Source of the DNA: Candidatus Obscuribacterales bacterium
GTDB taxonomy: Bacteria; Cyanobacteriota; Vampirovibrionia; Obscuribacterales; Obscuribacteraceae
Direction: 5' to 3'
Length of the DNA stretch: 64,000 nucleotides
Assembly: GCA_965229195.1 (NCBI GenBank)
Contig: OZ245871.1
Coordinates: 2,720,420 to 2,784,419, forward strand
Shown here: in pieces, positions 1-64,000 of the stretch
Layout: every line of letters starts with the position of its first letter
How positions within the stretch are numbered: the first letter of the stretch is position 1
Made by a program: the position numbers and the translations under genes
The notes under the pieces: generated by a model
The model's input: only the letters and a program-made list of their open reading frames with translations
Told to the model about the DNA's origin: nothing
Database searches by the model: none

Positions 1-49
1 CCCTGGAGACGTACAGATTGTCAGCGCACCCGTCGCTGCCGCTCCTGCT

Positions 50-1705
50 GTGATGGACGCAGCGCCATTCGATAAATCGAAATCGGTCAGCCAGTTGATT
101 CAAGACGGTTCGATTCGCCGTTCTGAAGCTCCTAGCCCAACCCCTGAAGTAGCCAAGCCAGGCGCCCAGGCTGGTGTCACTGTCACCTATGCAGATGCGG
201 CAGCTAACGACCCGACTAAGGTTCCCGATTTCATCATTAAGAAGGATGGCACGATTGAGGCCACCGGAGATTTTGAAGCATTGCAGCGCAAAAACGTTGT
301 GGTGCAGGTAGAGCGTACCCCTGGTGATACTTCTGACCCTAACGATGCTCAGAAAAACGCTATCGATAAAGTTGTTAGCTACGCTTATGACCGCCTTGGT
401 GCTGACCCAACTGTGGCCCAGAATGGTCTGAAGCTCAATGACGAGTTTGGTTTGATTTCAGAAAACTTGGTGAAGAAGCTGGCCACCAATGGTGACCCAG
501 GTGTAGAGCCAAGCATCGCTGATTCTCGCAGAGACTTCTCGCCTGAAAGTCAGCGCGCCATGTCTAACATGAGCCGTATGACTCCTGGTTCGCAAGGAAG
601 TATGTCGCGGGGCGATGTAGAGCGCCAATTCCCACCACGGGATGTGCCTACGCTGCCTGGTGAAACAGATAAAGTTCAAGATACAAAGAACGCTGTAGCT
701 GGGATGTTCAATCCTGATAAAGCTGCACCGTATGAAACTGTGCGGGTTCGCAACAATAACTATGAAGTCGGCCGTTATGGCATGAACTATCCAGTCATGC
801 GTGACTACTTCTATGGTTTGGGCGGCTTTAACCTTGATGAGATGGATGAAGATGGCTTCATTGCCATGCTCGGTAAGCTCGACAAAGACGGCAAGCTACC
901 TAAGTCGTTCAAAAAATTCAAGAAGAAAGATGGCTCCTTTGATAAAGAAGCTGTCGGCAAATTCCTGAAGTTCGCAAAAGGCATGAAGGAAGGCCATAAA
1001 GAAGGCCAACCAGAGGGCGTTACAGCAGCTGATGTTAAAGCCAACTTGCCTAAAGAAATGCAAGAAGAAATGGCCATGAGCCTGGTTGAGAAATATAACA
1101 AGGCTGGTGGAGATAGCGCTGGTAAGACAGCCTTGGCCTTCCACTTGGGCAAAGGACCAGATCAATTCACTCAAACAGACCTGAGCGACAAAGGCAATCA
1201 AGAGTACATGCGCTCTGCTGATCGCTTGGCTCAGTTGTCTGGCGCTCGTCATGGCATGGGTGAGAACGATCGCCTCGATTACAAAATCAGTACTGACGGC
1301 ACGTCGATGGACGCTAAGATCGTCAATCGCGCCTTCCGCCACGCTAGCGCAGTGGGCACCACTGGCTGGTGTGCTAAAGAGTTCCAAATTGCTTGGGCTA
1401 ATACCGCACCTGAACTTGTTGGTTCGGGCGATGGTGTGCAGATGACTAGAGCCTTCCAGCGTAGTGATAAGTTCCAACAAGTTGATTGGCAGACTGCTCA
1501 AGAAGCTATGCGCGGTGGTAAAGCGGTTGCTGTCACTAGAACTTGGGACCCTTCAGTGGGCGACACTTCTCGCGGTGGTCACGTAGCTACATTGGCTATG
1601 CAGAACGGCCGCATTATGGAAGCCAGCGATCACGTTACTCAGTTCAACAAGAACAACGGTCGCTACCAAACTAACAAAGACAAGTTCTTCGTCTATACCG
1701 GTTAG
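50..1705 (+). CDS. Hypothetical protein, possibly 5'-partial. The frame is open back to window position 2. The C-terminal region has Cys/His motifs reminiscent of a CHAP/NlpC-P60-like amidase (GWCAKEF…GGHVATLAM).
   Basis: 551-codon ORF with protein-like composition. A plus-strand stem-loop plus T-run terminator follows at 1730-1760. The domain call rests on motif resemblance only. Confidence 0.5.
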   Translation: MMDAAPFDKSKSVSQLIQDGSIRRSEAPSPTPEVAKPGAQAGVTVTYADAAANDPTKVPDFIIKKDGTIEATGDFEALQRKNVVVQVERTPGDTSDPNDAQKNAIDKVVSYAYDRLGADPTVAQNGLKLNDEFGLISENLVKKLATNGDPGVEPSIADSRRDFSPESQRAMSNMSRMTPGSQGSMSRGDVERQFPPRDVPTLPGETDKVQDTKNAVAGMFNPDKAAPYETVRVRNNNYEVGRYGMNYPVMRDYFYGLGGFNLDEMDEDGFIAMLGKLDKDGKLPKSFKKFKKKDGSFDKEAVGKFLKFAKGMKEGHKEGQPEGVTAADVKANLPKEMQEEMAMSLVEKYNKAGGDSAGKTALAFHLGKGPDQFTQTDLSDKGNQEYMRSADRLAQLSGARHGMGENDRLDYKISTDGTSMDAKIVNRAFRHASAVGTTGWCAKEFQIAWANTAPELVGSGDGVQMTRAFQRSDKFQQVDWQTAQEAMRGGKAVAVTRTWDPSVGDTSRGGHVATLAMQNGRIMEASDHVTQFNKNNGRYQTNKDKFFVYTG

Positions 1706-1729
1706 ATTCTGGATTAGCGTAAGCTGCAC

Positions 1730-1760
1730 CCAGGGCTTGAATAAGCCCTGGTTTGGTTTG
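1730..1760 (+). terminator. Rho-independent terminator: 9-bp perfect stem CCAGGGCTT / AAGCCCTGG, 4-nt loop, then TTTGGTTTG.
   Basis: Perfect inverted repeat followed by a T-rich tract. It lies between the convergent genes 50..1705 (+) and hisS (-). Confidence 0.6.
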
Positions 1761-1774
1761 TCTAAAGCTTTCGC

Positions 1775-3076
1775 TTAAGTCAGATCTTTCACTTCTAGGT
1801 TGTTGACGTCGCCTCTAAACATGCACATCTTGCTTATTTGTTGAGCCGGAAGACTATCGATTTGTTTTTTGACGTCTTTCTTTTTCGCTTGGGTAATCAC
1901 TGAGTATTTTTCGCGCAAGATTGTGGCGGCCTCAGCTACCATGGCTAAATCATCTCTGCCGCTATCGAAAATTAAAGCAATTCTCTCCACCGTGGATGGT
2001 GGCACAAATTGCTTGTCGCTGAGAATGCCAATGATACGTTCGAAGCCAATAGAAAATCCACAAGCCGGAACATCGCGACCAGACATTTTGCCAACCATCT
2101 TGTCGTAACGCCCACCACCAGCGATAGAATAGTTGTAACCAGGATATCTGATTTCAAAAATCGGACCGGTGTAATAACCCATGCCGCGCACCAGGGATGG
2201 TTCAAATTGCACTTTGAATTTATCGTTGGCTGTTTTTGAAACTACCGAAACTATGTTCTTGAGTAGCTTTACTACTTCTTCATCGGCGCTAATTTTTGCG
2301 GCTAAGAAGTTGAGCTGGTCGTCTTCTTTAGCTAGCTCTTCTAAAAGTTGGTTGAGGGCAGCTATAGCGCTTTCTGGATGCCCGTCTTTTGTTAGCTCTT
2401 TGGCGACGCCATCAAGGCCAACTTTGTCTAACTTATCGAGGGCAATAAAGACGTTGTCAAAACGGTCTTCAGCAAAACCGCAGTGCTTGGCAATGCCAGA
2501 GAGCATGCGGCGATCGTTAATCATAATAGAGAAGCCATCAAAGCCAAGTTTGACCAGGGCTTCAGAGGTGGCTTGTAGCAGTTCGATTTCGGCGATTTCG
2601 TTTTTGACACCAAAGATATCAATATCGCATTGAGTAAACTGTCTAAAGCGCCCTTGTTGAGCACTCTCTGCCCGCCATACAGAGCCGATTTGAATAGACT
2701 TGAAGGGATTAGGCAGGTTGTTCTGATTGTGCGAGTAGAAGCGCACCAGAGGCACTGTCAGGTCGAAGCGTAAACCCATGTCGGTCAGTTGAGCCCGATC
2801 AGCTTTGCTATTGTCGGAATGAGCTTGGCTCAGTACTTTATCGAGCTTCTCGCCGCGCTTTAGTACTTCAAAAATTAGCTGTAGATTCTCTCCGCCTTCG
2901 CCACGCTTCAACAGTTGGATGTTTTCTAAGCAAGGTGTTTCAATTTTAGTGAAGCCAAAGCGCTCATAGGTAGCAGTGATTATTTGCGTGGCCCAGTCGC
3001 GTAGACGTACTTCGGCCGGGGCGAAGTCACGCATGCCGCTGAGTGGGGCTGAGCTAATTTGAGTGTCGGTGGCCAT
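1775..3076 (-). CDS. hisS: Histidine--tRNA ligase (class II aaRS).
   Basis: 433 aa. The N-terminus is MATDTQ…LSGMRDFAP, the HisRS motif 1 region. Length and conserved blocks (GGRYD, GFSIGFERI) are typical of HisRS. Confidence 0.9.
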   Translation of the reverse strand: MATDTQISSAPLSGMRDFAPAEVRLRDWATQIITATYERFGFTKIETPCLENIQLLKRGEGGENLQLIFEVLKRGEKLDKVLSQAHSDNSKADRAQLTDMGLRFDLTVPLVRFYSHNQNNLPNPFKSIQIGSVWRAESAQQGRFRQFTQCDIDIFGVKNEIAEIELLQATSEALVKLGFDGFSIMINDRRMLSGIAKHCGFAEDRFDNVFIALDKLDKVGLDGVAKELTKDGHPESAIAALNQLLEELAKEDDQLNFLAAKISADEEVVKLLKNIVSVVSKTANDKFKVQFEPSLVRGMGYYTGPIFEIRYPGYNYSIAGGGRYDKMVGKMSGRDVPACGFSIGFERIIGILSDKQFVPPSTVERIALIFDSGRDDLAMVAEAATILREKYSVITQAKKKDVKKQIDSLPAQQISKMCMFRGDVNNLEVKDLT

Positions 3077-3275
3077 GTGGTTCCTTCTTACAGCGAGGGC
3101 TCAAGTCTTGGACTTAGGTGTTGGGTTTAGGGCAGTGTCATGCCATAGAGAAGCAAGCTCTATTGGAGCCGCTCCCTGCGAACGCATACAAGAATACTGC
3201 AAATTCTGATTTTATTTATACTATTCAGCTTAGTAGGATGATGTTTTTAAAAACGTCCAGAGAGAAAACGAGATT

Positions 3276-3309
3276 ACCTAGGATGCCACAATGAAGTAGC
3301 ATCCTAGGT
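3276..3309. promoter_or_regulatory. 11-bp perfect inverted repeat (ACCTAGGATGC…GCATCCTAGGT) with a 12-nt loop, in the hisS upstream region.
   Basis: Seen directly in the sequence. No U-tract follows on either strand, so it is an operator- or attenuator-like hairpin rather than a clean terminator. Confidence 0.3.
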
Positions 3310-3387
3310 ATCTCTTGTCCTCGTTAGAGAGCAGCCAATCGTTATCTAGGCGATTTCAGGCGATTGGCTGGCTCGGGTTGATGGCGC

Positions 3388-3570
3388 TTACCAGAGAGCC
3401 CGTTCGGCCTCGACGCGATGAGCGAAAGTCTTCCGGGCGCGTGGCGCTGGCGAAGATTTGGCGCTCTCGACGAAGAGTGGAGAGGTGCTCGCTTGGTTGT
3501 TTTCGGGAGAAGAGCTCTTCTGCTCTTCGGTTTCCTGTGCGGAGTTGATTTCGTTGGTGTTGCTGGTCAT
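3388..3570 (-). CDS. Small hypothetical protein (~60 aa, Ser/Glu-rich, likely disordered). Start taken at MTSNTNEIN.
   Basis: ATG preceded by AAGGGG about 12 nt upstream on the minus strand. No recognisable domain. Weak call. Confidence 0.25.
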   Translation of the reverse strand: MTSNTNEINSAQETEEQKSSSPENNQASTSPLFVESAKSSPAPRARKTFAHRVEAERALW

Positions 3571-3796
3571 AAGTTGTAAGACCCCTTGATGGTGGTTAAT
3601 TAGTTTGTTTATCCTTGATGGTTGGCGCTCCATCCGAATGAAAAAAGAAGCGCAGTCGAAGCCCGTCCGTTGAAGGAAAAGCCCTGGCTGCGCCTCTTTC
3701 AAAGTTTGTCTCTAGGCCAGTTTTTCTTGCTTTTAAACTAGAGTGCCGATTTTTTGCAGAAAGAGTTCAGCTCAGCTCAGGGCTGAGGATGAACTG

Positions 3797-4432
3797 CTAG
3801 ATGCTGCAAGAGCCGCCGTCGCCGTGGCAGAGGGTCATGCGCGCTTGGCGCAGTTGACCTTCGGCCTGAGCGATTGCAGACTCGGAGAACTTGATCAGCT
3901 CGTCGACGCGAGTGATCTTGCTGTTCAGGTCGATAGGCAGCTCGACGACGACGCGCGGTGCTTCGCAGCTCGTCTGTGCGGGCGGTTGCGGTGTGCCGGC
4001 CTGCAGCTGCTCGAACCACTTGTTCGGGTCAGGTGCCGCGCAGGTTGTGCAGCCAGGCTTGGCCGAGAAGTCGATCAGAGGTGCGTCGTGGTTGACTTCG
4101 GGGATGGGGCCAGAGTGAGCCTTGAGCGGGCTCAGCGCGGCGACATCTTCGAAAGAGACGACGGTGACTTCGAGCTTGATCGATTCACAGCGCAGTGCTT
4201 CGAGTGCCGATTGGTTGACCACCGTGTCTGCCGCTTGCGACAGATTGGTGGCGGTGACGGAGTTGGCGCGAGCACGGCTGACGAGAGCAGTAGCTGCTTC
4301 GTTATTGGCCGAGCCCACTTGCTTTTCCAGCCCGCTGAGCAGAGATTGCAAGTTGACCAACCGCTTTTTCAAGCGCGTCAGTTGTACGGGAGCAGCGTTT
4401 GTCCCTGGGTAGGATTGTTCGCCGGGATACAT
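3797..4432 (-). CDS. Hypothetical protein with an N-terminal coiled-coil and a Cys-containing C-terminus (211 aa).
   Basis: Protein-like composition on the minus strand. The overlapping plus-strand ORF 3743..4657 is Arg/Leu/Ala-rich and looks like antisense noise. The gene lies 4 nt from the upstream Cys-rich gene. Confidence 0.45.
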   Translation of the reverse strand: MYPGEQSYPGTNAAPVQLTRLKKRLVNLQSLLSGLEKQVGSANNEAATALVSRARANSVTATNLSQAADTVVNQSALEALRCESIKLEVTVVSFEDVAALSPLKAHSGPIPEVNHDAPLIDFSAKPGCTTCAAPDPNKWFEQLQAGTPQPPAQTSCEAPRVVVELPIDLNSKITRVDELIKFSESAIAQAEGQLRQARMTLCHGDGGSCSI

Positions 4433-4435
4433 GGT

Positions 4436-4651
4436 TTATTCTTCCTCGGGTTTGTCATCAGCTCTCGGGCAGTAGCCCAGAGGGTTGAGACCTTTTTGCG
4501 TGTTGCAGGAGGTACATTGGCCGTTGAACATGATCTGCTTGTACTTCTTGCAGCATGGACAAGTACCAGTGTCGGGGCCGATCAGGCTATGCCCGCAAAG
4601 GGTTGTCGGCGGCTTGGTGTAGTCCAAGTCGATCAGTGCGTGATTTGTCAT
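4436..4651 (-). CDS. Small Cys-rich protein (71 aa; C-x3-H…CPCC…C-x2-C…C), a possible zinc-ribbon.
   Basis: ORF with AAGG about 13 nt upstream. Nine Cys in 71 aa. Forms a two-gene unit with 3797..4432. Confidence 0.45.
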   Translation of the reverse strand: MTNHALIDLDYTKPPTTLCGHSLIGPDTGTCPCCKKYKQIMFNGQCTSCNTQKGLNPLGYCPRADDKPEEE

Positions 4652-5299
4652 TCGTGAGTTTTTACCTTTACTGGTTGTTGGTCACTGAGGGGGATGATTG
4701 CTGCACGCTAGCGCTAGGGTAAGCACTGGTGGTCAATTATCACCGCCACTGATGGGATGAAGATATCGGTTGAATGTTCGTGGGTTGATGGTTTGGAAAG
4801 TTTGGTTGGAGGTCCGGAGGAAGAGAAGGAAAAATAGCTTTATCAGCCTATGAAACTTCCAGCCCGTGTTTCAAATCCAAGCCCTGGTGCCCGTTACGTA
4901 ATGTTTGCATATAATTCGTGGTGCAAAAGTATATTTTAATTTTCTCTACCGCTTAGGTCTTATTGCGCTAACTCTCGCTGCCATTGGGTTTTCGGACGTA
5001 TGACTGCCGTCGTGATTGCGGCAAATATTTCTTTTTCGCTGATGGAGAACTGATTAAGACAAGCTTAAATCAACGGTCTTGTCTCTTGACGCTAGCGAGC
5101 GCGCGCGAGCTAGCGTATAACACGCCTTCCTCTTGGCAATTTCAAAAGTTATGCGGTATGCGGGTTTTGGGAGTTGAAACTTTTATGAGTTGTAGCCAAT
5201 TTATAGTTCCTTTAGGAACGGGCAGGTTTCAAGGTTTCCAGGGTTTGCTAACTGGATATCTGGGCATAAAGGCTAGAGCTATCAATGGAGAATTCGCAT

Positions 5300-5746
5300 A
5301 TGTCCGACAAGCCGCAAGCCCAAGAGATGCCGGAAACGAAAATTGATAACCGCAATTTACTACATGAAAAGCCCCAGACCCAAGAAGACAAGCTCAGTGC
5401 TTTTACTACTCGCTTAGTCGAAGCAGCGGATCAAAGAGCTGTGATGATGAATAGCAATGGCAGTTCGTGGAAAGCTAACCGCATGGTTTTAGAGGCTGCT
5501 GGTATTGATGCTCCGCGTGTGGCCAGTGCCGCTGCGGTGGAAGACATTCCCGGAATGCAAAAGTTGCCACCTGGTGAGAAACCTAAGCCTGGTGATGTTT
5601 ACACCACTGGTGCAGACGCTAAACATCCTAATGGTTACTCGTTTATTGTCAACGCTGAAGGGCGAGCGGTATCAGACCACATGGCAAGATTCCCTGATTT
5701 GAACCAATACACTGACGTCAAACATTTTCGGAAAGTTGAGTCTTAA
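5300..5746 (+). CDS. Hypothetical protein (148 aa from MSDKPQ).
   Basis: GGAG lies 8 nt upstream of the ATG at 5300. No domain recognised. The 3' end overlaps the convergent MarR gene by about 29 nt. Confidence 0.5.
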   Translation: MSDKPQAQEMPETKIDNRNLLHEKPQTQEDKLSAFTTRLVEAADQRAVMMNSNGSSWKANRMVLEAAGIDAPRVASAAAVEDIPGMQKLPPGEKPKPGDVYTTGADAKHPNGYSFIVNAEGRAVSDHMARFPDLNQYTDVKHFRKVES

Positions 5747-6179
5747 TTAGCTTTGACAGTGCTTCTTTTGTAGTTTTTAGCTCAAGCTCGCTAAGGGGTT
5801 GAAGCAATTTCTTTTGCACCTTTTCAGTAATGCGCTTGGCGTGAGTAAGGGTTTTGCGACCTTTTGGTGTGATTAATAGCTGATATTTGCGGCGGTCGTT
5901 TTCGTCTTTGTGGCGCAGCAGCAGTTCGCGCTCTTCCAATCTATCCACGATATCTACCATTGAGGTGCGGTCAATACCGTTACGTATTGCCAGCTCCTGT
6001 TGGGTTTCGCTAGCTTGATTTTCAATCATCCGCAGAATTACATACTCTTGAAATGATAGGGACAGTGGTTTTAGGCCGTCGGCAACAGCATCACGCATTA
6101 ATCGGGCTGCTTTGTTCAAGAGAAAGCCAAGATTGTCTTTCAAATTATCTGGAATTGGAGCTTCGTTGTCAGCGGCCAT
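5718..6179 (-). CDS. MarR-family transcriptional regulator.
   Basis: Winged-helix MarR pattern (…QEYVILRMIENQASETQQELAIRNGIDRTSMVDIVDRLEERELL…RRKYQLLITPKGR). A GGAGAAG RBS lies 4 nt upstream of the MAADNE start. Confidence 0.85.
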   Translation of the reverse strand: MAADNEAPIPDNLKDNLGFLLNKAARLMRDAVADGLKPLSLSFQEYVILRMIENQASETQQELAIRNGIDRTSMVDIVDRLEERELLLRHKDENDRRKYQLLITPKGRKTLTHAKRITEKVQKKLLQPLSELELKTTKEALSKLIKTQLSENV

Positions 6180-6377
6180 AGTCTTCTCCAGATTCAGCAC
6201 TGCAAATAGTTGGTGAGTTAACTGATCAGTAATTCAAACTAATGCCTACCTAATATATAAGCAGATGGGTGATTGCCGTTAATTATGAGATTGGTTTTAT
6301 CTAAATATGGAATCATTACCTGGGCACCTGCGTCTATTGATGCATGAAGGAAACAAGTGCTTTGAAGGAGCCAAGTG

Positions 6378-6908
6378 ATGAACAAATTTACCCCCCTCGC
6401 ATTATCAGGTTTGCTTTTTTGTGCTCTCCCAGCCATTGCAGATGATTCCGCTTCTACTGGTAGTGCACGCGCTCAAACAGCTGTTCAAGTCTGTGCGCCG
6501 GGTTCGATGCATGAAAAATTGAAAATGACTAGCGAGCAAAAAGACAAACTTAGTTCTATTCGTGATCAGTACAAACTAGCAACCGCCCAGAAGAAAGCCG
6601 AGTTAGAAGTGGCTATGGGCCAACAACGTCAGCTAATGTCAAAAGCTAGTATTGATAAATCGGCCGTGCTGGCGCTGCAAAGCAAGATCAATTCGCTCAG
6701 AGATGATTTGTCCAATGCTCGCATTGATATGGCTTTGACTGCATCAGCGGTGTTCACTCCCGAGCAGCGCGAAATGTTTGCAAAATTCGGACATGGTCGT
6801 GGTCATGGTGGGCCTGGTATGCACAAGTGGGGCGGCCACAGACCGGGTGGTCCGATGGGTGGACCTGGTGGCGGATGGGAGCGCAGAGGTGCGAGCGCAA
6901 ACGGTTAG
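6378..6908 (+). CDS. Spy/CpxP-family periplasmic protein (LTxxQ-type), signal peptide, Gly/Pro-rich C-terminus.
   Basis: Signal peptide MNKFTPLALSGLLFCALPAIA. LTxxQ-like motifs are present (MTSEQ, FTPEQ) with helical repeats typical of CpxP/Spy. GGAG RBS. Confidence 0.7.
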   Translation: MNKFTPLALSGLLFCALPAIADDSASTGSARAQTAVQVCAPGSMHEKLKMTSEQKDKLSSIRDQYKLATAQKKAELEVAMGQQRQLMSKASIDKSAVLALQSKINSLRDDLSNARIDMALTASAVFTPEQREMFAKFGHGRGHGGPGMHKWGGHRPGGPMGGPGGGWERRGASANG

Positions 6909-6970
6909 TTTTTAAAGGGTCGTAGGTTTTTCAAAAGCAGAGGGGCTCACCCTCTGCACAGGAGAGAGTC

Positions 6971-7576
6971 ATGAAGATCAAGGTAGCTAGTTTGTTTGGA
7001 GTTTCCCTGGCACTGGCAGTGATCGCGTTTGCTGCACCAGCTCAAGCCCGAGACAACAATGGTTATGGTAATTATTTGAGTAGTGGAGTTAGCAGTAACT
7101 TCGGTGGTGGAGGCGGTGGTTGTGATCGCGACAACGATGGCGATGGTGGTCATCATCGTCATGGTCAAAGAGCGTTTGGTGGCCAGTTCCAGAATCAATA
7201 TGGTAACCAGAATCAGGTAGGGATTTATCCCAATACTCCCTTTGGTGGTAATACCGCCTATGGTTACAATCAGAATGTTGGTTATAACGGCTTTGGTAAT
7301 AATCAATCGCTTTTGAACCAAGTAACCCAGATTCAGCAACAACTCTCTGTCGGCAACTTGTCTTCTCGTGATCGCAATAAGTTGGTGAATAGGCTAAATA
7401 AATTGCAAGCTCGTTTAGGCAATCAAAACTATGGTTCGAATGGCTACAACAACGGCATTCTCAGCAACTTACGCAATCAGTATTTGAATAACGGCACTCT
7501 CAATAATGGTTTAGGTGTGAATGGCCTGGCTAATGCCGGTTATGTCAATCAAGTGCGCGGCATGCTTGGATTCTAG
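6971..7576 (+). CDS. Secreted low-complexity Gly/Asn/Gln-rich protein (201 aa).
   Basis: Signal peptide with an AQA cleavage site, then GGGGGG and N/Q/G/Y repeats. GGAGAGAG RBS. Confidence 0.65.
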   Translation: MKIKVASLFGVSLALAVIAFAAPAQARDNNGYGNYLSSGVSSNFGGGGGGCDRDNDGDGGHHRHGQRAFGGQFQNQYGNQNQVGIYPNTPFGGNTAYGYNQNVGYNGFGNNQSLLNQVTQIQQQLSVGNLSSRDRNKLVNRLNKLQARLGNQNYGSNGYNNGILSNLRNQYLNNGTLNNGLGVNGLANAGYVNQVRGMLGF

Positions 7577-7609
7577 TAAAGGCGAAGGATTGTACTGCGG
7601 TTTATCTGG

Positions 7610-7645
7610 GTCGACGGAAGCAATTCCGTCGACCTATCGTTTGTA
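7610..7645 (+). terminator. Stem-loop GTCGACGGAA-gcaa-TTCCGTCGAC (10-bp perfect stem) followed by a T-containing tract.
   Basis: Perfect inverted repeat 35 nt after the stop of 6971..7576. Confidence 0.5.
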
Positions 7646-7730
7646 GAAATAGCAACTATGCTTCCCGGCCGGAAAGTGAGAGCTGTAAGGTTTATGTGTT
7701 GAACAGCTTGACTTGGAGCCTGCTTGTTAA

Positions 7731-8579
7731 TCAGAAAGGAAAATCAGACTTGCTATTGCTTTGCTCCATGTCCTTTCTTGCCATGTCAGGCTTGCCCATA
7801 TGTTGGTAAATTTTTGCACGAAGACCGTATCCGTCTGGTTCCTTTGGACGTAGTCGAATCATTCGATTGCAATGAAAAAGGGCGTTGTCATATTCTTTCC
7901 GTGAGTCATAAAGACTTGCCAGATCTCGATTGCTCCAATAATCTCCGGGGTCCATAGCCAGAGCTTTTTTAAAGCATCGAATGGCCCTATCATCAAGCTT
8001 TTGCTGAAAACAGATTTCACCTTGCATACGATAAGCTGAGACAACAGGTCGGACAGCTATTGCCCGGTCCAGCTCTTTCAATGCCTGCTTCCAGTTGCCT
8101 GTCTCAACATGGCACCGAGCCCGTGCTTCATAGACTGATGGATCTATGACAAATCCAGCTTTTTCAGAAGCATCAAGGTCTTTCAATGCTTCCAAAGGCT
8201 TGTCTAAGCGGAGGAGTGAATTGGCGCGAATCCAGTAGGCAGTTCCGGCATAATTGCCGGAGTTAATCACTACCGTGGCTTGGGCCGCCGCTTCTCGATA
8301 ATTTTGAGTGTCGTAACACCGCTTCGCCTGACTTAGAGCAGCGAGGGCTTTGGCTGCCGAAGTGATCTTTGCTGGATCGGCCTTGATCGGAATTTCCTTA
8401 GACGGGCTGGCTTCCGCCGCGCACTGCCAGAGGGCGCTCCACTTGATGATGGGAGCGAAAATAACAATAACAATAAACGCTCGCGCACAGTTGAAGCGCA
8501 GCGTAGTTGGTTGTAGAACTTTCAAAACAAGGCTCCCTGGCCCGATAGGCTTTGGTCGGCTAACTCGCAGCCACGGCAT
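7731..8579 (-). CDS. Tetratricopeptide-repeat (TPR) protein.
   Basis: Repeated 34-aa TPR-like units (…AYWIRANSLLRLDKPLEALKDLD…, …ALFHCNRMIRLRPKEPDGYGLRAKIYQHMGKPDMA…). Confidence 0.7.
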   Translation of the reverse strand: MPWLRVSRPKPIGPGSLVLKVLQPTTLRFNCARAFIVIVIFAPIIKWSALWQCAAEASPSKEIPIKADPAKITSAAKALAALSQAKRCYDTQNYREAAAQATVVINSGNYAGTAYWIRANSLLRLDKPLEALKDLDASEKAGFVIDPSVYEARARCHVETGNWKQALKELDRAIAVRPVVSAYRMQGEICFQQKLDDRAIRCFKKALAMDPGDYWSNRDLASLYDSRKEYDNALFHCNRMIRLRPKEPDGYGLRAKIYQHMGKPDMARKDMEQSNSKSDFPF

Positions 8580-8784
8580 TGCGCAAGCCCTAAGCTGTAT
8601 GTTTAATTACAATGACACCAGATGGCCATAATAACTGACTTTGTTGTACTCAAGGCCCGAAGGAAAGTAATTTTAGAATCGCCAGAGACCGCAAACAAAG
8701 GCCCTCTCACTAGTTTATCAAGGCACACGTAAAATGTAGATAAAATGCCAATTCAGATTTCCTCTAGCAACATGCATCGGTTTC

Positions 8785-9834
8785 ATGCTCTTGAATCGGC
8801 TAAACTTTTGTTCGGTACAGAAGGTCTTTGCTGTGAAAGCTTTTCGCAAATTATTAGTTTTGACTGCCGCTTTCGTATCAGCCTCTTGTGTGCAGCCATG
8901 CTTTTCTAGTGATGCAACAGATGTCATCTACCGCTTCCCCAATGTTGCCAACTTGGGTGCTTTAGAAACGCGTCTTGGCGATCGCACTGGCGCTGTTGCT
9001 CTCGACCGTATAGCCAGTCGGCGACACAAAGTAGCTACAGCTATGGGCGTTGTGAAACTTTCAGCGGCAGAAAACCGCGGCGTCTACTTCTCGCCGGGTT
9101 TGGCCTTAATCAGGCGTCCAGAGTTAATGGATGCCATTTCTCCCGATAATATTCAGGGCTTCTTCTTCTCTTTTACTTCGACTGGCGATTCTGAAGACGC
9201 TCTTGCCGATGGTCTTGTAGCCAAGATTTCGCATCTGAAAAATTTACGAACGATTACATTGGGTCGTTGCGACGTTTCTGATCTTGGTGCCAAAGGTATT
9301 CGCGATCTGCCGCAATTGAAGAGTTTGGATCTTAGCTATAGCCTAATCTCCAGCAAATCAATGCCAGTTATCGGCAAGTTGACAGGCATTGAAGACCTGA
9401 CCATGAACAGTGTCGATCTATCGCAATCTGATTTCTCTCACATTGGCCGCCTGCCAAAGCTCGCTGCATTGTGCCTGCGCAATGCTCAGGTCACTGATGC
9501 CATGATCAATGCTCTTAAGCCGGGTAAAAGTTTGAGAGTGCTAGATTTGGCTAACAACAGCGCCGTTACTGATGCATCGTTGCCTGCACTGGCGCTTTTG
9601 CCTAATCTCAAGACCGTCAATCTTTCAGGAACTTCAGTGAGTGTGCGTAGCTTGACGAAGCTTGCTCGAATTAATTGTGTGGTGGTTTCTCGACGTGACT
9701 TGAAAGGTGCTAGTTTGGCTATTTTGAGGAAATCAATTCCGAACTTAGTCCTTGACATCCGCGATGGGCAGACGGGTATGGGGAACAGCCCAGGTGCCGA
9801 AGAAATGCATTTGTTTGCGCCGACTAGGTTTTAG
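8785..9834 (+). CDS. Leucine-rich-repeat (LRR) protein, secreted. Alternative GTG start at 8833.
   Basis: Signal-like segment (KLLVLTAAFVSASC) followed by LxxLxLxxN/C LRR units (LRTITLGRCDVSDLG…LKSLDLSYSLIS…LRVLDLANNSAVTD…). Confidence 0.7.
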   Translation: MLLNRLNFCSVQKVFAVKAFRKLLVLTAAFVSASCVQPCFSSDATDVIYRFPNVANLGALETRLGDRTGAVALDRIASRRHKVATAMGVVKLSAAENRGVYFSPGLALIRRPELMDAISPDNIQGFFFSFTSTGDSEDALADGLVAKISHLKNLRTITLGRCDVSDLGAKGIRDLPQLKSLDLSYSLISSKSMPVIGKLTGIEDLTMNSVDLSQSDFSHIGRLPKLAALCLRNAQVTDAMINALKPGKSLRVLDLANNSAVTDASLPALALLPNLKTVNLSGTSVSVRSLTKLARINCVVVSRRDLKGASLAILRKSIPNLVLDIRDGQTGMGNSPGAEEMHLFAPTRF

Positions 9835-9911
9835 TGGTTTTGTATGTCCAGAAATGCTGCCTCGCGGGTATATATATCTGGTAGTTACTAGAGCCCCTGA
9901 AACCCAACCAG

Positions 9912-12900
9912 ATGGCAATCGACGTCAGACAGTTACCAAAAGATGGCGGCGATGATAAAACTTCGCCTGACGTTTCTGCGGCAACTAAAGCCGTTCATGA
10001 GATTACTGCCAAAGATCAGAAGGCCCAGGCTGCCGCTGCTAAAGGCGACTCGGCTGTTTTACCAGTGGTTAAAATCGAGGATCTGGCCAAGCCTGCTAAG
10101 TCTGCTGATGCGGCTGAGAAGCCTATTGATCGCGTGGCTTTAGAGAAAGATGCTGTGGCTCTCAGGCAGGCCACAGGCAACGACAATTGGGTGGCTCGCT
10201 GGGCTGACAAAGACAAAATAGTTGACTTGCTCAAAGGACACACAGCAGCAGAGCTTAAGGTGCTTAACGGCATCTACAAGATGAAGTATGGCGTTGGTCT
10301 TGAGCAAGAAATGTCATTCATGACCGGCTCTGACAAAGCCCGCTTGACGGCTGTTCTGCACAAGAAGGACGGTAACGAAAACACCATAGCCGCTGACCGC
10401 ATTAATGTTGCTTTGACCGAAAGAGGCGAATGGACCGGACGTAGCAATTCCATCATCGAGAAAGATTTGCGCGATAGTTTGCGCACAGCCAATGCTGAGC
10501 AAGTAAAGCAAATTTCTGCCGAGTACCAAGAGCGCCATGGCAAGCCGCTGGCTCAAGCAATTGCCCAAGATCAAAATCTTACGCCTGCAACTAAAGAAGC
10601 CCTGATGATTTACCTCAAGGGTAATGATAAGCGTGCACCTGAAGACTTCACCAAGCTTACTGCTGCCGCTCTGAAGTCTGAAGATTTGCAGTTTTTCAAA
10701 GAAGTGATGAAAGATGCCAGCCCACAAGAGCGGCAGGCTTTTATAGCCGCTGGTGGCGACAAGCAGATGAGAGCCGCCTGGTCCGGAGCTGACTTAAACC
10801 AGGCTCGTGATTTTAGTGCTGATGGTAAGTTGTCTACGGCTACACAGGTCAAAGAAAATACTGGCACTGTCTGGGATAACAACAAGGGCATCGAGCTGGC
10901 TCTGTCGCGTATGACTGACTCTGAGCGCAGCGATTACCGCATCGGCAGACAGTTGAGCGGTGATAGTAGTCCACTTAGCGCCCAAGATAGTGAGCGCCTT
11001 AAGGCTATGTCTCCGGCTGAAAAAGCAACCGCCACAGGGCAATATCATACTCTTAGAGCCAGTTTAGAGGCAGCAGGCAACGCCACTGAATTGGCCCGTT
11101 GGGAATCAATGATCAATGTGCGCGGCGGCTCTATTGCTGCCACTCTCGATCGTCATCGTGGCACGCTGTGGAATGATTCGGCCGCTGACATTGGCACATC
11201 TATTGAGAGCATGTCGAAGAAAGATTGGGAAGCAGCCAAGAATAATCCTGCTGCTCGCAAAGAACTTGAGCAGATGCTCGATAGCCTTAATCAGTCGGAG
11301 AAAGATAAGCAGTCATTGCTGAAGATTTTCGATCAAAAGATGAGTGCCAAGACTTACGAAGAGTCAGTTGATACTGGCAAAGTCTCAGTCGTTGAGCGCA
11401 TGGACGAAAAATGGCACTTCTATCGCAATGACCAGGGTGCCATGCTCGCAGCTGTTTCTGGCATGTCCAAAGAAGACAGAGAGCGTTACAAGAGCGACAG
11501 CAAATTCAAAGCTGAACTTGATCAAAAAGTCGATAGCTACATGTCGGGTCAGGCACGCGACGAAGCTCAGAAGATACTAAAAGCAGTTGAACGTGGCGAG
11601 AAGCCAGTATCGACAATAGTGACAAAGCTGACTGAGCATGCAGCTAATGCGTTTGTTGATGAAGGCAAGGCTATTCGTGATATTCGCGATGCTTTCAATG
11701 CCGATCCAACACTTAGAAGTCGCATCAATGAACCCAAGACTGACGCTGACCGCGCCCTGGCTGCTGACTTTAAAAAGGCTGGAGAGCAGGCTTTGGGCAA
11801 AGACATGTATCAAGAGTATGTGGGCGAATTGCTCAAAACTGGCTCAATATCTGCCGATAAAATGACTCGACTCTCTAAGGGAGTGTTCTCTGACGATGAA
11901 GTCACAACCTACGAAGATATTGCTAAAGCACCAAAAGCAGAGCGTGATCGCTTAAAAAATGACATTGCCTATCAAAACACTGCTTTAGACCATCTCAATA
12001 GTGACGAGCGTAAAATTGCTCTGGCTGCTGCTGAGCAAGGCGAGTATCGCCCGGAAGATAAAATTAGAGCTCACATTTTGGGCTTTGGGGGCAGCCAAGA
12101 AATAGTCGAGCAGCTCAAGCAAGTGCCCACTGAGCAATTGAACCAACTAAAGAGTGACTATGCTCGCAAGTATGGCAGCAGCTTTGAAAGCGACCTGATG
12201 GCCAAACTCGGCGGACAGGAAATGGCAGAGGCCCGGCGTGTTTTGACAGCCGATAAGTCTTTAGCTGAGCGGGTCAACATTGCTCGCGATGAGTCTTACT
12301 CTACTCGAAGTGGCATTGGTGCAGGATTTGCTGATTTGGTTAGCGCTACTGGTAAACAATCAGATGACGCTTTAGACCAAATGCTGCAAACCGCTGCAGA
12401 GGCTAATCGCAAGGGAGAAGTGGCAAGCCCCGAGCAAATGAAGAATATGCTTGATGACTTTGCTACAGCTATTGATAATCATCGCGAGACCAAGAGTGCA
12501 GCCGCTGATTATACCGCTGATGCTCTCATTGCCGGTGGTGCCATCGCCAGTGTGATTGCCACTGGCGGTACAGACTTGCCATTAGTCGCGGCGATGTTGG
12601 CTGCTGGTGGAGCCGCTACTAAAGTGGGCAGCAAGGCTGTGCTTATGGGGTCCGATTATGACTTCAAACTGAGCACAGTTGCTAAAGATGCTTCTGTTGG
12701 AGCTTTGACTGGCGCTACAGCGGTATTTGGTCAGGCGCAGTTAGCGGCGGTCTTCAAGGTCGGTCAGCAGGCGGCTAAAACGGCTGCTACTGCCACACTT
12801 AGCACTCTTGCTAGAGAGAGCGTAGACGTCGTGGCCAAGCGTGCTGGTATTGAGCTAGCTGAAGGAGTTGCTGGTAAGCAGCTCTTTGTAGCTGGTTACG

Positions 12901-15900
12901 AGAAAATCTTAAGCGAAGGTACTGAGACTGCCATGCGCAACTTGCTGGCTAATGGAGCCAGGAAAATTGAAGAGAAATCTTTTGCTGCCATAGCTGAGCG
13001 CGTCATTGATGCTGGCATTCAAGGGCCGCTGAGAGAAGCTGCCGTGGCCAGCGTGCGCAAAGAGTTGACTGAGCAGGCGACCAAAGAGTTCGCTCGCCAT
13101 ACCGCTAACTGGCTAGTCTATCAGGGTACTGCTCAAGGTCTAAATGCCGGAGCTGGTGCTGTGGCTAACACCGGTACTGGCGTCTTAGAGGGAGCGGCCG
13201 CCTGGGATTCGAGCAAAGGATTAGGTAGCAACCTTTCTAATGTTGGTCTGCATGCCTTTAATTCTTCTCTTGCCGGTGCTGGTGGCGCCTTGTTCTTCGG
13301 TGGCGTGATCAAGGCTGGTGAAGCTGGATTTAGCAGTTTGAGTCGTGTTAGAGGGCCAGAAGTCGCACGTTCTGAGTTTAGTCTGGCACCAGAAGTTAGA
13401 CCTGGTAGCGAAGTTCGAGGTCCTAACATTGCTCACGATCTGCCATTGCGAGGACAGATTGATTTTTCTCCTAGTGTGGCCATGGCAGCCATTGAGACCC
13501 ATCCACGCACTAGTGGCTCGGCCGTAGATCAGTTGTGGGTGCCTGCTCGCGAGATGGAGAAAATGGCTCCTCATGAGCGTTTGGCTTTAGTGCGTGAGCT
13601 TGGCAAAGACATTACCCCTCTCAATACCGTTGTTAAAGCTGGTCAGTTTGTAGATGGCATTGAAGCAGCCACAAAAGGCTGGACGCAAGATTTCTCGCAT
13701 TTGCCCAAGGCTCTGGATGAGGCCTATGGGCGCTTCCAGGTTACTGGGCAGAAAATCAATGCTCTTGTCGATAAGTACGGCATGCCCTGGCGTGATGGTG
13801 AATTAGACACTGCAGCTATGGCCGCCAGCATGAAAGGTCATCCAGAAGATCTCTCTGTTTTGAGAGCCTATATTGCCGATAGGCAGGCTTACTCTGATGC
13901 ACTTTCTTTGCAGAACAAGGTGCTTGAGCAAAGAGTAGGTGATTTGCAAAAGGCCATGGATGCCTTTACTACTGCCAATGATTTGCCTCATGTAGAGGTT
14001 AAGTCTGGCCGTAGCGCAGCTATGGTGGGCAAGGCCGCTAGCTATCGCGACGGCACTATCACGCTTAACCCAGATAATCTTCTGGCTAAAGAACACACCC
14101 TTGATGTCTTTGAGTCTTCTTACCATGAATTGACTCACCATGAGCAGAGATTCACTGTGGGGCGCAATCTGGCTGATGAGCTAAAAATTGGTGCGAAGGC
14201 AACAGATGAGCAGGTAGGGCACTTCAAAGCCTATTATGAGCACCAGACCAAGCAGACTATGACAGAGGCACAGGCACGACAGTTGCTAGATGCTCGCTCT
14301 AAGCTGAGCCCGCTTGAACTGAGCCCTGAGCAAGCATTGAGAGCAAATAATATTGAAGCTGCTTTCCGTAAGAATGCTCCAGCTGCTGAACAGCTTGTGG
14401 CGTTAGGAAATGACTTCCGCGTTGTTAAAAGCTATCTCAAGCCCTTCCAGATTGGCACAGATCCTAATGTTGCCTATAAGCTTTTGACCAAGATTTTCGA
14501 AGGAAAAGATGAGCTATTAGTTAAGCGCCTGTTCGGCAGCACCACTCCATCGGCAGAAGCACAAGCTTTCTACGGCAGGCTCAGGAATTCGCTTGAGGGT
14601 GGCGGTGATACCTGGACAAAGAGTGACGCTGCGGCTGCCTCTAAGTATTTCAAAGAAACCCTGGAGACAAGGCTGCAAGACATTAATGCTAGCCGTCGCA
14701 GTGTCTACGCAGATTATATGCAGACCCACGAAGTTGATGCTTTCTTAAGCGGTCAGCGCGCTCGTGCTCAAGCGATGGAGCGTGGTCATCAGCCAGCTAG
14801 AGAGATTCGCGCTGCTAACATTCGGGCCAGTGAGAATGCTGAAATTGAGTATCTGCTAGATAATTCTTTCGAGAGTATTGGTCGGCATGTTGGTCAAGAC
14901 GCACCAGCTGTAAAGCCACCGCGGCTCTTCATTGAGGGTGGTCAGGGTGCGGTCAGTGACTATGATGTTGCCACCGATTCTATCATTTTTAGTCATGCCG
15001 CAATAACCGTGAAGAGACCGGCAGCCCAGATGCAGAGCCAGTTCAATCGCTCCGGTAATTTTAAAGACGGAGAAGTGCTTTCTATTCGCGGCTTGACTGA
15101 GGACTTGCCAGGTCTGGTAAAGGCTAAGGTTGTCACTGCCAACTCTGAACGTGTCAGTCTACGTTATGAAGGGCCTTATACGATCTCGCGTCAGTCAGTA
15201 CCTAAAACAAATGAAGAAATCGCTCAACTTGATGCCTTTATTGCTAAGAAGATTGAGCCACGGTTAGTGGAGCCAAACTTCAGTGCTCCTGGTAGCGCAG
15301 AAGCTCATGTTAAGGCGGCTTTGCTCATCGGCGACAATCTCGGTACGGCTGATGCTAGTGTGCTCAACTATGTCCTGAAAAATAGTACTGGAGACAACGA
15401 GTTCAGGCCAATTCTCTTTAAAGAGTTAGCCCGTCGGGCGGAAGAGGGTACATTGCCAGAGCGTACAGCTGCCCTATGGTTTAGCGAAATTGGGCCAGCT
15501 CTTAAATCGAATCCAGTTGAGCGAGCCCGGGCTTACAAAGACTTTCTCGATTACACTCCTGCCGAGATGCGTGATCAAATCACGAAGAGTGGTGAGGCTA
15601 ATGAGTTATTGAAGCGGGCCTTCAACGCTGTTGGCGACGGCAATAGTTGGCCAATCAAAGGCACTGCTGCCGCTCACTGGGCCACTGGCGAAGTGGCTCC
15701 AGCAATTAGACAGTTAGAAAAGATCAAAGATCAAGTGCTTAGCAACTCTGACTTCAGGCAGATCAATTCAGGCGGAGACCGCAGTCAACTGACGATTTGG
15801 CACATGCTCAGCAATGAACGCGATGGTATTCTTGCCAGCCTGAAAAGAGATAAGAGAATTAGCCCCGATTGGCAAGTTTATCCTACTGAGGCTAAGTCTC

Positions 15901-17198
15901 CGTTGGATAGAGCTGGCGGCGACTATCTCTTAGTCAACACCAAAACAGGTGATTTCCACTTCTTAGATGCCACATCGAATCCGCAGAAATCAAATGTATT
16001 TGCCTTGCGTGAACCCGGTGTAATTCGCACTGATAATGGTTTGTTTGATATATCTGGTGCGCTCAAGACTGATGATCCAAGTTCGACGGTGCGTACTCAA
16101 GCTACGAACTTTAAGCCTAATCTTGAAGACCAAATATTGGCCATGACCAGTCGTCCATCGGCTTTCCGTCTAGGAGCAGATGGGCCACCTCTGCCCAGTC
16201 TAACTCGTACAAGTGAAGCTGATGCTACTACTCAGCTAGGTCAACTGATTGATTGGGCGCGAGCCAAAGCCAAGGCTTCAACCGATTCGCGTGAGCGTGC
16301 CGATTGGCTTGATATGGCAACCATTGTAGAGCGTGCCAAAACCTACTCTAATATTCAGGCCACCCAAGTTCAGTCTGCTGAGTTGGGGCAGAGCCTAGAT
16401 TCTGTCACTAGAGCTGAACTAATTAATTATGCGATGACGAAGGTCAAGCGAGTGGAGTATGCTAGGCCCGCTAAAACAACAGCTGTGGCTGATGTTAACA
16501 TCGGCAAAGATCATACAGTCATGCTTAAGACTAAAGATGGCGGCTACTACAATGGTGGCAATCTCGATACCAGCATTGAAGCTGCTCGTCGAGATTTTCT
16601 TGATTCCACCCGTTTGGCTAAAGCGTTGAGCAATGGTCAGGTTGATGCACTCGGTGGCGACGGCAAGGCGCTCAAAGGGCTCAGTGGTTCTGAGCGTCAG
16701 TCTGCCATTGAGAAGCAATTGCGCCTCAACGCTAAATTCCAGGCCAATGTTAAAGCTTTGTCTTCTGTATTCATGAACGATCAAACCGTCATACGTAACG
16801 GTGGTGCTACCGGTAATAATCCAGCGGCAATCTTCGAGAACATTGGCAGCCGGCTGCGGGCGCGCAATGAAGACTCGCTACTTGGTCGGCAGCCTGAAGT
16901 GGCGGTTAAGCCTGGTGTGGCGTCGCCGGCGGTGTCATCGCTTAGGGTGGAAAGCCTTGAAGGCGGGTTGCCTGAGTCGACAAAGCTATTGAAAGAGTGG
17001 AAAGAGCCCCCTTCTCGGCTTGATGCTCCAGCACAGAATATCAGCGATATTCTTGATCTGATTATCGATGAAAATAACTCTATTCCAGTGACTGAGTTGC
17101 CTAGGCTGAAAGCTCTTAGAGATGCCTACAAAGACCCAACAAACCCAGAGCATGCCCGCGCTTTGAAGATGATTCACGATCTTATGCTTGCTGGTTAG
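9912..17198 (+). CDS. Giant multidomain protein (2428 aa). The N-terminal ~900 aa are tandem annexin-like repeats. Next comes a Gly/Ala-rich hydrophobic segment. A C-terminal region carries an HExxH zincin-like motif (SYHELTHHEQ).
   Basis: Uninterrupted 7.3-kb ORF. Repeat units match the annexin consensus (DAVALRQATGNDNW…IVDLL…YKMKYGVGLEQEMSFMTGSDKARLTAVL). HELTH is encoded at ~14124-14138. Confidence 0.85.
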   Translation: MAIDVRQLPKDGGDDKTSPDVSAATKAVHEITAKDQKAQAAAAKGDSAVLPVVKIEDLAKPAKSADAAEKPIDRVALEKDAVALRQATGNDNWVARWADKDKIVDLLKGHTAAELKVLNGIYKMKYGVGLEQEMSFMTGSDKARLTAVLHKKDGNENTIAADRINVALTERGEWTGRSNSIIEKDLRDSLRTANAEQVKQISAEYQERHGKPLAQAIAQDQNLTPATKEALMIYLKGNDKRAPEDFTKLTAAALKSEDLQFFKEVMKDASPQERQAFIAAGGDKQMRAAWSGADLNQARDFSADGKLSTATQVKENTGTVWDNNKGIELALSRMTDSERSDYRIGRQLSGDSSPLSAQDSERLKAMSPAEKATATGQYHTLRASLEAAGNATELARWESMINVRGGSIAATLDRHRGTLWNDSAADIGTSIESMSKKDWEAAKNNPAARKELEQMLDSLNQSEKDKQSLLKIFDQKMSAKTYEESVDTGKVSVVERMDEKWHFYRNDQGAMLAAVSGMSKEDRERYKSDSKFKAELDQKVDSYMSGQARDEAQKILKAVERGEKPVSTIVTKLTEHAANAFVDEGKAIRDIRDAFNADPTLRSRINEPKTDADRALAADFKKAGEQALGKDMYQEYVGELLKTGSISADKMTRLSKGVFSDDEVTTYEDIAKAPKAERDRLKNDIAYQNTALDHLNSDERKIALAAAEQGEYRPEDKIRAHILGFGGSQEIVEQLKQVPTEQLNQLKSDYARKYGSSFESDLMAKLGGQEMAEARRVLTADKSLAERVNIARDESYSTRSGIGAGFADLVSATGKQSDDALDQMLQTAAEANRKGEVASPEQMKNMLDDFATAIDNHRETKSAAADYTADALIAGGAIASVIATGGTDLPLVAAMLAAGGAATKVGSKAVLMGSDYDFKLSTVAKDASVGALTGATAVFGQAQLAAVFKVGQQAAKTAATATLSTLARESVDVVAKRAGIELAEGVAGKQLFVAGYEKILSEGTETAMRNLLANGARKIEEKSFAAIAERVIDAGIQGPLREAAVASVRKELTEQATKEFARHTANWLVYQGTAQGLNAGAGAVANTGTGVLEGAAAWDSSKGLGSNLSNVGLHAFNSSLAGAGGALFFGGVIKAGEAGFSSLSRVRGPEVARSEFSLAPEVRPGSEVRGPNIAHDLPLRGQIDFSPSVAMAAIETHPRTSGSAVDQLWVPAREMEKMAPHERLALVRELGKDITPLNTVVKAGQFVDGIEAATKGWTQDFSHLPKALDEAYGRFQVTGQKINALVDKYGMPWRDGELDTAAMAASMKGHPEDLSVLRAYIADRQAYSDALSLQNKVLEQRVGDLQKAMDAFTTANDLPHVEVKSGRSAAMVGKAASYRDGTITLNPDNLLAKEHTLDVFESSYHELTHHEQRFTVGRNLADELKIGAKATDEQVGHFKAYYEHQTKQTMTEAQARQLLDARSKLSPLELSPEQALRANNIEAAFRKNAPAAEQLVALGNDFRVVKSYLKPFQIGTDPNVAYKLLTKIFEGKDELLVKRLFGSTTPSAEAQAFYGRLRNSLEGGGDTWTKSDAAAASKYFKETLETRLQDINASRRSVYADYMQTHEVDAFLSGQRARAQAMERGHQPAREIRAANIRASENAEIEYLLDNSFESIGRHVGQDAPAVKPPRLFIEGGQGAVSDYDVATDSIIFSHAAITVKRPAAQMQSQFNRSGNFKDGEVLSIRGLTEDLPGLVKAKVVTANSERVSLRYEGPYTISRQSVPKTNEEIAQLDAFIAKKIEPRLVEPNFSAPGSAEAHVKAALLIGDNLGTADASVLNYVLKNSTGDNEFRPILFKELARRAEEGTLPERTAALWFSEIGPALKSNPVERARAYKDFLDYTPAEMRDQITKSGEANELLKRAFNAVGDGNSWPIKGTAAAHWATGEVAPAIRQLEKIKDQVLSNSDFRQINSGGDRSQLTIWHMLSNERDGILASLKRDKRISPDWQVYPTEAKSPLDRAGGDYLLVNTKTGDFHFLDATSNPQKSNVFALREPGVIRTDNGLFDISGALKTDDPSSTVRTQATNFKPNLEDQILAMTSRPSAFRLGADGPPLPSLTRTSEADATTQLGQLIDWARAKAKASTDSRERADWLDMATIVERAKTYSNIQATQVQSAELGQSLDSVTRAELINYAMTKVKRVEYARPAKTTAVADVNIGKDHTVMLKTKDGGYYNGGNLDTSIEAARRDFLDSTRLAKALSNGQVDALGGDGKALKGLSGSERQSAIEKQLRLNAKFQANVKALSSVFMNDQTVIRNGGATGNNPAAIFENIGSRLRARNEDSLLGRQPEVAVKPGVASPAVSSLRVESLEGGLPESTKLLKEWKEPPSRLDAPAQNISDILDLIIDENNSIPVTELPRLKALRDAYKDPTNPEHARALKMIHDLMLAG

Positions 17199-17325
17199 CC
17201 TTGCTGAAGTCAAACTTGATAGTCTTAGCTGTTGCTAAGATTGCGCGACTTTTAACCGGCTTCAGCGGAAGATTGAGTTATTATGGCTAGCCGTTCGCTT
17301 TCTGATAGTAGCTGCTAGGAGCGTC

Positions 17326-18054
17326 GTGAAGACCACAAGGGTCTCAATATTCAAAACTGCTTTAGTTCTTTCTTTGCTGTCCTTATCTACTCTAGAAGTG
17401 CTGGCGGCAGAAGTAAGACAACCTGTGCACGTCTACTTTTTTACCGGTGGATTCATTGACGTATTCAGTCGTGAAACAGTCAAGAAGATAAAAACGAAAA
17501 CCCAAAACATTGGCCGAGAGCTAGAGATTCCGGTAAAGTTTGAACGACATTGGTTTACCAATTGGCGGTCGGTTTCCAAAAAGATTCAAGCGGATCGCAG
17601 CAAGGCCAAGGTCGTCTTGCTGGGACATAGCTGGGGCGCTGCCGGAGCTGTCCATTTGGCTCGAGATTTAGATAAGAAAAACATTCCAGTTGACCTACTA
17701 GTGACCATCGATACTGTTTCAGTGCCTGGAGCATCTCAAGCGAGTACTATTCCGGCAAATGTGCGTGTTAACTACAACTTCTATGAAGGAAGCGACCTGT
17801 TTTTGCACGGTCTGCGAAATAATAAACGAAAAGGTTCAAGTTCCGTCGATGGCATTCATAACGTCAAAGTTTTGGTCGGGCCCACTTTCTCACCGCATAT
17901 GACTATTGATGACAAGATTGAACCGTTAGTTTCCTGTCAGATCAAAATGTTGATGCTTGATCAATTGGATCAACTGAACATTCCCGATCAACTCGACAAA
18001 AAGCATCTGGCAGAGCGGATAACTGCGCTGGAAGAGAGTTTGTCAACAGACTGA
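17326..18054 (+). CDS. Secreted alpha/beta-hydrolase-like protein (GHSWG nucleophile elbow).
   Basis: Signal peptide. GxSxG motif (LLGHSWGAAGA). Product call is tentative. Confidence 0.55.
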   Translation: MKTTRVSIFKTALVLSLLSLSTLEVLAAEVRQPVHVYFFTGGFIDVFSRETVKKIKTKTQNIGRELEIPVKFERHWFTNWRSVSKKIQADRSKAKVVLLGHSWGAAGAVHLARDLDKKNIPVDLLVTIDTVSVPGASQASTIPANVRVNYNFYEGSDLFLHGLRNNKRKGSSSVDGIHNVKVLVGPTFSPHMTIDDKIEPLVSCQIKMLMLDQLDQLNIPDQLDKKHLAERITALEESLSTD

Positions 18055-18061
18055 ACTGCAA

Positions 18062-19558
18062 TCAGGGTTGCAGCTCGATTTCGCCGGGCCGCCAGGTCTT
18101 GTTGAACCATGGCTCTAGCGGGCCATACAAGCGCAGGATCATGAACCAACCCTTGCCTGGAATCGTCTGCACCCAGTTGTTCTCTTTTCCTGCCGGTGCT
18201 TTGGGTCCGAAGTAGACATCTACCGAGCCATCGGCATTGATCTTGAGGCCCTTGTTCTGGCTACTGACACTCGGCGCCTGTTGGTCGGTCTGCACCATGG
18301 AGCGGGTCTGGTTGTCGTAGACTATGACCGACCAGAAATCTTTTACAGGAATGTTCGGCGGTAGGTGCAGCTTGTAGTTCTTTCCACCATCAAAGTGGTT
18401 ACCCTTCGCATCTTGCACTGACCAGGGGTATTGCGAACCCCGGCCCACCATCTTCTCTTCCATGGCAGGCGTGACGCCAGTGGCAAAGTAATAGTAGAAA
18501 GCGGCACCGTCTAGGTTGCTTACACCGGGCGCCGCCTCGAATTTATAGCCACCGAAGAACGGCAAGCGCCAGGCGCTGTTCGGATAGAAATAAGCCTCTT
18601 TTGAACGTATCTTGAAAGCAATAGTCCGGGCCGTCACTGCGCCGATATTCGCAGCATCGGTCAGGATCTTCTTCATCCGTTCATCGGGATTGAATGGTTG
18701 CCCTTTGACGATGCCTATTGAGGCGAACAGGCCTAATGTGGTGGGATCAGAGCCCTCCGCTGGCTCTTCCTGGATCACTTGGTTCAAAAGATTCCAGAAC
18801 GAGTAGTCACCAGGCGCGACGAAGTTCGATGGAATTCCAGAGCCGTTGACGAATTTCATTGGCGGCGGGCTAGCTGCGTCTGCCAAACGATAGATTCGCA
18901 GGTTCTTCTTGACTGAGTCTACTCCTGGTTTGGTTGAACCGTCCACAACGAAGGCACGAAATACGAGCCAATTACCGAAGGTGCTAGGCCGCACTACGTT
19001 ATACCCTGACGGGATTTCGCCTTTGAATCCAGGCGGCACTAGGAGGTATTTGCCACCTTCACCTTTATCGGCTCCGGTGATGCCAACGTCGGCCACCCAC
19101 TTGTACCAGAAGTCGTTGACCAAACCCAGCACCTTGGGCGGAATCTCGACTACTAATGGCCCCTTGCTGGTATCGACCCAGATGAAATTGTAAATCGTGT
19201 TGTCGTTCGCTGTTAGCTCAACAGTCCTGGGATCAACCAGATTCTCCCAGATTATGTCGGTCTGGTTATCGGGTCCGCATTTGCGTATTGATTCGCGCAT
19301 ACCAGCCTGGTTGACGATTGGCAGCGCCAAGAGATAGGCTTGCAGCGCCCGCGAACGATCTAGGTTGTCGTAGATCTTGTCAACGGTATCGGCCGATGGG
19401 TAGCCATAGTTTAGATTCAGGGTCCCGATCGATGACTCGATTTTGTTAGGAACTGCTACGCCTGGTGCGAAAGATGTTGTCATCTTGAAAGTCTGTGCGG
19501 AGGCGCTCGTGGCGAATGCGCTGGCTAAAATCGCACCAAGCAGTGCGTGTCTCGTCAT
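18062..19558 (-). CDS. Secreted DUF1254/DUF1214-type protein (498 aa).
   Basis: Signal peptide. Length and conserved blocks (YNFIWVDTSKGPLVVEIP…, WSVIVYD…, ENNWVQT…) are typical of the DUF1254+DUF1214 family. Recalled from memory. Confidence 0.7.
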   Translation of the reverse strand: MTRHALLGAILASAFATSASAQTFKMTTSFAPGVAVPNKIESSIGTLNLNYGYPSADTVDKIYDNLDRSRALQAYLLALPIVNQAGMRESIRKCGPDNQTDIIWENLVDPRTVELTANDNTIYNFIWVDTSKGPLVVEIPPKVLGLVNDFWYKWVADVGITGADKGEGGKYLLVPPGFKGEIPSGYNVVRPSTFGNWLVFRAFVVDGSTKPGVDSVKKNLRIYRLADAASPPPMKFVNGSGIPSNFVAPGDYSFWNLLNQVIQEEPAEGSDPTTLGLFASIGIVKGQPFNPDERMKKILTDAANIGAVTARTIAFKIRSKEAYFYPNSAWRLPFFGGYKFEAAPGVSNLDGAAFYYYFATGVTPAMEEKMVGRGSQYPWSVQDAKGNHFDGGKNYKLHLPPNIPVKDFWSVIVYDNQTRSMVQTDQQAPSVSSQNKGLKINADGSVDVYFGPKAPAGKENNWVQTIPGKGWFMILRLYGPLEPWFNKTWRPGEIELQP

Positions 19559-19829
19559 GTTCTTGTCTCCTTCTGCGCCGCAGTCGCTCGTCTTGCCAAG
19601 ATTTCTGGCTCAGTATGGTACCGCATCTCTCGCTCTGGTTACCACCGTAGAGATGTCAGCAAAACTCCCGTGCCATGAAGACTTCGATTTTTGTCGTTGG
19701 CAAAGCTCATATGTAGGGATTAGGTCTGGTGATGACTTGAACCAATGATGCGGCACATTTTAGCTACTACTACGCTAGCTAGTAAGTGGTGCTAAAAATA
19801 GAGACTGATTGAGAAATTACTCCTCCGAA

Positions 19830-19864
19830 AGAGCAGAGAGATTTTGCCAGAATCTCTCTGCTCT
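19830..19864. other. 14-bp perfect-stem hairpin (AGAGCAGAGAGATT / AATCTCTCTGCTCT, 7-nt loop).
   Basis: Lies ~80 bp downstream of the last gene of the minus-strand operon. No clean U-tract on either strand. Candidate operon-end structure or protein-binding site. Confidence 0.4.
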
Positions 19865-19939
19865 TGTTGGGGTAAGTTTGAGTGCTACTGCGCTTTTCGC
19901 ACGGTCTTGGATGTGGCTTAAACCTGGACTATATCTGCC

Positions 19940-20644
19940 TTAGATGTCCTTGGCCTTGCTCTCCATCGAGAACAGGTCTTTGCCGCTGGGTGAGGGCGGC
20001 AGTTGCTGACGGCTGACCAGCTTGAAGGTTTTGCCGTCGAAGTCGTAGGTGTTGATGGAGGCCGATGGCACCCCTTCTTTGCCCAGCTGCTCAAGATCTT
20101 CGCCAGCCCATTGCCATTGGCTTACGCTGACGACAGTTTCGTGAGTGCTGATCAAGACCACCGCTGATGGTGGCAGATTGTTGATGCGTTCTTTCTGGAA
20201 GTCGAGAAAACGCACCGCGACATCGTGCCAGTTTTCGCCACCTTCGGGGCGATAGTGCACCTTGCCGACTGTGCGCCGTTCCTGCCACTGGGTCGGGAAC
20301 TTCGCTGCGCGACCCTTTTTGGTGAGGTCGACGAAGATGCCAAAGTCGATTTCGCGCAGGCGCTCATCCAGCATCAGCTCGATTTTCGTCGGCAGCTTGC
20401 TCAGGGCGAAGGCGCCGGTTTGGGTGGTGCGCTTGAAGGGCGAACTGAAGCCGTGGGTCGGTCTTTCGCTCTCGGGCAGAGAGGCAAAGAAGAGAGCAAG
20501 CGCTTCTCCCTGCTCGTCACCGAGTTGAGAAAGCGGCACCGCTGAGTCTGGTAGAAGCTCGGGCGGAACAACCTCAGCATCGGGGTTGCTCATTCGCCAG
20601 CGCATGGCAGCGCTTTCACAGTGTCTTAGAACATATATTCGCAT
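19940..20644 (-). CDS. Histidine phosphatase superfamily protein (PGM-like). Start at MRIYVLRHCES.
   Basis: N-terminal RHG-type catalytic motif (VLRHCES). GGAG 8 nt upstream. Last gene of the operon. Confidence 0.65.
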   Translation of the reverse strand: MRIYVLRHCESAAMRWRMSNPDAEVVPPELLPDSAVPLSQLGDEQGEALALFFASLPESERPTHGFSSPFKRTTQTGAFALSKLPTKIELMLDERLREIDFGIFVDLTKKGRAAKFPTQWQERRTVGKVHYRPEGGENWHDVAVRFLDFQKERINNLPPSAVVLISTHETVVSVSQWQWAGEDLEQLGKEGVPSASINTYDFDGKTFKLVSRQQLPPSPSGKDLFSMESKAKDI

Positions 20645-20669
20645 GGGTGCTCCATTGTATCGTGTTGGT

Positions 20670-21872
20670 TTAAGCGCTGGCGCTGCTTTTCGACAAGGCT
20701 GCTCGAATGTAGGCGAGAATCTTCTTCTCACCAGACCCGGGCACCAGAATTCTTTTGCTGTTCTTGCCTTTCTTGTCGTTGATGATGTTGGCAGCGAAGC
20801 TCTCGAGTTGAGAAAGGAATGCCGCTAGTTGCGGCTGGTTGATGTTTTCAGCGCAGACGCCGAAGTTGTTGTCGCCGACGGCATGAGCGTTGATCTGTTG
20901 CTCGTAGACTGCCAGCGGAATCAGGTAGGCCGGAATGCCTAGGTACATTGCCTCCGAAACCAGGGTGTGGCCACCGGTGGTGACAATGCCCTGGCATTCG
21001 GCTAGCACATCGAGGAAGCGTGGATCGCCATGGCGACGCAAAGTGACGTTGCTGGGCAGCCCAGCCAGCAGATGCTGCGGAAGTTCTTTGACAAAGACAT
21101 GGAAGTGATACTCGGGGGCTGAGGACAGCACGGTGAGTACCTCTTCGTAGCTTTGGACAAAGTCTCTTTGCGACGAGATGTAGACCAGAATTGATCTGGA
21201 ATTGGTCCCGCTTCCAGATTTGCATTTGTCCTTCTGAGCCTGGAGGCGCCGCTTCTTCATCGCCACGATGGCTGGCTTGATGATGGGCGGGCAGATGATC
21301 ACCTTTTCGCTGGCAGCACTTTTGCCGTCAGCGCGCCGTGGCACAGTGAAGAAGGAGCAGGCCAGCCGCAAGGCTGCCGTTGGAAAGAAGAGCCGGAGTC
21401 GAGCTACTTCATCGAGGCAGGTCTGGCCCGCGATGGCTTGGCTGTAATCACCGACCAGATATTTGCTCTGCTGGTCGATTGTCACCAGGGGCGTGCCGCT
21501 GGCATAGGCGTACTGAGCGCTGACAGGCTCGTAGTCTGAGATCACCAGGTCGGGTTTGCCGATCAGCTTTTGCGTCAATTCCATGGCCGCCAGGTTGATG
21601 GCCTCATGGTCAATGCCGCTGGCGGCGATGCGTCGGGCAGTCTCAGCGAAATCGAGGCCCTGGGCGTTGCCGACGTAGAAGGGCACCGAGACAGTCAACA
21701 CCGTGACATTTTCGCTCTGGCGGAAATGCTCTTCGTAAAAGCTTTTGCTTTCGCCATAGACGAAGAGCACGATGCGATTGTCTTTCGCCAGTTCGTCGAG
21801 CAGCGGCAGCTGGCGGTAGGTGTGACCCATGCCGATACCACACACTCCATAGAGTATCTTTTTGCTTTTCAT
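20670..21872 (-). CDS. Glycosyltransferase, MGT/UDP-glycosyltransferase-like (GT-B fold). Start at MKSKKILYG.
   Basis: N-terminal YGVCGIGMGH. C-terminal GT-B donor-binding-like block (GIVTTGGHTLVSEAMYLGIPAYLIPLAVYEQQINA). Its ATG overlaps the upstream stop (ATGA). Confidence 0.7.
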   Translation of the reverse strand: MKSKKILYGVCGIGMGHTYRQLPLLDELAKDNRIVLFVYGESKSFYEEHFRQSENVTVLTVSVPFYVGNAQGLDFAETARRIAASGIDHEAINLAAMELTQKLIGKPDLVISDYEPVSAQYAYASGTPLVTIDQQSKYLVGDYSQAIAGQTCLDEVARLRLFFPTAALRLACSFFTVPRRADGKSAASEKVIICPPIIKPAIVAMKKRRLQAQKDKCKSGSGTNSRSILVYISSQRDFVQSYEEVLTVLSSAPEYHFHVFVKELPQHLLAGLPSNVTLRRHGDPRFLDVLAECQGIVTTGGHTLVSEAMYLGIPAYLIPLAVYEQQINAHAVGDNNFGVCAENINQPQLAAFLSQLESFAANIINDKKGKNSKRILVPGSGEKKILAYIRAALSKSSASA

Positions 21873-22810
21873 AAATCCTCCAGTGTGTGGTTGATGAAGG
21901 GTAGTGAGCCTTCCAGCTCCCAAACCGGTAATTTCGTCAGCGCTCGGGAGAGCTCGTTCGCCAGTCGCTTGTTGACGCCGCTGGGCGGGCTGCCAGCAAA
22001 GACGAGACGGCCGCCAGCTAAGACGATGTCAGCATTGACGGCATCGAGGAAGAAGGGATAGAGCTTATGCAGCGCCGAGAGGGCGCTGAGCTGCCTCGAC
22101 TTTTCGGCGCCGTCGTTGAGACGCGGCAAGCTGATCAAGGTCACTGCCTGTGGTGCCGGGTCGGCATAGAAGCGCTTGCTCAGACTGAAAGCAGAGCGAC
22201 CTTCGTAGCCAACTTCCTCGTTTTCCAGCGCTTCCGGCAAGTGTCTGGCCAGGTCTTCTGCCCTGGTGGTGATGGTGCGGGTGCCGGCGATGGCAGTGAT
22301 AATTGCAGGGTCTTCTTTGCTTGAACCCGGTGAAATTTTCACCAGGGTACGGTTGCCAGAGAAGACTTTGTAGCCGCGCGCTAGAGCACTCAGCGTTACT
22401 GCTGTTTTGCCCACACCGGAATGGCCGACGATCAGGCTCAATTGCTGTTGCTGATTTTCCAGGCAGGCAGCGTGAACGCAGTAGAGCCCCTGCTTCAGCC
22501 ACTTCTGCCGGGCAATGCCGTAGGTGAGGAAGATCAGGTCCATCAGCGCGTCAGCGGTGCTCGGCGTGAAGAAGGTATAGCCGTAGCCGTTCTTGCTCAG
22601 CGACAATCTCGGCCTGCTTGATTGCCGCAGGGCGATAGTGACCAGGCCTTTCTCTCTTTTCGCGCTGGGATCAGCTAGCTCGACGCCTGGCAGATAGGCC
22701 CCTAAGAGCAGACACGCTGCCGGGTCATCGAAGAGCGGCTGGGGCAGGTCGAGCAAAACTTGCAGTGCACCTGGCAGCCGCAAGAGATACTGATGTTTGG
22801 CGCTAGACAT
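21869..22810 (-). CDS. HPr-kinase-related P-loop protein (HprK C-terminal-domain-like).
   Basis: Walker A GHSGVGKT in a ~310-aa protein of HprK-like size. Start at MSSAKHQ, which overlaps the upstream gene by 8 nt. Confidence 0.55.
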   Translation of the reverse strand: MSSAKHQYLLRLPGALQVLLDLPQPLFDDPAACLLLGAYLPGVELADPSAKREKGLVTIALRQSSRPRLSLSKNGYGYTFFTPSTADALMDLIFLTYGIARQKWLKQGLYCVHAACLENQQQQLSLIVGHSGVGKTAVTLSALARGYKVFSGNRTLVKISPGSSKEDPAIITAIAGTRTITTRAEDLARHLPEALENEEVGYEGRSAFSLSKRFYADPAPQAVTLISLPRLNDGAEKSRQLSALSALHKLYPFFLDAVNADIVLAGGRLVFAGSPPSGVNKRLANELSRALTKLPVWELEGSLPFINHTLEDL

Positions 22811-23993
22811 TTTGTACCTCCTTTCGGCTGGCTTGGTTATTGGCTTGAGTATTGGTTGGAGCGCAGCTTTGCCGCTGGCTTTGCTGATAGACCAGTTCAG
22901 CGACATGCTGCGCGCCGCCTGAGCCAAACCGCTCTACCAGTGCCGTTAGGCGGCTGTTTTGCGGCAGTGCTTTGATTTGCCGGCGCAGCAATTTGGCCAA
23001 GCGGGTCTTTGCTCTCTTCGAGCTTTGCCCCTGCTCTAGGGCGGCGGCAATGCTTTTAAGAACAGCACCTTGGTCGGCGCTGTAGTCGATGGCGCTGACT
23101 GGCAGAATCTGGTGCCAGTCGACCAGGCCGTCCACCAGACTGCTCTGGTTCAAAAGCGCCAACTGCTGACCCTGGCTGTCGTTGGCCGGTGGCAACCAGA
23201 TGGTTGGTGTGTCGAAGCGAGCAGCGTCGTAGATATTGCCCAGACCCGGCGTCATCAGAGCATATTTTGCTTGTTGCAGAACAACTTGCATTTGCTCGCG
23301 GCTGAGGTTCTTGGCGCCGAGGTGAGCCAGTGCAGCCGAGATAGCGGAGTTGGCTGCGACCACGACCTTTTGGCCAGCCAGGGTGGGCAGCACTGCTTCG
23401 AGAATTTGGCGGGCATAAGAGAGCGCCTCATTGCCTGTCCACAGCGGATTGCTCAGGCCGCCGAGGTTGACCAGAACCAGGTCTTTGGCGCTGTCGGTCT
23501 TGCCGCCGGGCTCATTGTCTGACTGCTGGCCGACAATTGGCGCTACCGTCTGCCAGTTGGCGGCCGCGAATTCAGGCGATTTCAGCCGCTCTTCCACCCC
23601 GAAGAAGTTCTGGGCGATGTACAAATCGACGTGCTGAACTACGGCTGGAATGGTCTTCCAATACCAGGTGAGTGGGTCGTAGATACAGACCGTCAGACCC
23701 TGCCCTAGTGCTTTTTCGGCCATGGCAAAGTCGAGGGCGGTGAGGAAGATGTCGTATTGAGCGAAGATTTCTTTCAGTGCTTCTTCGCTGAGCTGGCTGG
23801 CGTCATAGATGGCGTCGTAGGCAAGCGGCCTCTGCAAATCGAGAGTGTGACCGGTGCCGACGAAACCAATGGTGCTGAACTGCTTGCGCAGAAAAGGGAA
23901 GCAGTCAGCAATGGCAGCGGTTGGTCCGAAGCCAAAGGCCTCGGCGTTGAGCAACAGCCGCGGCTTTGTCTGTTCAGTATTTTTCCTGGCCAT
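22803..23993 (-). CDS. Hypothetical GT-B-like (glycosyltransferase-like) protein.
   Basis: C-terminal block resembles a GT-B nucleotide-sugar-binding half (…YALMTPGLGNIYDAARFDTPTIWLPPANDSQGQQLA). Weak assignment. Overlaps the upstream gene by 20 nt. Confidence 0.45.
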   Translation of the reverse strand: MARKNTEQTKPRLLLNAEAFGFGPTAAIADCFPFLRKQFSTIGFVGTGHTLDLQRPLAYDAIYDASQLSEEALKEIFAQYDIFLTALDFAMAEKALGQGLTVCIYDPLTWYWKTIPAVVQHVDLYIAQNFFGVEERLKSPEFAAANWQTVAPIVGQQSDNEPGGKTDSAKDLVLVNLGGLSNPLWTGNEALSYARQILEAVLPTLAGQKVVVAANSAISAALAHLGAKNLSREQMQVVLQQAKYALMTPGLGNIYDAARFDTPTIWLPPANDSQGQQLALLNQSSLVDGLVDWHQILPVSAIDYSADQGAVLKSIAAALEQGQSSKRAKTRLAKLLRRQIKALPQNSRLTALVERFGSGGAQHVAELVYQQSQRQSCAPTNTQANNQASRKEVQNV

Positions 23994-25122
23994 AGATTAA
24001 CCTTCCGAGTTTAGTTAGTTTTTCTGACCGGCGCAGGGCTGCTAACCGAGTCTGGTTGGTAAAACGAGGGCGCTTGCTGGCGTGCATCAAGGCGTCACGA
24101 ACATTGCTGCCCAGTCCGCTCTCAAAGGCGTCCTGCCGGGCCTGGCAAGCGCTCTCATCGCTCTGCCTTTGCGGGCCGAAGGCGATGTATGCGACTGTGC
24201 GCGTCTGCTCTGAGACGTTGCTGCTGTTGGCGTGGGTGGTACGGCTGTCCCAAGAAATCAGATCACCAGCACGCAGCGGGCAGAGCTGAGCCCCAGCGGT
24301 GAATTCGGCGGCGATGGCGTGACCGAGGTCGAGTTCCACGTACTCACCCTGGTTTTTGGCCATGGAGCCGTAAACCGAGAAGCTGTCGCGGGAGCCGGGT
24401 ACGCCGACGAAGGTGCCGCGCTCGGCTGGGCAGTCGGCTAGCGCCAGAACACCCTGGACAGTGCGGAAGTCGGGGTGCACATTGGGATTTTGGTCCACGT
24501 GCAAGGGCAGGGCTTTGCCATCGGCAAGACCTGGAAGCTTGATGCCAAGCCGGTCGAAGGTCGTCCACAGGTCTGCCCGGCCCCAGATCAGAACGTAGTG
24601 CAGGTAGACACGCACGCTCTGGCGGACGGCGGCGATGGCCTGGTCATGGTAGATTTCGAAAAATCCACGAGAGATGATCGGGACAGCGGCTTGATCGACT
24701 GGAATGTTGTCCCAGGTCGAAGGCTTGCTCAGGTCGCAGGTGCCTTCGCTGAGAGCCAGCAGAAGTTCATGCATGCGGGCCACGACTTCCTGGCATTGGC
24801 TCTGGCTGACGACGTTGGCGCCGACGACAATGCCATAGCGATTCCACGAATCGACGAACTCTTTCTCTTGGGTCAGCGGGTCGAAACCGATGACATAACC
24901 GTCCTGGTCGAGAGGAAGACGTGGGGCTGCGGCCGGCTTTGCGGTCGTGGCTAACTGGCGGCCATACTGGGCGTAGCGAGCGACCACTTTGGGATGGGCG
25001 CAACGCTTCTGCAGTTTGGCAATGAGGCGGGTCAAAAGCAGATCGAGCGGTTCTTCGCCTTTGTCGATGCGCTGAACCAGGTTGCGTATTGATTGGTCAA
25101 TAATCCACATGTTTTTTCTCAC
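23974..25122 (-). CDS. Phytanoyl-CoA dioxygenase (PhyH)-family Fe(II)/2-oxoglutarate-dependent oxygenase.
   Basis: HxD facial-triad-like LPLHVDQN, a distal His (TTHANSS) and PhyH-like length. First gene of the operon. Confidence 0.6.
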   Translation of the reverse strand: MRKNMWIIDQSIRNLVQRIDKGEEPLDLLLTRLIAKLQKRCAHPKVVARYAQYGRQLATTAKPAAAPRLPLDQDGYVIGFDPLTQEKEFVDSWNRYGIVVGANVVSQSQCQEVVARMHELLLALSEGTCDLSKPSTWDNIPVDQAAVPIISRGFFEIYHDQAIAAVRQSVRVYLHYVLIWGRADLWTTFDRLGIKLPGLADGKALPLHVDQNPNVHPDFRTVQGVLALADCPAERGTFVGVPGSRDSFSVYGSMAKNQGEYVELDLGHAIAAEFTAGAQLCPLRAGDLISWDSRTTHANSSNVSEQTRTVAYIAFGPQRQSDESACQARQDAFESGLGSNVRDALMHASKRPRFTNQTRLAALRRSEKLTKLGRLIYGQEKY

Positions 25123-25145
25123 AGAGTTGTCGACCGATGGAGCTC

Positions 25146-25161
25146 CATCGACCTTTTGTTA
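25146..25161. promoter_or_regulatory. Perfect 16-bp palindrome CGATGGAGCTCCATCG, ~20 nt upstream of the dioxygenase start.
   Basis: Seen in the sequence. Candidate operator. An upstream TTGACA-like hexamer is also present at ~25341. Confidence 0.35.
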
Positions 25162-25572
25162 CGTGAAAGCTGTTGATTGGCAGCTGGTAGATGTTGCCCT
25201 TTTGCTGTCTAGTGGCCGTGAAGATTCCCAGAGAGGATCTCGTCAGGTGGTTCTTGCAAGGGCCGTTGTGGTGCTGGGCGTAGGCGGTAAATAAATCTCA
25301 GAAAGTTAGAAGGTGATGTATTCAAACTACTTGGCTCTTTGACATCAATACAAGATCTGAGTAGTAAAGAGTTGCAAAGAGTTGAGGCCGATATTATGGA
25401 GAGTTTAGATGTGGGGCCGTAGTAGTGCAGCTAGCGGAGTTTCATGGGGTGGGGAAAGGGTTTCAACTATAAAAACTAATAGATAGGCGAAAAAAGAAAG
25501 CAAAGTGAGAGCCGTGGCTCCTACTCTGCTTTCCCAAAAGAGAAGTTCTCTTTTTAGTGCCTCGATAGCTGC

Positions 25573-27141
25573 TTACAGCTTCGAGTACTGGCGCAGCAAC
25601 TGGCCCAGGGTGCGAACAGCCACACCGGTAGCACCAGCCGCATCGACACCATGGTCGTAGCGACGGAAGCTCGTGCCAGCCACGTCCATGTGCACCCAAA
25701 CCGTGCCATCCTTGATGAACTCGCGCAGGAACCAGCCAGCCGAGATAGCACCAGGGCCGGTACCGCTGTTGTTGAGGTCAGCCATGACGCCCTTGTTGCA
25801 GTCCCTGTACTCATCGAAGAGTGGCAGTTCGTGCATCGGTTCGCCGGCTTCTTTCGAGCACTTCAGCACTTCGCGAGTGAAGCGCTCGCTATTGCCCATC
25901 ACGCCCGAAATCTTGTCACCAAGCGCCGTTTCGACATCACCGGTGAGGGTGGCCACGTCGATCACCTGGTTGGCACCGCTGACGGTCTGGATGTAGTGCA
26001 GAGCATCAGCCAGCGTCAGGCGACCTTCGGCATCGGTGTGACCGATTTCGACAGTCAGACCGGCCATGGTCTTGAGGATGTCGCCCTGGCGCATGGCCTT
26101 GGCGTCGATCAGGTTTTCGCTGGCGGCAATCACTGCCCGCACCGAAATCTGAGGCTTCAGCACCGACAGAATCGACATCACCTGCAACACAGCGGCAGCA
26201 CCGCCCATGTCGTTCTTCATGTCGAGCATGCCGTCGTAGTCTTTGGCGTTGAGGCCACCGGTATCGAAGGTGATGCCTTTGCCAACCAGACCGATCACCT
26301 GCTGAGTCAGACCGATTTCGGGGTCGTAGCTCATGGCGATGAAGGCCGGAGGATTTTGCGAGCCCTGATTGACAGCCAGAAGGCCGCCCATCTTGAGCTT
26401 CTTGATGCCAGCCAGGTCGAGCACTTCGCACTTCACCAGACCGCCCGAGTTCTCGGCCACAGCGCGAGCCATGGTAGCGATCTTCTTGGGCGTCATGATG
26501 TTGGAAGGCTCGTTCACCATGTTGCGGGCGCGATTGGTGGCGTCACCAAGCAGGCGACCCATGAGGATGCCCTTCTTGGCCGCAGTGAGAGTGCCGGCGG
26601 TGCAGAGCATCGTCAGCGACTTCAGGTGCGTGCGCGGTGCTTCGTTCTGCCATTCCCGCGTCTTGCGGTGGTTGGGCTCGTAGTCGGCCAGCACGGAATA
26701 CTCCGTCACGACCTGAGCGAACTGCTCGACGGTGAACCCTTGCAGGTCAACGTCAATCAGCGGGAAGATCAGGCGCTCGGAACCGGCCACGTCACGAGCG
26801 GTGGTGAACGCTTCAGCCAGAGCTGCGCGCAGACCATTGAGGGTGAGCTTGGAGCGTGCACCCAGGCTGACCAGGATGATTTTGTCCAGACCCTTGGTGG
26901 TGAGATCGGTGTCGATCACCTTGGTTTGGATGAACTTGGCTTGAAAGCCGTCCTGCTTGATACGACGCTTGATCAGACCGTTGGTCAGATCGTCAGCGGC
27001 GAGAGCCTGGCCGGAAAGCTTTTCACCAGAGAATACAACGAGAAGGAGGTTGGCGCGTTCTCCAGCTTTGACCCGCGTAATTGCCGAGTCAAGACGGCTG
27101 GACGTTGCCGAAATGATGAGAGACATGTTTGTTTTCCTCAA
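25573..27141 (-). CDS. pepA: Leucyl aminopeptidase (M17 family).
   Basis: M17 signature NTDAEGRLTLADAL and other conserved metal-binding blocks. Length 522 aa. Confidence 0.9.
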   Translation of the reverse strand: MRKTNMSLIISATSSRLDSAITRVKAGERANLLLVVFSGEKLSGQALAADDLTNGLIKRRIKQDGFQAKFIQTKVIDTDLTTKGLDKIILVSLGARSKLTLNGLRAALAEAFTTARDVAGSERLIFPLIDVDLQGFTVEQFAQVVTEYSVLADYEPNHRKTREWQNEAPRTHLKSLTMLCTAGTLTAAKKGILMGRLLGDATNRARNMVNEPSNIMTPKKIATMARAVAENSGGLVKCEVLDLAGIKKLKMGGLLAVNQGSQNPPAFIAMSYDPEIGLTQQVIGLVGKGITFDTGGLNAKDYDGMLDMKNDMGGAAAVLQVMSILSVLKPQISVRAVIAASENLIDAKAMRQGDILKTMAGLTVEIGHTDAEGRLTLADALHYIQTVSGANQVIDVATLTGDVETALGDKISGVMGNSERFTREVLKCSKEAGEPMHELPLFDEYRDCNKGVMADLNNSGTGPGAISAGWFLREFIKDGTVWVHMDVAGTSFRRYDHGVDAAGATGVAVRTLGQLLRQYSKL

Positions 27142-27197
27142 GCGCTAGGCTTATGGGCTTTGCGCATGTTTGAGTTTGTTGGTGAGTGAAACCAGCA

Positions 27198-27635
27198 TCA
27201 GACGGTAAGCAGGCTGACCTGCTCCGTAATGTTGGCGTAACCGCTTTCCGAATCGCCGACGAAAGTGGCGCAGGCTGTTCCGTCTTGCATATCAGACTGG
27301 AGCAGGGCGTCGACCTTGCCGTAATTCAAGAGTTCGGTATCGAGAAAGTTGAGAATGTGAACCTCGAGGTCTTGCGTCCGGGCGAGCGGGGCAGTGACAT
27401 AGAGGCTCGGTGGAACACCTCCGGAGAGGTCCATATCGTTGGTGCGGGCGATGACGCTATCACCGGTGGTACCAGGTGCTATGCGTTCCACCATGATCCA
27501 GACGAAGCGAGAATAGGTTGGTGTGGTGGACACCAAACGCATTCTTGTCGAGCTGAGGTTACCGGTAATTGCACTAAGCATATCGGCAACCGCAGCGCGC
27601 ACAAAAGATTGGGCGTTGCTGTAGGTTGTTGACAT
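27198..27635 (-). CDS. Hypothetical protein (145 aa).
   Basis: GGAGA lies 6 nt upstream of the ATG (MSTTYS…). No recognised domain. The overlapping plus-strand ORF is judged spurious. Confidence 0.45.
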   Translation of the reverse strand: MSTTYSNAQSFVRAAVADMLSAITGNLSSTRMRLVSTTPTYSRFVWIMVERIAPGTTGDSVIARTNDMDLSGGVPPSLYVTAPLARTQDLEVHILNFLDTELLNYGKVDALLQSDMQDGTACATFVGDSESGYANITEQVSLLTV

Positions 27636-28396
27636 AAAAATCTCCATGCAAGCAGCACCTGCCTAACTGCGAAACGCAAGCGTTAGGTATGTGCACAAGC
27701 AATAGGGGTTGGGGCGGAATTCGAATATTGGGGGGGTGAGAGAGACCTATTCGATTTATGAAAGTAGAAGATGTCTTGAATGTAGTGATGAGAGCTAAAC
27801 AGGATCAACTTCCACGCTCTCTAATAACTCTTAAAAGCACTAAACATTGTTAACAGACCGCTTTACATGCTCGCGTCAGCTCGCGCAGGTGGATTGTCAA
27901 GAGTTAAGCTCTGCTTTAGTCTTGGGCTTTGAAGATGCTTGCAGAGTAGGTGTTTTGGCGCCCACTGACAACCTCTTTTGCGCTTCTCTGCTTGGTTCTC
28001 AAGCAATTCTCATAATCTGCTTTAGATACATGGCTTGACATCACTTGATATCAAATGGCCATGCATCATAGGTTCCATAAGCACACCCAAACTCTTTCCC
28101 TTGCTCCAAAAAATATCCATCTAAAAGCGCACTAGTTCAACTTCTATATCACTTCTCCTTCACTCACCCTGGTGTGCTGCTCAGACTTCGTCTTGGTGAA
28201 ATCGTGAATATAAGCGCTTCTTGATGGAAACACTGTTCGGAAAAACAAGAATTGAAACACTCATTTTCTTCGCGTGCTTTTTTTACGCGGGTAATGAGTA
28301 ACACCATTTGGAATGGCCTGCTGGCATCAAGTGGTGATTTCGATCTGGGAAATTATCCGCAAGCTTTGCTTGCTTAAAAAAACAAAGGAGATCCAG

Positions 28397-28639
28397 ATGA
28401 GTCGTTCGTTGAAGCGGACCCCCATCACCGGCATGACTGATGCTGACTCGGAAAAGAATGACAGACGTTTGGCCAACCGCAAGTTGCGGCGCAGCACTCG
28501 TCAAATTCTTTCCCTGTTCGGCGTCGATTGTGACACCACTTCCCTGCCCACCATTCGTCAAGTCAGCGATGTTGGCTTGTTTGGCAAAGGTGGCAAGCAG
28601 TGGCTCGAGGACCCCGACATAAAGGATCTTATGAAGTAG
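28397..28639 (+). CDS. Small basic hypothetical protein (80 aa).
   Basis: Strong RBS AAAGGAG immediately upstream of the ATG. A G/C-rich stem plus T-run terminator lies downstream. Confidence 0.5.
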   Translation: MSRSLKRTPITGMTDADSEKNDRRLANRKLRRSTRQILSLFGVDCDTTSLPTIRQVSDVGLFGKGGKQWLEDPDIKDLMK

Positions 28640-28720
28640 CGATTGTGAATAATCGGTGGTTAGTGTCCAAGTGAAATAGTCTTGCAGTACTAACTTTCGA
28701 TTCTTCAGCAACCTTAATCA

Positions 28721-28770
28721 GGGGGGAGGGTAACAGGGCTCAGGCTCTGAATCTTCCCCCCGTTTCTCTC
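28721..28770 (+). terminator. G/C-rich stem (GGGGGGA…TCCCCCC) followed by GTTTCTCTCTT.
   Basis: Inverted G-run/C-run with a T-rich tail, ~80 nt after the stop of 28397..28639. Confidence 0.5.
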
Positions 28771-28906
28771 TTGGGATTCAGTGCTCTAAAATTTTTGGAT
28801 TTGGATACTACGCTGTGTAGTTTAAGATTTAGTCACTAAGCCGTAACAACTCGTTCCTATATTGAGAGCACAGAGAACCCCCCTCTCAACTCAGGTAGGA
28901 AGCGAA

Positions 28907-30046
28907 ATGTTAGATTCAAACCATTTACCAACTGATCGCACTGCTCCAGCTGCCCTTGGCGGTAACAGTGCTGGTGTGCAGCGTGAATTGCTAGAGCAAT
29001 ATAGAATTCCTGCTCGTAGCAATGGCGCTTGCTCGCTCAATGATGCTTGCTCGCCCTTTAAGCCCGACTATGAGCGCAGAACTGAGTCTGGTCGTGCCTG
29101 GGACAAAGAAGCAAAGAAACAGCAAGGTAGCGGATTTGAAGTTGGCCCTGATGGCAAATATGAAGTGAAGCCTGGCGATAGCCTCTGGGGCATAGCTGAG
29201 CGGGCCATCAAGAAAGAAGGCGGCAAGTCTTCGCCAGCTGAAGTGCAGAAGCGCGTCAAAGAGCTGGTCGAAGCTAACAAAGAAAACTTACCAGGGCTTG
29301 ATTGCAATCCTCATTTATTGAAGCGCGGTGGAAAACTGAATATTCCAGGGCGTACCAATCAGGAGCAGCCGTCAGAAAAACCAGCGGAAAATCCAACACC
29401 GGGTAACGCCGCTAAGCCGTCAGAAAAACCCGCAGAAAATCTAACACCGGGTAACGCCGCTAAGCCGTCAGAAAAACCAGCAGAAAATCTGACACCAGGT
29501 AACGCCGCAAAACCTTCTGACAGCAGCTCAGACAAACCCAGCGACAAACCTGGTGAGGCTGTCCGACCTGATGATGTCTGCAAGCCTGCTGATATCTACA
29601 AAGATATGGCTAAGTTTCCCGAGCTCAGCCCCAAGGAATATTTCACGGCTTGCCGCATCAGCAAGGCTGTCATCGACGGTGATGCCGAAGCATTGAAGAA
29701 AGCCATGAGTGATTTTCCCGCCAACAAAGAATCTGGTGAGCGAGTTGCCCGCGCTCTCAATGAGACCTTCAGAGATCAGGGAATAGTGGTGGACTATAAC
29801 CAATACAACTTCTATCGCGCCTCTACTCCTGATAAGCAAGAGACAGCTAGTTCTTTCCGCATCTACCATCGCGGAGCTGAGCGTTATTTAGAAGTTGGCA
29901 AAGACAATGTTGGTATGGGTGGACCGGTGCGCCAGGGGCCTGGTGGCTCTATCGACTATGGAACGGTAGCCTATCACGGCGAAAGTCAACGCAAAGCAAC
30001 CATTGATGATCTCGCAGCAGCAATGAGACGCCGTTATTGTCCGTAA
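28907..30046 (+). CDS. LysM-domain protein with three tandem 16-aa repeats (KPSEKPAENxTPGNAA).
   Basis: LysM-like segment YEVKPGDSLWGIAERAI. AGGAAG RBS. 3 x 48-bp DNA repeats at 29369-29512. Confidence 0.7.
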   Translation: MLDSNHLPTDRTAPAALGGNSAGVQRELLEQYRIPARSNGACSLNDACSPFKPDYERRTESGRAWDKEAKKQQGSGFEVGPDGKYEVKPGDSLWGIAERAIKKEGGKSSPAEVQKRVKELVEANKENLPGLDCNPHLLKRGGKLNIPGRTNQEQPSEKPAENPTPGNAAKPSEKPAENLTPGNAAKPSEKPAENLTPGNAAKPSDSSSDKPSDKPGEAVRPDDVCKPADIYKDMAKFPELSPKEYFTACRISKAVIDGDAEALKKAMSDFPANKESGERVARALNETFRDQGIVVDYNQYNFYRASTPDKQETASSFRIYHRGAERYLEVGKDNVGMGGPVRQGPGGSIDYGTVAYHGESQRKATIDDLAAAMRRRYCP

Positions 30047-30149
30047 AATTTTCGTCCTTCAGCGAGCGTGATAAATAGCCTCTGTGTTTTTGAAGCCAAT
30101 GCTATTTTCGCGTTTTCTGACAATTCTGTTTTTCTCGAGGGGGAGGAAG

Positions 30150-30345
30150 AGGTGTGGTTGCTAAATGCCAACCACACCTCTTCCGTGCATGTGACTGTAG
30201 GTGTGGTTGCTAAATGCTAACCACACCTCTTCCGTGTCTGTGTTTGTAGGTGTGGTTGCTAAATGCTAACCACACCTCTTCCGTGTCTGTGTTTGTAGGT
30301 GTGGTTGCTAAATGCCAACCACACCTCTTCCGTGCGTGTGTCTGT
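30150..30345. repeat. Tandem array of 4 x 49-bp units. Each unit contains a 10-bp perfect inverted repeat (AGGTGTGGTT-gctaaatgcY-AACCACACCT) followed by CTTCCGTGyntgtgwyTGT.
   Basis: Unit boundaries 30150, 30199, 30248, 30297. The units differ at only a few positions. Confidence 0.9.
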
Positions 30346-30395
30346 ATATCCGATCGACTTACCTTGGCTGCTCGGCAATTTTGCCTCAAAACGGC

Positions 30396-30437
30396 ATTTG
30401 GCTGCCTAGTGCTAGCTTCGCCAAGGGGCAGCCAAAT
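30396..30437. other. 11-bp perfect-stem hairpin (ATTTGGCTGCC…GGCAGCCAAAT) with a 20-nt loop containing a CTAGTGCTAG palindrome.
   Basis: Seen in the sequence, 50 nt after the tandem hairpin array in the same 860-bp intergenic region. Confidence 0.5.
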
Positions 30438-30906
30438 TAGAGATTTGCATGGGTAAGCAGCTACTCTTTCAATTATTAAGATGACCGCTCAGCCTCATGG
30501 GGTGAGCAATTGCTTGCCTGGGTTGACCTTTGACAACCTGGATGGTTAGCGCCAACTGCGTCGATTTAATAATCTAGCTTGGCAAGCTTAGAGAATACTA
30601 CTTTACATCAATCTGTAATATGCGCCTTGGCGGGCTGCTAATTCGTAGGTTTTGAGTTCCACAACTCTTCCCGTTCGCACCCAAGCAAAGCACTCGAAAA
30701 ACAAACCCAGCGCATTACTTTCGATTCCTTCACCTTCCCCACAATGGAAGCGTGTCTTATCGAACGTCTGTTGATGTGCTGCGGTTTTGATTTTTATGAG
30801 TGCTGAGCTGGTCAATTCTGGAAGAGACGGTATCTAACTGTGCAATCGCGTCTGTGCTGCGAACCATCGGCTCCGTTGCACCATCAATTTCACCAAAGGA
30901 CAATTC

Positions 30907-33094
30907 TATGGACACCATGCTGTCACTGCTTCCCTGGCTTCCGGCCCTTCTCGGTCTGGTCGCTCTCGGCTTTCTGGCCACACGTTTCATCGTCAACGTC
31001 GGCCCTACCGAAATCGCCATCACCGAACGCCGCTTCCTCGGCAAGAAACTGCCTTCCAACCGCGCTTTTGCCTTGTCGGGCGAAGTCGGTATCCAGGCGG
31101 CTTACCTCTCCCCCGGCCTGCACTTCATTTTCTGGCCGATCACCCGCGTCATCAAGAAGGCTCCCTTCGTGGTGATCGGCTCCGGCCAACTTGGCGTCAT
31201 CACTGCTGCCGACGGCGAGTCCATGCCCTCTGGTCGCGTCTACGCTGAAGATGCCGCTGGCGATGCCCATGGCTCCTTCCAGGACCCGGCGGGCTTCCTC
31301 ACCAACGGCGGTATCCGCGGTAAGCAGCTGCGCTTCCTCACCAACGGTACGTTCAAGATTCACCCCTTCCTCTTCAAGGTCGACCTGATCGACAAGACTG
31401 TCGTGCCTGAAGGCAGTATTGGTGTTGTCACCGCTGCTGACGGTGCATCGTTGATCGAAGGCCAGCTGCTTGGTCAGCGCGCCACCGGTCACGACAACTT
31501 CCAGAAGGGTGAAACCTTCCTCAAGAACGGCGGCCAGAAGGGTCCGCAGATCGACTTCCTGCGTCCTGGTACCTACAACATCTTCTCCGACATGTTCAAG
31601 GTCGAGATGAAGCCGGCCATTCAGGTCAAGGAAAACCAGATCGGTATCGTCGAAGCCAAGTCGGGTGACCCGATGGGCAAAGACGACGTCGTTGCCGCTA
31701 CCCCCGAGATGAGCCTGCACATGTCCTACCAGGACGGCCAGGCCTTCCTCAACGGCGGTGGTAAGCGCGGCCCTCAGGAAGAGGTGCTTCGCCCCGGTAC
31801 GTACTACGTCAACCCCTACCTGTTCTCTATCACCATGCAGCCGCAGACGGTGATCAAGCAGGGCGAAGTGGGCGTGATGATCTCCAACATCGGCAAGGAC
31901 CCGACCGAACTGTTCGGCGAAGAAGCTCCGACTGCGGCGCCTGCTACCAAGCTGCCGGCCGTCATCAAGGCTCCGGCTGCTGCTGGCGCCACTGACGTCT
32001 CGGTCGCCGACAGCTCGCCGCTGACCGCTGGCGCCACTGACCCCGAGGAGACCCGCCACAACACCGGCGTGCGCGCTCGTCACGTGGTGCCGAAGGGCTA
32101 CCGCGGCATCCAGAAGGAAGTGCTCAACCCGGGCAAGTACAACATCAACCCGCTGGCCTTCTCGGTCATCGTGGTGCCCACCACCACTCGTTCCATCGAG
32201 TGGTCCGAGAACGAAAGCGCCAAGGACTTCGACCCGTTTGCTGTCGTTTCGCGCGACGGCTTCACCATGCAGGTTGAAGTGCGCTGCCAGTACCGCATCC
32301 TGCCCGAGAACGCGCCGTACGTGGTGCAGAAGCTGGGTTCGGTGGAAGAGCTGGAGAAGAACGTTCTGCATCCGCAGATCGACGGTATCTTCCGTGCCCA
32401 GGTCTCTCGTTCGCCGGCCATCAACTATCAGCAGGAGCGTGCCACCGAGCAGCTCGACGCTGAGAACGCCGTGAAGAGCGACCTGGTCAAGTACAAGGTC
32501 GAAGTGGTGTCGGTGATGATCTGCAACATCAAGCTCCCGCAGGAGCTGATGCACACCACCCAGGAGCGCAACCTGGCCGAACAGCGCGAGACGATGTACG
32601 ACGCCCAGGAAAAGGCGGAGAAGCGTCGTATCGAGTTCCAGGCCACCAAGTCGCAGGCTGACCAGCAGGACACCATCATCAAGGCCAAGGCTGGTATCGA
32701 GGTGGCCAAGCACGAGGCGGCTCAGATGGAAGAGCGCGCCAAGGGTAAGGCTGCTCAGACCCGCATCGAAGCGGAAGCTGATGCGGGCCGCGTCAAGACC
32801 GTCGGTGATGCCGAAGCCGGTGTCATCAAGGCCAAGGGTGAAGCGACCGCTGAAGCCTACTCCAAGCAGGTGGAAGCGCTGACCGCTCAGGGCGTTACCT
32901 CCATCGAGGTGACCAAGCTGCTCACCGCTTCTGGTCAGGCTCTGGTGCCGCAGGTTGTTGCCGGTGGCGACAACGGCGGTGGCAATGGTCTGGTCAATCT
33001 TCTGCTCGCCGACACGCTCATTCGCAACCGCGAAGAGAACGCTGCCGCGCGTGACCTGAAGAAGCCGGCCGCTGACACGACCGACAAGAAGTAA
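30907..33094 (+). CDS. SPFH/band-7 (flotillin-like) membrane protein with three internal ~70-aa N-terminal repeats and an Ala/Glu/Lys-rich coiled-coil C-terminus.
   Basis: N-terminal TM helix. Repeated FLxNGGxxGxQxxxLRPGTY motifs. SPFH-like core followed by an EA-rich coiled coil (…AEQRETMYDAQEKAEKRRIEFQATKSQADQQ…). AAAGGA RBS. Two tandem terminators follow. Confidence 0.75.
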
Positions 33095-33168
33095 GCTCCA
33101 CTTCTTTTTTCGGACTGGGGGTGGCGTCGACTGACTTGAAAAAGTTAGTTGGCGCCACCGCCTTTTTT
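33089..33168 (+). terminator. Two tandem rho-independent terminators. The first is GAAGT-aagctcc-ACTTC + TTTTTT at the stop codon. The second is GGGGTGGCG…CGCCACCGCC + TTTTTT.
   Basis: Both are stem-loops immediately followed by T6 runs. Confidence 0.75.
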
Positions 33169-33194
33169 AACTCACCACTAAAGGCTATCCAATC

Positions 33195-33527
33195 ATGGAT
33201 GCTTTCCAACTTTTCCAACTTTTTGTCCCCGCCTTGTGGGCATTTCTTGCCTGCATCTTGGGCGGTTTCGCCACCGGCGTTGTCGGTGTACTGGTGTTGA
33301 CCAACGTCTTCAAGGTCAACTATGAAACGGCTGGTCGTCGCAGCTTTGTTGTCGGTGTCGTAGGAACGGCACTGGCCATCGTTGTCGGCGCTCTGCTCAC
33401 AGCTACCAGCGCTGGCGGTTTTCTGCCCGCGTTCATTCTTATCGCCCCTTCCAGTGTCATCTACGCCCTTGCTGGCGTGGTTGTCGTTTTGCTGGCGTGG
33501 GGGGCGCTCATTCTCTCAGCCCGATAG
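33195..33527 (+). CDS. Small integral membrane protein (110 aa, 3-4 TM helices).
   Basis: Very hydrophobic ORF directly downstream of the SPFH gene. A possible SPFH-partner membrane protein, by inference. Confidence 0.5.
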   Translation: MDAFQLFQLFVPALWAFLACILGGFATGVVGVLVLTNVFKVNYETAGRRSFVVGVVGTALAIVVGALLTATSAGGFLPAFILIAPSSVIYALAGVVVVLLAWGALILSAR

Positions 33528-33539
33528 GAGAAATATTCT

Positions 33540-34658
33540 ATGAACGGACCTGCTCTATTACTTGTCGGTGCGGTTGTTTTGATTGGTCTTGCGGTGATCG
33601 TCTATCGATCGCTGAAGGGCCCGAAGTTGCCTGCACCCAATCCTTTTGACGCCGTCAGCCCTTCGCGGCCGCCGGCTTTTCCTGACAGCGTCGGTGAGCC
33701 GGTGGCCGCAGTCGCTTCAACCGCCGCTGATTCTGACTCTGACCAGTCGGATCAGCAAGAAGAAGATGCCGAGCCGGAGGAAGCCATGACCATCGCAGCC
33801 TATGTCGCTCAAGCTGAAGAGCAAGAAAAAGACGCTGATTTCGATCAAGCCATCGACAGCATCAGCGAAGCCATCGCCCTCGCTCAGGTTGAGTTCGGTG
33901 GCGATTCGGTGGAAGTGGCTCAGCTCCTGATTCGTCAGGGTCAGCTCTTTCAGCTGCGCGATTACCAGGAAGCCGCCGATGAAATCGACTGCGCCGAGTA
34001 TCTGCAGGGTCTCGCCATTCTTCAGCAGCGCTACGGTGGCGAAAGCGAAGAGCTTTTGCCGGTGCTCAAGCTCTTGATCTCCTGGTACTACCAGACTGGT
34101 GACCAGCAGAAGGCCGAGACGCTCATTCGCCGCAGTCAGAACATCATCGATGCTGTTTCTGACGCCAAGCGACTTGTGGCTGATCGCGCTGATGGCAGCA
34201 CCTACGCCCCTACCTTGAAGGTTTCACCCTTCAAAGTGCCGTTCACGAGCAGCGACAGCACCGCTGTCGAGTCGTGCAAAGAAGGCGACGAAGCCTTCGC
34301 TGCCGGCGAATACGACGACGCGGTTTCGGCTTTCGAGTCGGCCATCGAATCGGTGCAAACCGAGGTCGGTCGCGGTGCTCCCGAGCTGGCTCAGCTCTTC
34401 CATCGCCTCGGCCGTGTGCTGCAGGTGAAGGATGCTGACGAGCGCGACGACGACGGTGCTTTGTACACCGACCCGGCCGACAACTTCCAGATTGCGCTCA
34501 GCTTGCTGGTCAAGGCCCATGGCTACGATGCCGTGGTGCTGGTGCCGCTGCTGCTCGACCTGGCTGCCTTTGAAGACCAGCGCGGTGAGCACTACAAGGC
34601 CGAGGGTTATCTGCGTCGGCTGGCCGAAATCGAGCGCAACGCTCGCAACAAGCAGTAA
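33540..34658 (+). CDS. Hypothetical membrane-anchored acidic protein with TPR-like helical repeats (372 aa).
   Basis: N-terminal TM helix, a D/E-rich linker and repeated helical units. Starts 12 nt after the previous stop. Confidence 0.55.
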   Translation: MNGPALLLVGAVVLIGLAVIVYRSLKGPKLPAPNPFDAVSPSRPPAFPDSVGEPVAAVASTAADSDSDQSDQQEEDAEPEEAMTIAAYVAQAEEQEKDADFDQAIDSISEAIALAQVEFGGDSVEVAQLLIRQGQLFQLRDYQEAADEIDCAEYLQGLAILQQRYGGESEELLPVLKLLISWYYQTGDQQKAETLIRRSQNIIDAVSDAKRLVADRADGSTYAPTLKVSPFKVPFTSSDSTAVESCKEGDEAFAAGEYDDAVSAFESAIESVQTEVGRGAPELAQLFHRLGRVLQVKDADERDDDGALYTDPADNFQIALSLLVKAHGYDAVVLVPLLLDLAAFEDQRGEHYKAEGYLRRLAEIERNARNKQ

Positions 34659-34840
34659 AAAGAATAAAGCTCAGCTGTTGGCTGGGTAAGGAAATTCTTT
34701 TGGAGGGTCGTCGGGTCAGGAACACGCTTGTGTTCTTGCTCTCCGGCGACCCTCCTTTTTTTTGCGGGATCAAAGCCGCAACACTATCGAAGTAGAAAAT
34801 AGAAGCATGACCACAATTGGTCAACTAGCGGAAAAATGCC

Positions 34841-35422
34841 ATGACACAAGGCAACAAGGCAGCAGTAGACAGCGACGCTGTGAACTCTAATACCAGCGCA
34901 GCTCTAGGTTCGGCGCTGATCGCCACCCACGAAGCACTGCTGCTCACTGAAGCTGTTCGTCAAATCGATCAAGCTCTATTCTGGGCTCAACAGGGTCGCT
35001 CTGACCTTGTTACTGTTTTCACTAACATGGCTAAGCTTATGCTCCTTGAGGGCAATGGCTCTGGCAGTGAAAGCGAGTATTGGATCGACACCACCCGTAG
35101 TGCCATCGCCATCGAGCTGCAGAATCCTCGGCATGCCGTCGACTGCGCCAGCAAGGCACTAGCTTTGGCCGAAGTTATCTTCGCCCAAGATGCAGTGCAG
35201 CTCGGCGTTGCTCGAGGTAACTTAGGTAGAGCGCTTGCTTGCAGCGGAGGCCAGGCGGAAGAGGCTCGCAAGCTTCTCTCGCAGGGTATCTTTGCTCTCG
35301 CTGGAGTGAGCCACAAGCCTGCTGCCAGTTCAGGTGCGACGGCCAGGTTGCAGAAGTACTACAGCGACACCTTCATCGAATTCACCCGGGCCATTCAGAG
35401 TCTCCCTCCGCGGCCGCGCTAG
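34841..35422 (+). CDS. Hypothetical protein with TPR-like helical repeats (193 aa).
   Basis: ORF with protein-like composition. No specific motif. Confidence 0.45.
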   Translation: MTQGNKAAVDSDAVNSNTSAALGSALIATHEALLLTEAVRQIDQALFWAQQGRSDLVTVFTNMAKLMLLEGNGSGSESEYWIDTTRSAIAIELQNPRHAVDCASKALALAEVIFAQDAVQLGVARGNLGRALACSGGQAEEARKLLSQGIFALAGVSHKPAASSGATARLQKYYSDTFIEFTRAIQSLPPRPR

Positions 35423-35611
35423 GCATTTGTTGTAGGAAAAGTAAGCTGGGAAAAGTCTTTACTATTGTGCTTTTCCCAGCACTTTCTTTTTGTCTTTTTC
35501 ATACTGTTTCAAATAGTACTACCGTGGTAAGTATAGTTGACGCCCTTGCAGCTTTTAGACAGCATGAGGGTAGCAGGACGAGGTTCACAGGCAGAAGCTA
35601 GCAGAACGACC

Positions 35612-36124
35612 TTAATAGGACGAACTCTTGGCTAGATCTTTGAACGGGTCTACTCCACTGTATCCCGCTTTTGCTGGCTTGAGCGGCGGAGCTACGCGGG
35701 CTGCCAAATTTATGCCATGCCATTGCCAGAACTCAATTTGCCCGCCTTTGCTGATCATTTCTGCTGATGGCAGATTAGGAAAAGGCGCAGCCTTGCTTAT
35801 CAATGCCAAGACTTGCTTCTCGAGGTCAGTGGGAGGCTTTTCAGAGATAATTTGGAGGTTTTTAATTCGGCCTTTCTTGTCGACGTTAAAGTTGCAGAGG
35901 ACGTTCTCATTCTCCGTTAGGTTCTGCTCTAGACTTTTGACTATTGACTGGTAGTCTTTCTGACCTTTGATTTTATCCTCTATTGATTCGGGGCCATAGT
36001 CGCGCTGACCTTTCAGGTCATCAAAAACTAGATCTCGATCGTGAGTTCCTGCCCAGGTGGCATTTACCGTTAGGGGCAGGGCTAAAAGGCTTGCTACTAA
36101 GAAATGCCAGCGCAAATATTGCAT
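35612..36124 (-). CDS. Secreted protein with a TonB-C-terminal-like domain (tentative).
   Basis: Signal peptide (LLALPLTVNATWA). The C-terminal segment resembles the TonB C-terminal fold (…VLCNFNVDKKGRIKNLQIISEKPPTDLEKQVLALISKAAPFPNLP). Confidence 0.45.
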   Translation of the reverse strand: MQYLRWHFLVASLLALPLTVNATWAGTHDRDLVFDDLKGQRDYGPESIEDKIKGQKDYQSIVKSLEQNLTENENVLCNFNVDKKGRIKNLQIISEKPPTDLEKQVLALISKAAPFPNLPSAEMISKGGQIEFWQWHGINLAARVAPPLKPAKAGYSGVDPFKDLAKSSSY

Positions 36125-36595
36125 ATTTGATTGACCTCGATTGCTAGTTTGTTGGCACAGGCATTAGTTCTTTCGCCTGTCTATTTATTCCCATATTGAG
36201 GCCATCCTACATCTTGCGTTACATCCAAATTTTGGCTGTGAGCTGAAAAGCCATTAAACATAGGCTTCTCGGGTATACACGTTTTCGTTAGTACGCATTC
36301 GAGAATCGACAGTCTATCTGGGTCGCCTGAAGATGAAAAAGTAAGTGGTGATGGCGCCTTGCCGGCGGGAGAGAGAAATGACTAATGTACTTCAACTACG
36401 AAATATCCCCTTCTTTGTTTTTATGCTTGCTTTGCTCTGCATTCTGCCTGAGCCAGCTTGTGCCTATCTAGATCCGTCTACTGGAAGCTATGCGATTCAA
36501 TGCGGCTTAGGTACTTTATTCGCTTTAGTATTCAATTCGCGCAGATTATGGGGTTGTGCTCAGTCTTACTTTTTCTCGATTGCGAGGAAGTGATT

Positions 36596-38011
36596 TTGAG
36601 TATTAGTACTAGAGAAGTCAGCACTTCCTCGTTTCGCGATCCGGCTGGCTGTGTTTTTCGAGAGAATAACGAGATCTATCGACAGGTCAACCTCGTGTAT
36701 AAGCCGCATTATGACTGGCTTTTTCAGTCAGGTTTGTATCAGGCCTTAGTGGCGAAAAATTTACTAATTGCCCATGAAGAAATTGAGTTGGTGAAAGAGG
36801 ATGAGCCGCAGGCTAAGTCTGCTGGCGATAATCGCACTAATATTTACAAGATTTGCAAACCCAAGCAAGTACCGTTTATTTCCTATCCCTACGAGTGGTG
36901 TTTTAGTCAACTGAAAGACGCGGCCTTAGCCACTCTTGAGATACAGTCTCTGGCTCTTAAGCATGGCATGATTCTCAAAGATAGCAATGCTTTCAATATT
37001 CAGTTTGTTAATGGTAGGCCTCTCTTAATAGATACACTCTCGTTTGAGCGCTATGAACCTGGCAGGCCGTGGGTCGCTTACCGGCAGTTTTGTCAGCATT
37101 TCTTAGCACCATTAGTATTGATGTCAACGGTAGATGTTCGCTTGGGTAGCCTTTCTCGCAACTATATTGACGGTATTCCCCTTGATCTAGCTTGCAAGCT
37201 TCTACCAACCCTGGCACTGATTCGTCCAAGCGTGGCAATACATTTAGCTATTCATGCTAATGCTCATAAAAACACAATTACTAAACTAGAATCTAGCGGT
37301 GAGCAATCGGGGTTCTCAAAAGATGCAATGTTGGGTCTTGTGGATAGCCTAAAGGGGGCTGTGGAAGCACTCAAGATTGCCAAAATCAAGTCTGATTGGA
37401 CTGGCTATTATGAAGACAATAACTACACTGAGGCGGCACAGCAGGAGAAGCAAAGGATCGTTTCTCGTTTGATCGACCAGACCAAACCAGGCATGCTCTG
37501 GGATTTTGGCGCTAATACCGGAACCTTTAGTGAGCTGTCGGCGGCTAAGGGAGTTTGCACTATATCAATGGATTTTGATCACAACTGCGTGGAGACGAAT
37601 TATCTAAAGAGTCGTGAATCGGGGCAGAATCTTTTGCCGCTGGTAGTAGACATGTCGCAACCAACACCGGCCATTGGTTGGGCCAATGCTGAAAGACAGA
37701 GGCTTGATCAGCGGGGCAAGGCCGATACAATTTTGGCTTTGGCACTGGTTCATCACTTGGCCATTGCTAATAATGTTCCTCTTGATCAAATTGCTGCTTA
37801 TTTTTCTAAGCTAGGCCATTGGCTAATTATTGAGTTTATTACCAAAGAAGATTCGCAAGTGAAACGCTTGCTGTCGAGCCGCAAAGACGTATTCGCCGAT
37901 TATTCCCAGGCATCTTTTGAAGCGAGCTTTTCGCAATATTTTTCTATCGTCGAACGCTTGCCCATTGTCGCTAGTCATAGAGCTATCTATTTACTTGAAA
38001 GTAAGGCCTAG
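36596..38011 (+). CDS. Class I SAM-dependent methyltransferase-domain protein with a large N-terminal domain. Start uncertain (TTG 36596, GTG 36590 or ATG 36458).
   Basis: Motif I-like LWDFGANTGTFSEL and a downstream acidic residue (SMDFDHN). GAGGAAG lies 5 nt upstream of the TTG. Confidence 0.6.
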   Translation: MSISTREVSTSSFRDPAGCVFRENNEIYRQVNLVYKPHYDWLFQSGLYQALVAKNLLIAHEEIELVKEDEPQAKSAGDNRTNIYKICKPKQVPFISYPYEWCFSQLKDAALATLEIQSLALKHGMILKDSNAFNIQFVNGRPLLIDTLSFERYEPGRPWVAYRQFCQHFLAPLVLMSTVDVRLGSLSRNYIDGIPLDLACKLLPTLALIRPSVAIHLAIHANAHKNTITKLESSGEQSGFSKDAMLGLVDSLKGAVEALKIAKIKSDWTGYYEDNNYTEAAQQEKQRIVSRLIDQTKPGMLWDFGANTGTFSELSAAKGVCTISMDFDHNCVETNYLKSRESGQNLLPLVVDMSQPTPAIGWANAERQRLDQRGKADTILALALVHHLAIANNVPLDQIAAYFSKLGHWLIIEFITKEDSQVKRLLSSRKDVFADYSQASFEASFSQYFSIVERLPIVASHRAIYLLESKA

Positions 38012-38066
38012 CCAAGGTAGAGACGAAATCAGGTGATTTTTTAGCCACATAGAGGTTTAAGCAAGT

Positions 38067-39725
38067 ATGCTCAAAGCTGTGCCACTGCATTCGATACTGT
38101 TTGGTGTTCTCCCCGTACTGTGCGCCTACTCAAGTTTGGTTGCCTATCTTCTGCCTGAAGAATTGGTGTTGCCGCTAATTGTGAGCCTGGTTCTGGCAAT
38201 TATAGTGCTTTTGCTTTCCTATGCCTGTCTGCGTAATTGGTGCAGAGCTGGAATCGTCACATCAGCGCTGGTGCTGCTGAACTTCTCTTTTGAAGCCATG
38301 GCCGCTCCTGCCAATCGACTATTAAGTAGCTTTGGCTTGCCGCATGATGACAGAGTTTATCTTGTGCCTTTTACGCTTTTGATTTTCATTATCATCTATC
38401 TTTTGCTCAAGGCAAAAAGTGACTATAAGGCAGCGACATCGTGCCTCAACATAATGAGCGTATTGCTGGTGACTGGCAATGCTTTCTATATTGCCTGGCA
38501 TGAGTACAAAATATGTCTAACCATGAGCAAGATCTATCAGAATGACGATAAGGAGCTGGCTGCCATTGATCTGAAGCCGGTGCAGCATTTAAGCAATTCA
38601 AGCAGTTCGAACGATTCGCCAGATATTTATTACTTTATTCTGGATGCTTTTGGCCGCAGCGATACTCTCAAAGAAATCTATGATTTCGATAACTCATCGT
38701 TTATAGATGGCCTCAAAAAGCGGGGTTTCGTCATTCCTGCTGGCAGTCGCAGTAACTATCAGATGACCTGTCTGTCGTTGCCTTCGTCTTTGAATATGCA
38801 GTATCTAGATTATTTAGAGCCAACATTGGGTCGCGATTCTACTGATTACAGTGTGCTTTACCGCTTGATTCAGCGCAACAAAGTTACTTCATTGCTGAAA
38901 GGCCTGGGATATCGCTATGTTAATGTTCGCTCTGGCTGGAGCCCGACTGACTATATGCCGAATGCAGACGTCAATGTTGGCTTTGCCTATGGCAATGTTT
39001 TCCACCTTGCCCTGCTGCGAAACACTCTGATAGGTCCGTGGCAACGTGATTTTGACTTCTTGGGCTGGGCGGCGCGAAAGGTTCGCCTTTATGGCCTGCA
39101 GAATATTGAGTCAATTGCTCAATTGCAGTTTCAGTCTCAGGCTCAATCAGTTGTGCCGCCGCGTTCCACTTCTGCCCCGAAATTTGTTTTTGTTCACATC
39201 GTCGTTCCCCATCCACCCTTTCTCTTTAATGAAGATGGTAGCACTTACCCCCTTGGCGTAATTTCGCTATCTGACAAGTTTGAGAAGGAGAAATATGTCG
39301 CCCAGGTGAAGTTTATTCAGAAACAAGTTCTGGCGATGTTGGATCAGCTGGATAAGAACCCCAGGAAGAAAGTTGTGATCATTCAGGGTGATCACGGCCC
39401 GGCTTTGCAAAATGGTAGTGATGGTAATCCTTCGCCGGCCTTCCTGCGCGAGCGTATGCGCATATTAAATGCCTACCGACTGCCCGATGCTGATTCAAGC
39501 CTTATTTATGATGGAATAACTCCGGTAAACTCTTTTCGTGTCATCCTTAACCACTACTTTGAGGCTAAACTTCCGCTGCTGGCCGATAAATGCATCTACT
39601 CTCCTAACCCAACTCCTTTGCAGTTCGTTGACGTCACTAAAGAGGTAAGCAGAGACGTAACTAACAAAGTAACCGAGAAAGCGACAACTGATCTGCCAAC
39701 GAAAGTGGCAACGGATACTCATTAA
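38067..39725 (+). CDS. Membrane-anchored sulfatase-like hydrolase/transferase (alkaline-phosphatase superfamily; LTA-synthase/PEA-transferase-like).
   Basis: ~5 N-terminal TM helices followed by a sulfatase-like N-terminus (YYFILDAFGRSDT…, VFVHIVVPHPPF…, IIQGDHGP). Confidence 0.6.
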   Translation: MLKAVPLHSILFGVLPVLCAYSSLVAYLLPEELVLPLIVSLVLAIIVLLLSYACLRNWCRAGIVTSALVLLNFSFEAMAAPANRLLSSFGLPHDDRVYLVPFTLLIFIIIYLLLKAKSDYKAATSCLNIMSVLLVTGNAFYIAWHEYKICLTMSKIYQNDDKELAAIDLKPVQHLSNSSSSNDSPDIYYFILDAFGRSDTLKEIYDFDNSSFIDGLKKRGFVIPAGSRSNYQMTCLSLPSSLNMQYLDYLEPTLGRDSTDYSVLYRLIQRNKVTSLLKGLGYRYVNVRSGWSPTDYMPNADVNVGFAYGNVFHLALLRNTLIGPWQRDFDFLGWAARKVRLYGLQNIESIAQLQFQSQAQSVVPPRSTSAPKFVFVHIVVPHPPFLFNEDGSTYPLGVISLSDKFEKEKYVAQVKFIQKQVLAMLDQLDKNPRKKVVIIQGDHGPALQNGSDGNPSPAFLRERMRILNAYRLPDADSSLIYDGITPVNSFRVILNHYFEAKLPLLADKCIYSPNPTPLQFVDVTKEVSRDVTNKVTEKATTDLPTKVATDTH

Positions 39726-39817
39726 TCAGGATCTATTAACTATGTCTTAACCGCTCCTTAATTGCCCTGGGTATAGGTTGATATCAGATAAATAGAGAAG
39801 AAAGAGAGAAGAGAAAA

Positions 39818-40726
39818 ATGAATCCGTTTGAAATACATGGCCCAGCATATCTGGTGTTTTATTTTATGGTTTGCAGCACAGTTTTTATGGCTGCATATGC
39901 CGTTAGAGGAAGCCTTCTAAATCATGCCGCTAAAGCGAATGATCGCACCCAGAATGTCGAAGCTAAGTCGTTAGCTCAGACATTAGAACCATATGAAGCA
40001 GCTTTTCTTGCCGGTGGTGTTGAGCGAGTTTTCCTCACTGCGTGTGGCAGTCTTGCTCGTCATAACCTCATTGAAATTGACGGGGTTAGAGATAAGGTCA
40101 AAATTACTGGCTCAGCTAATTCTAAAGTTTACGCCGGTTTAGATCGAATCGAACGAGCATTGATTAGTCGCTGTAGCGGCTCCGGTGAGTCTTTGTCGTC
40201 GTGCAAAGCGGCGGTGACCACTGCTACTGCTGATTTAAAGCGCAAGTTAGCAATGAACGGCTTGATCGTTGATTCAAGTCAGAACACTACAGTTCAGATC
40301 TTGCCTGGTTTTATCTACTTGTTTGTTGCTCTGCTGTTTGCAGTACCCAAGTTTATAATTGCCAGCCAGATGCACTTGCCCTACACATTTTTGGTTTTCG
40401 AAATGGCAATTGCTGTGGCCGCTAGTTATCTTCTTTTTCGCACAGACAATTCAAGGACGGTTAAAGGTGATCGGGTCTTTCGCGCTTTGAGTGATGGTAA
40501 TTCAGCTTTGAGACTGACCCATGCCACCAATCCATCCAGCCTTTCCCTTAGAGATTGCGCCCTAGCTTATGGAGTATTCGGCGCTTTGGCTCTGGCCGGT
40601 GACCCTTTCATGGCTGCTCATGCTGGGTTGCACCGAGCCTATGCCGGTAGTAGCGATTCGAGCGGCTGCGGTAGTAGCTGTGGCAGCAGTTGCGGCGGCG
40701 GATGCGGTGGCGGTTGTGGTGGCTAA
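39818..40726 (+). CDS. Multi-pass membrane protein ending in a Cys/Gly-rich tail (…AGSSDSSGCGSSCGSSCGGGCGGGCGG). Resembles the TIGR04222-type membrane protein family, from memory. Candidate membrane-anchored substrate/precursor of the downstream MNIO.
   Basis: Purine-rich RBS. Several TM helices. The tail is encoded at ~40640-40723. Its stop codon is 2 nt before the ATG of the DUF692 gene. Confidence 0.75.
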   Translation: MNPFEIHGPAYLVFYFMVCSTVFMAAYAVRGSLLNHAAKANDRTQNVEAKSLAQTLEPYEAAFLAGGVERVFLTACGSLARHNLIEIDGVRDKVKITGSANSKVYAGLDRIERALISRCSGSGESLSSCKAAVTTATADLKRKLAMNGLIVDSSQNTTVQILPGFIYLFVALLFAVPKFIIASQMHLPYTFLVFEMAIAVAASYLLFRTDNSRTVKGDRVFRALSDGNSALRLTHATNPSSLSLRDCALAYGVFGALALAGDPFMAAHAGLHRAYAGSSDSSGCGSSCGSSCGGGCGGGCGG

Positions 40727-40727
40727 T

Positions 40728-41564
40728 ATGACTAATGTCACTACCATGACTAAAGAGAACAAGTCGCTTCAGGCTATTCCGCAGCTAGGAATTGGCTTCC
40801 GTCCTGAGCTTGCTCGCTTCATTGAACAACAAGAAAATATTCAGTTCGTCGAAATCATAGCTGAAGATTTTACGCATCTAGAGTGTGTTCCCCAGGCCTT
40901 GCGCGATTTGCAAAAGCGTGGTGTGACGATTATTCCTCACAGCTTGTCGCTCTCTGTCGGTGGAGCAGAGCGAGTTGCAGTAGAGCGAATTGAGCATTTG
41001 AACAGTCTGGCTCAATATTTTGACTCACCTTTTGTCAGCGATCATATTGCATTTGTGCGGGCTGGCAATATTGAGAGTGGTCATCTCTTGCCGGTGCGGC
41101 GTACCGAGGCTAATTTAGCGGTGGTCTGCGAAAACGTTCATGCGGTAAAAGCTGGCTTGTCTGTGCCTTTTGTCTTAGAGAATATTGCCACTACTTTTGA
41201 CTGGCCAGACAATGAAATGGATGAAGCGACTTTTGTCACTGCCGTTTTGGAGCAAACAGACTCGCGCTTATTGTTGGATGTATCAAACCTCTTTGCTAAT
41301 AGCCACAATCTCAATTTTGATGCCATTGGCTATTTGCAGTCTCTTCCCCTTGAGCGTCTCGAGTATGTTCATATGGCCGGTGGAATCTTCAAAAATGGTC
41401 TCTATCATGATAGTCACTGTCATTCTCTCAAAGAGCAGTCACTCAAGCTCTTAAGCGCATTGAAAGCTATCTGTTCGGTGCCGCGGGTCATGCTTGAGCG
41501 TGATGATAGCTTTCCATCCGTGGCAGAGCTAGTTGATGAGTTGGAGGCAATAGCCAATGCCTGA
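40728..41564 (+). CDS. DUF692 / MbnB-like protein (multinuclear non-heme iron-dependent oxidative enzyme, MNIO; TIM-barrel).
   Basis: N-terminus IPQLGIGFRPELARFIEQ…QFVEIIAEDF plus HSLSLSVGG and later His/Asp/Glu blocks characteristic of the UPF0276/DUF692 family. Translationally coupled to both neighbours. Confidence 0.8.
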   Translation: MTNVTTMTKENKSLQAIPQLGIGFRPELARFIEQQENIQFVEIIAEDFTHLECVPQALRDLQKRGVTIIPHSLSLSVGGAERVAVERIEHLNSLAQYFDSPFVSDHIAFVRAGNIESGHLLPVRRTEANLAVVCENVHAVKAGLSVPFVLENIATTFDWPDNEMDEATFVTAVLEQTDSRLLLDVSNLFANSHNLNFDAIGYLQSLPLERLEYVHMAGGIFKNGLYHDSHCHSLKEQSLKLLSALKAICSVPRVMLERDDSFPSVAELVDELEAIANA

Positions 41565-42030
41565 AGAAGAGTTTGCATTTGACACTGGCGCGCAGGCGAG
41601 CTTGGAGAGCAAGCGTCTGAACATGGCACAGGAGCAAAAAGAACTTATCGAAGCCTTGCTCTGCGGCGCTGCCCACCCGGCCGGATTTGACTCGACCCGC
41701 TTGCAATCGGCCTCTGAGGCCCTGGTGCGTAAAAGAGTTCGCTGCATGCAAAGAGCCCATCCTTTAGTGCAAGAGATTTGTCCACGCGACAACGATTCAA
41801 TTTTAGAGGCGCTGCACCAATTTATTCGTGAAAACCCGTCAGTGCACCCTCGGGGGCCATACTTCGATGCCCTGGCATTTCTCTCCTATCTTGGTCTGGA
41901 AAATTCCTCCAGCCTTGGCTGGAAGCCGAGCCGCCTGGCTGTTTGGAAAGCTGGCTGGATGGCTTTATGGAATGCCATTGGGAAGGTTTTATGCAAGACC
42001 GGCTGGACCCGGTTGGACAAACCAGATTAG
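41557..42030 (+). CDS. Short DUF2063-like MNIO partner protein (MbnC/TglI/BufC-analogous). Tentative.
   Basis: Its start overlaps the DUF692 stop (ATGCCTGA). Loose match to the DUF2063 N-terminal region (…RLQSASEALVRKRVRCMQRAHP…FIRENPS…YFDALAFLSYL). Confidence 0.45.
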   Translation: MPEEEFAFDTGAQASLESKRLNMAQEQKELIEALLCGAAHPAGFDSTRLQSASEALVRKRVRCMQRAHPLVQEICPRDNDSILEALHQFIRENPSVHPRGPYFDALAFLSYLGLENSSSLGWKPSRLAVWKAGWMALWNAIGKVLCKTGWTRLDKPD

Positions 42031-42111
42031 GGCGTCGGTTGAAGCGTTACCGACCAAACTACTAACCATACTACTAACCAAACTATCTACGCCAGGTTTA
42101 TAATCGGCGTA

Positions 42112-43902
42112 ATGCAAATCAAACTGACAAACCAAGGCTTCATACTTGTGCTCATTCCTCTGGCAGTGCAAGTGGCTTTTTTGGTGGCATTTTTTTGCAT
42201 GTTGCAGCAGGCTGAAAACGAGATTATTCAAGAGCAGCAGGCCCGTGATATGGTGACCAGTCTCAATCATATTGCCAGAACTATTTTGGCCTCGAGTGCT
42301 GGTGTTACGTTGCAAACTCCTGACGGCGGCACTGTCGGCGACGGTTTTAGGCCTTCCACGCCGGGTGATTCTCTGCCCCGTGAGTTCGCTAAATTAAGAC
42401 GCTTGTCGGTTGGTCATCCTGAGCAGATAAAGGCTATTGAGCATCTAGAAGTAACATGGCACGAGAGCTGGCATGCCATGAAGGAGATCAAGAACTATGC
42501 TAAGTCTGGTGAGAATTTCACAGTATTAGCCAAGGTGGCGAAGCTGCAAGTGAAGCTGCAGTCTGTCTATCGGGCGATTGAAGCTTGTGCAATTTACTTT
42601 GAACAATTGCAGGCTCAGGGGCCAGTGGTGCAGGAAGAGTTGAGGCAGCAGCAAAAGATGGCGCTATTAGCCTTTCTTTTAGTTGATGTGGCCATGGCGC
42701 TTGGCCTCTGCATCTACTTTAGTAAGCAGACCGGTGGTCGCTTGAAGACTCTGATGCAGAATGCTCGCAGTCTGGTGATTGGCAAACCGATTGAGGGGCG
42801 TTTGACCGGTAGCGATGAGTTGGCTGAGTTGCAACGCACTTTGATTCAGATGGCTGCTTCCCTGGCGCAGGCTAGACAAAAGGAACGAGCCATCCTGGAC
42901 AATGCTGGCGATGTCATTTGCTCTCTCGATGGCAATAGCTCTATCGTTACTACCAATAATGCCGCTCAAAAGCTCTGGGGCTTTAGCGAAGATGACTTGC
43001 TCGGGCGTCGTTTGGCGGAGTTAATTGACCCGGCGGATTGGGATGTAACTCGCCAAAAATTGGCAGAAATCAAAAAGACTGGCCAAGCTCAAGACATTGA
43101 GAACAGCGTCGTGACGGCCTCGGGAGCGGCCCTGGCTATGTTGTGGAATGTCAATTGGTCCGAGTCGGAAAAAAGTTATTTTTGCGTTGCTCACGATATC
43201 ACTGCAAGACGGCAGCTGGAGCGCCTCAAGCTAGAATTTATGTCAATGATTACCCACGACATTCGCTCGCCGATTAATTCGGTTCAGGCATTTCTATCAA
43301 TGTTAGCTGAGAAGTTTTACGGTGAGTTGAATGAGAAGGGCATGCAGCGCCTGAAGTCACTAGAAGAAAGTGTCAACCTTGTCAGTCGGCTGATTTCTGA
43401 CCTACTTGATTTAGAGAAGGCTGAATCGGGGATGCTTGTTTTAGAGCCTATTGATGCTGTATCTACTCAAATAATCGCTAGCTCAATTGATGTTGTACGT
43501 TCTATGGCAGAGCGAAAACAGGTTGCTGTAAGCCAGAAGGGAACTGCTTTTGATCTGTTCGTTGATCAAAATAGAATGATTCAGGTGTTGGTTAATTTGA
43601 TTGCCAATGCCATCAAGTTTTCTCCTGCAGGAACGACTGTGTCTGTAGAGTGTCGTCAGGAGGGAAAAGAGGCAATATTTGTTGTGGCGGATCAAGGGCC
43701 TGGTATAAAGCCTGAGCATCAAGCTCGTATTTTTGATCGCTTCGAGCAAATTGTTGGTCGCGGCAAAACCAGCGCAGGCAGTGGTTTGGGCTTGGCCATT
43801 GCTAAAGCCATAGTAGAGCAACATAATGGACGTATTGCTTTAGAAAGTGATGGTGAGCACGGCAGCACATTTGTTGTGCGTCTGCCAATCGGCGATGTTT
43901 GA
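42112..43902 (+). CDS. Sensor histidine kinase (2 TM helices, PAS, HisKA, HATPase_c).
   Basis: PAS-like ILDNAGDVICSLDGNS…; H-box HDIRSPINSVQ; G-boxes DQGPGI and GSGLGLAIAKAIVEQHNGRI. Confidence 0.85.
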   Translation: MQIKLTNQGFILVLIPLAVQVAFLVAFFCMLQQAENEIIQEQQARDMVTSLNHIARTILASSAGVTLQTPDGGTVGDGFRPSTPGDSLPREFAKLRRLSVGHPEQIKAIEHLEVTWHESWHAMKEIKNYAKSGENFTVLAKVAKLQVKLQSVYRAIEACAIYFEQLQAQGPVVQEELRQQQKMALLAFLLVDVAMALGLCIYFSKQTGGRLKTLMQNARSLVIGKPIEGRLTGSDELAELQRTLIQMAASLAQARQKERAILDNAGDVICSLDGNSSIVTTNNAAQKLWGFSEDDLLGRRLAELIDPADWDVTRQKLAEIKKTGQAQDIENSVVTASGAALAMLWNVNWSESEKSYFCVAHDITARRQLERLKLEFMSMITHDIRSPINSVQAFLSMLAEKFYGELNEKGMQRLKSLEESVNLVSRLISDLLDLEKAESGMLVLEPIDAVSTQIIASSIDVVRSMAERKQVAVSQKGTAFDLFVDQNRMIQVLVNLIANAIKFSPAGTTVSVECRQEGKEAIFVVADQGPGIKPEHQARIFDRFEQIVGRGKTSAGSGLGLAIAKAIVEQHNGRIALESDGEHGSTFVVRLPIGDV

Positions 43903-43908
43903 ATGATC

Positions 43909-44586
43909 TTAAATGTTGTTGCTGGACAGTTTGTATCCGACGCCATAAATCGTTTGAATTGCTGACTTGTCATCGACATCTATTTTTTTGCGCAAGCGTT
44001 TGATCCAGGTACGAACTGTTTCTGGGCCAGCTTCTGAATCTGACTTCCAAACATGAGCAAGAATGGCGTCTTGACTGAATACCCGATCAGGGTGACGCAT
44101 GAAGAACTCAAGTAAAGCTAGTTCTTTTGGTAACAGCTCTACTTTCTTTCCTGCCACCTCTGCTACCAAAGATTTTGTATTTAAGCTGAGGTGGGCTACT
44201 TTCAAAACTTCTTCTTCAAGCTGCGCTGGCCGTCTTAATAGCGCCCTGATGCGAGCTGATAGTTCGCGCAGATCGCAGGGCTTGGTGAGGTAATCGTCAG
44301 CTCCACTGTCAAAGCCACTGGTTTTATCGTCGATGCTGCCAAGGCCTGTGAGCATTATCACTGGGCTGACACCGCCATTCTTGCGGTAGCTCTGGCAGAC
44401 CTCTACCCCGGATAGACCTGGTAGCTGCCAATCTAGAACTATCAAATCAAAGCGAAATGACTTGGTCATCTCCAGACCCGAATCGCCATCATGGCAGACT
44501 TCTACCGTATGATTCTCGCGCCCTAGCCAATCGGTGACAATGGCAGCGAAGGCTTCGTCGTCTTCAACAAGTAGTATTTTGGCCAT
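43909..44586 (-). CDS. OmpR-family response regulator (receiver + winged-helix).
   Basis: Receiver motifs (MAKILLVEDDE…DLIVLDWQLPGLSG) and a Trans_reg_C end (…TIYGVGYKL). Convergent with the kinase, 6 nt apart. Confidence 0.9.
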   Translation of the reverse strand: MAKILLVEDDEAFAAIVTDWLGRENHTVEVCHDGDSGLEMTKSFRFDLIVLDWQLPGLSGVEVCQSYRKNGGVSPVIMLTGLGSIDDKTSGFDSGADDYLTKPCDLRELSARIRALLRRPAQLEEEVLKVAHLSLNTKSLVAEVAGKKVELLPKELALLEFFMRHPDRVFSQDAILAHVWKSDSEAGPETVRTWIKRLRKKIDVDDKSAIQTIYGVGYKLSSNNI

Positions 44587-44820
44587 ATCTGTTTATGGAC
44601 ACCCCGAGCAGCGACAAAAGTATAACCGTTTCACAGTGCTGTCACAATTGCTGCTTAGGATGCAAATACGGAAGTTCGGAAACCAAGCACAAACTTCTAG
44701 CACAAAAACGCTAAGCACAAAAACACCAAGAAGGCGACCTTTGTTGCCGGTCGAAAGACTATAGGTGTTTGAGTTTTACTATCTTCGGCTTTGCCGATAT
44801 TTTCTATATTTGGAGGTTCT

Positions 44821-45837
44821 ATGAGCGATCATTTACGACCGTCGTTTCAGGCTGAGAATTTTCGCGGAAATGACTCAAGCCCCATGCGTGATGCGGCTTG
44901 CCAGGCATATTCTCCTGAGAATCAAGCAGTTTTTCGTATCGATATTCGCTCGACGCAAGGTACAGAGTCGCTTCCTAGTTTGCAAATAGTATTTGAACAA
45001 GACGGCAATAATTCGCGCAATTTTTCTGGACGCGATAGTGGTGCGGGCTCACGAGGTCAGTTTGATGACAGTCGCAGAGATTTTTCGCCGCTTGATCGCA
45101 GCTCAAATTCTGATCGCTTTTCGCACTCGGGTGAATCCTCTCAATCAGACCAATTTTCACGCAATCCCTGGCACCACGGTCATGAGCATCACTCCCATGG
45201 CCATCACCGTTTGAATGATTCTTCTTCGTCTAATGGTCCGCAATTTTTAGGTAATGATCGTACGGGTACGTCTGATTTTGGTCAGTCCTCGCCCTTTGAT
45301 CGCCGCTCAGGCAACGACAATTCTTTTGTAAGTACCGACTCACCGCCCTGGGAAAACCAAAGTGATTTCAGTCGGGGCTACGGGAGTGGCGACCGAGGCG
45401 GGTACAGAGATAACTCTCGCTATGCCTCTCCGCTCGAATTACTAAATCAATTAGCTGAATATTTCCGCCAGAATGAGCTGTCTAATTCGCTTGACGGCAA
45501 TGGCTTTACCTCTGGTCCTGGTTCGCAGTTTCGCTTAGTTGATAGTACTTATCGACCGCCGACTGAATTGCCGACTCTTTCTGGTCTGCCTAAGCCAGGT
45601 GACCTCTTGAATGGCTTACCAACCCCTCCAGGCTTGCCAAAGCCAGGCGACCTCTTGAGTGGCCTGCCAACCCCTCCAGGCTTGCCTAACCCAGGTGACC
45701 TCTTGAGCGCCTTGCCGGCCCCTCCAGGCTTGCCTAACCCAGGTGACCTCTTGAGCGCCTTGCCGACCCCTCCTGGTCTACCTTCGCCTAAGAATATCTT
45801 TGATAAGTTGCCAAATCCGTTCAAGCTGTTCGGTTAG
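44821..45837 (+). CDS. Low-complexity Ser/Asp/Asn/Gly-rich protein with five C-terminal 16-aa repeats (GLPxPGDLLxxLPTPP).
   Basis: GGAGG RBS upstream of MSDHLRP. 48-bp DNA repeats at ~45584-45795. Confidence 0.55.
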   Translation: MSDHLRPSFQAENFRGNDSSPMRDAACQAYSPENQAVFRIDIRSTQGTESLPSLQIVFEQDGNNSRNFSGRDSGAGSRGQFDDSRRDFSPLDRSSNSDRFSHSGESSQSDQFSRNPWHHGHEHHSHGHHRLNDSSSSNGPQFLGNDRTGTSDFGQSSPFDRRSGNDNSFVSTDSPPWENQSDFSRGYGSGDRGGYRDNSRYASPLELLNQLAEYFRQNELSNSLDGNGFTSGPGSQFRLVDSTYRPPTELPTLSGLPKPGDLLNGLPTPPGLPKPGDLLSGLPTPPGLPNPGDLLSALPAPPGLPNPGDLLSALPTPPGLPSPKNIFDKLPNPFKLFG

Positions 45838-45962
45838 GCTGAAGGCTGCCCAGGGTTCAAAGTTGTCCAAAAACAGATATACACCTCTTGGGAAAGTACA
45901 AGAGGTGCATATTTGATTGAGTGAACGATTTTCTTGAGCTGCTTACTAACTAACTTACTTAG

Positions 45963-46682
45963 CTATTTTTTGCCGCCAATGTATTTGATGATCATGTCGT
46001 GCCATTGCGGCCAATCATGAGCATTTTCGTTATATTCTTCCACCGCGTGCCACACGCCTTTGTCCCACATTAGTTGTGAGAATCGTTTGTTGTTGCCGTG
46101 AAGCGGGTCTTCAACACCGATTGGAATGATCCAGTCGATTTCGCGAATTTTATGGAGCTTGTCGTGATCGTTTAAGTTTGCGATATATTCGCAGGGGCTG
46201 CCTTCTTTGATGACATCGTCAAAATGGTTGTCGGTCCATTCGTGCACATCGTAAACACCGCTCATGGCGACTACGCGCTTGAAGTGTTCAGGAAAGCGCA
46301 GCGCTATGCTGGCTGAGTGATATGCGCCAAAGCTGGCGCCAGTTGCGATTGCGAATGGATTGTCGTTTTTTGAGAGTGTGAAGGGCAAGACTTCTTGCAC
46401 AATATAGTTTTGATATTGCAGGTGTCTATGAGCGCGATCGGTTGGGTGGGCGTTTTTATTGAACCAACTTTCGGGGTCAACACTATCGACGCAGAAGACT
46501 TGAATCCAGCCTTCGGAGATATGATGGCCGAGGGTATTGATCAAACCCCGGTTTTCCCAGTCGTAAAAGCGCCCTTGTGAAGTTGGAAAGACAATGACTC
46601 GAGCGCCACTGTGTCCGAACTGAAGAAGCTCCATCTCGCGACCGAGAGCTGGGCTATGCCATTTATGATATTCCCGCAACAT
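45963..46682 (-). CDS. Esterase-family alpha/beta hydrolase (putative esterase, PF00756-like).
   Basis: GxSxG (ATGASFGAYHSA). Overall similarity in pattern to enterochelin-esterase/S-formylglutathione-hydrolase-type esterases. Confidence 0.7.
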   Translation of the reverse strand: MLREYHKWHSPALGREMELLQFGHSGARVIVFPTSQGRFYDWENRGLINTLGHHISEGWIQVFCVDSVDPESWFNKNAHPTDRAHRHLQYQNYIVQEVLPFTLSKNDNPFAIATGASFGAYHSASIALRFPEHFKRVVAMSGVYDVHEWTDNHFDDVIKEGSPCEYIANLNDHDKLHKIREIDWIIPIGVEDPLHGNNKRFSQLMWDKGVWHAVEEYNENAHDWPQWHDMIIKYIGGKK

Positions 46683-46872
46683 TTGCCTTGATTGCCTTTA
46701 GCCAGTATTGATGCCGAGAAATTGTATCATGGTGGCGCGAACGTCAAGGGTAACCGGGCGGTTACTAGTCTCGTAAGTAACTAAATCGCTATACTTGTTA
46801 ACGCAAATTGTTCATCCTTGTCATTATTGGAGCCATGCTCCTGGCAAGTTTCTCCAGTGAAGTGATTAACCT

Positions 46873-48033
46873 ATGAATTCAGTATTTTTATCGCCGAATT
46901 TCCCGCCCAACTTCGCTAACTTTGCTGTACAGCTAAAGCAAGCTGGAGCCTGCGTTTTAGGTCTTGGTGATGATCATTATGATGATCTCAGTGGCGATGT
47001 GCGGCGCAGTTTGACCGATTATTATCGCGTCTCAAGCATGCATAACTATGACGAATTGGTGCGGGCTATGGGCTACTTTACCCATCGTTACGGCAAGATG
47101 GACCACCTCGATTCACACAATGAATACTGGCTTGAAACTGAGGCTAGACTGCGTACTGATTTCAATATTGAAGGCATTGACGTTCATCAAATTGGCAAAA
47201 TTAAGCGCAAGTCTGAGATGAAGGAAGTGTTCATAAAAGCTGGGCTGAAGCCCGCCCGTGGTCGTGTTTGCAATAACAAAGAGGAGCTTCTCGCCTTTAT
47301 CAAAGAGGTGGGTTGCCCCGTGGTTGCTAAGCCGAATATAGGTGTTGGTGCGGCTAAGACCTTCAAAATCTGTTCTGAGGCTGAGATAGATAATTATCTA
47401 GCCGAGAAATTGCCAGAAGAATACATCGTAGAAGAATATTGCGAAGGGCAAATTGTTACTTATGACGGGCTCGTAGACGGCAACGGAGATGTGGTTTTCT
47501 CATCATCACTGCGTTACAGTCGTGGGGTTATGGAAGTTGTTAATGAAGATTCTGATATCTACTATCATACTGTGCGTCAAATTGAGCCAGAGCTAGAAGC
47601 CGCTGGTATTGCCACTCTTAAGGCCTTTGATATGCGCAAACGCTTCTTCCATCTTGAATTTTTTATGAAAGAAGATGGCTCCATTACGCCTTTAGAGGTC
47701 AACATTCGCCCACCAGGCGGCTTGACCCTCAATATGATGAATTATACTTTTGATGCTGACTGCTACCGCACTTGGGCCAATTTGATTGTGAACGGTGTTT
47801 CTGAACCTATGGGTGAGCGCAGCCATTTGGTGTTTTATGTCGGACGTAAGGATCGGATTCCTTATCAAATGACACACCAACAAGTATTGGAAAAGTGTTC
47901 GTCTGTGATGATGCATCATGAAAGATTGAATGATGTTTTCTCTGGCGCATTGGGTAATTACGGCTATCTCTTGCGCCATGAAGAGATTGAGCCTTTGCTC
48001 GAAGCTACTGAGCTGATTCAGCGGCGGGGCTAG
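46873..48033 (+). CDS. ATP-grasp domain protein (carboxylate-amine ligase-like).
   Basis: ATP-grasp blocks (…GCPVVAKPNIGVGAAKTFKI…, …EEYIVEEYCEGQIVTYDGLV…, …HLEFFMKEDGSITPLEVNIRPPGG). Confidence 0.7.
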   Translation: MNSVFLSPNFPPNFANFAVQLKQAGACVLGLGDDHYDDLSGDVRRSLTDYYRVSSMHNYDELVRAMGYFTHRYGKMDHLDSHNEYWLETEARLRTDFNIEGIDVHQIGKIKRKSEMKEVFIKAGLKPARGRVCNNKEELLAFIKEVGCPVVAKPNIGVGAAKTFKICSEAEIDNYLAEKLPEEYIVEEYCEGQIVTYDGLVDGNGDVVFSSSLRYSRGVMEVVNEDSDIYYHTVRQIEPELEAAGIATLKAFDMRKRFFHLEFFMKEDGSITPLEVNIRPPGGLTLNMMNYTFDADCYRTWANLIVNGVSEPMGERSHLVFYVGRKDRIPYQMTHQQVLEKCSSVMMHHERLNDVFSGALGNYGYLLRHEEIEPLLEATELIQRRG

Positions 48034-48095
48034 AGTTTGGGCAGGGAAGGTTAATTTACCTTGCAAATTGAAAGGCCAGCTTTTAAAATGCAAGG

Positions 48096-49271
48096 ATGAT
48101 AGCCCGTAGATTACAGCAAAGTATCAAGGATGCGCTAGACCGACAGGCGGCTGTGGCAATAATTGGACCACGTCAGGTCGGAAAAACGACCTTAGCCTTA
48201 GCAATCGCCGAACAGCGCGAGTCACTATATCTCGATTTGGAATCTAGTCAAGATAGGGCTAAGTTATCTGATCCGGCTCTATTTCTTCGAATGTATGAAG
48301 ATCGCCTTGTGATCCTTGACGAAATTCATCGAATGCCTGAGCTGTTTCAGACTTTGCGTGGTTTGATCGATGAAGGGCGTCGTCGAGGAAGGCGCGCTGG
48401 CCGTTTTCTAATTCTTGGCTCTGCTTCAATTGAGTTGCTTAGACAGTCTGGCGAAAGTCTAGCAGGGCGAATTGAGTATATTGACTTGGGTCCGCTGGAC
48501 GCGCTAGAAGTAGCTGGCGATCAAAGAGACTTGGTCAAACTCTGGTTGCGTGGAGGATTTCCCGATAGTTTCTTGGCGAAAAATGATTTGGATAGCTTTA
48601 AGTTGAGAAAGAGCTTTATTCGAACTTACCTAGAGCGGGATGTGCTGCAGTTTGGTCCTCGAATTCCGGCGGAGACACTCGAAAGGCTTTGGACAATGCT
48701 TGCTCATAATCAGGGAGCACAGCTTAATGCTCTGAAGTTAGCCGGTGGGCTATCGGTTAGTGCACCCACTGTAACAGGCTATATAGATCTTCTTGTGGAC
48801 TTGCTTTTAGTTAGAAGGTTGCGCCCCTTTGCTGCTAATGTCGGTAAGCGCTTAGTCAAATCGCCAAGGGTTTATGTGCGTGACAGCGGAATAGTACATG
48901 CATTGTTGGGTATTCGAGACTTCGATGAACTGGCTGGTCATCCTATTGTGGGAGCCAGTTGGGAAGGATTCGTTATAGAGAATCTATTGGCCGCAGCGCC
49001 AGATGATACGATGGCTAGTTTCTATCGCACTACAGGTGGTGCTGAGATAGATTTGGTACTAGAGCTACCTGCGAAAAATGGCCTCTGGGCAATTGAGGTG
49101 AAGCGGGGGCTGGCGTCTAAAGTTGAAAAAGGATTTCACTTTGCCTGTGAAGATCTCAAGCCGGATCGTCGTTTTGTCGTCTATTCGGGCAACGAACATT
49201 ATCCTCTAGCTGCCGGAGTAGAGGCTATTGATTTGAGGTCTCTAGCTAGCCTATTGGCAGACCTGTGCTAG
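48096..49271 (+). CDS. AAA-family ATPase with a DUF4143 domain.
   Basis: The N-terminus (MIARRLQQSIKDALDRQAAVAIIGPRQVGKTTLA) is the canonical start of this family. Walker A GPRQVGKT. Confidence 0.85.
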   Translation: MIARRLQQSIKDALDRQAAVAIIGPRQVGKTTLALAIAEQRESLYLDLESSQDRAKLSDPALFLRMYEDRLVILDEIHRMPELFQTLRGLIDEGRRRGRRAGRFLILGSASIELLRQSGESLAGRIEYIDLGPLDALEVAGDQRDLVKLWLRGGFPDSFLAKNDLDSFKLRKSFIRTYLERDVLQFGPRIPAETLERLWTMLAHNQGAQLNALKLAGGLSVSAPTVTGYIDLLVDLLLVRRLRPFAANVGKRLVKSPRVYVRDSGIVHALLGIRDFDELAGHPIVGASWEGFVIENLLAAAPDDTMASFYRTTGGAEIDLVLELPAKNGLWAIEVKRGLASKVEKGFHFACEDLKPDRRFVVYSGNEHYPLAAGVEAIDLRSLASLLADLC

Positions 49272-49673
49272 CTGCGTTAGGTTTGTGGTTGGATGACAAG
49301 GTTAACCGCCTCACAGGTCGTGCCGCTTGATTGGTTATCAGGAGCTGCGATCGCTTGTGTGGGAAGTGTTTTGCTGCTTGTTTACAAGCCTTGATTAACC
49401 AGGTCCAATAGGGCCTTTCCTGAAGATTGGGTCTTATATGTCGTAGGGTCAAGGGCCTCTTTAACCAACTTTTCAACAAACCCAAAGATACAGAAACCAA
49501 GCAGTCCGTAACTCAATCCACATAAAAGCAGCACTGACGTTGTCTTTTGTTGGAGCTCACACTTTGCCGTGGGATCACTGAGTTGGGATTTGATTGGTTT
49601 CTTGTGGATTTGTTTGTGAACTGGTTCGGTTTTGTGTAGAGGAAAGCACCCCATCAACCCGAGAAGAGAACTC

Positions 49674-50807
49674 ATGAACACACCCTCCACGACCCCCGCT
49701 CAGAAGTCCAACGTCACCATTGGCTTCGGTCTGTCTCTCCTGAAGCAGGAAGCAGCTGCCTCCACCGGCAAGAACGTTCTCGTGTCGCCGGCATCTGTTG
49801 CCATCGCCCTGGCGATGACGCTCAACGGTGCCAAGGAAGCCACTCTTGCGGCCATGAAGGCTACCCTGGGCTACTCCGAAACGGAGAGCGTCGAAGCCAT
49901 CAACGCCAGTCTCGCTGCCATCATCGATGGTGTCACCGATCCCAACATCGGCGTCGTGCTCAAGGTTGCCAACGCCATCTGGGCCGAGAAGAACATCGAA
50001 TTCAAGGCCGATTTCTTCGACCGTGCGGCCGACAGCTACAAGGCCCAGGTCAACACCGCCGACTTCCTCGACCCGCAGACCGTCGCCGACATCAACGGCT
50101 GGGCTGACCTCAATACCAACGGCAAGATTCCCACCATCATCGAGGAAATCTCTCCCGACATGGTCATGTATCTGCTCAACGCTGTCTACTTCAAGGGCTC
50201 CTGGACCACCAAGTTCGACAAGTCGCTGACCACCACCGGCACCTTTGCTGGCGAAGCTGGCGCCGAGGACGCGGATATGATGTTCCGCAATGGCGACATG
50301 CGCTATTCGCAGGGCTCGAACTACTCGGCGGTGGCCCTGCCCTTCGGCGAGAACAAGCGCGTTCAGCTCTATGTTCTGCTGCCCAACCAGGGTGTCGACA
50401 TCAACGCCTTCGTTGCCGGCTTGGACGCCTCGGTGCTCACTGCCATCAAGGCCACCACCTGGGAGAGCGAAGTCGACCTCACTCTGCCGCGCTTCGAGCT
50501 CGACTACGACGTCGACCTCAAGGACTCGCTCTGCGCCCTCGGCATGGAACCGGCCTGCCTTCCTGGCGCCGACTTCACCGGCATGGCCGATGAAGCCCTG
50601 GTGATCAGCACCGTCAAGCACAAGACCTATGCCAAGTTCGACGAAGACGGTGGCGAAGCTGCTGCTGTCACCGCCGTCGGCATGGCGCTCGAATGCGTTG
50701 CCTACACGCGCCAGATGCGCGTCGATCGCCCCTTCGTCGCCATCCTGATGGACGAAGGCACTGACACCCTGCTCTTCGCCGGCAAGATCGCCTCGACGAA
50801 GAAGTAA
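49674..50807 (+). CDS. Serpin-family serine protease inhibitor (bacterial serpin).
   Basis: Serpin blocks (VLVSPASVAIALAMTLNGAKEAT…, NAVYFKGSWTTKFD…, a hinge/RCL-like region EDGGEAAAVTAVGMA…, C-terminal PFVAILMDEGTDTLLFAGKI). High GC3 relative to flanks. Confidence 0.85.
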   Translation: MNTPSTTPAQKSNVTIGFGLSLLKQEAAASTGKNVLVSPASVAIALAMTLNGAKEATLAAMKATLGYSETESVEAINASLAAIIDGVTDPNIGVVLKVANAIWAEKNIEFKADFFDRAADSYKAQVNTADFLDPQTVADINGWADLNTNGKIPTIIEEISPDMVMYLLNAVYFKGSWTTKFDKSLTTTGTFAGEAGAEDADMMFRNGDMRYSQGSNYSAVALPFGENKRVQLYVLLPNQGVDINAFVAGLDASVLTAIKATTWESEVDLTLPRFELDYDVDLKDSLCALGMEPACLPGADFTGMADEALVISTVKHKTYAKFDEDGGEAAAVTAVGMALECVAYTRQMRVDRPFVAILMDEGTDTLLFAGKIASTKK

Positions 50808-50976
50808 GACTTCACGCCTAACGCTTAAGAGCTAACACCTCTGCTCTAAAGGGCTGCTCGGATAGTTTTCCGGGCAGCCCACTTGGGCTTCTTGAAAAAA
50901 AAGCCACTTTAATACTATAGAGTGTAATTGAAAAATTTGGAATTTCAGTGACAGAAGAAGCTTATCGCCAGCTGAT

Positions 50977-52983
50977 TTAGGTTGAGGCGCTAAGTCGTCT
51001 TAGTTCCAAAACCCTCTGATGATGCGGGCCAAGAGTTTTTGCTAATTTGTCGGCGGCGTCGTGATAGTAGGCTCGTGCCTCAGCCTTTCTTTCTTGCTTC
51101 ATTCTTAAGTCACCCAGTGAAGATAGAATGTCGACTACAGCTAGGCCACGCGCCCGACCTTCCTTGCTGGCAAGTTCTGCTTGGGCTAAGTATTTGTCGG
51201 CAGACTCTAGGTTGCCTGAAGCCATCTCCACTCGTGCCAGTTTTTCATTGACCCGGGCTGGCAGGCTGAATTCGTTCGAGTCTGGCATTGTCGAAAGTGT
51301 TTGCAAAAGTAATGTCTTTGCCTTGTCTAGTTTGTTTTCAGAGATATAGATTTGGCTTAGTTCTATGGCTGCCAGTGCAACAAACCATTCTCGTGTTTGA
51401 TCTTCAAAGTGGTGGCGAGCAAGTTTTTCTGTTAATACTTCAGGTGATTGCATGGCGTCTACCCCAGCAAGCCCGGCCAAAGGTGAGCGGTTGTCTTGGA
51501 AAGCTTTTGTCGCAAGGTCTAGTTGAAGTTTTGCTTCGTTATTTTTGCCAGACAAGGCCAGTAATTTGCCATACGGAACTCTCGTCTTTGCCACAGCAAA
51601 TATGTCATCTTGATCGCCATCGCGCAGTTTCAGTGCTTTCTCGAACAGCGGCTTGGCTTTATCCAATTTTCCTTCTTCCAAATCTATCAGAGCCAGATAG
51701 CAGGTACTTCGACCAAGGCCGAACCGTCCTGCTGCACCTTGCTTCTCTTGTAGCGCTATGGCATCGGCGATGTAACTAAGCGCTTCTGAAAACCGACCGA
51801 CCAAGATTAGCTGATAGCCAATCTTAGTTAGAGCTTGAGGCAGTGTTGGGTCTGTCGAGTCTAGCTCTTTACGTTCGTCCAGGCTGGTTTTGAACTGCGC
51901 CAGGCTTTTTTCTGGATTAGAGACGAGTTCGTCAATTGCGCGACCCTCTCTTGCTTCCCAGTCGAAGTACAGCCTTGTTCGTGATTTTGCCAGTTTGATA
52001 GCAGCCAAATCGTGCAGTTGCTCTTTTACTTGGCGCACTTTGTCTTTGGGCACTAGTTTCGGATTTTTTTCGGCAAAAACTATATAGGGCTGAACAATTT
52101 TTTCGGTTGAAGGGAAAACACCTACGAGCGGATCAAAGTCGATGCTATTAAAATTGGTAGGTGTCTCGCTTCTAGTCGTGACTGTTGTGATTATAGTTGG
52201 ATAGATCGATGCTGTTTGTTTATGTTTTGGATCGAGCACATTGGTTTCATAAGCCAACATGTCGGAGTATTTTCTTGCTGCCATGGTTTTGTTTCCAGCG
52301 CGCTCGTATGCTTCAGCTAGACGAGTCGCAAGAAGAGCTTGTCCTGTGCGTGTAACAACTGGCGACATCCTGTCGCGGAACATCCGCTCTTTCTCTGCGC
52401 CTGGCGTGTCGGCCCACGGCCAATTCACTTCTTGATTCAATTTTTCAGCCGCTGAAAGATTTCCTGTTTTTAGATAAAGCAGGGCCAAGGCTGTCTTGCA
52501 GCTGCGTTCAAAGCCTGCGGCCCCTGGCGGCTGCATGTTAACCTTTCCCTTGGGTTGTTTCCATTGATTTTCACTAGAATGAATCGCGTCCTTATAGTTT
52601 TCGATGGCTCGATCGTTGAGATTTTTTGTAGTGAAATAGCGCGCTATCATTGCCTGACAGTCTCTTGTATCATCGGTCTGTTGAACAGTCTTAAGCTTTA
52701 GCAGGGCTCTGTCAATTAGACTAGCTATCTTCGTTTTGTTGTCGGCTGTGAGTGATTTTTCCAAGCCGAAAGAGCGCGGTCTAAGGATCATAATTAGTTT
52801 AGTAAAGTCGCCGGTTCCCTCTGCAGTCTTAACTGCAGATTCAAGATCTTCTACCAACGAGAGTGATTCGCTTTGAGCTGTGAGCTGAGCTTTGGTTTCG
52901 TTGGTGGGCATGGCACAGGCAACAGATCCAGAATAAAAGAAAAGCGAAAAAGACAGTGCAACTGAGTTGACAGATTTATTCAA
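50977..52983 (-). CDS. TPR-repeat protein with a signal/lipoprotein-like N-terminus. TTG start inferred; the ORF extends to 53106.
   Basis: Many TPR-like units. GGAG lies 7 nt upstream of TTG (LNKSVNSVALSFSLFFYSGSVAC…). Confidence 0.6.
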   Translation of the reverse strand: MNKSVNSVALSFSLFFYSGSVACAMPTNETKAQLTAQSESLSLVEDLESAVKTAEGTGDFTKLIMILRPRSFGLEKSLTADNKTKIASLIDRALLKLKTVQQTDDTRDCQAMIARYFTTKNLNDRAIENYKDAIHSSENQWKQPKGKVNMQPPGAAGFERSCKTALALLYLKTGNLSAAEKLNQEVNWPWADTPGAEKERMFRDRMSPVVTRTGQALLATRLAEAYERAGNKTMAARKYSDMLAYETNVLDPKHKQTASIYPTIITTVTTRSETPTNFNSIDFDPLVGVFPSTEKIVQPYIVFAEKNPKLVPKDKVRQVKEQLHDLAAIKLAKSRTRLYFDWEAREGRAIDELVSNPEKSLAQFKTSLDERKELDSTDPTLPQALTKIGYQLILVGRFSEALSYIADAIALQEKQGAAGRFGLGRSTCYLALIDLEEGKLDKAKPLFEKALKLRDGDQDDIFAVAKTRVPYGKLLALSGKNNEAKLQLDLATKAFQDNRSPLAGLAGVDAMQSPEVLTEKLARHHFEDQTREWFVALAAIELSQIYISENKLDKAKTLLLQTLSTMPDSNEFSLPARVNEKLARVEMASGNLESADKYLAQAELASKEGRARGLAVVDILSSLGDLRMKQERKAEARAYYHDAADKLAKTLGPHHQRVLELRRLSAST

Positions 52984-53102
52984 GCGAACTCCGCAGTAGA
53001 GAGATTCTTGTGGATAACCGTGTATGTTGTCACAGTTTGGGCGTTGGTAAGTTCGGCCAAAACAGTTGCTCAAGTGTTGTAGCAATGTTCCGGCGGTACC
53101 GG

Positions 53103-53789
53103 TCAAGGTTTGTTTTGATCTGCCCTCCGTTTAACAAGCTCCGACGAAAAATTTCTTTCAAATTCTAAAGCGTACTCGTTTTGATTCTCGTTTTTGAAGA
53201 GTTCTCTAAAGCGTTCAAACTCTGTTTCTGCCTCGTCGAGTCGATTGGCTAGTAAATAGGCCGTTTGAAGCTTGGCATACTTGAGCCAGAGCTTTGGCGT
53301 TGTATCTTGTTGTGCGCTAAACTCATGAATGATTGATTCAAGAGACTGAAATCTCAGAGCCAGAGGTATACCGCGTTGCACGATGCCTTCAACTACTGAG
53401 TCAGTGACCTTGCGAACATATTTTTTTAGGTGACCCCATTCAATCTCCCAGTTCAAGTCAGGCGACGATGGATTCAAATTATAAGAGAATAGCCAATACT
53501 CCTCGACTGAATGAAACCAATATGGCGATAGTAACTGCACTTTAGTTGGCATTTTCAGAAGACTTTCCAGCTCAGCTAACTCTTTGTGAATTACACCCAT
53601 GTTCACAAAAATCGTTGTTTTCTGAACTTGTGAATATCTGTAACCTTGCTTGATCTGGACGACCATATCAGCCTGGGGGCTTAACTCCAGCACGTAGTGA
53701 AAGTCGTCATCGATTAATTTGAAGGAGGCGCTTTCCATTTTCTTATTGATGAAGTCATCTATGTCATCCCGCCAAGTTTTCTCTTCCAC
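53103..53789 (-). CDS. Hypothetical protein (228 aa).
   Basis: ORF with protein-like composition between two TPR genes. No motif recognised. Confidence 0.5.
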   Translation of the reverse strand: MEEKTWRDDIDDFINKKMESASFKLIDDDFHYVLELSPQADMVVQIKQGYRYSQVQKTTIFVNMGVIHKELAELESLLKMPTKVQLLSPYWFHSVEEYWLFSYNLNPSSPDLNWEIEWGHLKKYVRKVTDSVVEGIVQRGIPLALRFQSLESIIHEFSAQQDTTPKLWLKYAKLQTAYLLANRLDEAETEFERFRELFKNENQNEYALEFERNFSSELVKRRADQNKP

Positions 53790-53812
53790 GATTTATCCTT
53801 CAATAGCGCAAT

Positions 53813-54751
53813 CTAATAATGCGATTTGTCCTCTATACTCGCCTTTTTAAGATCCTCAGCTGCTTCCTTTGGCTTACCAGTCAATTTATAGAGCGCAGCC
53901 CGTTCTTTGTAGAAGCGCGCTGTGGGCTCTAATTTAATAGCCTTGGTGTAGTCGTCGATGGCCTCTTTGTAATGCTTTGCTAGCGCCAGCATGCGGCCTC
54001 GTGTCTGGTAGGCTTCTGAGTCTAGGGCGTTGATTTTAATCAGCCGCGTAAGCTCTTCTGCGGCCTTGTCGTATTGATGTTGTTGTTCAAAGCAATCGAC
54101 TATGCGGTAAATAGTCCAATCTTTAAATTGTTTTTTCAGGGCGGCGCGATAAGCGGCAATGGCATCGTCATAGCGATTTAGGTTCACTAGTACTGAGCCT
54201 TTCAGTTCCAACATCTCAGGTTCTGGAGCAAATTTATCTGAATATATAGTGATGTCGCTAAGTGCCTCTTTGTGCTTGCCCATGGCTTCATAAGCAAGAC
54301 AACGCTGAAGGTAAGCTTTTGGTTCTGGATTTTTTACGGATAAAGCTTTAGTGCTGTAGACGATAGCCTGTTCGTGTTTATTTTGTAAATTGTATATTTG
54401 GGCCTGAAGTTTATAGGCATTTCCCCACTCGGGATTGGTTTTGATAGCGCGTTGGGTGAGCTTCTCGCATTCATCTATGTGCTCATCCGTGATGGTACTT
54501 TCTTCGGCCAAATATGTCCAAGTGAGCAGGCAGAGGGCTTGAACTGAGGCGTTAGGGCGATTGCACAGTTTGAGCAGTATCTTTTGTGCCTCAGCAATAT
54601 GTTTTTGATTCGTCAGTTGTTGCGCTTGCTTGAATAAGAGTTCTTCTTGACTGGCTGCAGCCGCCGGTACAAGTGTGGCTTGAGCGGTCAAAGCCAATGC
54701 TGTAAGTGAGCAAAATAGAGTATTTTGGAGCTTTCTTCGCAGGCCGTTCAT
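53813..54751 (-). CDS. Secreted TPR-repeat protein.
   Basis: Signal peptide (…LFCSLTALALTAQATLVPAAAAS) and tandem TPR units. Confidence 0.65.
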   Translation of the reverse strand: MNGLRRKLQNTLFCSLTALALTAQATLVPAAAASQEELLFKQAQQLTNQKHIAEAQKILLKLCNRPNASVQALCLLTWTYLAEESTITDEHIDECEKLTQRAIKTNPEWGNAYKLQAQIYNLQNKHEQAIVYSTKALSVKNPEPKAYLQRCLAYEAMGKHKEALSDITIYSDKFAPEPEMLELKGSVLVNLNRYDDAIAAYRAALKKQFKDWTIYRIVDCFEQQHQYDKAAEELTRLIKINALDSEAYQTRGRMLALAKHYKEAIDDYTKAIKLEPTARFYKERAALYKLTGKPKEAAEDLKKASIEDKSHY

Positions 54752-54758
54752 AGATTTT

Positions 54759-56054
54759 TTAACTCCATATTTCATACTTTTTGATTTTGCTGCGCAGCAG
54801 GTTTTCTACGAACATTGCTTTTGATCTGTCACTTAGCGCAGTCTTGGGAATCGTTATCGTGAGATTCTGCCCTCTGCAAATGTAGTGCTCTTTTGTCTCA
54901 ATGCAATTCTTAACCATGGTCCACGGATAGCTGAATGAGGCTCTTTTAGAGCGTACGCTGATGTCTGTGCTCGAGAGTGTAATGAAAAAAGGTAAGTCAA
55001 GTTTTACGAATTCGCGTATCTGTTCTATTCTTTTGTCAAATAAATAGCGGGCATGTAAGAGGAATGCTGGCACTACAAATGGTGCGCACGTTAGTAGCGA
55101 TGTGCGTACCCAACTTCCTACTTCGCCCATTGTGTCAGCCATAAAGTTGCAGTAGCAATAGCCAAATAATGTAAGCTTTATGTAGTAGAGCCCTAGACTT
55201 GCAATATCTTGCTTGAGGAACAGCTTTTTGTCGACTTCTTTTAGTTCCTTTATTGAATAGTTGCATTCGAAGGTGAGTGTTTGAGGGGCCGGCTGCTCGC
55301 TTGAAGGTTCTTGTTCTTCTGTCTGATCTAGCTCTGCTGATTCAGCCCGCTGCTTGTCGCTCAGAATTTCTGTCTTTTCATTGAGCAGCAGAGTGTCACT
55401 GGGAGCGCTAGCCTTTGAGCCGGTAAAAGCTATTTCGCCCTTCTGTGAACCTACTGTCGCGTAGGTCACCCCTTTATCAATAATCAATCTGCGGGTGTCT
55501 CTCAGCTGTTGGTTTGAAGCGAAACATCTCTTTGGTAACGGAAAAATCGCTCCACTAGAAACGAGAGTTAGCGATTCAGCTAGTTCATAGCAGGCGGTTA
55601 TTTTGGTCCACGGGGTAAGCACCTGAGTTGACTCTAGTGCAATCTGAAAACCATCAGTGGTCACTGTGTAGACTGTTGGTAAATGGAAGCGAGGATCTCT
55701 TGTGAATGTACTGAGTTTGTCTGTCTTTAAGACCTGCCAGCGCCAAAAAGCCATGATTGGAGGGCCAAATATAATTGCTAGAAATAGAGCTAAGGCGATC
55801 CATGTTTGATGTGGTCCAGCGGGTGGCGGCGATTTGGTAAAGATGCCTAAATAGCTGAGCGAAAACAGTACTGAGAATACGAATACGAGGCAGAAAATGG
55901 TGAAGACTTCCTTGCCACCCGTCTCTTCTCTATAAACTAACCAGCTAGCGTTGTTTACTTCCGCGGCCTGATAGTTGACAATTAGAACGATTGGTTCCAG
56001 TGCTTCCGGAACGAGTGAGTCTTTTTCAGTCGTGGTTTTTTCAGTTTCGCTCAT
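54759..56054 (-). CDS. Membrane protein with two YcxB-like domains (tentative).
   Basis: TM helices and repeated …PKxxF/L-containing segments (IFPLPKRCF, ITIPKTAL) reminiscent of YcxB-like domains. Start at MSETEK. Confidence 0.45.
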   Translation of the reverse strand: MSETEKTTTEKDSLVPEALEPIVLIVNYQAAEVNNASWLVYREETGGKEVFTIFCLVFVFSVLFSLSYLGIFTKSPPPAGPHQTWIALALFLAIIFGPPIMAFWRWQVLKTDKLSTFTRDPRFHLPTVYTVTTDGFQIALESTQVLTPWTKITACYELAESLTLVSSGAIFPLPKRCFASNQQLRDTRRLIIDKGVTYATVGSQKGEIAFTGSKASAPSDTLLLNEKTEILSDKQRAESAELDQTEEQEPSSEQPAPQTLTFECNYSIKELKEVDKKLFLKQDIASLGLYYIKLTLFGYCYCNFMADTMGEVGSWVRTSLLTCAPFVVPAFLLHARYLFDKRIEQIREFVKLDLPFFITLSSTDISVRSKRASFSYPWTMVKNCIETKEHYICRGQNLTITIPKTALSDRSKAMFVENLLRSKIKKYEIWS

Positions 56055-56067
56055 TGCCACTGAGGGG

Positions 56068-57978
56068 CTAAACCAGCAGATCTTTGAAGAATATGATTTG
56101 CTCACCGCGGTCGCGAGCATAGTGCATACTCATTTCTGCGGCACCAAGCAATGAGTTTATGTCGGTAAAGTCTTCAGGAATGCTGGCTGAGCCGAAAGCG
56201 TAAGATAGCTGCTTGCCTTCGGTACCGACCAGTGGTTTTTCTATTAGCGCCTTTATTATTTTTTGGACAAAAACCTTTGTGCCACTAGATTTGGTGCTGG
56301 GCAGAAGAATGCCAAAGTCGTAAGCTTCGTAATGAGCCACGATGTCGGTATGACGTTTCTTACTATTGATGCGAATTGTAGCGTCGGCAATGGCATCTAC
56401 CGGTATGGGTTTGCGTCGCACTACTCCGTCCACTGTTACGACTTCGCGGATCTCGAAAATAATTACCGACATAGAGCCCTTGGCCCGATAGATGCGGAAA
56501 AATTCTTCTTCTAAGAAGTAGAGGAAGGCTGGGTGAATGAAAAGACCAGTATCTTCTCGGCGCAGGCTCATCATTACTGATTGAATAGCAGCGCCGTCTA
56601 TGTTCTTAGGTTTAACGACTGGCTTGGTAGGCGGTCCTAATTTGGCTGGCTGTGCGAGCGGTGAGGCCGGTGCTGGCTTAGCCTGTTGAGTGGTTTGGGC
56701 TAGCGGAATTGGCTTAGCTGGTTGTGCCGGTTGAGCCATCGGTGCCGATAGTGCTTGCTCTCGCAGTTGTTGCGCCGTGAGTGGAGGTGGAGGCGGAGGA
56801 GGTGGTGGTAGTGGCGGCGCTGCCTTTTCTGGTGGCGCCGATTTGACCACGGCGGGCTTTATCGTTGGTTTGGCCGGTGCCTTGTTGACGAAAGTAATGA
56901 TGTCGCAGGCAATCAGGTGGTGAATTGATCGGACCAATAGTGGCCGTGGCAGAATTTGTACATTTTCCAAATCTGACATGGTGCTGTCGCCATCAAGACG
57001 CAGATAGAGTGCGGCAAGGGCTTCCATGTCCACTGGCGCATCAGGGGTGGCTTTGGCCGTAAATTCTTCGCCGGTTAGATCTTTATGGGCATGTTTGAAG
57101 ACTGAATCAGCAGTCATGCCGCGACTAGTCAGTTCGTCTAGAACCTGGGCTAGGGGCCGGACATGCTCAAGTAGAATCTCTGATGATTTGACTAAATTGC
57201 GCGTGCTTGTGGTGGCACCTACTTTGAATGTGTAGTTGGCGGCAGTCCAGTACATGATTTCGGCAAAGGCGCCGTCACCTGTTAGTTCGCCTTCAGTGTC
57301 TAGCAGTTTTGCTTCAATTGGGTGGCCTTCTTGAACGAAGAGGCTAGCAGTATTGCCTTCTTCTTCAAGTTGTAAAAGACCCGTCATTTTCTCGTTGCTA
57401 ATGAGCTGTAGTAGTCTTGGCAGCGGTAGTTCCGCTATTTTTCCGATTAGTGGAAATGCTAACTGTCTTGTACGTGGTGGCGCTGTTATGTTTACAGACG
57501 GACTTGTGGCTGCTGTTGTATTTGTAGATTGACCTGGCTGGTTCGGAGATTGTTTCTGTGAACCCTGGGCTGATTGTTGCCCCACTGAGGCGCTGAGGGA
57601 CATATTGGCTTTTGTTAGGGCCGGGTGGTTGTCGCTTGACTTGGCTAATCGGGCGGAATTCTCAACTTCTTCAGCTTTTGATATGACTTCCTGGGCATTA
57701 GCTGAAGCTGTGGCAATCTGCTTGTATATCAAGAGCACGTCGTGACCGCTAATTTGCGAGACGACGCTACGTTTGCCACTCTTTTCGCAAATCAAGAGCC
57801 AGCGCGGGTCTCTGTCTTTGAGCGAGCAGATTACTTCAAGGGTAAAGAGCAGTGTTTCGTTGTTGCGCCAAGTGGCGATAAGCTTCTCGCCAGGCTTCTG
57901 AAGAGACTGTGACAGCATCTGGTGAAGAACAGGAATGTCCGGCACATTTTTTAGGGTAATGCCGGTTTTTTTGATCAT
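56068..57978 (-). CDS. DUF4388 (PatA-N-like) domain protein with a poly-proline linker and a degenerate GGDEF-like C-terminal domain.
   Basis: DUF4388-like LLQLEEEGNTASLFVQEGHPIEAKL. PPLPPPPPPPPPL linker. The GGDEF position reads EAYDF (not GG[DE]EF). AAGGGGGAG RBS before MIKKTG. Confidence 0.6.
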   Translation of the reverse strand: MIKKTGITLKNVPDIPVLHQMLSQSLQKPGEKLIATWRNNETLLFTLEVICSLKDRDPRWLLICEKSGKRSVVSQISGHDVLLIYKQIATASANAQEVISKAEEVENSARLAKSSDNHPALTKANMSLSASVGQQSAQGSQKQSPNQPGQSTNTTAATSPSVNITAPPRTRQLAFPLIGKIAELPLPRLLQLISNEKMTGLLQLEEEGNTASLFVQEGHPIEAKLLDTEGELTGDGAFAEIMYWTAANYTFKVGATTSTRNLVKSSEILLEHVRPLAQVLDELTSRGMTADSVFKHAHKDLTGEEFTAKATPDAPVDMEALAALYLRLDGDSTMSDLENVQILPRPLLVRSIHHLIACDIITFVNKAPAKPTIKPAVVKSAPPEKAAPPLPPPPPPPPPLTAQQLREQALSAPMAQPAQPAKPIPLAQTTQQAKPAPASPLAQPAKLGPPTKPVVKPKNIDGAAIQSVMMSLRREDTGLFIHPAFLYFLEEEFFRIYRAKGSMSVIIFEIREVVTVDGVVRRKPIPVDAIADATIRINSKKRHTDIVAHYEAYDFGILLPSTKSSGTKVFVQKIIKALIEKPLVGTEGKQLSYAFGSASIPEDFTDINSLLGAAEMSMHYARDRGEQIIFFKDLLV

Positions 57979-58080
57979 AGCTCCCCCTTGTTCCACTTAG
58001 TTTATGCCATCTCTCGGCAGCTTCGGCAAGTGGTTGTAAAGGTTGAGGCTCAATGGTTACAGCTGTTTGGCTGATAACTT

Positions 58081-58914
58081 TTACTGAATTTCAGTGTATT
58101 TTATGGGCTCCGCGCCTTCTAGCTCGGCACTGGTTTCGTCTTCGCGGCTGAACTGGTCGGTGCTGACGGTGTTTGCAGGCTTATCTTTTGTTACTTTCAT
58201 GGCAATTGCTGGCCGCAGGGCCGGTATTGCTCCTGGTTTCGCTTCTGGTTTTGCTTCTGGTTTTGCTTCTGGTTTTGCCGCAACCTTAACTATTGCTGGC
58301 TTTTCAGTCACGATCTTCTCGGGCAAGGTCTTTTCTGTAGCAGTTTTTGCAAGTGCGGTCTTTTCGGCCACAGCTCTTTCCGTAGCTACTTTTATTGGTG
58401 CCGTTTTTTCAGCCCCAGTCTTCTCCGGCACAGCCTTGTCCGCCACTGTCTTGGCCAGTTCGACTTTGCCTGCACCAGCTTTTGGTTTTGGCACAACCGT
58501 GCAACCAACTTTGCAGGTACCGGCTCTGATCATGTCTAGCTCGGCTGCTGCGCTATGGGAGAGGTCAATTACTTTGCTTTTGGTGAAAGGTCCGCGATCG
58601 TTGATTACTACGATACAGCTGCGGCCGTTGCTGTGATTTTTTACGTGAACGTGGGTTCCGAATGGCAGGGTGCGGTGAGCGGCAGTAAAGAGATGTTTTT
58701 CTAAGACTTGCCCGGAGGCTGTCTTCTTGCCATAAAGAGAATGGTGATAGTAGTCAGCCATGCCCATAAAATCATGGCCAGTTTTGCCTTTTGCAGCGGT
58801 CTTAGATGAATCTTCTAGAGCAAAAGCTGGTTCGATAGACCATAGCGGGCTGCCGGACTGGGCGCTGGCCATAGCGGTAAAGAGAGCGAAACTAGCTACT
58901 AATACTGGGCGCAT
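58081..58914 (-). CDS. RlpA-like lytic transglycosylase (DPBB domain) with a C-terminal Lys/Pro/Glu/Ala-rich repeat tail.
   Basis: Signal peptide. DPBB_1 block (MADYYHHSLYGKKTASGQVLEK…TAAHRTLPFGTHVHV…IVVINDRGPF). (KPEA)n repeats. Confidence 0.75.
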   Translation of the reverse strand: MRPVLVASFALFTAMASAQSGSPLWSIEPAFALEDSSKTAAKGKTGHDFMGMADYYHHSLYGKKTASGQVLEKHLFTAAHRTLPFGTHVHVKNHSNGRSCIVVINDRGPFTKSKVIDLSHSAAAELDMIRAGTCKVGCTVVPKPKAGAGKVELAKTVADKAVPEKTGAEKTAPIKVATERAVAEKTALAKTATEKTLPEKIVTEKPAIVKVAAKPEAKPEAKPEAKPGAIPALRPAIAMKVTKDKPANTVSTDQFSREDETSAELEGAEPIKYTEIQ

Positions 58915-59041
58915 CAGCTAACTCCGTTGGGGAAGAAGCATTGTCGGGCTATCTTGACATATTTACCTTAAGCGATTCCAATAATTGGGGTTGTGCGGTT
59001 ACAATTGGTGGCTATATTTGTCATTGATGATTTGCTAAACC

Positions 59042-59479
59042 ATGTCTGAAGCGCCCAGTAAATCCGAAATTAGAGACAGTGTTATTTACTACACGTGTCA
59101 GCGTCGTTGCTATGGAGTAATCGGCCAGTCGGGCATTTGTTGCACCTTGGGTAACAGAGACTGGATCATGGGCCCTATAACTGATGCCAAAGAGTTTCTC
59201 GCAAGGCTCAATGTGCGCTTTGGTAAAAAGTATAAATACGACGACGTCTTTATTGAGTATGAGGAAGGTCGTCGCCTGTTTCCTGAACGCTCATGCTGGC
59301 AGAACCCAGATCACTTTCCTGCTCTTCGTGTCTTAATTGACCCTGAAGAATCCTATCCTTGCCAGTTTCTTGAGAATCACCAGTGCACTATTCAAGATAT
59401 TAAGCCCAAAATTTGTGCTGACTACCTGTGTGATCACCTCAAGCATGTGGTTTCTACCGTCACCGGTGACAACCCTTAA
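59042..59479 (+). CDS. Cys-cluster protein (YkgJ/putative-Fe-S-or-Zn-chelating-like, tentative).
   Basis: CxxxC…CC…C…C…C…C pattern (YTCQRRCYGVIGQSGICC…CQFLENHQC…ICADYLC). Confidence 0.45.
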   Translation: MSEAPSKSEIRDSVIYYTCQRRCYGVIGQSGICCTLGNRDWIMGPITDAKEFLARLNVRFGKKYKYDDVFIEYEEGRRLFPERSCWQNPDHFPALRVLIDPEESYPCQFLENHQCTIQDIKPKICADYLCDHLKHVVSTVTGDNP

Positions 59480-59891
59480 TCACAATATTTACCATTTATG
59501 CAAAATTGGCTTTCTTGATCACAAGTTCATCACTTTTATCGAATAAAACTTTGTGATGAGGTCGGGATAGGTAATGCATCATTGCTAATAAAGCAGTTGT
59601 AGCAGCGGAGTGCCGACCATTAGTTCAGGAGGCCTAACTTATTTGAGTGTTGACGTAAGGCTTTAAGACATAGTCCTCGCTGCAAAAAAACAGCCACAAA
59701 TTAAAACCAGCATGTGTGCCACGGCGCCAGATCTACGGCAGTGACTCTTAGTCACTTTTGTAATTTAATTCTAGGCCTGAAGCACAAGTTTTGTGCGCCC
59801 ATTTCTCAAAGTTGACACTATCTGTAGTGTCGCTGTTCTTCTGCTGCCTTTCTGGCGGCCCGGTTCGAAATTCGCAATATTGGAGGCAAAA

Positions 59892-61760
59892 ATGTTATCG
59901 TTTAAGGCCTTAGGCCTGGCTTTGGCGCGCCCATGTGGACGTATTACGCAGTCATCATTGTGCTTGCGTCTTGGTTCATTATTAGCGCTGGCGCTGTTTG
60001 TACTTAGTGCTGTTCCCGCCGTGTGGGCTGAGCCAGTGGTAGGAAAGCTTGACAGTGCACAGGATGGCAATCCAAAAATCACATTAGTCTCTAGCTCTGA
60101 TGGTGGAAAGCCTGTAGAGGTTGCGATACCTGCCAATGCCACGGTATTCCTTAATGGCGATGCTGCCACTCTTGCAGATCTTAAAAGTGGCGATGATATA
60201 AAGGTTGTTAGCGAAAATAATCAGCCACAGGTCTTAGCCACCCGCAGCAAGCCTGGCATTGTTCTGGCTGCAAACGGAAATCAGCTGCGCCTTACCACTG
60301 ATTATCTCGACAAGTTCTCCTGCGCCGTTGCTCCCACTACTAAGGTTATGTTGAATGGCTCAGTAGCAGTTGCTTCTGACCTTAAGGTTGGTGATGAGGT
60401 GTCCATCGTTTCTGCTAAAGACGGCTCGGTCAAGCAAGTCTCGGTTACACGCCACTCGCTACTTACCGATTTTTATAATAACTTCCGTTCAAACCTATTT
60501 AAGCCTTTGCTCTTGTTCTTTTACCTGGGCTTTAGTATCCCCCTTTTGAAAATTGCCTTTGATTTTCCACAGCAAATCTATCAAGGCCTGACTATCTATT
60601 TGTTGATTTCCATTGGCTGGCATGGTGGTGAAGAGTTAGCCGTTCTTAGCGGTGGTACTTTGGTCCAGGCACTGATGTTTGTTGGTCTGGGTTTGGTCAC
60701 CAACACGCTCATTGGTCTGGCCACCTACTTCTTGCTCCGTCGCATCATTCCGAAAATGCGCCGCATTGATTCGGCCACAGTTGCTGCCTACTATGGCTCT
60801 GATTCAGCTGGAACCTTCGTAACTTGTCTGGGCGTTCTGCAAGCCGCTCACATTGCTTTTGCTGCCTACATGCCCGTAATGCTTGCTGCCATGGAAATCC
60901 CTGGCTGTTTGGTCGGTTTATATTTGGTATCACGTCTGCGCAAAAGTGGTATGGACGCCAAAGGCAATATGCCTGGTGAGGACGGTTATAACGCCGATAC
61001 TATTCCTGGGCTATACGCAACAGTTAAGAGCAGCCGAGTGCCTGATAGCTTTAGACCAGCTCATGCTATGGCTGGTGCTGCTAATGGCTTTGACTCTGGT
61101 TCCAATGGTTATTCTTCTAGCTCATCGACTCATATGTCCGACACCGCTACAGCAGTGCAGACCAGAGTTTTGCAACATCGTGTTGAGCCCGACATATTGG
61201 TTGATGAGGAAGTGCCTGTGGTGCACAGCCCTGCCAAGATATTGCGCGAAGTGTTCTTGAACCCAGGCATTATTTTGCTCTTTGGTGGCATTCTTGTTGG
61301 CTTCTTGAGCCGTCAGCAAGGCTACAAAGTTGTGCAGGCTGATGATCAGCTATTTGTTTCGCTTTTCCAAGGGATGCTTTGTCTCTTCCTCTTAGAGATG
61401 GGCATGACTGCTGCTAGAAGACTGAAAGATTTGCAGGCTGCAAGCTGGAAGTTCGTTGTTTTCGCTCTTCTTGCCCCGAATCTTTTCGCCATGTTTGGGT
61501 TGGCTTCGGCTTGTCTTTTTAGCCATGCCATTAATCAACCCTTACAGCTTGGAACTTATGTTCTGTTTGCCGTGCTATGTGCTGCTGCTTCTTATATCGC
61601 CGTTCCGGCAATTCAACGCATCGCTATTCCAGAAGCTAGCCCTACCCTGCCTCTGGCAGCCTCTCTTGGTCTGACGTTTTCTTACAACGTCACTATCGGT
61701 ATCCCTCTTTATTTAGTGCTGGCTCAGCAGATTATTCGCGCTTTTCCAGTTGGTCTCTAG
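59892..61760 (+). CDS. Fusion protein. N-terminal secreted repeat domain (3 x ~45-aa beta-rich repeats) joined to an SbtA-like (Na+-dependent bicarbonate transporter family) permease with a long cytoplasmic loop.
   Basis: GGAGG RBS. Signal peptide. Permease blocks PLLLFFYLGFSIPLLKIAF… and a second inverted-repeat half (…IILLFGGILVGFL…), as in the SbtA family. Confidence 0.6.
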   Translation: MLSFKALGLALARPCGRITQSSLCLRLGSLLALALFVLSAVPAVWAEPVVGKLDSAQDGNPKITLVSSSDGGKPVEVAIPANATVFLNGDAATLADLKSGDDIKVVSENNQPQVLATRSKPGIVLAANGNQLRLTTDYLDKFSCAVAPTTKVMLNGSVAVASDLKVGDEVSIVSAKDGSVKQVSVTRHSLLTDFYNNFRSNLFKPLLLFFYLGFSIPLLKIAFDFPQQIYQGLTIYLLISIGWHGGEELAVLSGGTLVQALMFVGLGLVTNTLIGLATYFLLRRIIPKMRRIDSATVAAYYGSDSAGTFVTCLGVLQAAHIAFAAYMPVMLAAMEIPGCLVGLYLVSRLRKSGMDAKGNMPGEDGYNADTIPGLYATVKSSRVPDSFRPAHAMAGAANGFDSGSNGYSSSSSTHMSDTATAVQTRVLQHRVEPDILVDEEVPVVHSPAKILREVFLNPGIILLFGGILVGFLSRQQGYKVVQADDQLFVSLFQGMLCLFLLEMGMTAARRLKDLQAASWKFVVFALLAPNLFAMFGLASACLFSHAINQPLQLGTYVLFAVLCAAASYIAVPAIQRIAIPEASPTLPLAASLGLTFSYNVTIGIPLYLVLAQQIIRAFPVGL

Positions 61761-61809
61761 CTCGGGTCTATTTTTTAAAATACTGCTATCAAAACTTCAG
61801 GAGTTTTAA

Positions 61810-62382
61810 ATGAAAACGCTTCACTACAAGGGGTCCACAATCAATACTGCTGCTCCCTATTTGGTACCTTCGACACAAAAATCGAAACATACTTGGTTTG
61901 ATAAGGGCATCTTGATTGTTGCGGTGGTTTCTTGTTCTGTTGCTATTGCCATTGCCAATCGACCAAGGCCAGCAGAGAAGCTTGGTCTTGAGTATTTGAA
62001 AAATGGACGTTATGAAGAAGCATCTGCCACCTTAAAGCATGCTATTGGCACACATGGACCTTCTTGTGAGAGTTATCTTGGTCTCGCCAAAGCCTGCAAC
62101 CGCACCTCCCACTATAAGGAGGGTTTGCAATACGCTGACCAGGCGCTTCGACACTTCCCCAGCGAACCTTCTGTTTGGGCTGAGCGAGCCGTTTCTAATT
62201 TGGGTATGCGCGATTATCGGGCTGCTTTAATTGATGCGGAAGAGGCGCTCACACACGACAGTAATAATGTCAGAGCCATGAATATTCGCAATCGTGCCCA
62301 AACTATGTTGGCTCAGAGCGGTGCAAGCTCAGATGCTGACGCTGATGCCGCCTTAGAAGCCAGTAATGGCCATGTTCACTAG
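61810..62382 (+). CDS. TPR-repeat protein with an N-terminal TM/signal anchor.
   Basis: TPR units (…YEEASATLKHAIGTHGPSCESYLGLAKACNRTSHYKEGLQYADQALRHFPSEP…). Confidence 0.55.
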   Translation: MKTLHYKGSTINTAAPYLVPSTQKSKHTWFDKGILIVAVVSCSVAIAIANRPRPAEKLGLEYLKNGRYEEASATLKHAIGTHGPSCESYLGLAKACNRTSHYKEGLQYADQALRHFPSEPSVWAERAVSNLGMRDYRAALIDAEEALTHDSNNVRAMNIRNRAQTMLAQSGASSDADADAALEASNGHVH

Positions 62383-62446
62383 TTGGGGCGTGGTAGTTTG
62401 AGCGGCCTGCTATACTCAAGCTATTGGTTCGACGAGTGGTTCGCTT

Positions 62447-63514
62447 ATGCTAAGCAACCGTGCTATCGGAGTCCCTGCCCTCGGAATCCATATCTCGTCT
62501 TTGCTTTTGCTGATCGGAATTTCCGTCGCTAGCTTTGCTCATGGCAGTGCCTATGCGGGTAATTCTTATTCTCGAAACGCCTATGCTGTTAATGCTTATG
62601 CGGGAAACAAGAATGAGGGAATGCGGCTATTACCTTTCCCCACTGAATACTCAGTTGGCACCGTGGGTCTGCTCGATAAGACTCCTGAATTAACCGCTAA
62701 GGGGAAGCTTCTGCCTATTGGTGAAGCCCGGGGCTTAATCAAAGTGCCGCAAGACAAATTGGTGAAGCTCTATCCAGGTGTGCAGTTCTTTCAGCATCCA
62801 GAGTTTTTGCTCAAACTGCCTCCTGATGGAATTGATTACATCAACCTGCGTTTCACTGCGATGACCGATGCCGATGAAAAGATCAGTGATCGATTGGTAC
62901 CCTATATTCATCATCTTTCAGGCTTGAAAGGCATTGATATGGACCAGTCTGAAACCACCGATGCTGGCTTGTCTAAGCTCGGCGCTATGCCGGAACTGAG
63001 AGCTCTAGCGCTGGCTGAGACTATGGTCACCGGAAAGTGTTTGCGCGATCTGACTGGATGCAAAAAACTGGAAGCATTGCGTTTTGGAAAAGAGACCATC
63101 GACAATGAGAGTTTGCGCTATTTAAAAGAGTTTCCCAACCTCGCCAATTTAGAATTATCGCGCACTAACTTGTCATTGCGCGGCCTTGAGCACGTGAGCA
63201 AATGCACTAAGTTGAAGTCTCTCGACATCAACGAGAACCCAGCTATTGATGATAGAGCCGTTCCTCTGCTGTTGAAGATGAGGAACTTAGATCATCTGTA
63301 CATAAAGCAGACGAAGATTTCGTTTGCTGGTTTGCTGCAACTGAGTAAGTTGGGCACTATCAAAATCGCACTTCCTCAGTCTTTTGATCGATACACAAAA
63401 GCTCAACAAGAGCAGATTCGAAAGCATTTCCCTCTCTTTAAACACAAGAAGGCCAAAGGTGAGATCGAGGTAGACTCTTACACCAAGACAATGTTTGGGC
63501 CACTATCGCGGTAA
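62447..63514 (+). CDS. Secreted leucine-rich-repeat (LRR) protein.
   Basis: Signal peptide. LRR units (LRALALAETMVTG…LEALRFGKETIDNESL…LANLELSRTNLSLRGL…LKSLDINENPAIDD…). Confidence 0.65.
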   Translation: MLSNRAIGVPALGIHISSLLLLIGISVASFAHGSAYAGNSYSRNAYAVNAYAGNKNEGMRLLPFPTEYSVGTVGLLDKTPELTAKGKLLPIGEARGLIKVPQDKLVKLYPGVQFFQHPEFLLKLPPDGIDYINLRFTAMTDADEKISDRLVPYIHHLSGLKGIDMDQSETTDAGLSKLGAMPELRALALAETMVTGKCLRDLTGCKKLEALRFGKETIDNESLRYLKEFPNLANLELSRTNLSLRGLEHVSKCTKLKSLDINENPAIDDRAVPLLLKMRNLDHLYIKQTKISFAGLLQLSKLGTIKIALPQSFDRYTKAQQEQIRKHFPLFKHKKAKGEIEVDSYTKTMFGPLSR

Positions 63515-63658
63515 GGTGAATCACAGCACTCTGATTTTGTGGCTCTCTTACCGCAGGCACTGGAGTTAGTTTCGCTTCAGTAGCTGTTTCGCTTTCGGCT
63601 GCGATTGGTAGGTTTAGCTCGCTCATATCTCCCTTGGCGTGAATTTTGGATTTACATC

Positions 63659-64000
63659 TTATCTCAATCGCTTAACTTCGAAGCCGCATAGATAGTCTAT
63701 GGTCGATTCCAGGTCTGTTTTAGAGCGCGGCCAGTTTGCTGCCGCTGCAACCAAGATTGGGAAGAGAGGCAAGGTGGCCCAGGCTGCTGTAGTTTGAGTT
63801 GCGGTATTTGCTGCTCCGAATAGATTTAACCCCAGACACACGGATATTGCTATGCTGCCAATAACTGCGCCCAGTGCAAGTACGTAGTACTGAAGCATGG
63901 CAAAGACAAGCTCAAGATACACTCCAGAAATTCCTGTTGCTTGTGAAATCGTGACAGTGCCGGCGAACATTTCGCCCGGCGTGGGTGAACGAAGTAGTCT
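63659..64000 (-). CDS. Integral membrane protein, 5'-partial at the window edge.
   Basis: Hydrophobic ORF running to the end of the window. The start is not determinable. Confidence 0.35.
   Translation of the reverse strand, partial: RLLRSPTPGEMFAGTVTISQATGISGVYLELVFAMLQYYVLALGAVIGSIAISVCLGLNLFGAANTATQTTAAWATLPLFPILVAAAANWPRSKTDLESTIDYLCGFEVKRLR

Follow-up and report, generated by a model that had tools for sequence, protein, structure and literature searches.

Annexin domains have been described in bacterial toxins together with PVC/DUF4157 and M90/lethal-factor-like peptidases and TM regions, and they were proposed to act as accessories by which polymorphic toxins target or breach membranes (Zhang et al., 2012, PMC3482391; Kodavali et al., 2014, PMC3894181). 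In the annexin toxins of Haliangium, Microscilla, and Burkholderiales JOSHI_001, one to a few annexin domains precede the enzymatic or toxin domain (DUF4157/PVC-metallopeptidase, M90/lethal-factor-like peptidase, or Ntox3); some of these toxins have predicted TM regions, and they are linked to PVC/eCIS delivery. The giant protein described here, encoded by a non-photosynthetic cyanobacterium of the Obscuribacterales, has the same general order, with annexin repeats upstream of a putative metallopeptidase domain. Its design is thus known in outline, but not in its present form. In contrast to the toxins listed above, the Obscuribacterales family to which it belongs has a fixed array of ~800 aa in which only three annexin repeats are recognisable, an obligatory Ala/Gly block, and an HExxH domain without a Pfam model; DUF4157 is lacking, and the family comes from a different phylum. 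An earlier note on this DNA regarded the combination of annexin repeats and metallopeptidase as undescribed; this view has to be abandoned, since toxins with both have been known from the two studies cited.

RHS/YD-repeat polymorphic toxins resemble the Obscuribacterales family in the variability of the C-terminal part, and several paralogues of the family bear RHS/YD repeats and a YD-shell before or after the annexin-plus-block module. The 2428-aa protein itself, in contrast, has no RHS repeats (Pfam), and RHS trafficking domains such as PAAR or VgrG were not seen. MARTX and large clostridial toxins are very large polypeptides with a conserved repeat or hydrophobic delivery region, exchangeable internal effector domains, and an in-line protease. 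We use them as a working analogy only; the corresponding region here is annexin-derived, and the protein gave no Pfam or NCBIfam match to RTX repeats, the cysteine protease domain, glucosyltransferase, or CROP repeats.

Gene and protein layout

The window (the whole stretch of DNA analysed, 64 kb) holds a single member of this giant modular family. The ORF reported by the earlier note was confirmed in its full length, and its features are listed in Table 1. Full-length orthologues are 56–95% identical to the 2428-aa protein, and dN/dS is 0.02–0.26 in all segments; the ORF is a real gene under purifying selection throughout. The first 72 residues are probably disordered, and MAIDVRQLPKDGGDDK within them is kept among orthologues. 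No signal-peptide-like stretch was found on direct reading of this leader, in agreement with what had been noted before. Cysteine is absent from the protein (0 of 2428 aa vs. a background of 1.2%, P ~2e-13) and makes up 0–0.2% of residues across the family, which may be taken as a hint of an extracellular location. Scans of the window for tRNA genes and Rfam families gave no matches, and promoter and terminator scans around the giant gene were uninformative.

Table 1. Features of the giant gene and of the adjacent LRR gene (residues of the 2428-aa protein; nucleotide positions in the window).
Feature	Residues	Nucleotides	Strand	Basis or remark
LRR protein gene		8785..9834	+	LRR Pfam matches; signal peptide, possible lipobox; 78 nt upstream of the giant ORF
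Giant gene	1-2428	9912..17198	+	ORF, ATG start; 2428 aa and stop
Leader	1-72	9912..10127	+	Hydrophilic, charged; AF2 pLDDT low at model start
Two canonical annexin repeats (1 and 2)	73-152, 153-237	10128..10622	+	Pfam; family profile vs. PDB
Middle helical-repeat region	238-713	10623..12050	+	Self-hhalign, AF2; ~six units, each of ~five short helices
Third canonical annexin repeat (repeat 9)	714-781	12051..12254	+	HMMs of repeats 1 and 2, hhalign, AF2 helices
Ala/Gly-rich hydrophobic block	855-1140	12474..13331	+	Composition, hydrophobicity, homologue map
Bilobed hydrophobic helical hairpin	864-907	12501-12632	+	Core of the block; charged residues on flanks; conserved
Third hydrophobic segment of the block	929-947		+	
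Amphipathic charged helical stretch of the block	~955-1065		+	
Gly-rich LNAGAGA...WDSxK segment			+	Within the block
Last hydrophobic segment of the block	1115-1133	13254-13310	+	
HExxH module	~1201-1640	13512..14831	+	Conservation, AF2, weak profile matches; without Pfam model
Strand motif ASYRDGTITL	1376-1385	14037-14066	+	Conserved
YHELTHHEQ	1404-1412	14121-14147	+	Conserved
YMQTHEVDAF	1602-1611	14715-14744	+	Conserved
Module 3	1641-1905	14832..15626	+	Homologue map; common only to relatives P0014-P0020
Module 4	1906-2428	15627..17195	+	Conservation among relatives

Annexin-derived array and hydrophobic block

The Pfam profile of annexins (PF00191) matched one stretch of the protein only, above the cut-off (27.1 vs. 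25 bits). A family profile of residues 70–865 recovered PDB annexins at E 2.6e-32 (annexin VI; 84 PDB matches), and all these matches were confined to profile positions ~10–172, which correspond to residues ~79–240. Further downstream, the HMMs of repeats 1 and 2 matched residues 729–777; the repeat at this place (repeat 9) grouped with repeats 1 and 2 by hhalign with a probability of 94–96%. The middle region is repetitive as well. Comparison of the array with itself by hhalign gave an off-diagonal E of 2e-18, and the units at ~304–402, 403–489, 490–567, and 648–717 are homologous to one another. Units 4, 5, 6, and 8 had mutual hhalign probabilities of 83–97% vs. ≤33% to repeats 1, 2, and 9. 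No annexin was found in the PDB with a profile of residues 240–712, for which the best match was unrelated (E 0.3); an annexin origin of the middle region is plausible. The earlier statement that at least the first ~900 residues are annexin repeats stands for residues 73–237 and 714–781 (Pfam, PDB profile, hhalign), but it was overstated, because the middle of the array gives no annexin match in the PDB.

In the AF2 model of residues 60–1150, the array was all-helical, with about 50 short helices and a pLDDT of ~90. It is a fixed unit of ~800 aa, in which about six derived helical repeats accompany three repeats still recognisable as annexin. If the former are of annexin origin, the array is an example of how annexin repeats of bacteria decay to a helical array of fixed build, which has a bearing on annexin evolution.

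Eukaryotic annexins (PF00191; e.g., annexin A5 and the eight-repeat A6) differ from the array in several respects. The four-repeat annexin core disc was not recovered here, and only 70–144 residues aligned. The type II calcium site, a GxGT loop with an acidic residue ~38 positions downstream, is not kept in this protein, as judged by reading the sequence. The AB loops of repeats 1 and 2 consist of the Trp-bearing TGNDNWVARWAD and ERGEWTGRS where the GxGT calcium loop is expected. Repeat 9 bears an endonexin-like loop, GFGGSQE, and a YARKYG...L motif; from a hand alignment to annexin V, we take it that its GFGGS loop is paired with Lys at the position expected for the acidic cap. The canonical GxGTDE loop is present in two relatives (P0034 and P0039). 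Finally, eukaryotic annexins are never fused to a membrane block and enzymes, whereas the Obscuribacterales array is. The array would dock the protein on a lipid surface, and this binding would probably be calcium-independent, because Trp-bearing loops replace the canonical calcium loops.

The Ala/Gly-rich segment pointed out in the earlier note was delimited by composition: Ala and Gly together account for 34.6% of residues 855–1140 vs. 19% of the remaining protein. The block follows immediately after the array in all 41 homologues save the most distant one. AF2 modelled it as long helices with low pLDDT. No relative of the block was found in the PDB by sequence. Nothing significant came from the PDB sequence searches with the block, the full HExxH module, and modules 3 and 4, and a match to acanthaporin (E 0.62) was dismissed as chance. 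Once the array is docked, the block may insert into the membrane and either anchor the protein or pass its C-terminal part across. An even number of membrane-spanning helices would equally suit anchoring in the membrane of the producer itself. Together, the array and block form a unit of about 1100 aa, which is suited to the study of the joint action of annexin repeats and a hydrophobic hairpin on membranes.

Family architecture and divergence of the locus

A blastp map of the 41 homologues showed that residues ~60–1145 are common to nearly all of them, the most distant one aligning only to about residue 971; the modules beyond residue ~1145 are present in progressively fewer homologues. An exhaustive representative search yielded 392 clusters, and 146 distant representatives (≤50% identity) were used for conservation analysis. 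Many of the 392 clusters contain the array-plus-block module, and the named members are nearly all Obscuribacterales or Melainabacteria. Among the distant representatives, 35 of 146 have the array followed by the block, and in two the block occurs with no array before it: one of these is a truncated sequence that starts with the block at residue 1, whereas the other has the block internally. The HExxH domain is always C-terminal of the block in this set. It is duplicated or placed mid-protein in some giants and is the last domain in several representatives (P0046, P0048, P0051, and P0054). Three giants with the HExxH domain but without array and block (P0061, P0065, and P0094) had no Pfam domain and so gave no lead as to function. 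The tails of relatives include RHS/YD, tyrosine/dual-specificity phosphatase, PRTase-like, FHA, HD-like, and papain-like motifs. The proteins are 1.4–7.7 thousand aa long, with wide variation in copy number and architecture, and in other genomes paralogues occur in tandem. This comparison of related genomes, which the earlier note had called for, revealed a constant array-plus-block module followed by varying C-terminal domains; polymorphic toxins in the sense of Zhang et al. (2012) likewise keep their N-terminal part and exchange a variety of domains at the C-terminus.

The giant gene and the LRR gene upstream of it differ from their surroundings in the rate of synonymous divergence. Their dS values were 0.9–1.7 vs. 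0.15–0.33 in the flanking genes, an excess of 4–8 times. The most diverged, recombining part of the giant gene is module 4, with dS of 1.2–1.7 vs. the same range in the flanks. Comparison with the L006 genome revealed a mosaic inside the giant gene: dS was 0.44–0.47 in the array and block, 1.1–1.6 in modules 3 and 4, and 0.15–0.33 in the flanks. This is allelic mosaicism, in line with the recombinational replacement of C-terminal parts in polymorphic toxins (sensu Zhang et al., 2012). Old alleles and recombination set the locus apart from its flanks. Positive selection as the cause of the divergence was rejected, because dN/dS is low everywhere and the excess lies in dS.

In every MAG of the same genus, the LRR gene (dS 1.3–1.5) accompanies the giant gene, and its product may be a partner of the giant protein. 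It is missing from more distant loci, so an obligatory partnership at the family level was rejected. The downstream gene encodes a Sec-signal protein, weakly similar to alpha/beta-hydrolases; it evolves like the flanks and is missing in L007. At more distant loci, the neighbouring genes are unrelated. No small immunity-like gene conserved beside the giant gene was found in the window or in the loci of relatives. There were no secretion-system genes in the 64-kb window, and no recognised trafficking or secretion domain (PAAR, LXG, TPS, PVC, etc.) was matched in the protein by Pfam or NCBIfam profiles. The conserved tail and the lack of cysteine suggested a C-terminal signal of the T1SS type; this idea was rejected for the family as a whole, as relatives end in unrelated domains.

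We consider it somewhat probable that the giant protein belongs to a modular family of effectors or toxin-like proteins, in which an annexin-derived array and an inserting block are joined to exchangeable enzymatic cargo. In this protein the cargo would be the zincin-like HExxH domain and modules 3 and 4. The constant module with varied tails, the recombination at the locus, the depletion of cysteine, and the zincin-like signature all support this reading, which the earlier note had also put forward. Against it speak the lack of a signal peptide, of secretion-system genes or domains, and of a conserved immunity-like neighbour, the low dN/dS, the sub-threshold zincin matches, the low model confidence of the block, and the missing annexin match for the middle of the array. 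If it is right, Obscuribacterales hold a large arsenal of giant modular effectors, comprising hundreds of clusters and reaching 7.7 thousand aa. Little is known of how these common but uncultured bacteria of soil, sludge, and fresh water live; the possession of a common annexin-derived membrane module would suggest interaction with other cells.

A more far-reaching proposal, which we put forward tentatively and hold to be doubtful, is that the array and block are a self-contained delivery platform, so far found only in non-photosynthetic Cyanobacteria (Obscuribacterales). Such a platform would attach to the membrane of a target, perhaps a eukaryotic or prey cell, insert into it, and carry swap-in enzymes, including zincin-like peptidases for which no model exists, across without a dedicated secretion apparatus on the target side. 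MARTX and large clostridial toxins would then have a counterpart built on annexin repeats.

Alternatively, the giant protein could remain in the bacterium that makes it as a membrane-anchored protein, with the block in the cytoplasmic membrane, the array on the inner leaflet, and the C-terminal domains serving its own membrane remodelling, repair, or regulated proteolysis. The missing signal peptide and secretion genes, and purifying selection throughout the gene, agree with this, and with about four hydrophobic segments both ends of the protein could share one side of the membrane. A cytosolic, membrane-anchored topology was predicted for one bacterial annexin by Kodavali et al. (PMC3894181). 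However, cytoplasmic proteins are not usually as poor in cysteine as this whole family is, RHS cages, phosphatases, and papain-like tails are typical of delivered toxins and effectors, and the marked excess of dS with an internal mosaic is typical of conflict loci. The wide variation in copy number, architecture, and size also speaks against a resident function, which we regard as unlikely.

HExxH module and distal modules

The HExxH motif (HELTH) occurs once in the protein, at residues 1405–1409 (nt 14124–14138), the chance expectation being 0.037 per protein of such composition. The motif, pointed out in the earlier note, lies within a helix in the AF2 model and is nearly invariant in relatives. 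In alignments of the 146 distant representatives, HExxHxxQ was kept with counts of 154/167 for the first His, 156/168 for Glu, 162/169 for the second His, and 161/168 for Gln. A downstream Y-x3-H-E-x-[ED]-A motif was kept as well (Tyr 117/121, Glu 119/123, Ala 105/120). Together they give a sharp domain signature, HExxHxxQD ... YxxxHExEA. Gluzincins are defined by two His and a downstream Glu acting as ligands (BepA paper). On this pattern, the module is a putative gluzincin-type metallopeptidase domain, and E1607 in HEVDA is the candidate third zinc ligand, about 197 residues downstream of HExxH.

The AF2 model of the module (pLDDT 80.6) contains, in order, a backing helix, three strands, the HExxH helix (model helix 209–239) directly after them, and a later helix (model helix 421–439) at the start of which the HE..A motif with E1607 is located. 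This order of elements agrees with a gluzincin into which a helical subdomain has been inserted. Comparison of the model with the PDB gave no match, and the zincin fold was not recognised.

At E ≤10, the PDB matches of the core profile were Spartan/SprT, proabylysin, BepA, and OpdA, plus PBCV-1 P4. Weak Pfam matches recurred mainly in zincin families, namely DUF6782 (10 of 45 members), MPTase-PolyVal (7 of 45), and SprT-like (6 of 45). The best E-values, all of them short of the curated thresholds, were 1.2e-4 for DUF6782, 2.9e-4 for SprT-like, and 1.1e-3 for MPTase-PolyVal; the score reported for DUF6782 was 19.3 bits (P0052) vs. a cut-off of 27. Zincin families thus recur among the weak matches, but no profile match reached the curated threshold of any of them, and the profile of the full-length module gave nothing relevant in the PDB or Pfam. 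The label "DUF4157-type" had to be dropped: Pfam scans with the protein, with the HExxH module, and with its core gave no DUF4157 match, even when E was relaxed to 10.

Minimal gluzincins (M48/M56, proabylysin minigluzincins, SprT/Wss1-like, DUF6782, and MPTase-PolyVal) are similar to the module in having the HExxH helix after a short sheet whose last strand contains G-x-I and in the downstream helix starting with E-x-x-A. They differ in that the module has a helical insertion of ~195 residues between the motifs, and its resemblance to them is limited to sub-threshold matches with no structural match in the PDB. No family model covers this widespread domain, which could be described as a putative new family of peptidases.

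As part of an effector, the HExxH domain would most likely be a zinc-dependent peptidase acting on target proteins. Alternatively, it may cleave the protein itself and release the distal modules. In that case the delivered toxin would contain HExxH as an in-line processing protease that cuts after membrane insertion, with modules 3 and 4 as the true cargo. A parallel would be the PVC-metallopeptidase, for which such a role in polymorphic toxins was proposed, or the cysteine protease domain found in MARTX and large clostridial toxins. Further modules follow HExxH here and in many relatives, the domain is found twice or mid-protein in some giants, there is precedent for a processing peptidase placed ahead of a toxin domain, and SprT, minigluzincins, and M48, its nearest relatives among the weak matches, are small proteases that are regulated. 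On the other hand, in the four representatives mentioned above HExxH is terminal, a position in which polymorphic toxins place the toxin itself; a cleavage-site motif was not identified in our analysis, and the module has no similarity to DUF4157 or to the cysteine protease domain. We consider in-line processing improbable. It is decidedly unlikely that the module is a helical scaffold or another metal-dependent enzyme that only resembles zincins, with the activity residing elsewhere: the empty full-length profile search and the unusually long HExxH–Glu spacing (~197 residues) would agree with this, but both motifs are nearly invariant over 146 representatives of ≤50% identity, most weak core-profile matches are zincin families and cover the preceding strand and the motif, and the order of elements in AF2 agrees with a gluzincin that carries a helical insertion.

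On the preferred reading as a modular effector, modules 3 and 4 would be further parts of the cargo. Neither of them had a match in the PDB or Pfam. Judged by its sequence, module 3 seems to comprise a short stretch, probably rich in strands, and then a helical one. Module 4 contains a conserved motif, DWQVYPT..SPLDRxGxDYLLVNxKTGDxHFLDAT, which recurs in other giant proteins, and ends in a conserved helical C-terminal tail.

Gene, module map and exchangeable tails

The giant gene is an unbroken ORF with an ATG start and the only member of its family in the window. Full-length orthologues with 56–95% identity were found in Candidatus Obscuribacter and Melainabacteria metagenome bins, and a motif-anchored scan (one genome per species) recovered 16 loci. 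Almost all of these bear the label Obscuribacterales, Melainabacteria or Cyanobacteriota; a few are designated just 'bacterium', and one species label is probably wrong. The closest locus, L002 (CALRJJ020000025.1; ~94–96% amino acid identity over the compared segments, same gene order), carries a Flavobacterium psychrophilum MAG label, which almost certainly reflects a mistake in binning or labelling because all other relatives are Obscuribacterales. Against three same-genus genomes, dN/dS (Nei-Gojobori) was 0.02–0.26 in every segment, a substitution pattern which indicates that the gene is a functional coding sequence over its full length. No paper on this giant annexin-fronted Obscuribacterales family was found in the literature.

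Features of the window
Feature	Position (nt)	Strand	Description
LRR gene	8785-9834	+	78 nt upstream of the giant gene; product with signal peptide and possible lipobox (…VSASC)
Giant gene	9912-17198	+	2428 aa
Module 4 motif	15867-15999	+	aa 1985-2029 of the giant protein
Downstream gene	17326-18054	+	signal-peptide protein, weak lipase_3 / alpha-beta-hydrolase similarity (E ~5e-3)
SPFH/Band-7 protein	30800-33094	+	N-terminal extension of ~430 aa
Region around the RiPP-modifying enzyme	39818-42030	+
RiPP-modifying enzyme	40569-41564		MbnB/TglH/ChrH type (E 9e-73)
SbtA-type bicarbonate transporter	59793-61760	+	N-terminal extension of ~237 aa
Second LRR protein gene	62447-63514

Module boundaries were derived from blastp of the giant protein against its 41 first-round homologues. 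Residues ~60–1145 (annexin-like array and hydrophobic block) are common to nearly all of them, the most distant one aligning only to about aa 971. The HExxH module (aa 1185–1625) is shared by homologues P0001–P0021, module 3 (aa 1625–1905) by P0001–P0020, and module 4 (aa 1905–2428) is restricted to the orthologues P0001–P0013. In relatives sharing only the first part, other domains follow, among them RHS/YD repeats and YD-shell domains, phosphatases of the tyrosine and dual-specificity types, a PRTase-like and an HD-like domain, FHA repeats and a papain-like 'QGxNxTCNV' module. Some relatives carry the shared part internally, behind N-terminal RHS repeats. Pfam and PDB sequence searches detected no relatives of known function for modules 3 and 4. 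Module 4 contains the sharply conserved motif DWQVYPT..SPLDRxGxDYLLVNxKTGDxHFLDAT, which had no match in PDB or Pfam; a short piece of it also occurs in several giant proteins from these bacteria that are unrelated in other respects.

The giant protein lacks Cys altogether over its 2428 residues, with about 29 expected; other ORFs of the window average 1.2% Cys (depletion P ~2e-13). Its relatives (P0001–P0156) contain 0–0.2% Cys, and in the relatives inspected several of these few residues lie within phosphatase or papain-like active-site motifs. Such depletion is common in proteins working outside the cytoplasm or exported unfolded; here it is a hint, not proof, of extracytoplasmic work or export of the family. 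No secretion-system genes were recognisable within the 64-kb window.

Annexin-like array and hydrophobic block

The earlier note was partly confirmed in its observations and partly supported in its interpretation. It had described at least the first ~900 residues as annexin repeats, and this stands for repeats 1, 2 and 9 (aa 73–152, 153–237 and 714–781). The Pfam Annexin model scored 27.1 bits against a cut-off of 25, on one 31-residue stretch only. A profile of 14 sequences over aa 70–865 matched 84 sequences in PDB, among them annexin VI at E 2.6e-32; every match lies within profile positions ~10–172, i.e., the first two repeats. Residues 729–777 were also recovered by the repeat-1 and repeat-2 HMMs. 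For aa 240–712 the description is not supported: a profile of this segment found no annexin match in PDB.

Pairwise hhalign sorted ten provisional units into two groups. Units 1, 2 and 9 make up the canonical group, sharing a 'Y..KYG..L' motif and mutual probabilities of 84–96%, while units 4, 5, 6 and 8 are of a derived 'M[ST]..[DE]R..Y' type (83–97%); cross-links between the groups did not exceed 33%. Unit 7 was weakly linked to unit 8, and units 3 and 10 had no links. Self-comparison of the whole array region gave a significant off-diagonal (E 2e-18) at an offset of ~80 residues. The AF2 model of aa 60–1150 (mean pLDDT 80, pTM 0.72) folds the array into about 50 short helices with a confidence of ~90, and the 797-position array profile is usually matched end to end in distant representatives. 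In our reading, the array is one fixed unit in which about six helical repeats of derived type are flanked by three true annexin repeats. The calcium loops are not conserved in the giant protein (repeat 1, TGNDNWVARWAD; repeat 2, ERGEWTGRS; repeat 9, GFGGS), and the GxGTDE loop is still present in the relatives P0034 and P0039. In repeat 9, a Lys presumably occupies the expected acidic-cap position, judging from a manual alignment to annexin V.

The Ala/Gly-rich core noticed earlier was confirmed at aa 855–1140, with 34.6% Ala+Gly compared to 19% elsewhere in the protein. This block directly follows the array in every array-bearing representative. Its best-kept part reads 'K.AAADY.ADA.IAGGAIASVIATGGT.LPLVAA.LAAGGAA.KVGTK.ALMG.DYD', and its core is formed by two ~18-residue hydrophobic helices with a tight turn between them and charges on both sides. 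Beyond the hairpin lie a third stretch of moderate hydrophobicity, a helical region that is charged and amphipathic, a Gly-rich segment with WDSxK at its end, and the last hydrophobic stretch. AF2 predicted long helices here with low confidence, and no relative of the block was detectable in PDB by sequence. The hairpin may be comparable to the helical hairpins used by membrane-inserting toxin domains.

HExxH module and known annexin toxins

The HExxH motif at aa 1405–1409 is the sole copy in the giant protein (chance expectation 0.037). In a ten-sequence alignment Y1404, H1405, E1406, T1408, H1409, H1606 and E1607 were invariant. An exhaustive search of 1.84 billion cluster representatives with the module profile yielded 392 clusters at E ≤1e-3 and 234 at ≤1e-10, in proteins of 120 to 7753 aa, sometimes with two modules in one protein. 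Counted at 50% identity, the domain family defined by the module comprises at least 392 clusters and lacks a model in Pfam and NCBIfam; three of the giants with this module (P0061, P0065 and P0094) had no Pfam domain whatsoever. Across 146 representatives a near-invariant signature was found: a strand Y..G.I.[LIV], then H-E-x-x-H-x-x-Q-D and, after ~195 residues, Y-x3-H-E-x-[ED]-A (occupancies 154/167, 156/168, 162/169, 161/168, 117/121 and 119/123).

In the AF2 model (pLDDT 80.6, pTM 0.75), a long helix precedes three short strands and the HExxH helix; after a helical insertion comes a helix whose start is the HE..A motif. The whole module matched nothing in PDB and Pfam. Its 75-position core profile (strand plus helix) retrieved only ten PDB sequences at E ≤10: PBCV-1 P4, two Spartan SprT domains, proabylysin, five BepA entries and oligopeptidase A, with alignments spanning strand and motif. 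Weak Pfam matches recurred among 45 core segments for DUF6782 (10/45), MPTase-PolyVal (7/45) and SprT-like (6/45), and M90, M78, Zincin_1, Reprolysin_3, M60 and a phage metallopeptidase appeared once each. DUF4157, the type suggested by the earlier note, was absent from these scans. Gluzincins are defined by both His of HExxH and a Glu further downstream (BepA paper), a pattern with which the later helix, beginning with E-x-x-A, is consistent. From the signature, the order of predicted elements, the weak zincin matches and this Glu, we read the module as a probable peptidase of the gluzincin type, interrupted by a large helical insertion and without a family model.

The combination of annexin and metallopeptidase had appeared undescribed, but it has precedents. 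PVC-delivered polymorphic toxins can carry annexin domains ahead of a lethal-factor-like peptidase or an Ntox3 domain, and a role in breaching target membranes was proposed for these annexin domains (Zhang et al., 2012; PMC3482391). A catalogue of bacterial annexins includes fusions to DUF4157, M90, lipase, colicin D and Ntox3 domains, some with TM regions (Kodavali et al., 2014; PMC3894181). The general idea of annexin-fronted bacterial toxins is therefore already known. The present family differs from those toxins in its fixed decayed array, the obligatory hydrophobic block, an HExxH family without a model, phylum and family size, and the giant protein has no known trafficking domain.

Locus divergence and other features of the window

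In seven same-genus bins (L002, L004–L009) the LRR gene also lies ~80 nt upstream of the giant gene, and the two genes stay linked in every same-genus MAG. The recurring order, as far as contigs reach, is LTXXQ / orf201 / (TPR) / LRR / giant / hydrolase-like / DUF1214 / His-phosphatase / GT1. Compared with loci L006, L007 and L009, the LRR and giant genes (8785–17198) form an island of 4–8 times the synonymous divergence of the flanks: dS was 0.15–0.33 in downstream flanking genes, 1.3–1.5 in the LRR gene and, against L007 and L009, 0.9–1.7 in the giant gene, with two segments saturated. Against L006, dS was 0.44–0.47 in array and block and 1.1–1.6 in modules 3 and 4. This pattern points to old alleles that were maintained or swapped through recombination, and in L006 to a mosaic breakpoint within the giant gene. 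Positive selection or faster amino acid change was rejected as the cause, since dN/dS is only 0.02–0.26 and the excess lies in dS. The downstream gene, absent from L007, shows flank-like divergence.

More distant Obscuribacter genomes have different neighbours around the orthologue. There, a second giant paralogue follows it (L001, 18291–27344; L011, from 14684; L012, from 14673), which has an annexin-like array and a hydrophobic block of its own as well as an extension of 1145 aa at the N-terminus.

Several other features of the window are listed in the table. Overlapping ORFs without Pfam match lie on both sides of the RiPP-modifying enzyme, and the region may represent a small RiPP gene cluster. 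GC content is 0.54–0.59 at 20000–28000 and 30000–36000, compared to 0.45–0.50 in the rest of the window.

Follow-up and report, generated by a model that had tools for sequence, protein, structure and literature searches.

What do five tightly packed genes make when they encode an oxygenase, two glycosyltransferases, a kinase and a phosphatase, with no gene for a substrate, a precursor, a cyclase or PqqD beside them? The block lies in a 64,000-nucleotide stretch (the window, meaning the whole DNA analysed) from a genome of the Obscuribacteraceae, which are non-photosynthetic Melainabacteria. Its genes, here called g1 to g5, are as follows.

23974 to 25110, minus strand: g1, PhyH-family Fe(II)/2-oxoglutarate (2OG) dioxygenase, 378 aa from the ATG at 25110 (PF05721)
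22803 to 23993, minus strand: g2, GT-B glycosyltransferase of an unnamed family, distant relative of cytosylglucuronate (CGA) synthase (profile and fold search)
21869 to 22810, minus strand: g3, P-loop kinase of the PEPCK/HprK fold, 313 aa, P-loop GHSGVGKT (profile and structure searches)
20670 to 21872, minus strand: g4, GT-B glycosyltransferase, Glyco_trans_1_3, MJ1255/VC2487 type (PF13528)
19940 to 20644, minus strand: g5, histidine phosphatase branch 1, lineage-specific (PF00300)

These five co-directional ORFs run from 19940 to 25110. With starts at ATG 23993, ATG 22810, ATG 21872 and ATG 20644, neighboring genes share 20, 8 and 4 nt at the first three junctions and 25 nt separate g4 from g5, which reproduces the tight coupling claimed in the original prediction. 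The start of g1 is most likely 25110, since that ATG is invariant, whereas GTG 25122 is GCG in two relatives. The block is flanked by the following elements.

25490 to 25554, minus strand: upstream double-hairpin intrinsic terminator with a U-run, immediately 3' of an M17 aminopeptidase gene (folding and stem comparison)
25111 to 25440, minus strand: C-rich conserved leader, presumed promoter and 5' UTR (alignment of relatives)
25135 to 25150, no strand: perfect 16-bp palindrome CGATGGAGCTCCATCG, 25 nt 5' of the g1 start
19829 to 19865, minus strand: operon-closing hairpin, 15-bp stem and 7-nt loop, then UUUC (folding and conservation)

The upstream terminator folds at -35 kcal/mol (z -4.35; none of 200 shuffles was equally stable) and was picked up in part by a terminator scan. 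It is kept in relatives, and its stems carry compensatory changes between the window and L009 on one side and L010-L012 on the other. This element insulates the operon from the upstream M17 aminopeptidase gene. At the other end, the closing hairpin (-27.6 kcal/mol, z -5.3) is kept in four to five related genomes while its flanking sequence has diverged. It had been described as a 14-bp stem at 19830-19864; the hairpin exists, but the measured stem is 15 bp and the span 19829-19865. With a terminator at either end, g1-g5 form a self-contained operon.

The operon is not a compositional island. It had been called markedly more GC-rich than the neighboring DUF1254 gene, but the difference is weak (GC 0.56-0.60 in the block and 0.54 in the gene; GC3 0.68-0.70 and 0.63), and the upstream M17 aminopeptidase gene (GC3 0.74) is richer than the block. 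The leader contains long invariant stretches in five Obscuribacteraceae genomes, although their g2 proteins share no more than 81-95% identity. An Rfam search of the leader gave no match, its folding was unremarkable (z -1.25), and a search for a sigma-70-type consensus promoter within it found none. The palindrome is perfect over 16 bp, as predicted, although it lies at 25135-25150 and not at 25146-25161, and it is kept in relatives except for one central C>T. It carries little weight as an argument because its frequency is at chance level (1 perfect 16-bp palindrome observed in 64 kb against 0.92 expected from shuffles). It is possible that CGATGGAGCTCCATCG is an operator or a 5'-UTR hairpin.

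Homologues of four of the five genes are co-localised in other genomes, contrary to the scattering that the original prediction had named as its refutation. The order PhyH dioxygenase, g2, kinase, glycosyltransferase is syntenic at about 45 loci spread over many phyla, including Melainabacteria, Patescibacteria, Chlamydiota, Bdellovibrionota, Micavibrio, Endozoicomonadaceae and DPANN archaea. Saccharibacteria, Peregrinibacteria, Peribacteria, other Alpha- and Gammaproteobacteria, Bdellovibrionales and Nanoarchaeia also carry it. Cross-phylum identity to the window proteins is 44-56% for g1, 41-48% for g2, 31-40% for g3 and 43-49% for g4; for g1 it is lower (27-36%) in the chlamydial and Endozoicomonas versions. 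Between Melainabacteria, Saccharibacteria and Nanoarchaeia the cassette is nearly intact, with 41-56% identity in g1, g2 and g4. We found g2+g3, g3+g4 and g4+g2 fusions and a triple g2/g3/g4 fusion. Because fusion has joined the three transferase genes in several distinct ways, they behave as a single functional unit. These data indicate that g1-g4 is a conserved cassette that has spread horizontally. We found no description of it in the literature or among defence-system models, and the five window proteins matched no PADLOC-DB 2.0 anti-phage model at E<=0.01. We conclude that the cassette is undescribed.

The conserved unit does not extend to g5, contrary to the five-gene module first proposed. 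This gene occurs only in the closest Obscuribacteraceae relatives (L009-L012, at least 94% identity). It is a branch 1 histidine phosphatase, as predicted, with 91.6 bits against PF00300 (E 7e-26, cut-off 21.7) and an N-terminal RH motif (RHCES) in its translation. No specific equivalog was reached, the best being CobC (48 bits against 163). At some loci in other lineages the cassette is accompanied instead by a NUDIX, YjjX-type NTPase or HAD gene, and phosphohydrolases are its most recurrent neighbors. YjjX NTPases account for 7 proteins, spread over 5 CPR loci, and at 2 of these loci the gene lies immediately upstream in the same orientation. NUDIX proteins number 4, and a HAD gene is found in L008. 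Such neighbors occur at about one quarter of the cassette loci and belong to mutually unrelated families. Because they are scarce and unrelated, a transient phosphate is not a property of the conserved core.

The enzyme class of g1 is well defined. It scores 46.5 bits against PF05721 (E 7e-12, cut-off 22), and its metal and 2OG ligands (H204-x-D206, H293 and the 2OG arginine R304) are at least 95% conserved among 46 homologues, which identifies it as a PhyH-type Fe(II)/2OG dioxygenase, as expected. The HxD motif, in place of HxA/G, favors a hydroxylase or oxidase over a halogenase. By profile search its closest solved relatives are the PhyH-like, 2OG-dependent enzymes SnoK (E 2e-7) and SnoN (E 5e-3) of nogalamycin biosynthesis, which work on the carbohydrate of a glycoside. 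The match spans only about 90 residues of g1, around the second half of the double-stranded beta-helix, and leaves N-terminal (about 90 residues) and C-terminal (about 70 residues) regions unmatched.

Profile and fold searches agree that g2 is a GT-B protein, as had been proposed, and the structural search places it close to GT1. The sole curated family that it matches is CGA synthase (TIGR04467; E 6e-21, residues 20-368 against model positions 5-378), so that BlsD and MilC, from the blasticidin S and mildiomycin pathways, resemble g2 over its entire length. The score of 75 bits falls far short of the cut-off of 300, so g2 is no equivalog of CGA synthase, an enzyme that moves glucuronate from UDP-GlcA onto free cytosine or hydroxymethylcytosine, and we rejected that assignment. 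In these two pathways, dioxygenases, kinases and phosphatases also act around the glycosylated base. In contrast to nucleoside-antibiotic clusters, g1-g5 include no radical-SAM enzyme, aminotransferase or peptide-ligase gene. Homologues of g2 in Streptomyces and Pseudomonas have no kinase, PF13528 glycosyltransferase or PhyH gene alongside.

The second glycosyltransferase, g4, had been placed in the wrong family. It matches PF13528 at 125.4 bits (E 4e-36, cut-off 25) over model positions 2-321 of 322, and it falls below the cut-off of the narrower NCBIfam subfamily TIGR00661 (107 bits against 196). An assignment to MGT (TIGR01426) was rejected at 24.9 bits against 260, with a match to the C-terminal nucleotide-sugar domain only. 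Residues H17 and D113 and, towards the C-terminus, T299/G301/H302/E307 and E324/Q325/N328 are at least 95% conserved among 52 homologues.

For g3, the description "HprK-like" holds for the fold, but the HprK-related models match it only locally, at the P-loop. Superposition on solved members places it in the PEPCK/HprK kinase fold, and its P-loop is invariant. In structural comparison it is nearer to PEP carboxykinase than to HprK: both of its domains match PEPCK, and the N-terminal domain aligns with PEPCK and not with HprK, at a sequence identity to PEPCK of 9-11%. It is also far shorter (313 aa) than ATP-dependent phosphoenolpyruvate carboxykinase (about 520-600 aa). Profile searches reached PEPCK only at E 0.07 and, in the PDB, HprK at E 3.6e-4 over the P-loop region only. 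The HprK-related kinase A/B assignment was rejected, because g3 scored 15.8 bits against TIGR04352 and 23.2 bits against TIGR04355 (cut-offs 200) over about 55 residues around the P-loop. PF07475 (Hpr_kinase_C) did not match g3 at E<=0.1, and the homologues P0041, P0044 and P0055 reached 24-30 bits, under its cut-off of 33.3.

Does the cassette act on a peptide? The lasso and related RiPP kinases PadeK, ThcoK and LppK (TIGR04352, TIGR04355) are likewise non-PTS P-loop proteins of the HprK/PEPCK fold found among modifying enzymes. Unlike them, g3 has a PEPCK-like N-terminal domain and gains only 16-23 bits from their models. RiPP-type HprK-like kinases are accompanied by an RRE, an NTP-transferase, a precursor and an exporter (PMC13381572). 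Neither the operon nor the tested flanking genes encode an RRE/PqqD, macrolactam synthetase, leader peptidase or exporter, and the recurrent families among 150 flanking proteins include no RRE/PqqD, cyclase, NTP-transferase, protease or exporter. A search of about 46 loci, reaching 600 nt from the cassette, found no small ORF shared between lineages, and a 38-aa leader ORF is disrupted in 2 of 5 close relatives. The lasso/RiPP analogy is thus unsupported.

Recurrence of the cassette, often in fused form, among bacteria and archaea that are symbiotic, predatory or ultra-small suggests that it probably makes a sugar- and phosphate-decorated molecule. The reading we prefer, to which we give slightly less than an even chance, is a cytoplasmic assembly line whose product would be a diglycoside of a common small molecule, both hydroxylated and transiently phosphorylated. 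The acceptor would be independent of any gene, most likely nucleobase- or nucleoside-like or sugar-like. From enzyme class and gene order we infer that g2 would transfer the first sugar from an NDP-sugar, g3 would phosphorylate this glycoside with ATP, and g4 would add a second sugar. The dioxygenase g1 might hydroxylate or oxidise the acceptor before these steps, or a carbon of a sugar after them. Removal of the phosphate by g5 would make it a transient ("cryptic") handle, in parallel with nucleoside-antibiotic, streptomycin and glycosaminoglycan-linker pathways. Cryptic phosphorylation occurs in polyoxin/nikkomycin and streptomycin biosynthesis, and the glycosaminoglycan linker is built by GalT-I, the xylose kinase FAM20B, GalT-II and the histidine-type phosphatase PXYLP1. 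By analogy, this sequence of glycosyl transfer, phosphorylation, glycosyl transfer and dephosphorylation would correspond to the gene order g2-g5, although the enzymes are non-homologous (FAM20B has a protein-kinase fold) and the phosphatase here is outside the conserved core.

Several observations favor a small-molecule product. There is no conserved small ORF and no RRE/PqqD, cyclase or exporter neighbor; the two-domain PEPCK match of g3 is a small-molecule kinase architecture; and the curated relative of g2 glycosylates a free nucleobase. The phosphohydrolase neighbors, the GFO/IDH/MocA sugar-type oxidoreductase genes downstream of the cassette in L013-L015 and the SnoK/SnoN relatives of g1 point the same way. 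Given the distance of g2 from the CGA-synthase cut-off, the nucleobase acceptor is a lead only. Some versions fit badly with a purely cytoplasmic pathway: Sec-like hydrophobic N-termini are present in the chlamydial proteins, which look exported from their sequences, and in some gammaproteobacterial versions, and they are seen in L004 and the triple fusion of L077. The window's five translations have no hydrophobic N-terminus, and among CPR, DPANN and Melainabacteria versions none was flagged except one over-extended ORF.

Alternatively, the substrate could be a protein. In this unlikely scheme g1 would hydroxylate a side chain, as prolyl and lysyl hydroxylases do, g2 and g4 would build an O-linked disaccharide, and g3, like the HprK-type kinases of lasso and related RiPP clusters, would phosphorylate a serine or a sugar. 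Modification would fall either on a widely conserved protein of the cell or on a peptide whose gene lies elsewhere in the genome. The collagen hydroxylysine-Gal-Glc and Skp1 hydroxyproline modifications join hydroxylation to glycosyl transfers, and a hydroxylase with two glycosyltransferases may be an analogous arrangement. The sub-threshold Hpr_kinase_C matches of some g3 homologues fit as well, and in Endozoicomonas acroporae the cassette is flanked by genes for F-box and RING-like proteins, but these neighbors are confined to one closely related group. Set against this scheme are the failure of g3 with both HprK-related models, its PEPCK-like N-terminal domain, and the lack of a common precursor ORF and of recurrent RRE/PqqD, NTP-transferase, protease or exporter neighbors. 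Conversely, a point against the small-molecule reading is that HprK-fold kinases of known function, PEPCK aside, phosphorylate proteins or peptides (PMC13381572); no solved lasso-type kinase was among the structural matches of g3.

The versions that look exported raise the improbable case that the enzymes leave the producing cell and draw on the ATP and NDP-sugars of a host or prey cell, altering a molecule of that cell. Such delivery would account for the bias to episymbionts, predators and intracellular bacteria, since carriers are mostly CPR, DPANN, Chlamydiae, Bdellovibrionales, Micavibrio and Endozoicomonadaceae, and it would suit the eukaryote-type Sulfotransfer_2 gene after the cassette in L054 and the eukaryote-like effector genes flanking it in Endozoicomonas. 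However, the window's five proteins have no hydrophobic N-terminus and, one over-extended ORF apart, none was flagged in the CPR, DPANN and Melainabacteria versions, the phosphatase, NUDIX and NTPase neighbors suggest internal metabolism, and the taxon bias may stem from genome collection content or gene-transfer routes. Broad horizontal spread is also typical of resistance genes, and g4 is weakly similar to MGT, YjiC and OleD-type enzymes. Detoxification of a toxin by the GT1-type glycosyltransferases and the kinase, with the oxygenase as an extra inactivating step (compare macrolide or rifamycin glycosylation and phosphorylation), is nevertheless highly improbable: the translational coupling, strict synteny and repeated three-activity fusions argue for consecutive steps on one molecule and not for alternatives, and no conserved efflux pump or regulator and no recurrent mobile-element gene lies nearby. 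We give least credence to an envelope glycolipid or glycopolymer, whereby the GT-B enzymes would decorate a lipid or lipid-linked carrier and g1 hydroxylate an acyl or isoprenoid chain. The folds of g2 and g4 do resemble MurG and MGD1, and PhyH is named for a lipid (phytanoyl-CoA) hydroxylase, but the window translations lack a hydrophobic N-terminus, genes for a flippase, polymerase or lipid carrier do not recur nearby, and the cassette occurs in both bacteria and DPANN archaea, whose lipids and walls differ chemically.

Retention of the cassette in some of the smallest known genomes and the several independent fusions indicate strong selection for its product. Identifying that product would assign a function to a GT-B family without a Pfam model (g2) and to a PEPCK/HprK-fold kinase family of about 200 sequence clusters. 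The problem is tractable: Endozoicomonas acroporae is a cultured carrier, and the genes are small and the window proteins free of hydrophobic N-termini, so expression should be straightforward. On a bolder and doubtful reading, the cassette would be an unrecognised, horizontally exchanged glyco-phospho-modification system that makes a new class of hydroxylated phospho-diglycosides, with exported fused versions, chlamydial and gammaproteobacterial, modifying a host or prey molecule. If true, its carriers would mostly be organisms living on or inside other cells (CPR, DPANN, Chlamydiae, Bdellovibrio-like and Micavibrio predators, Endozoicomonas), and a miniature PEPCK-fold kinase would have a role new for that fold. 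The product could reveal a metabolite or modification relevant to episymbiotic, predatory and intracellular life.

Five co-directional minus-strand ORFs lie within window 19940-25122, where the original prediction placed a tightly coupled operon. The genes, g1 to g5 in order of transcription, and their flanking elements are as follows.

25490-25554, minus strand: double-hairpin terminator with a U-run, 3' of the upstream M17 aminopeptidase gene (z -4.35)
25111-25440, minus strand: operon leader, ~330 nt, C-rich
23974-25110, minus strand: g1, PhyH-family Fe(II)/2OG dioxygenase (PF05721, 46.5 bits against 22)
22803-23993, minus strand: g2, GT-B protein of an unnamed family, nearest cytosylglucuronate (CGA) synthase (TIGR04467, full-length; no Pfam family)
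21869-22810, minus strand: g3, P-loop kinase of the PEPCK/HprK fold (AAA models give P-loop matches only)
20670-21872, minus strand: g4, GT-B glycosyltransferase (PF13528, Glyco_trans_1_3, 125 bits)
19940-20644, minus strand: g5, branch-1 histidine phosphatase (PF00300, 91.6 bits; RH motif present; no specific equivalog reached)
19829-19865: closing hairpin, 15-bp stem (-27.6 kcal/mol, z -5.3)

With ATG starts at 23993, 22810, 21872 and 20644, the genes overlap by 20, 8 and 4 nt and then leave a 25-nt gap, as predicted. The GTG at 25122, proposed earlier as the start of g1, reads GCG in two related genomes, and the ATG at 25110 is invariant; we therefore place the start at 25110. The predicted closing hairpin is real; four related genomes keep it but not the sequence beyond. 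The terminator at 25490-25554 had not been predicted, and compensatory stem substitutions between related genomes provide direct comparative support for its structure. Within the block, terminator-like matches were not in excess (9 observed, 7.0 expected in shuffled sequence). Bounded on both sides by these two terminators, the operon of five genes is insulated. At E<=1, Rfam matched the region only once: mir-553 on 19821-19873 (plus strand) hit the terminator hairpin by chance, at 30 bits where the cut-off is 82. A 512-aa ORF at 25651-27189 (plus strand) runs antisense across the entire M17 aminopeptidase gene (25573-27141, minus strand), and is most likely a shadow ORF of that high-GC3 gene rather than a gene itself.

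The leader contains long stretches that are invariant across five Obscuribacteraceae genomes, among which g2 proteins are only 81-95% identical. Neither a consensus sigma-70 promoter nor a conserved ORF was detected in 25111-25440. A riboswitch or other known RNA was rejected, since the leader has no Rfam match at gathering scores and its fold is ordinary (z -1.25). The perfect 16-bp palindrome reported earlier exists, at 25135-25150 rather than 25146-25161, and carries no statistical signal, with one such palindrome observed in the window and 0.92 expected by chance. A precursor peptide encoded in 25123-25572 was considered and rejected. In two of five close relatives the sole plausible same-strand ORF (38 aa, TTG start, 25209-25325) is disrupted: its start is lost in L009 and L010, two of the closest Obscuribacteraceae loci, and L009 also has a frameshift. 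Where this ORF is intact, differences between relatives are mostly amino-acid-changing.

The block had also been described as markedly richer in GC than the neighbouring DUF1254 gene. That contrast is weak: GC3 is 0.68-0.70 in the operon and 0.63 in the DUF1254 gene, and is higher still in the upstream aminopeptidase gene (0.74) and the Band-7 gene (0.77). Compared within the window, the block is not a compositional island, and a horizontally acquired GC island was rejected because pepA and Band-7, both neighbours, have GC3 in line with that of the operon. Gene GC3 across the window is bimodal, at 0.63-0.77 for the DUF1254, operon, pepA and Band-7 genes and 0.41-0.51 for most others (for example, 18062-27141 and 30800-34658 against 36458-63514), suggesting that the genes fall into two codon-usage classes or that the window has a mosaic origin. 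Elsewhere in the window, at 7731-18054, three eukaryote-like repeat proteins lie side by side: TPR (7731-8579), LRR (8785-9834) and a 2428-aa protein (9912-17198) with a weak annexin repeat as its sole Pfam match.

Several family names required correction. In g1, H204-x-D206, H293 and R304 are at least 95% conserved among 46 homologues, and profile searches found SnoK and SnoN as the nearest solved relatives. These enzymes act on glycoside sugars in the nogalamycin pathway. Although g2 has CGA synthases as relatives, at 75 bits against a cut-off of 300 it falls outside that family. For g3, described earlier as an HprK-like kinase, the PEPCK/HprK fold stands; membership of HprK-related kinase A or B does not, as these NCBIfam models score 16-23 bits against a cut-off of 200. 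Likewise, g4 belongs to PF13528 and is not an MGT glycosyltransferase (24.9 bits against 260 for the MGT model). Its conserved H17, D113 and C-terminal GGH...E and EQ..N can be read as a GT1-type His/Asp catalytic pair and nucleotide-sugar motifs. Catalytic residues are preserved. Searches of PDB sequences with single proteins and profiles returned nothing for g2 and P-loop matches only for g3. At E<=1e-30, an exhaustive profile search of 1.84 billion representatives recovered the kinase family as ~203 clusters (50% identity); judged by this search, the g3 family is both rare and distinct. A defence system was rejected because PADLOC models matched none of the five proteins, and no g2 relatives were found in IMG/VR viral contigs.

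By the names of its homologues, the window belongs to the Obscuribacterales, non-photosynthetic Melainabacteria. We then scanned one genome per GTDB species using a g2 alignment as query, which yielded 77 loci, and compared all five window proteins with every fetched locus by tblastn. Genes for PhyH, g2, the kinase and the PF13528 glycosyltransferase co-localise and are syntenic in ~45 non-redundant loci. The conserved unit is therefore g1-g4 and not all five genes, as g5 was found only in the four closest genomes (at least 94% identity). Carriers of the cassette include Melainabacteria, Saccharibacteria, Peregrinibacteria, Peribacteria, Bdellovibrionales, Nanoarchaeia, Micavibrio and other Alphaproteobacteria, several Gammaproteobacteria, a Magnetococcales-labelled genome, Endozoicomonas, Kistimonas and Salinisphaera. 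PhyH is absent in Moranbacteria and Uhrbacteria, gene order is permuted in Chlamydiae, and a Woesearchaeota locus retains the kinase and PF13528 glycosyltransferase, followed by a different glycosyltransferase and a NUDIX gene. Cross-phylum identity to the window proteins is 44-56% for g1, 41-48% for g2, 43-49% for g4 and 31-40% for g3; chlamydial and Endozoicomonas g1 are lower, at 27-36%.

The three transferase genes occur in several fused forms: g2 with g3 (L007/L068), g3 with g4 (four chlamydial loci and L004) and g4 with g2 (four Endozoicomonadaceae/Salinisphaera loci; 781 aa). In L057, L060 and L077, all three are one protein. These data show that g1-g4 form a conserved four-enzyme cassette in which glycosyltransferase, kinase and glycosyltransferase are linked by fusion. 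In the chlamydial cassette (L054 4088-9834, Chlamydiae bacterium PFAD01000008.1; also L047, L050 and L051), PhyH, a true kinase-glycosyltransferase fusion (~700 aa) and the g2 homologue all have Sec-like hydrophobic N-termini, and g2 of L054, L051 and also L048 carries an unmatched N-terminal extension of ~300 aa. Homologues of g2 in Streptomyces and Pseudomonas (35-41% identity) have no kinase, g4 or PhyH alongside, and their neighbours do not reveal the acceptor; in Streptomyces avicenniae the homologue lies near GFO/IDH/MocA and SDR genes. Pseudomonas viridiflava (L074 7983-10141, 15320-16471) has the g2-family gene in a unit of two overlapping genes, the other encoding a GT4 enzyme (Glycos_transf_1); earP, for EF-P rhamnosyltransferase, is ~5 kb away and probably unrelated.

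Among 150 flanking proteins classified with Pfam, no family was universal, and PqqD/RRE, cyclases, proteases and exporters did not recur. A YjjX-type NTPase (PF01931) recurred most, with 7 proteins in 5 CPR loci; in L029 and L031 its genes form tandem pairs immediately upstream of the cassette and in its orientation. Four NUDIX proteins were found, two of them NrtR-like regulators; one gene is co-oriented 22 nt upstream of PhyH (L005) and another lies inside the operon (L002). GFO/IDH/MocA oxidoreductases flank the cassette in three Melainabacteria loci, and a HAD hydrolase abuts it in a Uhrbacteria genome. Downstream of the cassette and such an oxidoreductase, L014 (12498-13517) and L015 (12584-13561) encode a ~330-aa protein with no Pfam match, whose HVDG motif and later His suggest that it may be a second non-haem-iron oxygenase. 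Nicotinamidase/isochorismatase-like and nicotinate phosphoribosyltransferase-like genes, recognised from motifs, are divergent and upstream of the cassette in L034 (2319-5038) and L055 (3228-5935). Together with the NrtR-like regulators (L002, L050) and an NAD synthase near the cassette in L008, these may hint at a pyridine-nucleotide context. In Endozoicomonas acroporae Acr-14 (L064), a RING-like protein (2828-3436) and an F-box-like 633-aa protein (9404-11305) flank a fused cassette and look like eukaryote-type effector genes. Among 1131 small ORFs (15-90 aa) within 600 nt of the cassette at ~46 loci, clusters formed only within close relatives and none crossed lineages. In L019 (11201-11862, Obscuribacterales JAIEOQ010000006.1) the cassette is followed directly by two co-oriented paralogous ORFs of 98-100 aa, which occur in that lineage only.

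The cassette substrate most likely needs no dedicated gene, is available to both bacteria and archaea and is a small molecule. This view follows from the lack of a conserved precursor gene or RiPP machinery, the two-domain PEPCK-like architecture of the kinase, the glycosylation of a free nucleobase by g2's only curated relative, the action of g1's nearest solved relatives on glycoside sugars, and the recurrence of nucleotide/phosphate hydrolases and sugar-type oxidoreductases as neighbours. In the simplest scheme, steps would follow gene order: g1 would hydroxylate or oxidise the acceptor, or act later on a sugar; g2 would add a first sugar; g3 would phosphorylate the glycoside; g4 would add a second sugar; and g5, in this lineage, would remove the phosphate, which would therefore be a transient handle. 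Similar logic operates in glycosaminoglycan-linker synthesis (glycosyltransferase, FAM20B kinase, glycosyltransferase, histidine-type phosphatase PXYLP1), and cryptic phosphorylation occurs in nucleoside-antibiotic and streptomycin pathways; the likeness is by analogy, not homology. We regard this assembly line on a small molecule as a tentative model with somewhat less than an even chance of being correct.

Tailoring of a protein or peptide is an unlikely alternative that draws on the characterised non-PEPCK kinases of g3's fold, which act on proteins or peptides. RiPP-type kinases of the HprK fold are accompanied by an RRE, an NTP-transferase, a precursor and an exporter (PMC13381572), all of which are absent around the cassette. 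The block is neither a lasso nor another RiPP cluster, despite the earlier analogy, and a peptide is a less likely substrate than a small molecule.

Action directed at a host or prey would agree with how the carriers are biased in lifestyle, with Sec-like N-termini in chlamydial proteins and the L077 fusion, with the eukaryote-type Sulfotransfer_2 gene directly 3' of the cassette in L054 and with the F-box and RING-like neighbours in E. acroporae, but the five proteins encoded here lack a hydrophobic N-terminus, and we consider this improbable. Drug inactivation seems more improbable again, and synthesis of an envelope glycolipid marginally more so: both fit poorly with the fusions and strict synteny, with a cassette common to bacteria and archaea, and with the lack of conserved transporter or flippase neighbours.

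The original prediction is thus largely borne out, with coordinates and family names corrected. A self-contained tailoring module stands in outline, now as a four-gene unit that is widespread, repeatedly fused and more probably directed at a small molecule than at a peptide. In the literature on MJ1255/VC2487-type glycosyltransferases, on HprK-like kinases and on PhyH in CPR bacteria or Chlamydiae, we found no description of the cassette. We classify the block as a putative glycoside-building operon with a kinase step, of which no member has been characterised. The PEPCK/HprK kinase fold would here serve in a putative role not previously reported.

Follow-up and report, generated by a model that had tools for sequence, protein, structure and literature searches.

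Lineage-variable tandem amplification of a conserved hairpin downstream of a LysM-like gene in Obscuribacterales

Results

Organization of the locus

The window analysed here, 64,000 nt (64 kb) of the genome of a Candidatus Obscuribacterales bacterium, contains two co-oriented genes separated by an intergenic region of 861 nt (Table 1). The upstream gene encodes a LysM-like protein, and its full-length orthologues, with 51-57% identity, start at the same methionine. It contains an in-frame 48-bp tandem repeat at 29367-29508, equivalent to 16 amino acids (KPSEKPAENLTPGNAA). The copy number of this repeat differs between orthologues, with 3.0 copies in the window, 4.9 in L024 (716-950), 3.8 in L016 (4567-4747) and 2.9 in L025 (1710-1848). 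Elsewhere in the window, another 48-bp repeat with 3.9 copies (45587-45773) lies inside the ORF 44791-45837, and is probably a coding repeat as well.

The downstream gene, called a flotillin gene in the initial annotation of the locus, indeed encodes an SPFH/Band_7 protein of the YqiK/flotillin-like type. The protein has 1323 homologues, some of them with 83-95% identity. The SPFH gene is followed, 26 nt after its stop codon, by a textbook intrinsic terminator, and the genome thus does use terminators with a U tract.

Table 1. Features of the LysM-like/SPFH locus (positions in the window)
Feature	Position	Strand	Remarks
LysM-like gene	28907-30046	+	379 aa from Met16 of a 394-aa ORF; Pfam LysM 22.7 bits
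Conserved 3′-UTR block TGCTATTTTCGCGTTTTCTGACAATTCTGTTTTTCTCGAGGGGGAGGAAG	30100-30149	+	ends in GGAAG, the 5′ base of the first stem
Hairpin 1	30145-30184	+	perfect 16-bp stem, 8-nt loop, dG -29.6 kcal/mol; covariance model match 81 bits
Array unit 1	30150-30198	+	hairpin core, then CTTCC-GTGCATGTGACTGT tail
Array unit 2	30199-30247	+	stem 30199-30228; dG -18.0 kcal/mol
Array unit 3	30248-30296	+	stem 30248-30277
Array unit 4	30297-30345	+	stem 30297-30326; aligns with the single unit of relatives
Second hairpin	30396-30437	+	exact 11-bp stem 30396-30406/30427-30437; conserved loop CTAGTGCTAGCTTCGCC; part of the SPFH-upstream module
Conserved non-coding island	30561-30700	+	TTAATAATCT..CTTGGCAAGCTTAGAGAATACTACTTTACATC..TTCGTAGGTTTTGAGTTCC..GTTCGCA..CAAGCAAA; upstream of SPFH
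SPFH/Band_7 gene (YqiK/flotillin-like)	30908-33094	+	728 aa; Pfam Band_7 3.8e-22; AAAGGA ribosome-binding site 30895-30900
SPFH terminator	33120-33159		canonical intrinsic terminator, 18-bp stem then GCCTTTTTT

The tandem array

Tandem Repeats Finder reports a repeat of period 49 at 30150-30346 (4.0 copies, 93% matches, score 331), and the four unit starts are those of Table 1. The initial annotation had described four near-identical 49-bp hairpin units, each with a perfect 10-bp inverted repeat and with about four variable positions, and had excluded a CRISPR. The array, the near-identity of the units and the perfect stems, which have 10-11 bp, are all confirmed; the count of variable positions has to be corrected to five, with units 2 and 3 identical. 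A CRISPR would contain unique spacers, and the exclusion is correct, because the units are contiguous and their start-to-start spacing of 49 equals the unit length. Head-to-tail copies of a 10-100-bp unit between genes are what is expected of an intergenic VNTR.

Every unit consists of AGGTGTGGTT(G)...(C)AACCACACCT, followed by CTTCCGTG and a GT-rich tail. Units 1 and 4 form an 11-bp stem with an 8-nt loop. A C-to-T exchange in the loop of units 2 and 3 leaves 10 Watson-Crick pairs, or 11 if a G·U pair is counted. In unit 1, the stem is lengthened by the upstream GGAAG to a perfect 16 bp, and the computed folding energy is -29.6 kcal/mol for this unit, against -18.0 kcal/mol for units 2-4. Folded as RNA, the region 30120-30360 has a z-score of -9.4 relative to shuffled sequences. 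The 30-nt hairpin core has four matches in the 64-kb window, which are the array units only, and none are expected from 100 shuffles.

Coding potential does not account for the region. A 64-aa ORF has been called here in L016, and the frame is open past the stop codon in several lineages. However, the frame is interrupted by stops in L013 and L019, and is shifted by an insertion of 1 nt in L031 and by an indel of 2 nt in L019, so that a small ORF, a leader peptide and read-through of the stop codon were all rejected as readings across the hairpin. In L035, the A/GTG of the stem is not a start codon, and the unit length of 49 bp is not divisible by 3.

Copy number in related lineages

Orthologous loci were gathered by protein look-up, and by a scan of a metagenome collection with an invariant 20-mer from just upstream of the array. 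Exactly one hairpin is present at the position of the array in eight lineages (L006/25/30, L024, L016-18, L013-15/28, L019-21/26, L031, L035/36 and L032), most of which have been assembled independently several times. Five of them (L006/25/30, L024, L016-18, L013-15/28 and L019-21/26) align with the window block for block over the whole intergenic region, and in L031 the alignment begins at the conserved block that immediately precedes the hairpin, and continues from there. The intergenic region measures 710-715 nt in the nearest relatives, and the difference to the 861 nt of the window corresponds to three units. Hairpin 1 is the counterpart of the single hairpin of the relatives.

One further lineage, L037/L038, has at least three units. 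L037 contains three units in the same phase as the window (2.8 copies according to Tandem Repeats Finder), with the contig end 17 nt upstream of the array, and the L038 contig begins inside the array, with at least two units at the contig end. Both are JGI contigs that terminate at or inside the 49-bp array (L037, 1-164; L038, 1-100). As short-read assemblies break in the array, the copy numbers of L037 and L038 are minimum values. In general, copy numbers from short reads could be underestimates; however, contigs break where there is an array, and the single-copy loci are spanned cleanly. Taken together, the copy number is one, at least three, or four, depending on the lineage, as is typical of an intergenic VNTR. 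With eight single-hairpin lineages and one lineage with at least three units, the array in the window is a lineage-variable tandem amplification of a conserved hairpin, and the single copy is the ancestral state.

The duplicated segment extends from the A after GGAAG to ...CTGT, with a junction homology of about 1 nt. In the sub-clade of the window, the stem has become a perfect palindrome. Units 1 and 2 of L037 differ by one base from unit 4 of the window, and the last unit of L037 resembles the single unit of L016. These similarities suggest that arrays have expanded and contracted repeatedly, and that there has been some exchange between the lineages. In L024 (1592-1621, compared with 30150-30179 of the window, and with the window and L006 as reference), the loop and the top of the stem are inverted, from GCTAAATGCC to GGCATTTAGC, with one additional substitution. 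The inversion indicates that the palindrome is active at the DNA level. The suspicion voiced in the initial annotation, that this could be a recombination hotspot with variation in array length, has thus been borne out by the copy numbers, by the contig breaks in the array and by the loop inversion in L024.

Covariation and strand

For a covariation test, as proposed in the initial annotation, the homologous loci of nine lineages were aligned over an 18-pair helix. The support is strong. In the alignment, 94.4% of the cells are paired and 10 of the 18 pairs have changed on both sides, and none of 500 shuffles reaches these values. When the 3′ partner is displaced by 1-3 columns as a control, pairing drops to 43-66%. 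The distal stem half of L035 and L032 has an entirely different sequence, and is still fully paired. Orthologous genes thus show compensatory change in their 3′ UTRs, as would characterize a stabilizing stem-loop at an mRNA 3′ end. The loop sequences are not conserved across lineages, and the base of the stem, AAGAGGTGT/ACACCTCTT, is conserved in sequence.

The deviations from Watson-Crick pairing are informative about the strand. The + strand has 18 G·U cells, compared to 3 A·C cells, which would be G·U on the - strand. This asymmetry points to a hairpin that acts as RNA of the + strand, which is the sense of both flanking genes. The + strand RNA is more stable than the - strand RNA by 6-13 kcal/mol in six of the nine lineages, and the hairpins of the other three are perfect palindromes. 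RNAalifold calculates -34.4 for the + strand and -23.9 for the - strand.

Two modules in the intergenic region

The genome of L032 provides a natural separation of the two genes. Its LysM-like orthologue (51% identity, full length) and its SPFH gene lie about 3.5 kb apart, with three genes on the opposite strand between them. The hairpin, with its GTTTTTCTC..GGGGG flank, is found about 30 nt past the stop codon of the LysM-like gene, and is thus linked to this upstream gene. The remaining conserved intergenic blocks sit directly upstream of SPFH. They comprise the GCTAGC/ATTAGAG motif of the second hairpin, GCTTGGC..CTTTACATC, and TGTAGGTTT..GTTCGCAACCAAGCAA. As the split leaves the hairpin at the LysM-like gene and the other blocks at SPFH, the intergenic region consists of two independent modules. 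One is a 3′ element that belongs to the LysM-like gene, and the other is the upstream region and leader of SPFH.

The distance between the hairpin and the LysM-like stop codon varies from 25 to 98 nt across lineages, with 98 nt in the window. The block in front of the hairpin (30100-30149) is 96-100% identical to L013, L016 and L024, and 78-86% identical to L019 and L031. For comparison, identity at the four-fold sites of the neighbouring gene is 72-82%, and 77-81% in the relatives with the 96-100% identical block. The core GTTTTTCYC..GGGGG of the block is kept even in L032 and L035. The conservation of block and stem base exceeds the neutral expectation and is not needed for a plain terminator, which hints at an extra function.

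The SPFH upstream region

The second hairpin, noted in the initial annotation as a separate structure with an 11-bp stem, has exactly this stem. Its loop contains CTAGTGCTAGC. The helix is kept with other sequences in relatives, namely TTGCTAC/GTAGCAA in L013 and CCCGTGG/CTTGCGGG in L031, and the motif ..ATTAGAG.TTT on the 3′ side of the loop remains upstream of SPFH in L032.

The adjacent island (30561-30700) is 84-96% identical between lineages, against 72-82% at four-fold sites, and is retained in L032 and L035, and in relatives with 83-85% protein identity. It contains 1-nt indels and is therefore non-coding. We detected no Rfam match in the island, and no convincing covariation on either strand. 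The island is probably a promoter or operator together with the start of the leader or 5′ UTR. It contains the near-palindrome AGCTTGGCAAGCT and the invariant CTTTACATC.

The initial annotation had also pointed to a TTGACA…TAATAAT-like element. Both motifs are present (30530-30535 and 30567-30573). The reading as a sigma-70 promoter was rejected, because the two motifs are 31 nt apart, L019, L026 and L031 do not conserve the TTGACA, and a scan for sigma-70-type promoters reported no promoter-like site on either strand in 30000-30900.

A consensus structure of the whole leader on the + strand was also rejected, since it is weakly supported, with a covariation term of -1.15. An RNA of the minus strand was considered as well, as the alifold energy of the leader is lower on this strand; with a positive covariation term and only 4 compensated pairs, this reading was rejected too. 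We attribute the energy advantage to the G/U richness of the leader. An N-terminal extension of SPFH from GTG 30800 is ruled out by a 1-nt indel in L019, L026 and L031. The GGAAGAG/CTCTTCC pair at the base of hairpin 1 (30145-30151 with 30178-30184) recurs in the SPFH leader in the opposite order. There, a long-range pair of 30665-30671 with 30820-30826 is predicted, and compensatory versions of it are found in L032 and L035.

Discussion

A terminator-like stem-loop that has been multiplied

In our judgement, it is moderately probable that the first module is a 3′-UTR stem-loop that forms or stabilizes an mRNA 3′ end, and that has been multiplied by slippage or unequal recombination. The module (approximately 30100-30345) would be the 3′ untranslated end of the LysM-like gene, with a conserved U-rich/G-rich block followed by a strong stem-loop in the direction of + strand transcription. 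Most likely, the stem-loop would form or protect the 3′ end of the LysM-like mRNA, either as a terminator without a U tract or as a barrier to 3′ exonucleases, and it would insulate the downstream SPFH promoter region. The second module (approximately 30390-30907) would be the conserved upstream region and leader of the SPFH gene itself.

According to the same reading, a 49-bp segment, made up of the 11-bp stem core, CTTCC and the GT-rich tail, would have been duplicated head-to-tail with about 1 nt of homology at the junction. Replication slippage or unequal recombination would subsequently have raised the copy number to four. The mRNA would then carry four successive hairpins where that of the relatives carries one. 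The amplification is probably neutral, and at most may strengthen termination or stabilization. The array, the ancestral single copy, the variation in copy number, the covariation and strand of the RNA, and the link to the upstream gene are shown by the data, and from these we infer the 3′-end function and the slippage mechanism. As to the mechanism, it is relevant that the adjacent coding 48-bp repeat also varies, with 2.9-4.9 copies, which argues for slippage or unequal recombination at an unstable locus.

The resemblance to an intrinsic terminator is partial. A G+C-rich stem-loop follows soon after the stop codon on the sense strand (16 bp, -29.6 kcal/mol, 98 nt, + strand). However, the tails of the hairpins, GTGCATGT and CTTCCGTG, contain only 3 T in 8 positions, the terminator scan reports no terminator at the array, and the relatives are alike in this respect. 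As a U tract follows the hairpin in none of the lineages, it is not a canonical intrinsic terminator, and in view of the textbook SPFH terminator 3 kb away, canonical intrinsic termination is not established for the array. The initial annotation had called the array "not a simple terminator". This cannot be upheld for the ancestral single unit, which is a terminator-like 3′ hairpin of the upstream gene, though one without a U tract. Strong 3′ hairpins without a U tract are also seen at other gene 3′ ends in the window, at 19829-19865 (17-bp stem) and at 50851-50880 (12-bp stem).

A possible functional RNA

The conserved block and the hairpin could themselves be a functional RNA, either a small RNA derived from the 3′ UTR, or a cis-regulator of the SPFH leader, so that the array would multiply functional units. 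We regard this as unlikely. It would explain why the block is 96-100% identical when four-fold sites are about 78-80% identical, and why the stem base is conserved even in orthologues with 51-57% protein identity. The recurrence of GGAAGAG/CTCTTCC in the SPFH leader (30665-30671 and 30820-30826), with two compensatory sequences, also fits, and a possible route of action in cis is pairing of the CCUCUUCC arms with the conserved GGAAGAG at 30820-30826. However, in L032 the hairpin and the SPFH leader are both conserved, despite their separation by 3.5 kb and by opposite-strand genes, and thus they need not act together in cis. Moreover, the loop sequences, as already mentioned, are not conserved, and a promoter-like site, a U tail and an Rfam family are all lacking. 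In the 64 kb, nothing reaches an Rfam gathering score, and in the intergenic region only chance-level matches are obtained at E≤10.

A bolder version of this idea, to which we give still less credence, is that the module of about 100 nt represents an undescribed functional RNA of the Obscuribacterales, a 3′-UTR-derived sRNA or a decoy for a protein or the ribosome, with a dose tuned by expansion and contraction of the hairpin array. The arms of the covarying hairpin, which lacks a U tract, could then mimic a pair of Shine-Dalgarno (GGAGGAAGAGGUG) and anti-Shine-Dalgarno (CACCUCUUCC) sequences.

Alternative readings as DNA-level or dispersed elements

It appears highly doubtful that the array is an element at the DNA level, made of palindromic protein-binding, operator or recombination sites that act as duplex or cruciform. 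The perfect 16-bp and 11-bp palindromes of the window, the sequence conservation of the stem base, and the hairpin activity in DNA that is evident from the L024 loop inversion and the tandem amplification all agree with such an element. But it is the pairing that is kept here, and not the sequence, as the distal stem has been wholly replaced with compensation in L035 and L032. The G·U asymmetry of 18 to 3, which leaves the - strand and the duplex symmetry imperfect in six of the nine lineages, points to RNA instead. In addition, most lineages have only one site per genome, and the scan of six neighbouring ORFs detected no recombinase or transposase family. The multi-site protein-binding scaffold suggested in the initial annotation therefore does not agree with the comparative data.

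The initial annotation had also considered a REP-like element. Membership of a dispersed REP/BIME- or MIRU-like family, with the array as one of many loci, is very improbable. The unit is an imperfect palindrome of REP-like size, located between co-oriented genes, and its tandem copies vary as those of MIRU-VNTRs do (PMC3635867). However, an interspersed repeat should have many dispersed copies, and there is no further copy in the 64-kb window. A covariance model (R1), searched with E<0.01 against 211 kb comprising the window and related loci, has no match outside the array units and the orthologous site. From 185,579 species genomes, a scan returned the orthologue L006 and 11 unrelated single hairpins, which are chance matches. 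A mobile, phage or plasmid origin was likewise rejected: the hairpins returned by the viral scan are unrelated, as is the sequence around them, and most are copies of one recurring site, and the plasmid search gave no match.

The tandem small-RNA array that had been suggested at the outset can practically be set aside, at least as an NsiR1-like series of independently transcribed sRNA genes. In its favour are the phylum (Cyanobacteriota), the tandem direct repeats upstream of a gene and a weak Rfam match to cyano_het_sRNA. However, this match (RF02596) scores 17.5 bits against a gathering score of 35.7, has E=1.3 and is found on the - strand, whereas the G·U pairs indicate the + strand. A unit of 49 bp is too short for an sRNA together with its promoter, the scans for sigma-70-type promoters and for terminators report none in the units, and the relatives mostly have one copy.

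Comparison with known systems

Stem-loops at RNA 3′ ends are familiar as intrinsic terminators, as the intercistronic REP stabilizers of E. coli malE-malF, and as the 3′ inverted repeats of chloroplast transcripts. The hairpin described here resembles terminating or protecting 3′-UTR stem-loops in being stable, G+C-rich and on the sense strand, in its location 25-98 nt past the stop codon, in its compensatory changes, and in staying with the upstream gene. Unlike canonical intrinsic terminators, it has no U tract, it has an unusually conserved flank and stem base, and it is present in four tandem copies.

As a repeat, the array is most easily compared to the MIRU-VNTRs of Mycobacterium tuberculosis (PMC3635867). 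These also have units of about 50 bp that are arranged head-to-tail between co-oriented genes, differ in copy number between related lineages and cause trouble in short-read assembly. However, MIRUs form an interspersed family that occupies dozens of loci, and no strong hairpin underlies them. In contrast, the array unit occurs, as far as tested, at one orthologous locus, and is a duplicated, covarying RNA stem-loop. The array shares with NsiR1 (RF02596; PMC6596454) a hairpin-bearing tandem direct repeat upstream of a gene and an origin in Cyanobacteriota in the broad sense. The NsiR1 repeats of heterocystous cyanobacteria are transcribed as sRNA from the array, and are conserved as arrays (PMC6596454), whereas the units in the window are 49 bp long and without promoters, reach half of the Rfam threshold on the other strand, and derive from an ancestral single copy. 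Hairpin-associated small inversions in non-coding chloroplast DNA (Kelchner & Wendel 1996, as cited in PMC5492656) are similar to the flip of the L024 loop, which differs from them in affecting a bacterial 3′-UTR hairpin, and which bears on the instability of the hairpin rather than on the array as such.

With respect to its class, the array is an ordinary intergenic VNTR built from a terminator-like stem-loop, and does not represent a new class of element. It is nevertheless of interest as a natural example of how a minisatellite arises from a functional RNA hairpin. Among uncultured lineages that are closely related, a perfect 3′-UTR palindrome has had its loop inverted, has been duplicated in tandem and has changed in copy number. 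In practice, the array may serve as a strain-typing marker for Obscuribacterales populations, and flags a break point of short-read assemblies. The analysis also illustrates that G·U asymmetry, combined with a natural split of a gene pair, can reveal the strand and the ownership of an intergenic structure without transcript data.

Instability of the locus

The locus as a whole is prone to tandem-repeat change of about 48-49 bp, as seen in the array and in the coding repeat of the LysM-like gene. The identity matrix of the SPFH genes is mosaic, so that sister relationships are not resolved by it, and a lineage tree of the SPFH gene could not be used to date the array. Similarity to the relatives changes along the locus (28862-33094, compared with L013, L025 and L037). 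The SPFH gene of the window is closest to L013 (92.6% nucleotide identity), the LysM-like gene with its 3′ UTR is closest to L006/L025 (95.6-100%), and the leader is closest to L024 and L037. This pattern suggests recombination between Obscuribacterales lineages.

Follow-up and report, generated by a model that had tools for sequence, protein, structure and literature searches.

The window (the whole stretch of 64,000 nucleotides of DNA that was analysed) carries a single translationally coupled cassette of three genes in an Obscuribacterales (Melainabacteria-type) genome. The genes encode a membrane protein of the TIGR04222 family with a Cys-Gly-rich C-terminal tail (ORF1), an MNIO enzyme (ORF2) and a helical partner protein (ORF3). 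On the analysis presented here, the best explanation of the cassette is that the MNIO and its partner would oxidise the cysteines of the membrane-tethered tail to metal-binding heterocycles, a reading that we consider somewhat probable.

Organization of the locus

The coordinates of the open reading frames given in a preliminary description of this DNA were all correct and its observation was confirmed (Table 1), except for the spacer between ORF1 and ORF2, which had been put at 2 nt and is a single base (TAA-N-ATG). The ATG of ORF3 overlaps the end of ORF2, including its TGA, by 8 nt in ATGCCTGA. Both junctions are kept in close relatives. An alternative start of ORF2 at 40569 was considered, with which the tail DNA, read in another frame, would encode an N-terminal extension rich in Ala and Val. 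This longer form was rejected because in the short form the Pfam domain begins at residue 20 and because the TAA-N-ATG junction is kept.

Scans of the window for tRNAs and Rfam families gave no match. A scan for promoters and terminators between 35.9 and 45 kb returned counts within ~2 standard deviations of shuffled controls; the same scan detected no terminator in the gap between ORF3 and the kinase gene, a result that is uninformative on co-transcription of the kinase.

Table 1. Features of the cassette and its downstream neighbours (positions in the window).
Feature	Coordinates	Strand	Description
ORF1	39818..40726	+	302 aa, TIGR04222 membrane protein; C-terminal end ...AGSSDSSGCGSSCGSSCGGGCGGGCGG
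Cys-Gly-Ser tail of ORF1	40646..40723	+	Residues 277-302: SSDSSGCGSSCGSSCGGGCGGGCGG
ORF1 TAA stop	40724-40726	+	
ORF2	40728..41564	+	278 aa, MNIO (DUF692) enzyme; ATG at 40728, TGA 41562-41564
ORF3	41557..42030	+	157 aa, MNIO partner, SCO6045_C / 'PME-type 2'
Sensor histidine kinase	42112..43902	+	596 aa; PAS, HisKA, HATPase_c (Pfam)
OmpR-family response regulator	43909..44586	-	225 aa; Response_reg + Trans_reg_C

ORF1 is a three-TM protein with a conserved Cys-Gly tail

TIGR04222, a family long flagged in TIGRFAMs/NCBIfam, had been proposed in the preliminary description as a profile with which to search ORF1, and the match is clear (101.1 bits against a cut-off of 43; residues 15-260, profile positions 2-229 of 229). 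No Pfam match and no transporter-like fold or family match were found for ORF1. The AF2 model (107-sequence alignment, pLDDT 88.9, pTM 0.82), together with hydropathy analysis, gives a first transmembrane segment (TM1, residues ~9-30), two winged-helix-like modules (~49-146), a TM2-TM3 hairpin (~153-208), short helices at 215-277 and a disordered tail, and ORF1 is a three-TM TIGR04222 protein. Charge counts and the existence of long variants indicate that the folded body is probably cytoplasmic. The N-terminus is the transmembrane anchor of a polytopic protein and not a Sec signal peptide, and the signatures of bufferin and oxazolin precursors (DUF2282, Buf_6/12Cys, EGKCG and a Sec signal peptide) are all missing from ORF1.

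The tail holds five [GS]-C-G units and is predicted to be disordered (pLDDT < 50 in the AF2 model). Its conservation was assessed with 150 representatives from a word-index-free search whose query had the tail removed, so that selection was blind to the tail. A tail (at least three Cys in the last 30 residues) is present in 133 of these relatives, and most of the 17 that lack it are truncated. Of the tail cysteines, 88% have Gly as the next residue and 98% have Gly or Ser as the previous one. When the last 21 codons are compared between the window and the orthologue in another Obscuribacterales locus (L011), there are 13 synonymous and no nonsynonymous changes, in proteins that are just 37% identical. 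These comparisons mark the tail as the most strongly conserved segment of ORF1 and as a segment under purifying selection. The possibility of a slippage-prone repeat in the tail DNA was dismissed, as the one repeat there is imperfect and 12 nt long and its codons are diversified. Upstream of the tail lies a linker that is conserved, although more variable, and that has no conserved cleavage motif.

The preliminary description regarded the tail as the only Cys-rich candidate in the locus, and this assessment holds, since neither strand has a small open reading frame with Cys in the genes or in the gaps that separate them. The tail is a candidate substrate or a candidate metal-binding segment.

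ORF2 is an MNIO and ORF3 resembles MNIO partners

The assignment of ORF2 to the DUF692 family was borne out by a strong match to the Pfam family MbnB_TglH_ChrH (PF05114; 245.8 bits against a cut-off of 25, profile positions 2-260 of 263). It has no signal peptide. The nearest equivalog model is BufB (NCBIfam NF050167; 178.3 bits, below the cut-off of 310), followed by HvfB (NF003818; 166.4 bits, below 360), and MbnB is far more distant (TIGR04159; 36 bits, below 325). Because the score lies below every equivalog cut-off, the chemistry of these enzymes cannot be transferred to ORF2 with confidence. The best sequence match among solved structures is 3BWW, an MNIO from Histophilus somni. The iron ligands of MbnB (H54, H90, E133, D163, N166, H192, D208, H210 and E239; PMC9060507) are matched with similar spacing by H71, H106, E151, D184, N187, H215, D228, H230 and E257 of ORF2, a mapping made by motif and spacing rather than by structural superposition. 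These nine residues are invariant across 16 MNIOs linked to TIGR04222 proteins. Judged from its sequence, ORF2 is an MNIO with a complete set of iron ligands that is closest to the Cys-modifying BufB/HvfB branch.

For ORF3, the preliminary description had suggested a DUF2063-like partner. The identity as a partner stands, but the DUF2063 profile itself (Pfam PF09836) scores only below threshold (15.5 bits, E = 0.021, against 27.2 bits). PF26136 (SCO6045_C) is instead the precomputed assignment of an identical database protein (P0121) and of 119 of its 120 listed relatives. In its AF2 model, ORF3 folds into six helices without any strand, and the RRE domain, a C-terminal winged helix with a β-sheet, is absent. 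The structure resembles those of solved MNIO partners, and the gene directly follows that of the MNIO; a profile of the ORF3 family gave only chance matches to PDB sequences. The kinship with MNIO partners is visible at the level of the fold only, and ORF3 as modelled is a helical MNIO partner without a peptide-recognition (RRE) domain.

Gene order is conserved across phyla

The order TIGR04222-MNIO recurs in 26 of the 48 loci examined, in many phyla. A genome scan that was blind to the tail, and that used a five-sequence alignment as the query (a 25-sequence alignment, A1, was too diverse), found a TIGR04222 gene directly followed by an MNIO gene on the same strand in all 21 MNIO-bearing loci, which come from Obscuribacterales, Myxococcota, Alcaligenaceae, Blastocatellia, Gemmatimonadales, Thermoanaerobaculia, Bryobacterales and Phycisphaerales. 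The loci closest to the window are from Obscuribacterales/Obscuribacteraceae MAGs, and its lineage is taken from them. The same order was seen in five of five further look-ups. A protein of the ORF3 family follows the MNIO in 16 of the 21 scan loci and three of the five look-ups; in L011 it is fused to the MNIO, and the remaining loci have mini-versions of the family, either free or fused. The flanking genes differ among the MNIO-bearing loci. No protease or exporter is conserved beside the cassette in the 26 loci.

The PAS kinase and OmpR-type regulator noted downstream were recovered with their domains by Pfam. The kinase has two transmembrane segments around a sensor region of ~150 residues without an assigned family, ahead of its PAS, HisKA and HATPase_c domains. 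The regulator is convergent with the kinase and is best matched in NCBIfam by RppA (199.8 bits, below the cut-off of 250); neither protein reaches an NCBIfam equivalog cut-off. The kinase adjoins the cassette in loci L001-L010, lies 3 kb downstream in L011 and is missing elsewhere, while the regulator is kept in L001-L009 and L011. The two-component system proposed in the preliminary description thus does adjoin the cassette, but as it is linked only within Obscuribacterales (L001-L011) the two genes are best described as lineage-specific neighbours outside the core. This Obscuribacterales-specific addition may regulate the cassette or respond to it.

Proposed function and alternatives

The mechanism that we favour begins with a cytoplasmic complex of the MNIO and its partner, which would oxidise the five tail cysteines with O2. 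The cysteines should be converted to 5-thiooxazoles or to oxazolone/thioamide pairs, each Cys losing 4 Da, as happens in bufferins, oxazolin and methanobactin. The modified tail would then form a membrane-tethered array, chelating soft metal (probably copper) or redox-active. As the locus has neither a protease nor an exporter, we infer that the product stays anchored in the membrane. Recognition is likely to occur through the folded body of ORF1, with its winged-helix-like modules replacing a leader peptide, since the partner has no RRE. With the tail inside, modification could take place in situ; with the tail outside, it would precede the passage of this short segment across the membrane, and a periplasmic tail would make the timing of modification awkward. 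That the nearest families of ORF2, BufB and HvfB, modify Cys supports the reading of the tail as a substrate, whereas the range of MNIO targets in the literature, which also includes Asp, Asn, Phe and Tyr, counts against it. The tethered substrate advanced in the preliminary description is accordingly plausible, and the best reading available, on circumstantial grounds of gene context, conservation and analogy.

The tail is not confined to loci with an MNIO. Among 43 Cys-tailed loci, 17 have a His-rich N-terminal domain, 'HLHLTY', and no MNIO within ~8 kb, and two more have neither. Tailed proteins without a nearby MNIO are encoded, for instance, in the complete genomes CP089923.1 (Nodosilinea) and CP087563.1 (Planctomycetes). 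The pairing of tail and MNIO, a neighbourhood check proposed in the preliminary description, thus recurs as a gene order in 26 of 48 loci, but 19 of the 43 Cys-tailed loci lack a nearby MNIO. It follows that the tail is not defined by an adjacent MNIO, and evidently it can function without one. The HLHLTY domain has no match in the copies of Pfam and NCBIfam searched or among PDB sequences.

These loci lend weight to a different explanation, in which the tail binds a metal or redox partner as unmodified thiolates (for example in a Cu(I), Zn or Fe-S-type site) while the MNIO and its partner act on another substrate or service the tail non-covalently. The tail occurs without a nearby MNIO in 19 of the roughly 40 informative loci, one third of the complete genomes that encode TIGR04222 are devoid of any MNIO according to the literature, and the composition of MNIO-linked and MNIO-less tails is indistinguishable. 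However, in 26 loci the genes are strictly adjacent and translationally coupled while their flanks vary, which would be difficult to account for if the genes had no direct relationship, and there is no alternative Cys-bearing open reading frame. The His-rich companion domain in the MNIO-less group (17 loci, with only two lacking both) further suggests that the tail normally depends on an enzyme-like partner of its own. On balance, we regard binding by unmodified thiolates as unlikely.

A broader proposition than oxidation of the tethered tail in this locus can be formulated from the same data. The MNIO may modify a folded, tethered integral membrane protein by way of its cytoplasmic winged-helix-like body, without an RRE or a leader, and the [GS]-C-G tail may be a module of general use that is anchored in the membrane and in every case requires its own metalloenzyme-like companion in the cytoplasm, which would be the MNIO with SCO6045_C or, in the other half of the family, the unrelated His-rich HLHLTY. 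If so, two convergent routes would exist to mature or load one type of tail. We put this forward tentatively, as doubtful in its full extent.

Two further explanations have very little probability. ORF1 could be a scaffold, exporter or immunity component, with the true precursor small, unrecognised and encoded elsewhere: ORF1 is far above the typical size of a RiPP precursor and unannotated short precursors exist in some MNIO clusters in the literature, but the genes and the spaces between them hold no Cys-containing small open reading frame on either strand, ORF1 has no transporter-like fold or family match, and its most conserved part is a Cys repeat of the type that this MNIO branch modifies. 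Equally improbable is release of the tail as a conventional RiPP, with ORF1 as a giant membrane-bound leader from which a protease encoded elsewhere frees a modified Cys-Gly peptide as a secreted metallophore; the analogy with methanobactin and bufferins, a literature suggestion that the N-terminal moiety may share in biogenesis and the more variable conserved linker would fit this, but no neighbouring protease or exporter is conserved in the 26 loci and the linker has no conserved cleavage motif.

Significance and comparison with known systems

To our knowledge, the substrates of all characterised MNIOs are either soluble peptides or small proteins that are secreted. If the tethered membrane substrate proposed here is real, MNIO chemistry would reach from natural-product biosynthesis to true post-translational modification of proteins, and the tail would represent a new class of membrane-anchored metal-binding or redox element found in many phyla. 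As a test case the locus is compact: its three genes are coupled, the putative targets are five cysteines, tailoring enzymes are absent and the regulator may be dedicated to the cassette. Its value lies in testability more than in surprise. A search of the literature on PF26136, SCO6045 and experimental work on TIGR04222 yielded a single entry in a transcriptomics table.

The idea of a protein substrate of this kind, which the preliminary description had called unusual, is already in print. Antoine et al. (2025; Microb Genom, PMC12452194) described TIGR04222 proteins whose C-terminal segments are rich in Cys as putative protein substrates for MNIOs with 'PME-type 2' partners, on the basis of in silico genome mining. 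The cassette has therefore been published in silico, and the present locus adds an Obscuribacterales example. Their clusters resemble ours in the TIGR04222 protein with a C-terminal Ser/Gly/Cys tail, in an MNIO related closely to those of bufferins and oxazolin, in a partner that is DUF2063-like in structure without the Pfam signature and in the protein substrate, which was inferred there too. The set of Antoine et al. is mostly from Actinomycetota, whereas the present locus is from Obscuribacterales and has a lineage-specific kinase and regulator. In their scheme both the large domain and the tail are periplasmic, while the charge counts and long variants considered here point to a cytoplasmic body. 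The mutual exclusion of MNIO and HLHLTY is absent from their report (PMC12452194).

Among characterised systems, the bufferins (BufA/BufB/BufC; Buf1 DUF2282, Buf2) resemble the cassette in that multiple cysteines are the presumed targets and the MNIO gene is immediately followed by a gene for a DUF2063-type partner, and their copper-chelating thiooxazole product is the model for the chemistry proposed for the ORF1 tail. The candidate substrate here differs in being an integral membrane protein that lacks a Sec signal peptide and the DUF2282 and Buf2 signatures; an RRE is missing from the partner, and the locus has no DoxX gene. HvfABC/oxazolin from Haemophilus influenzae is similar in its protein-sized substrate with repeated Cys-Gly motifs (EGKCG there, [GS]-C-G here); unlike ORF1, HvfA carries a signal peptide and is soluble and secreted and, unlike ORF3, HvfC is a full DUF2063-RRE partner. 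The methanobactin (MbnABC) and pearlin (TglHI) systems are more distant: sequence identity between ORF3 and their partner proteins is only 11-19%, and they act on short leader-core peptides, which undergo cleavage and export or serve as scaffolds, in contrast to the membrane protein ORF1.

Gene layout and family assignments

The cassette comprises genes for a TIGR04222 membrane protein with a Cys-Gly tail (ORF1), an MNIO (DUF692) enzyme (ORF2) and an MNIO partner (ORF3), and is followed by the kinase and regulator of a two-component system. ORF inspection bore out all of the ORF coordinates in the preliminary description, and Pfam and NCBIfam scans agreed with its TIGR04222, DUF692, PAS-kinase and OmpR-regulator assignments; ORF1 matches TIGR04222 with 101.1 bits (cut-off 43) and ORF2 matches PF05114 (MbnB_TglH_ChrH) with 245.8 bits (cut-off 25). 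No further small Cys-containing ORFs were found on either strand in or between the cassette, kinase and regulator genes, and tRNA and Rfam scans of the whole window returned nothing.

Features of the window, of the ORF1 model and of the comparison loci (L-numbers) from other genomes
Feature	Position	Strand	Description
2428-aa ORF	9912-17198		
G+C-rich blocks	20000-28000, 30000-35000		G+C 55-59%, versus 45-50% elsewhere
Methyltransferase-like ORF	36458-38011	+	Upstream of cassette; sub-threshold Methyltransf_23 match
Sulfatase-family protein	38067-39725	+	Polytopic membrane protein directly upstream of cassette
ORF1	39818-40726	+	302 aa; C-terminus ...AGSSDSSGCGSSCGSSCGGGCGGGCGG; TAA stop 40724-40726
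ORF2	40728-41564	+	ATG start, one base after ORF1 TAA
ORF3	41557-42030	+	ATG overlapped by ORF2 TGA within ATGCCTGA
Kinase	42112-43902	+	PAS, HisKA and HATPase_c domains
Regulator	43909-44586	-	Convergent with kinase; Response_reg and Trans_reg_C
348-aa low-complexity ORF	44791-45837	+	Divergent from regulator; PGDLL/PTPPGLP repeats
TM1	ORF1 residues 9-41		Helix (AF2 model)
Two helix-turn-helix-plus-hairpin modules	ORF1 residues 49-96, 103-146		AF2 model
TM2-TM3 hairpin	ORF1 residues 153-185, 190-208		AF2 model
Four short helices	ORF1 residues 215-277		AF2 model
Tail	ORF1 residues 277-302		Disordered in AF2 model
Nucleotidyltransferase-like gene	L012:3852-4619, L013:1260-2033, L015:216-980, L033:7273-8004		Also in seven further loci
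ORF3-like domain	L011:8764-10164		Full domain fused to MNIO
Mini-ORF	L027:7126-7347, L036:9696-9938		Free, 73-80 aa, after MNIO
MNIO extension	L033:8753-9901, L042:8539-10035		Short, C-terminal
Heavy-metal P-type ATPase	L044:9557-10861		HMBD and E1-E2_ATPase; 2.6 kb downstream of cassette (MNIO gene ends at 6981)
Efflux set	L045:1-3908		Outer-membrane factor, membrane-fusion protein and MFS; upstream of cassette
MNIO-less HLHLTY loci	L017-L021, L025, L026, L029-L032, L034, L035, L037, L038, L040, L041		

Conservation of the Cys-Gly tail

Because a word-indexed protein search is biased by the tail, ORF1 residues 1-275 were compared, with the tail removed and without a word index, with 1.8 billion cluster representatives. 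At least three Cys residues lie within the last 30 residues in 133 of the best 150 matches, and the remaining 17 are mostly truncated proteins. The bodies of these relatives are just 25-35% identical to ORF1, and their tails follow the consensus ...CG[SG][SG]CGGGCGGG(G)CGGCG[GS]. In the 133 tails, the residue after Cys is Gly (88%) or Ser (12%), and the one before it is Gly or Ser in 98% of cases; the Cys-Cys spacing is mostly 3-5 residues, with a mean of 5.7 Cys per tail. Over the last 21 codons, comparison of L011 with the window shows 13 synonymous changes and 0 nonsynonymous ones, even though the whole proteins are 37% identical; the corresponding counts are 9/0 for L007 and 8/0 for L008. 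Taken together, the conservation among relatives and the codon changes argue that no other part of the ORF1 protein is as constrained as the tail.

The same two lines of evidence led us to reject the tail as a compositional accident. A slippage-prone repeat was likewise rejected, as the DNA contains merely an imperfect 12-nt repeat.

Loci with and without an MNIO

Scanning a single genome from each species with tail-less TIGR04222 patterns yielded 43 loci, in which ORFs were called and then searched with the window proteins. An MNIO gene lies immediately 3' of the TIGR04222 gene on the same strand in 21 of the 43 (Obscuribacterales, Myxococcota, Alcaligenaceae, Blastocatellia, Gemmatimonadales, Thermoanaerobaculia, Bryobacterales/Solibacteraceae and Phycisphaerales), and the genes flanking the cassette are unrelated among these loci. 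Individual look-ups of further proteins gave the same arrangement in five of five cases, with SCO6045_C next in three. In another 17 of the 43 loci, a Cys-Gly tail is carried by a TIGR04222 protein whose gene has no MNIO neighbour within ~8 kb.

In all 17, a His-rich domain of ~165 aa (...WHLHLTY...FHHxPTKGG; precomputed as PF27765), termed the HLHLTY domain, either forms part of the TIGR04222 protein or immediately precedes it; this domain had no match in local Pfam and NCBIfam copies or among PDB sequences. MNIO and HLHLTY domain are mutually exclusive in the sampled loci, and only L023 and L024 have neither. These 17 loci show that the tail does not require an adjacent MNIO, which fits the report that one third of TIGR04222-bearing genomes are without MNIO genes (Antoine et al., PMC12452194). 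In this sample the tail is almost always accompanied by one of two dedicated companions.

In 11 loci from outside Obscuribacterales, eight of which carry an MNIO, TIGR04222 is immediately preceded by a gene of ~250 aa with weak nucleotidyltransferase (NTP_transf_2/ANT-like) matches; this gene is missing from the window. L045 and L048 have an unannotated 250-253 aa gene at this position. The ATPase of L044 and the efflux set of L045 are single cases with no conserved association.

The MNIO and its partner

ORF2 scores 178 bits against BufB, 166 against HvfB, 107 against ApyH, 60 against ChrH and 36 against MbnB (NCBIfam), reaching none of these equivalog cut-offs, which suggests that it sits in the Cys-modifying bufferin/oxazolin neighbourhood but outside any named subfamily. 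The iron ligands of MbnB (H54, H90, E133, D163, N166, H192, D208, H210 and E239; PMC9060507) correspond by motif and spacing to H71, H106, E151, D184, N187, H215, D228, H230 and E257 of ORF2, and none of the nine positions varies among 16 TIGR04222-linked MNIOs, which come from different phyla. Lacking a signal peptide, ORF2 should be cytoplasmic.

ORF3 had no significant match in local family libraries, with DUF2063 sub-threshold (15.5 bits, E=0.021). PF26136 (SCO6045_C) is precomputed for the database entry identical to ORF3 and for virtually every relative, and the AF2 model (97 diverse relatives; mean pLDDT 81.8) has six helices, zero strands and no RRE (peptide-recognition) domain. Family membership and the strand-free fold point to an RRE-less, DUF2063-like MNIO partner of the 'PME-type 2' kind, a class missed by the Pfam signature (Antoine et al., PMC12452194). 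The DUF2063-like partner originally proposed is thus upheld by family and model, though not by the DUF2063 score. In 16 of the 21 MNIO-linked loci, counting the fusion in L011, a member of the ORF3 family comes after the MNIO. The mini-ORFs of L027 and L036 and the MNIO extensions of L033 and L042 carry a similar helix-...-KR motif.

Domain layout and membrane topology of ORF1

The AF2 model of ORF1 (107 sequences) has a pLDDT of 88.9 and a pTM of 0.82; searching for similar folds with the full-length model gave no informative result. The mean K+R count over 107 homologues is 0.4 before TM1, ~2.6 just after it, 2.2 before TM2, ~2.7 within and next to the TM2-TM3 loop and ~3.9 after TM3, so that an N-out orientation places 8.7 'inside' versus 3.1 'outside'. 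Independently, long variants have a signal-less soluble HLHLTY domain and then an extra TM ahead of the conserved NPFD..GP start, and in split versions the HLHLTY domain is a separate soluble protein. Both observations suggest that the N-terminus of the ORF1 core is outside and that the winged-helix-like body is cytoplasmic. Whether the tail lies on the side of the body or opposite hinges on segment 241-262 (LALAxGLFG), the hydropathy of which is borderline in ORF1 (1.42) and 1.55-1.92 in long variants, and which forms merely an 11-residue helix in the model. We slightly prefer a cytoplasmic tail.

Neighbouring genes

The preliminary description linked the two-component system to the cassette. 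This link holds in L001-L010 (adjacent) and L011 (3 kb off), spanning TIGR04222 identities down to 37%, but is specific to Obscuribacterales and absent from all other loci. The 348-aa disordered protein, whose L001-L009 orthologues keep the His-rich motif HHGHEHHSHGHH, may bind metal and be controlled by the regulator; this motif in a protein divergent from the regulator hints weakly at a metal link. The methyltransferase-like and sulfatase-like genes are kept with the cassette only in L001-L008, not in L009 or beyond.

Proposed mechanism and comparison with known systems

The data comprise a coupled three-gene cassette, an MNIO with intact ligands, an RRE-less partner, a strongly selected [GS]-C-G tail and the absence of another candidate substrate ORF. 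From this context and by analogy, a role of the tail as substrate of the MNIO is plausible and somewhat favoured. As in BufB, HvfB and MbnB chemistry, the MNIO-partner complex would oxidize the tail cysteines to 5-thiooxazoles or oxazolone/thioamides. With neither a protease nor an exporter linked to the cassette, the product would stay anchored in the membrane, where it might bind a soft metal or serve redox chemistry. Since the partner has no RRE, docking could conceivably take place on the folded, cytoplasmic ORF1 body, and in Obscuribacterales the kinase and regulator might control the system or sense it.

Published genome mining has already described TIGR04222 together with an MNIO and a PME-type 2 partner, and has put forward the Cys-rich C-terminus as a protein substrate (PMC12452194); the novelty initially claimed for a tethered substrate was therefore overstated. 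Our literature search found no experimental study of TIGR04222 systems, and the locus offers a good, compact experimental entry into the TIGR04222-MNIO class. New here are a tail-blind demonstration that the tail is conserved and under purifying selection, the recognition of ORF3 from its fold, the invariance of the nine iron ligands, the finding that MNIO and HLHLTY domain exclude each other in the sampled loci, the confinement of the two-component system to one lineage and a topology argument at odds with the published view. Antoine et al. describe 'large periplasmic domains' in TIGR04222 proteins, with the prediction method not given (PMC12452194), whereas our analysis places the body probably in the cytoplasm.
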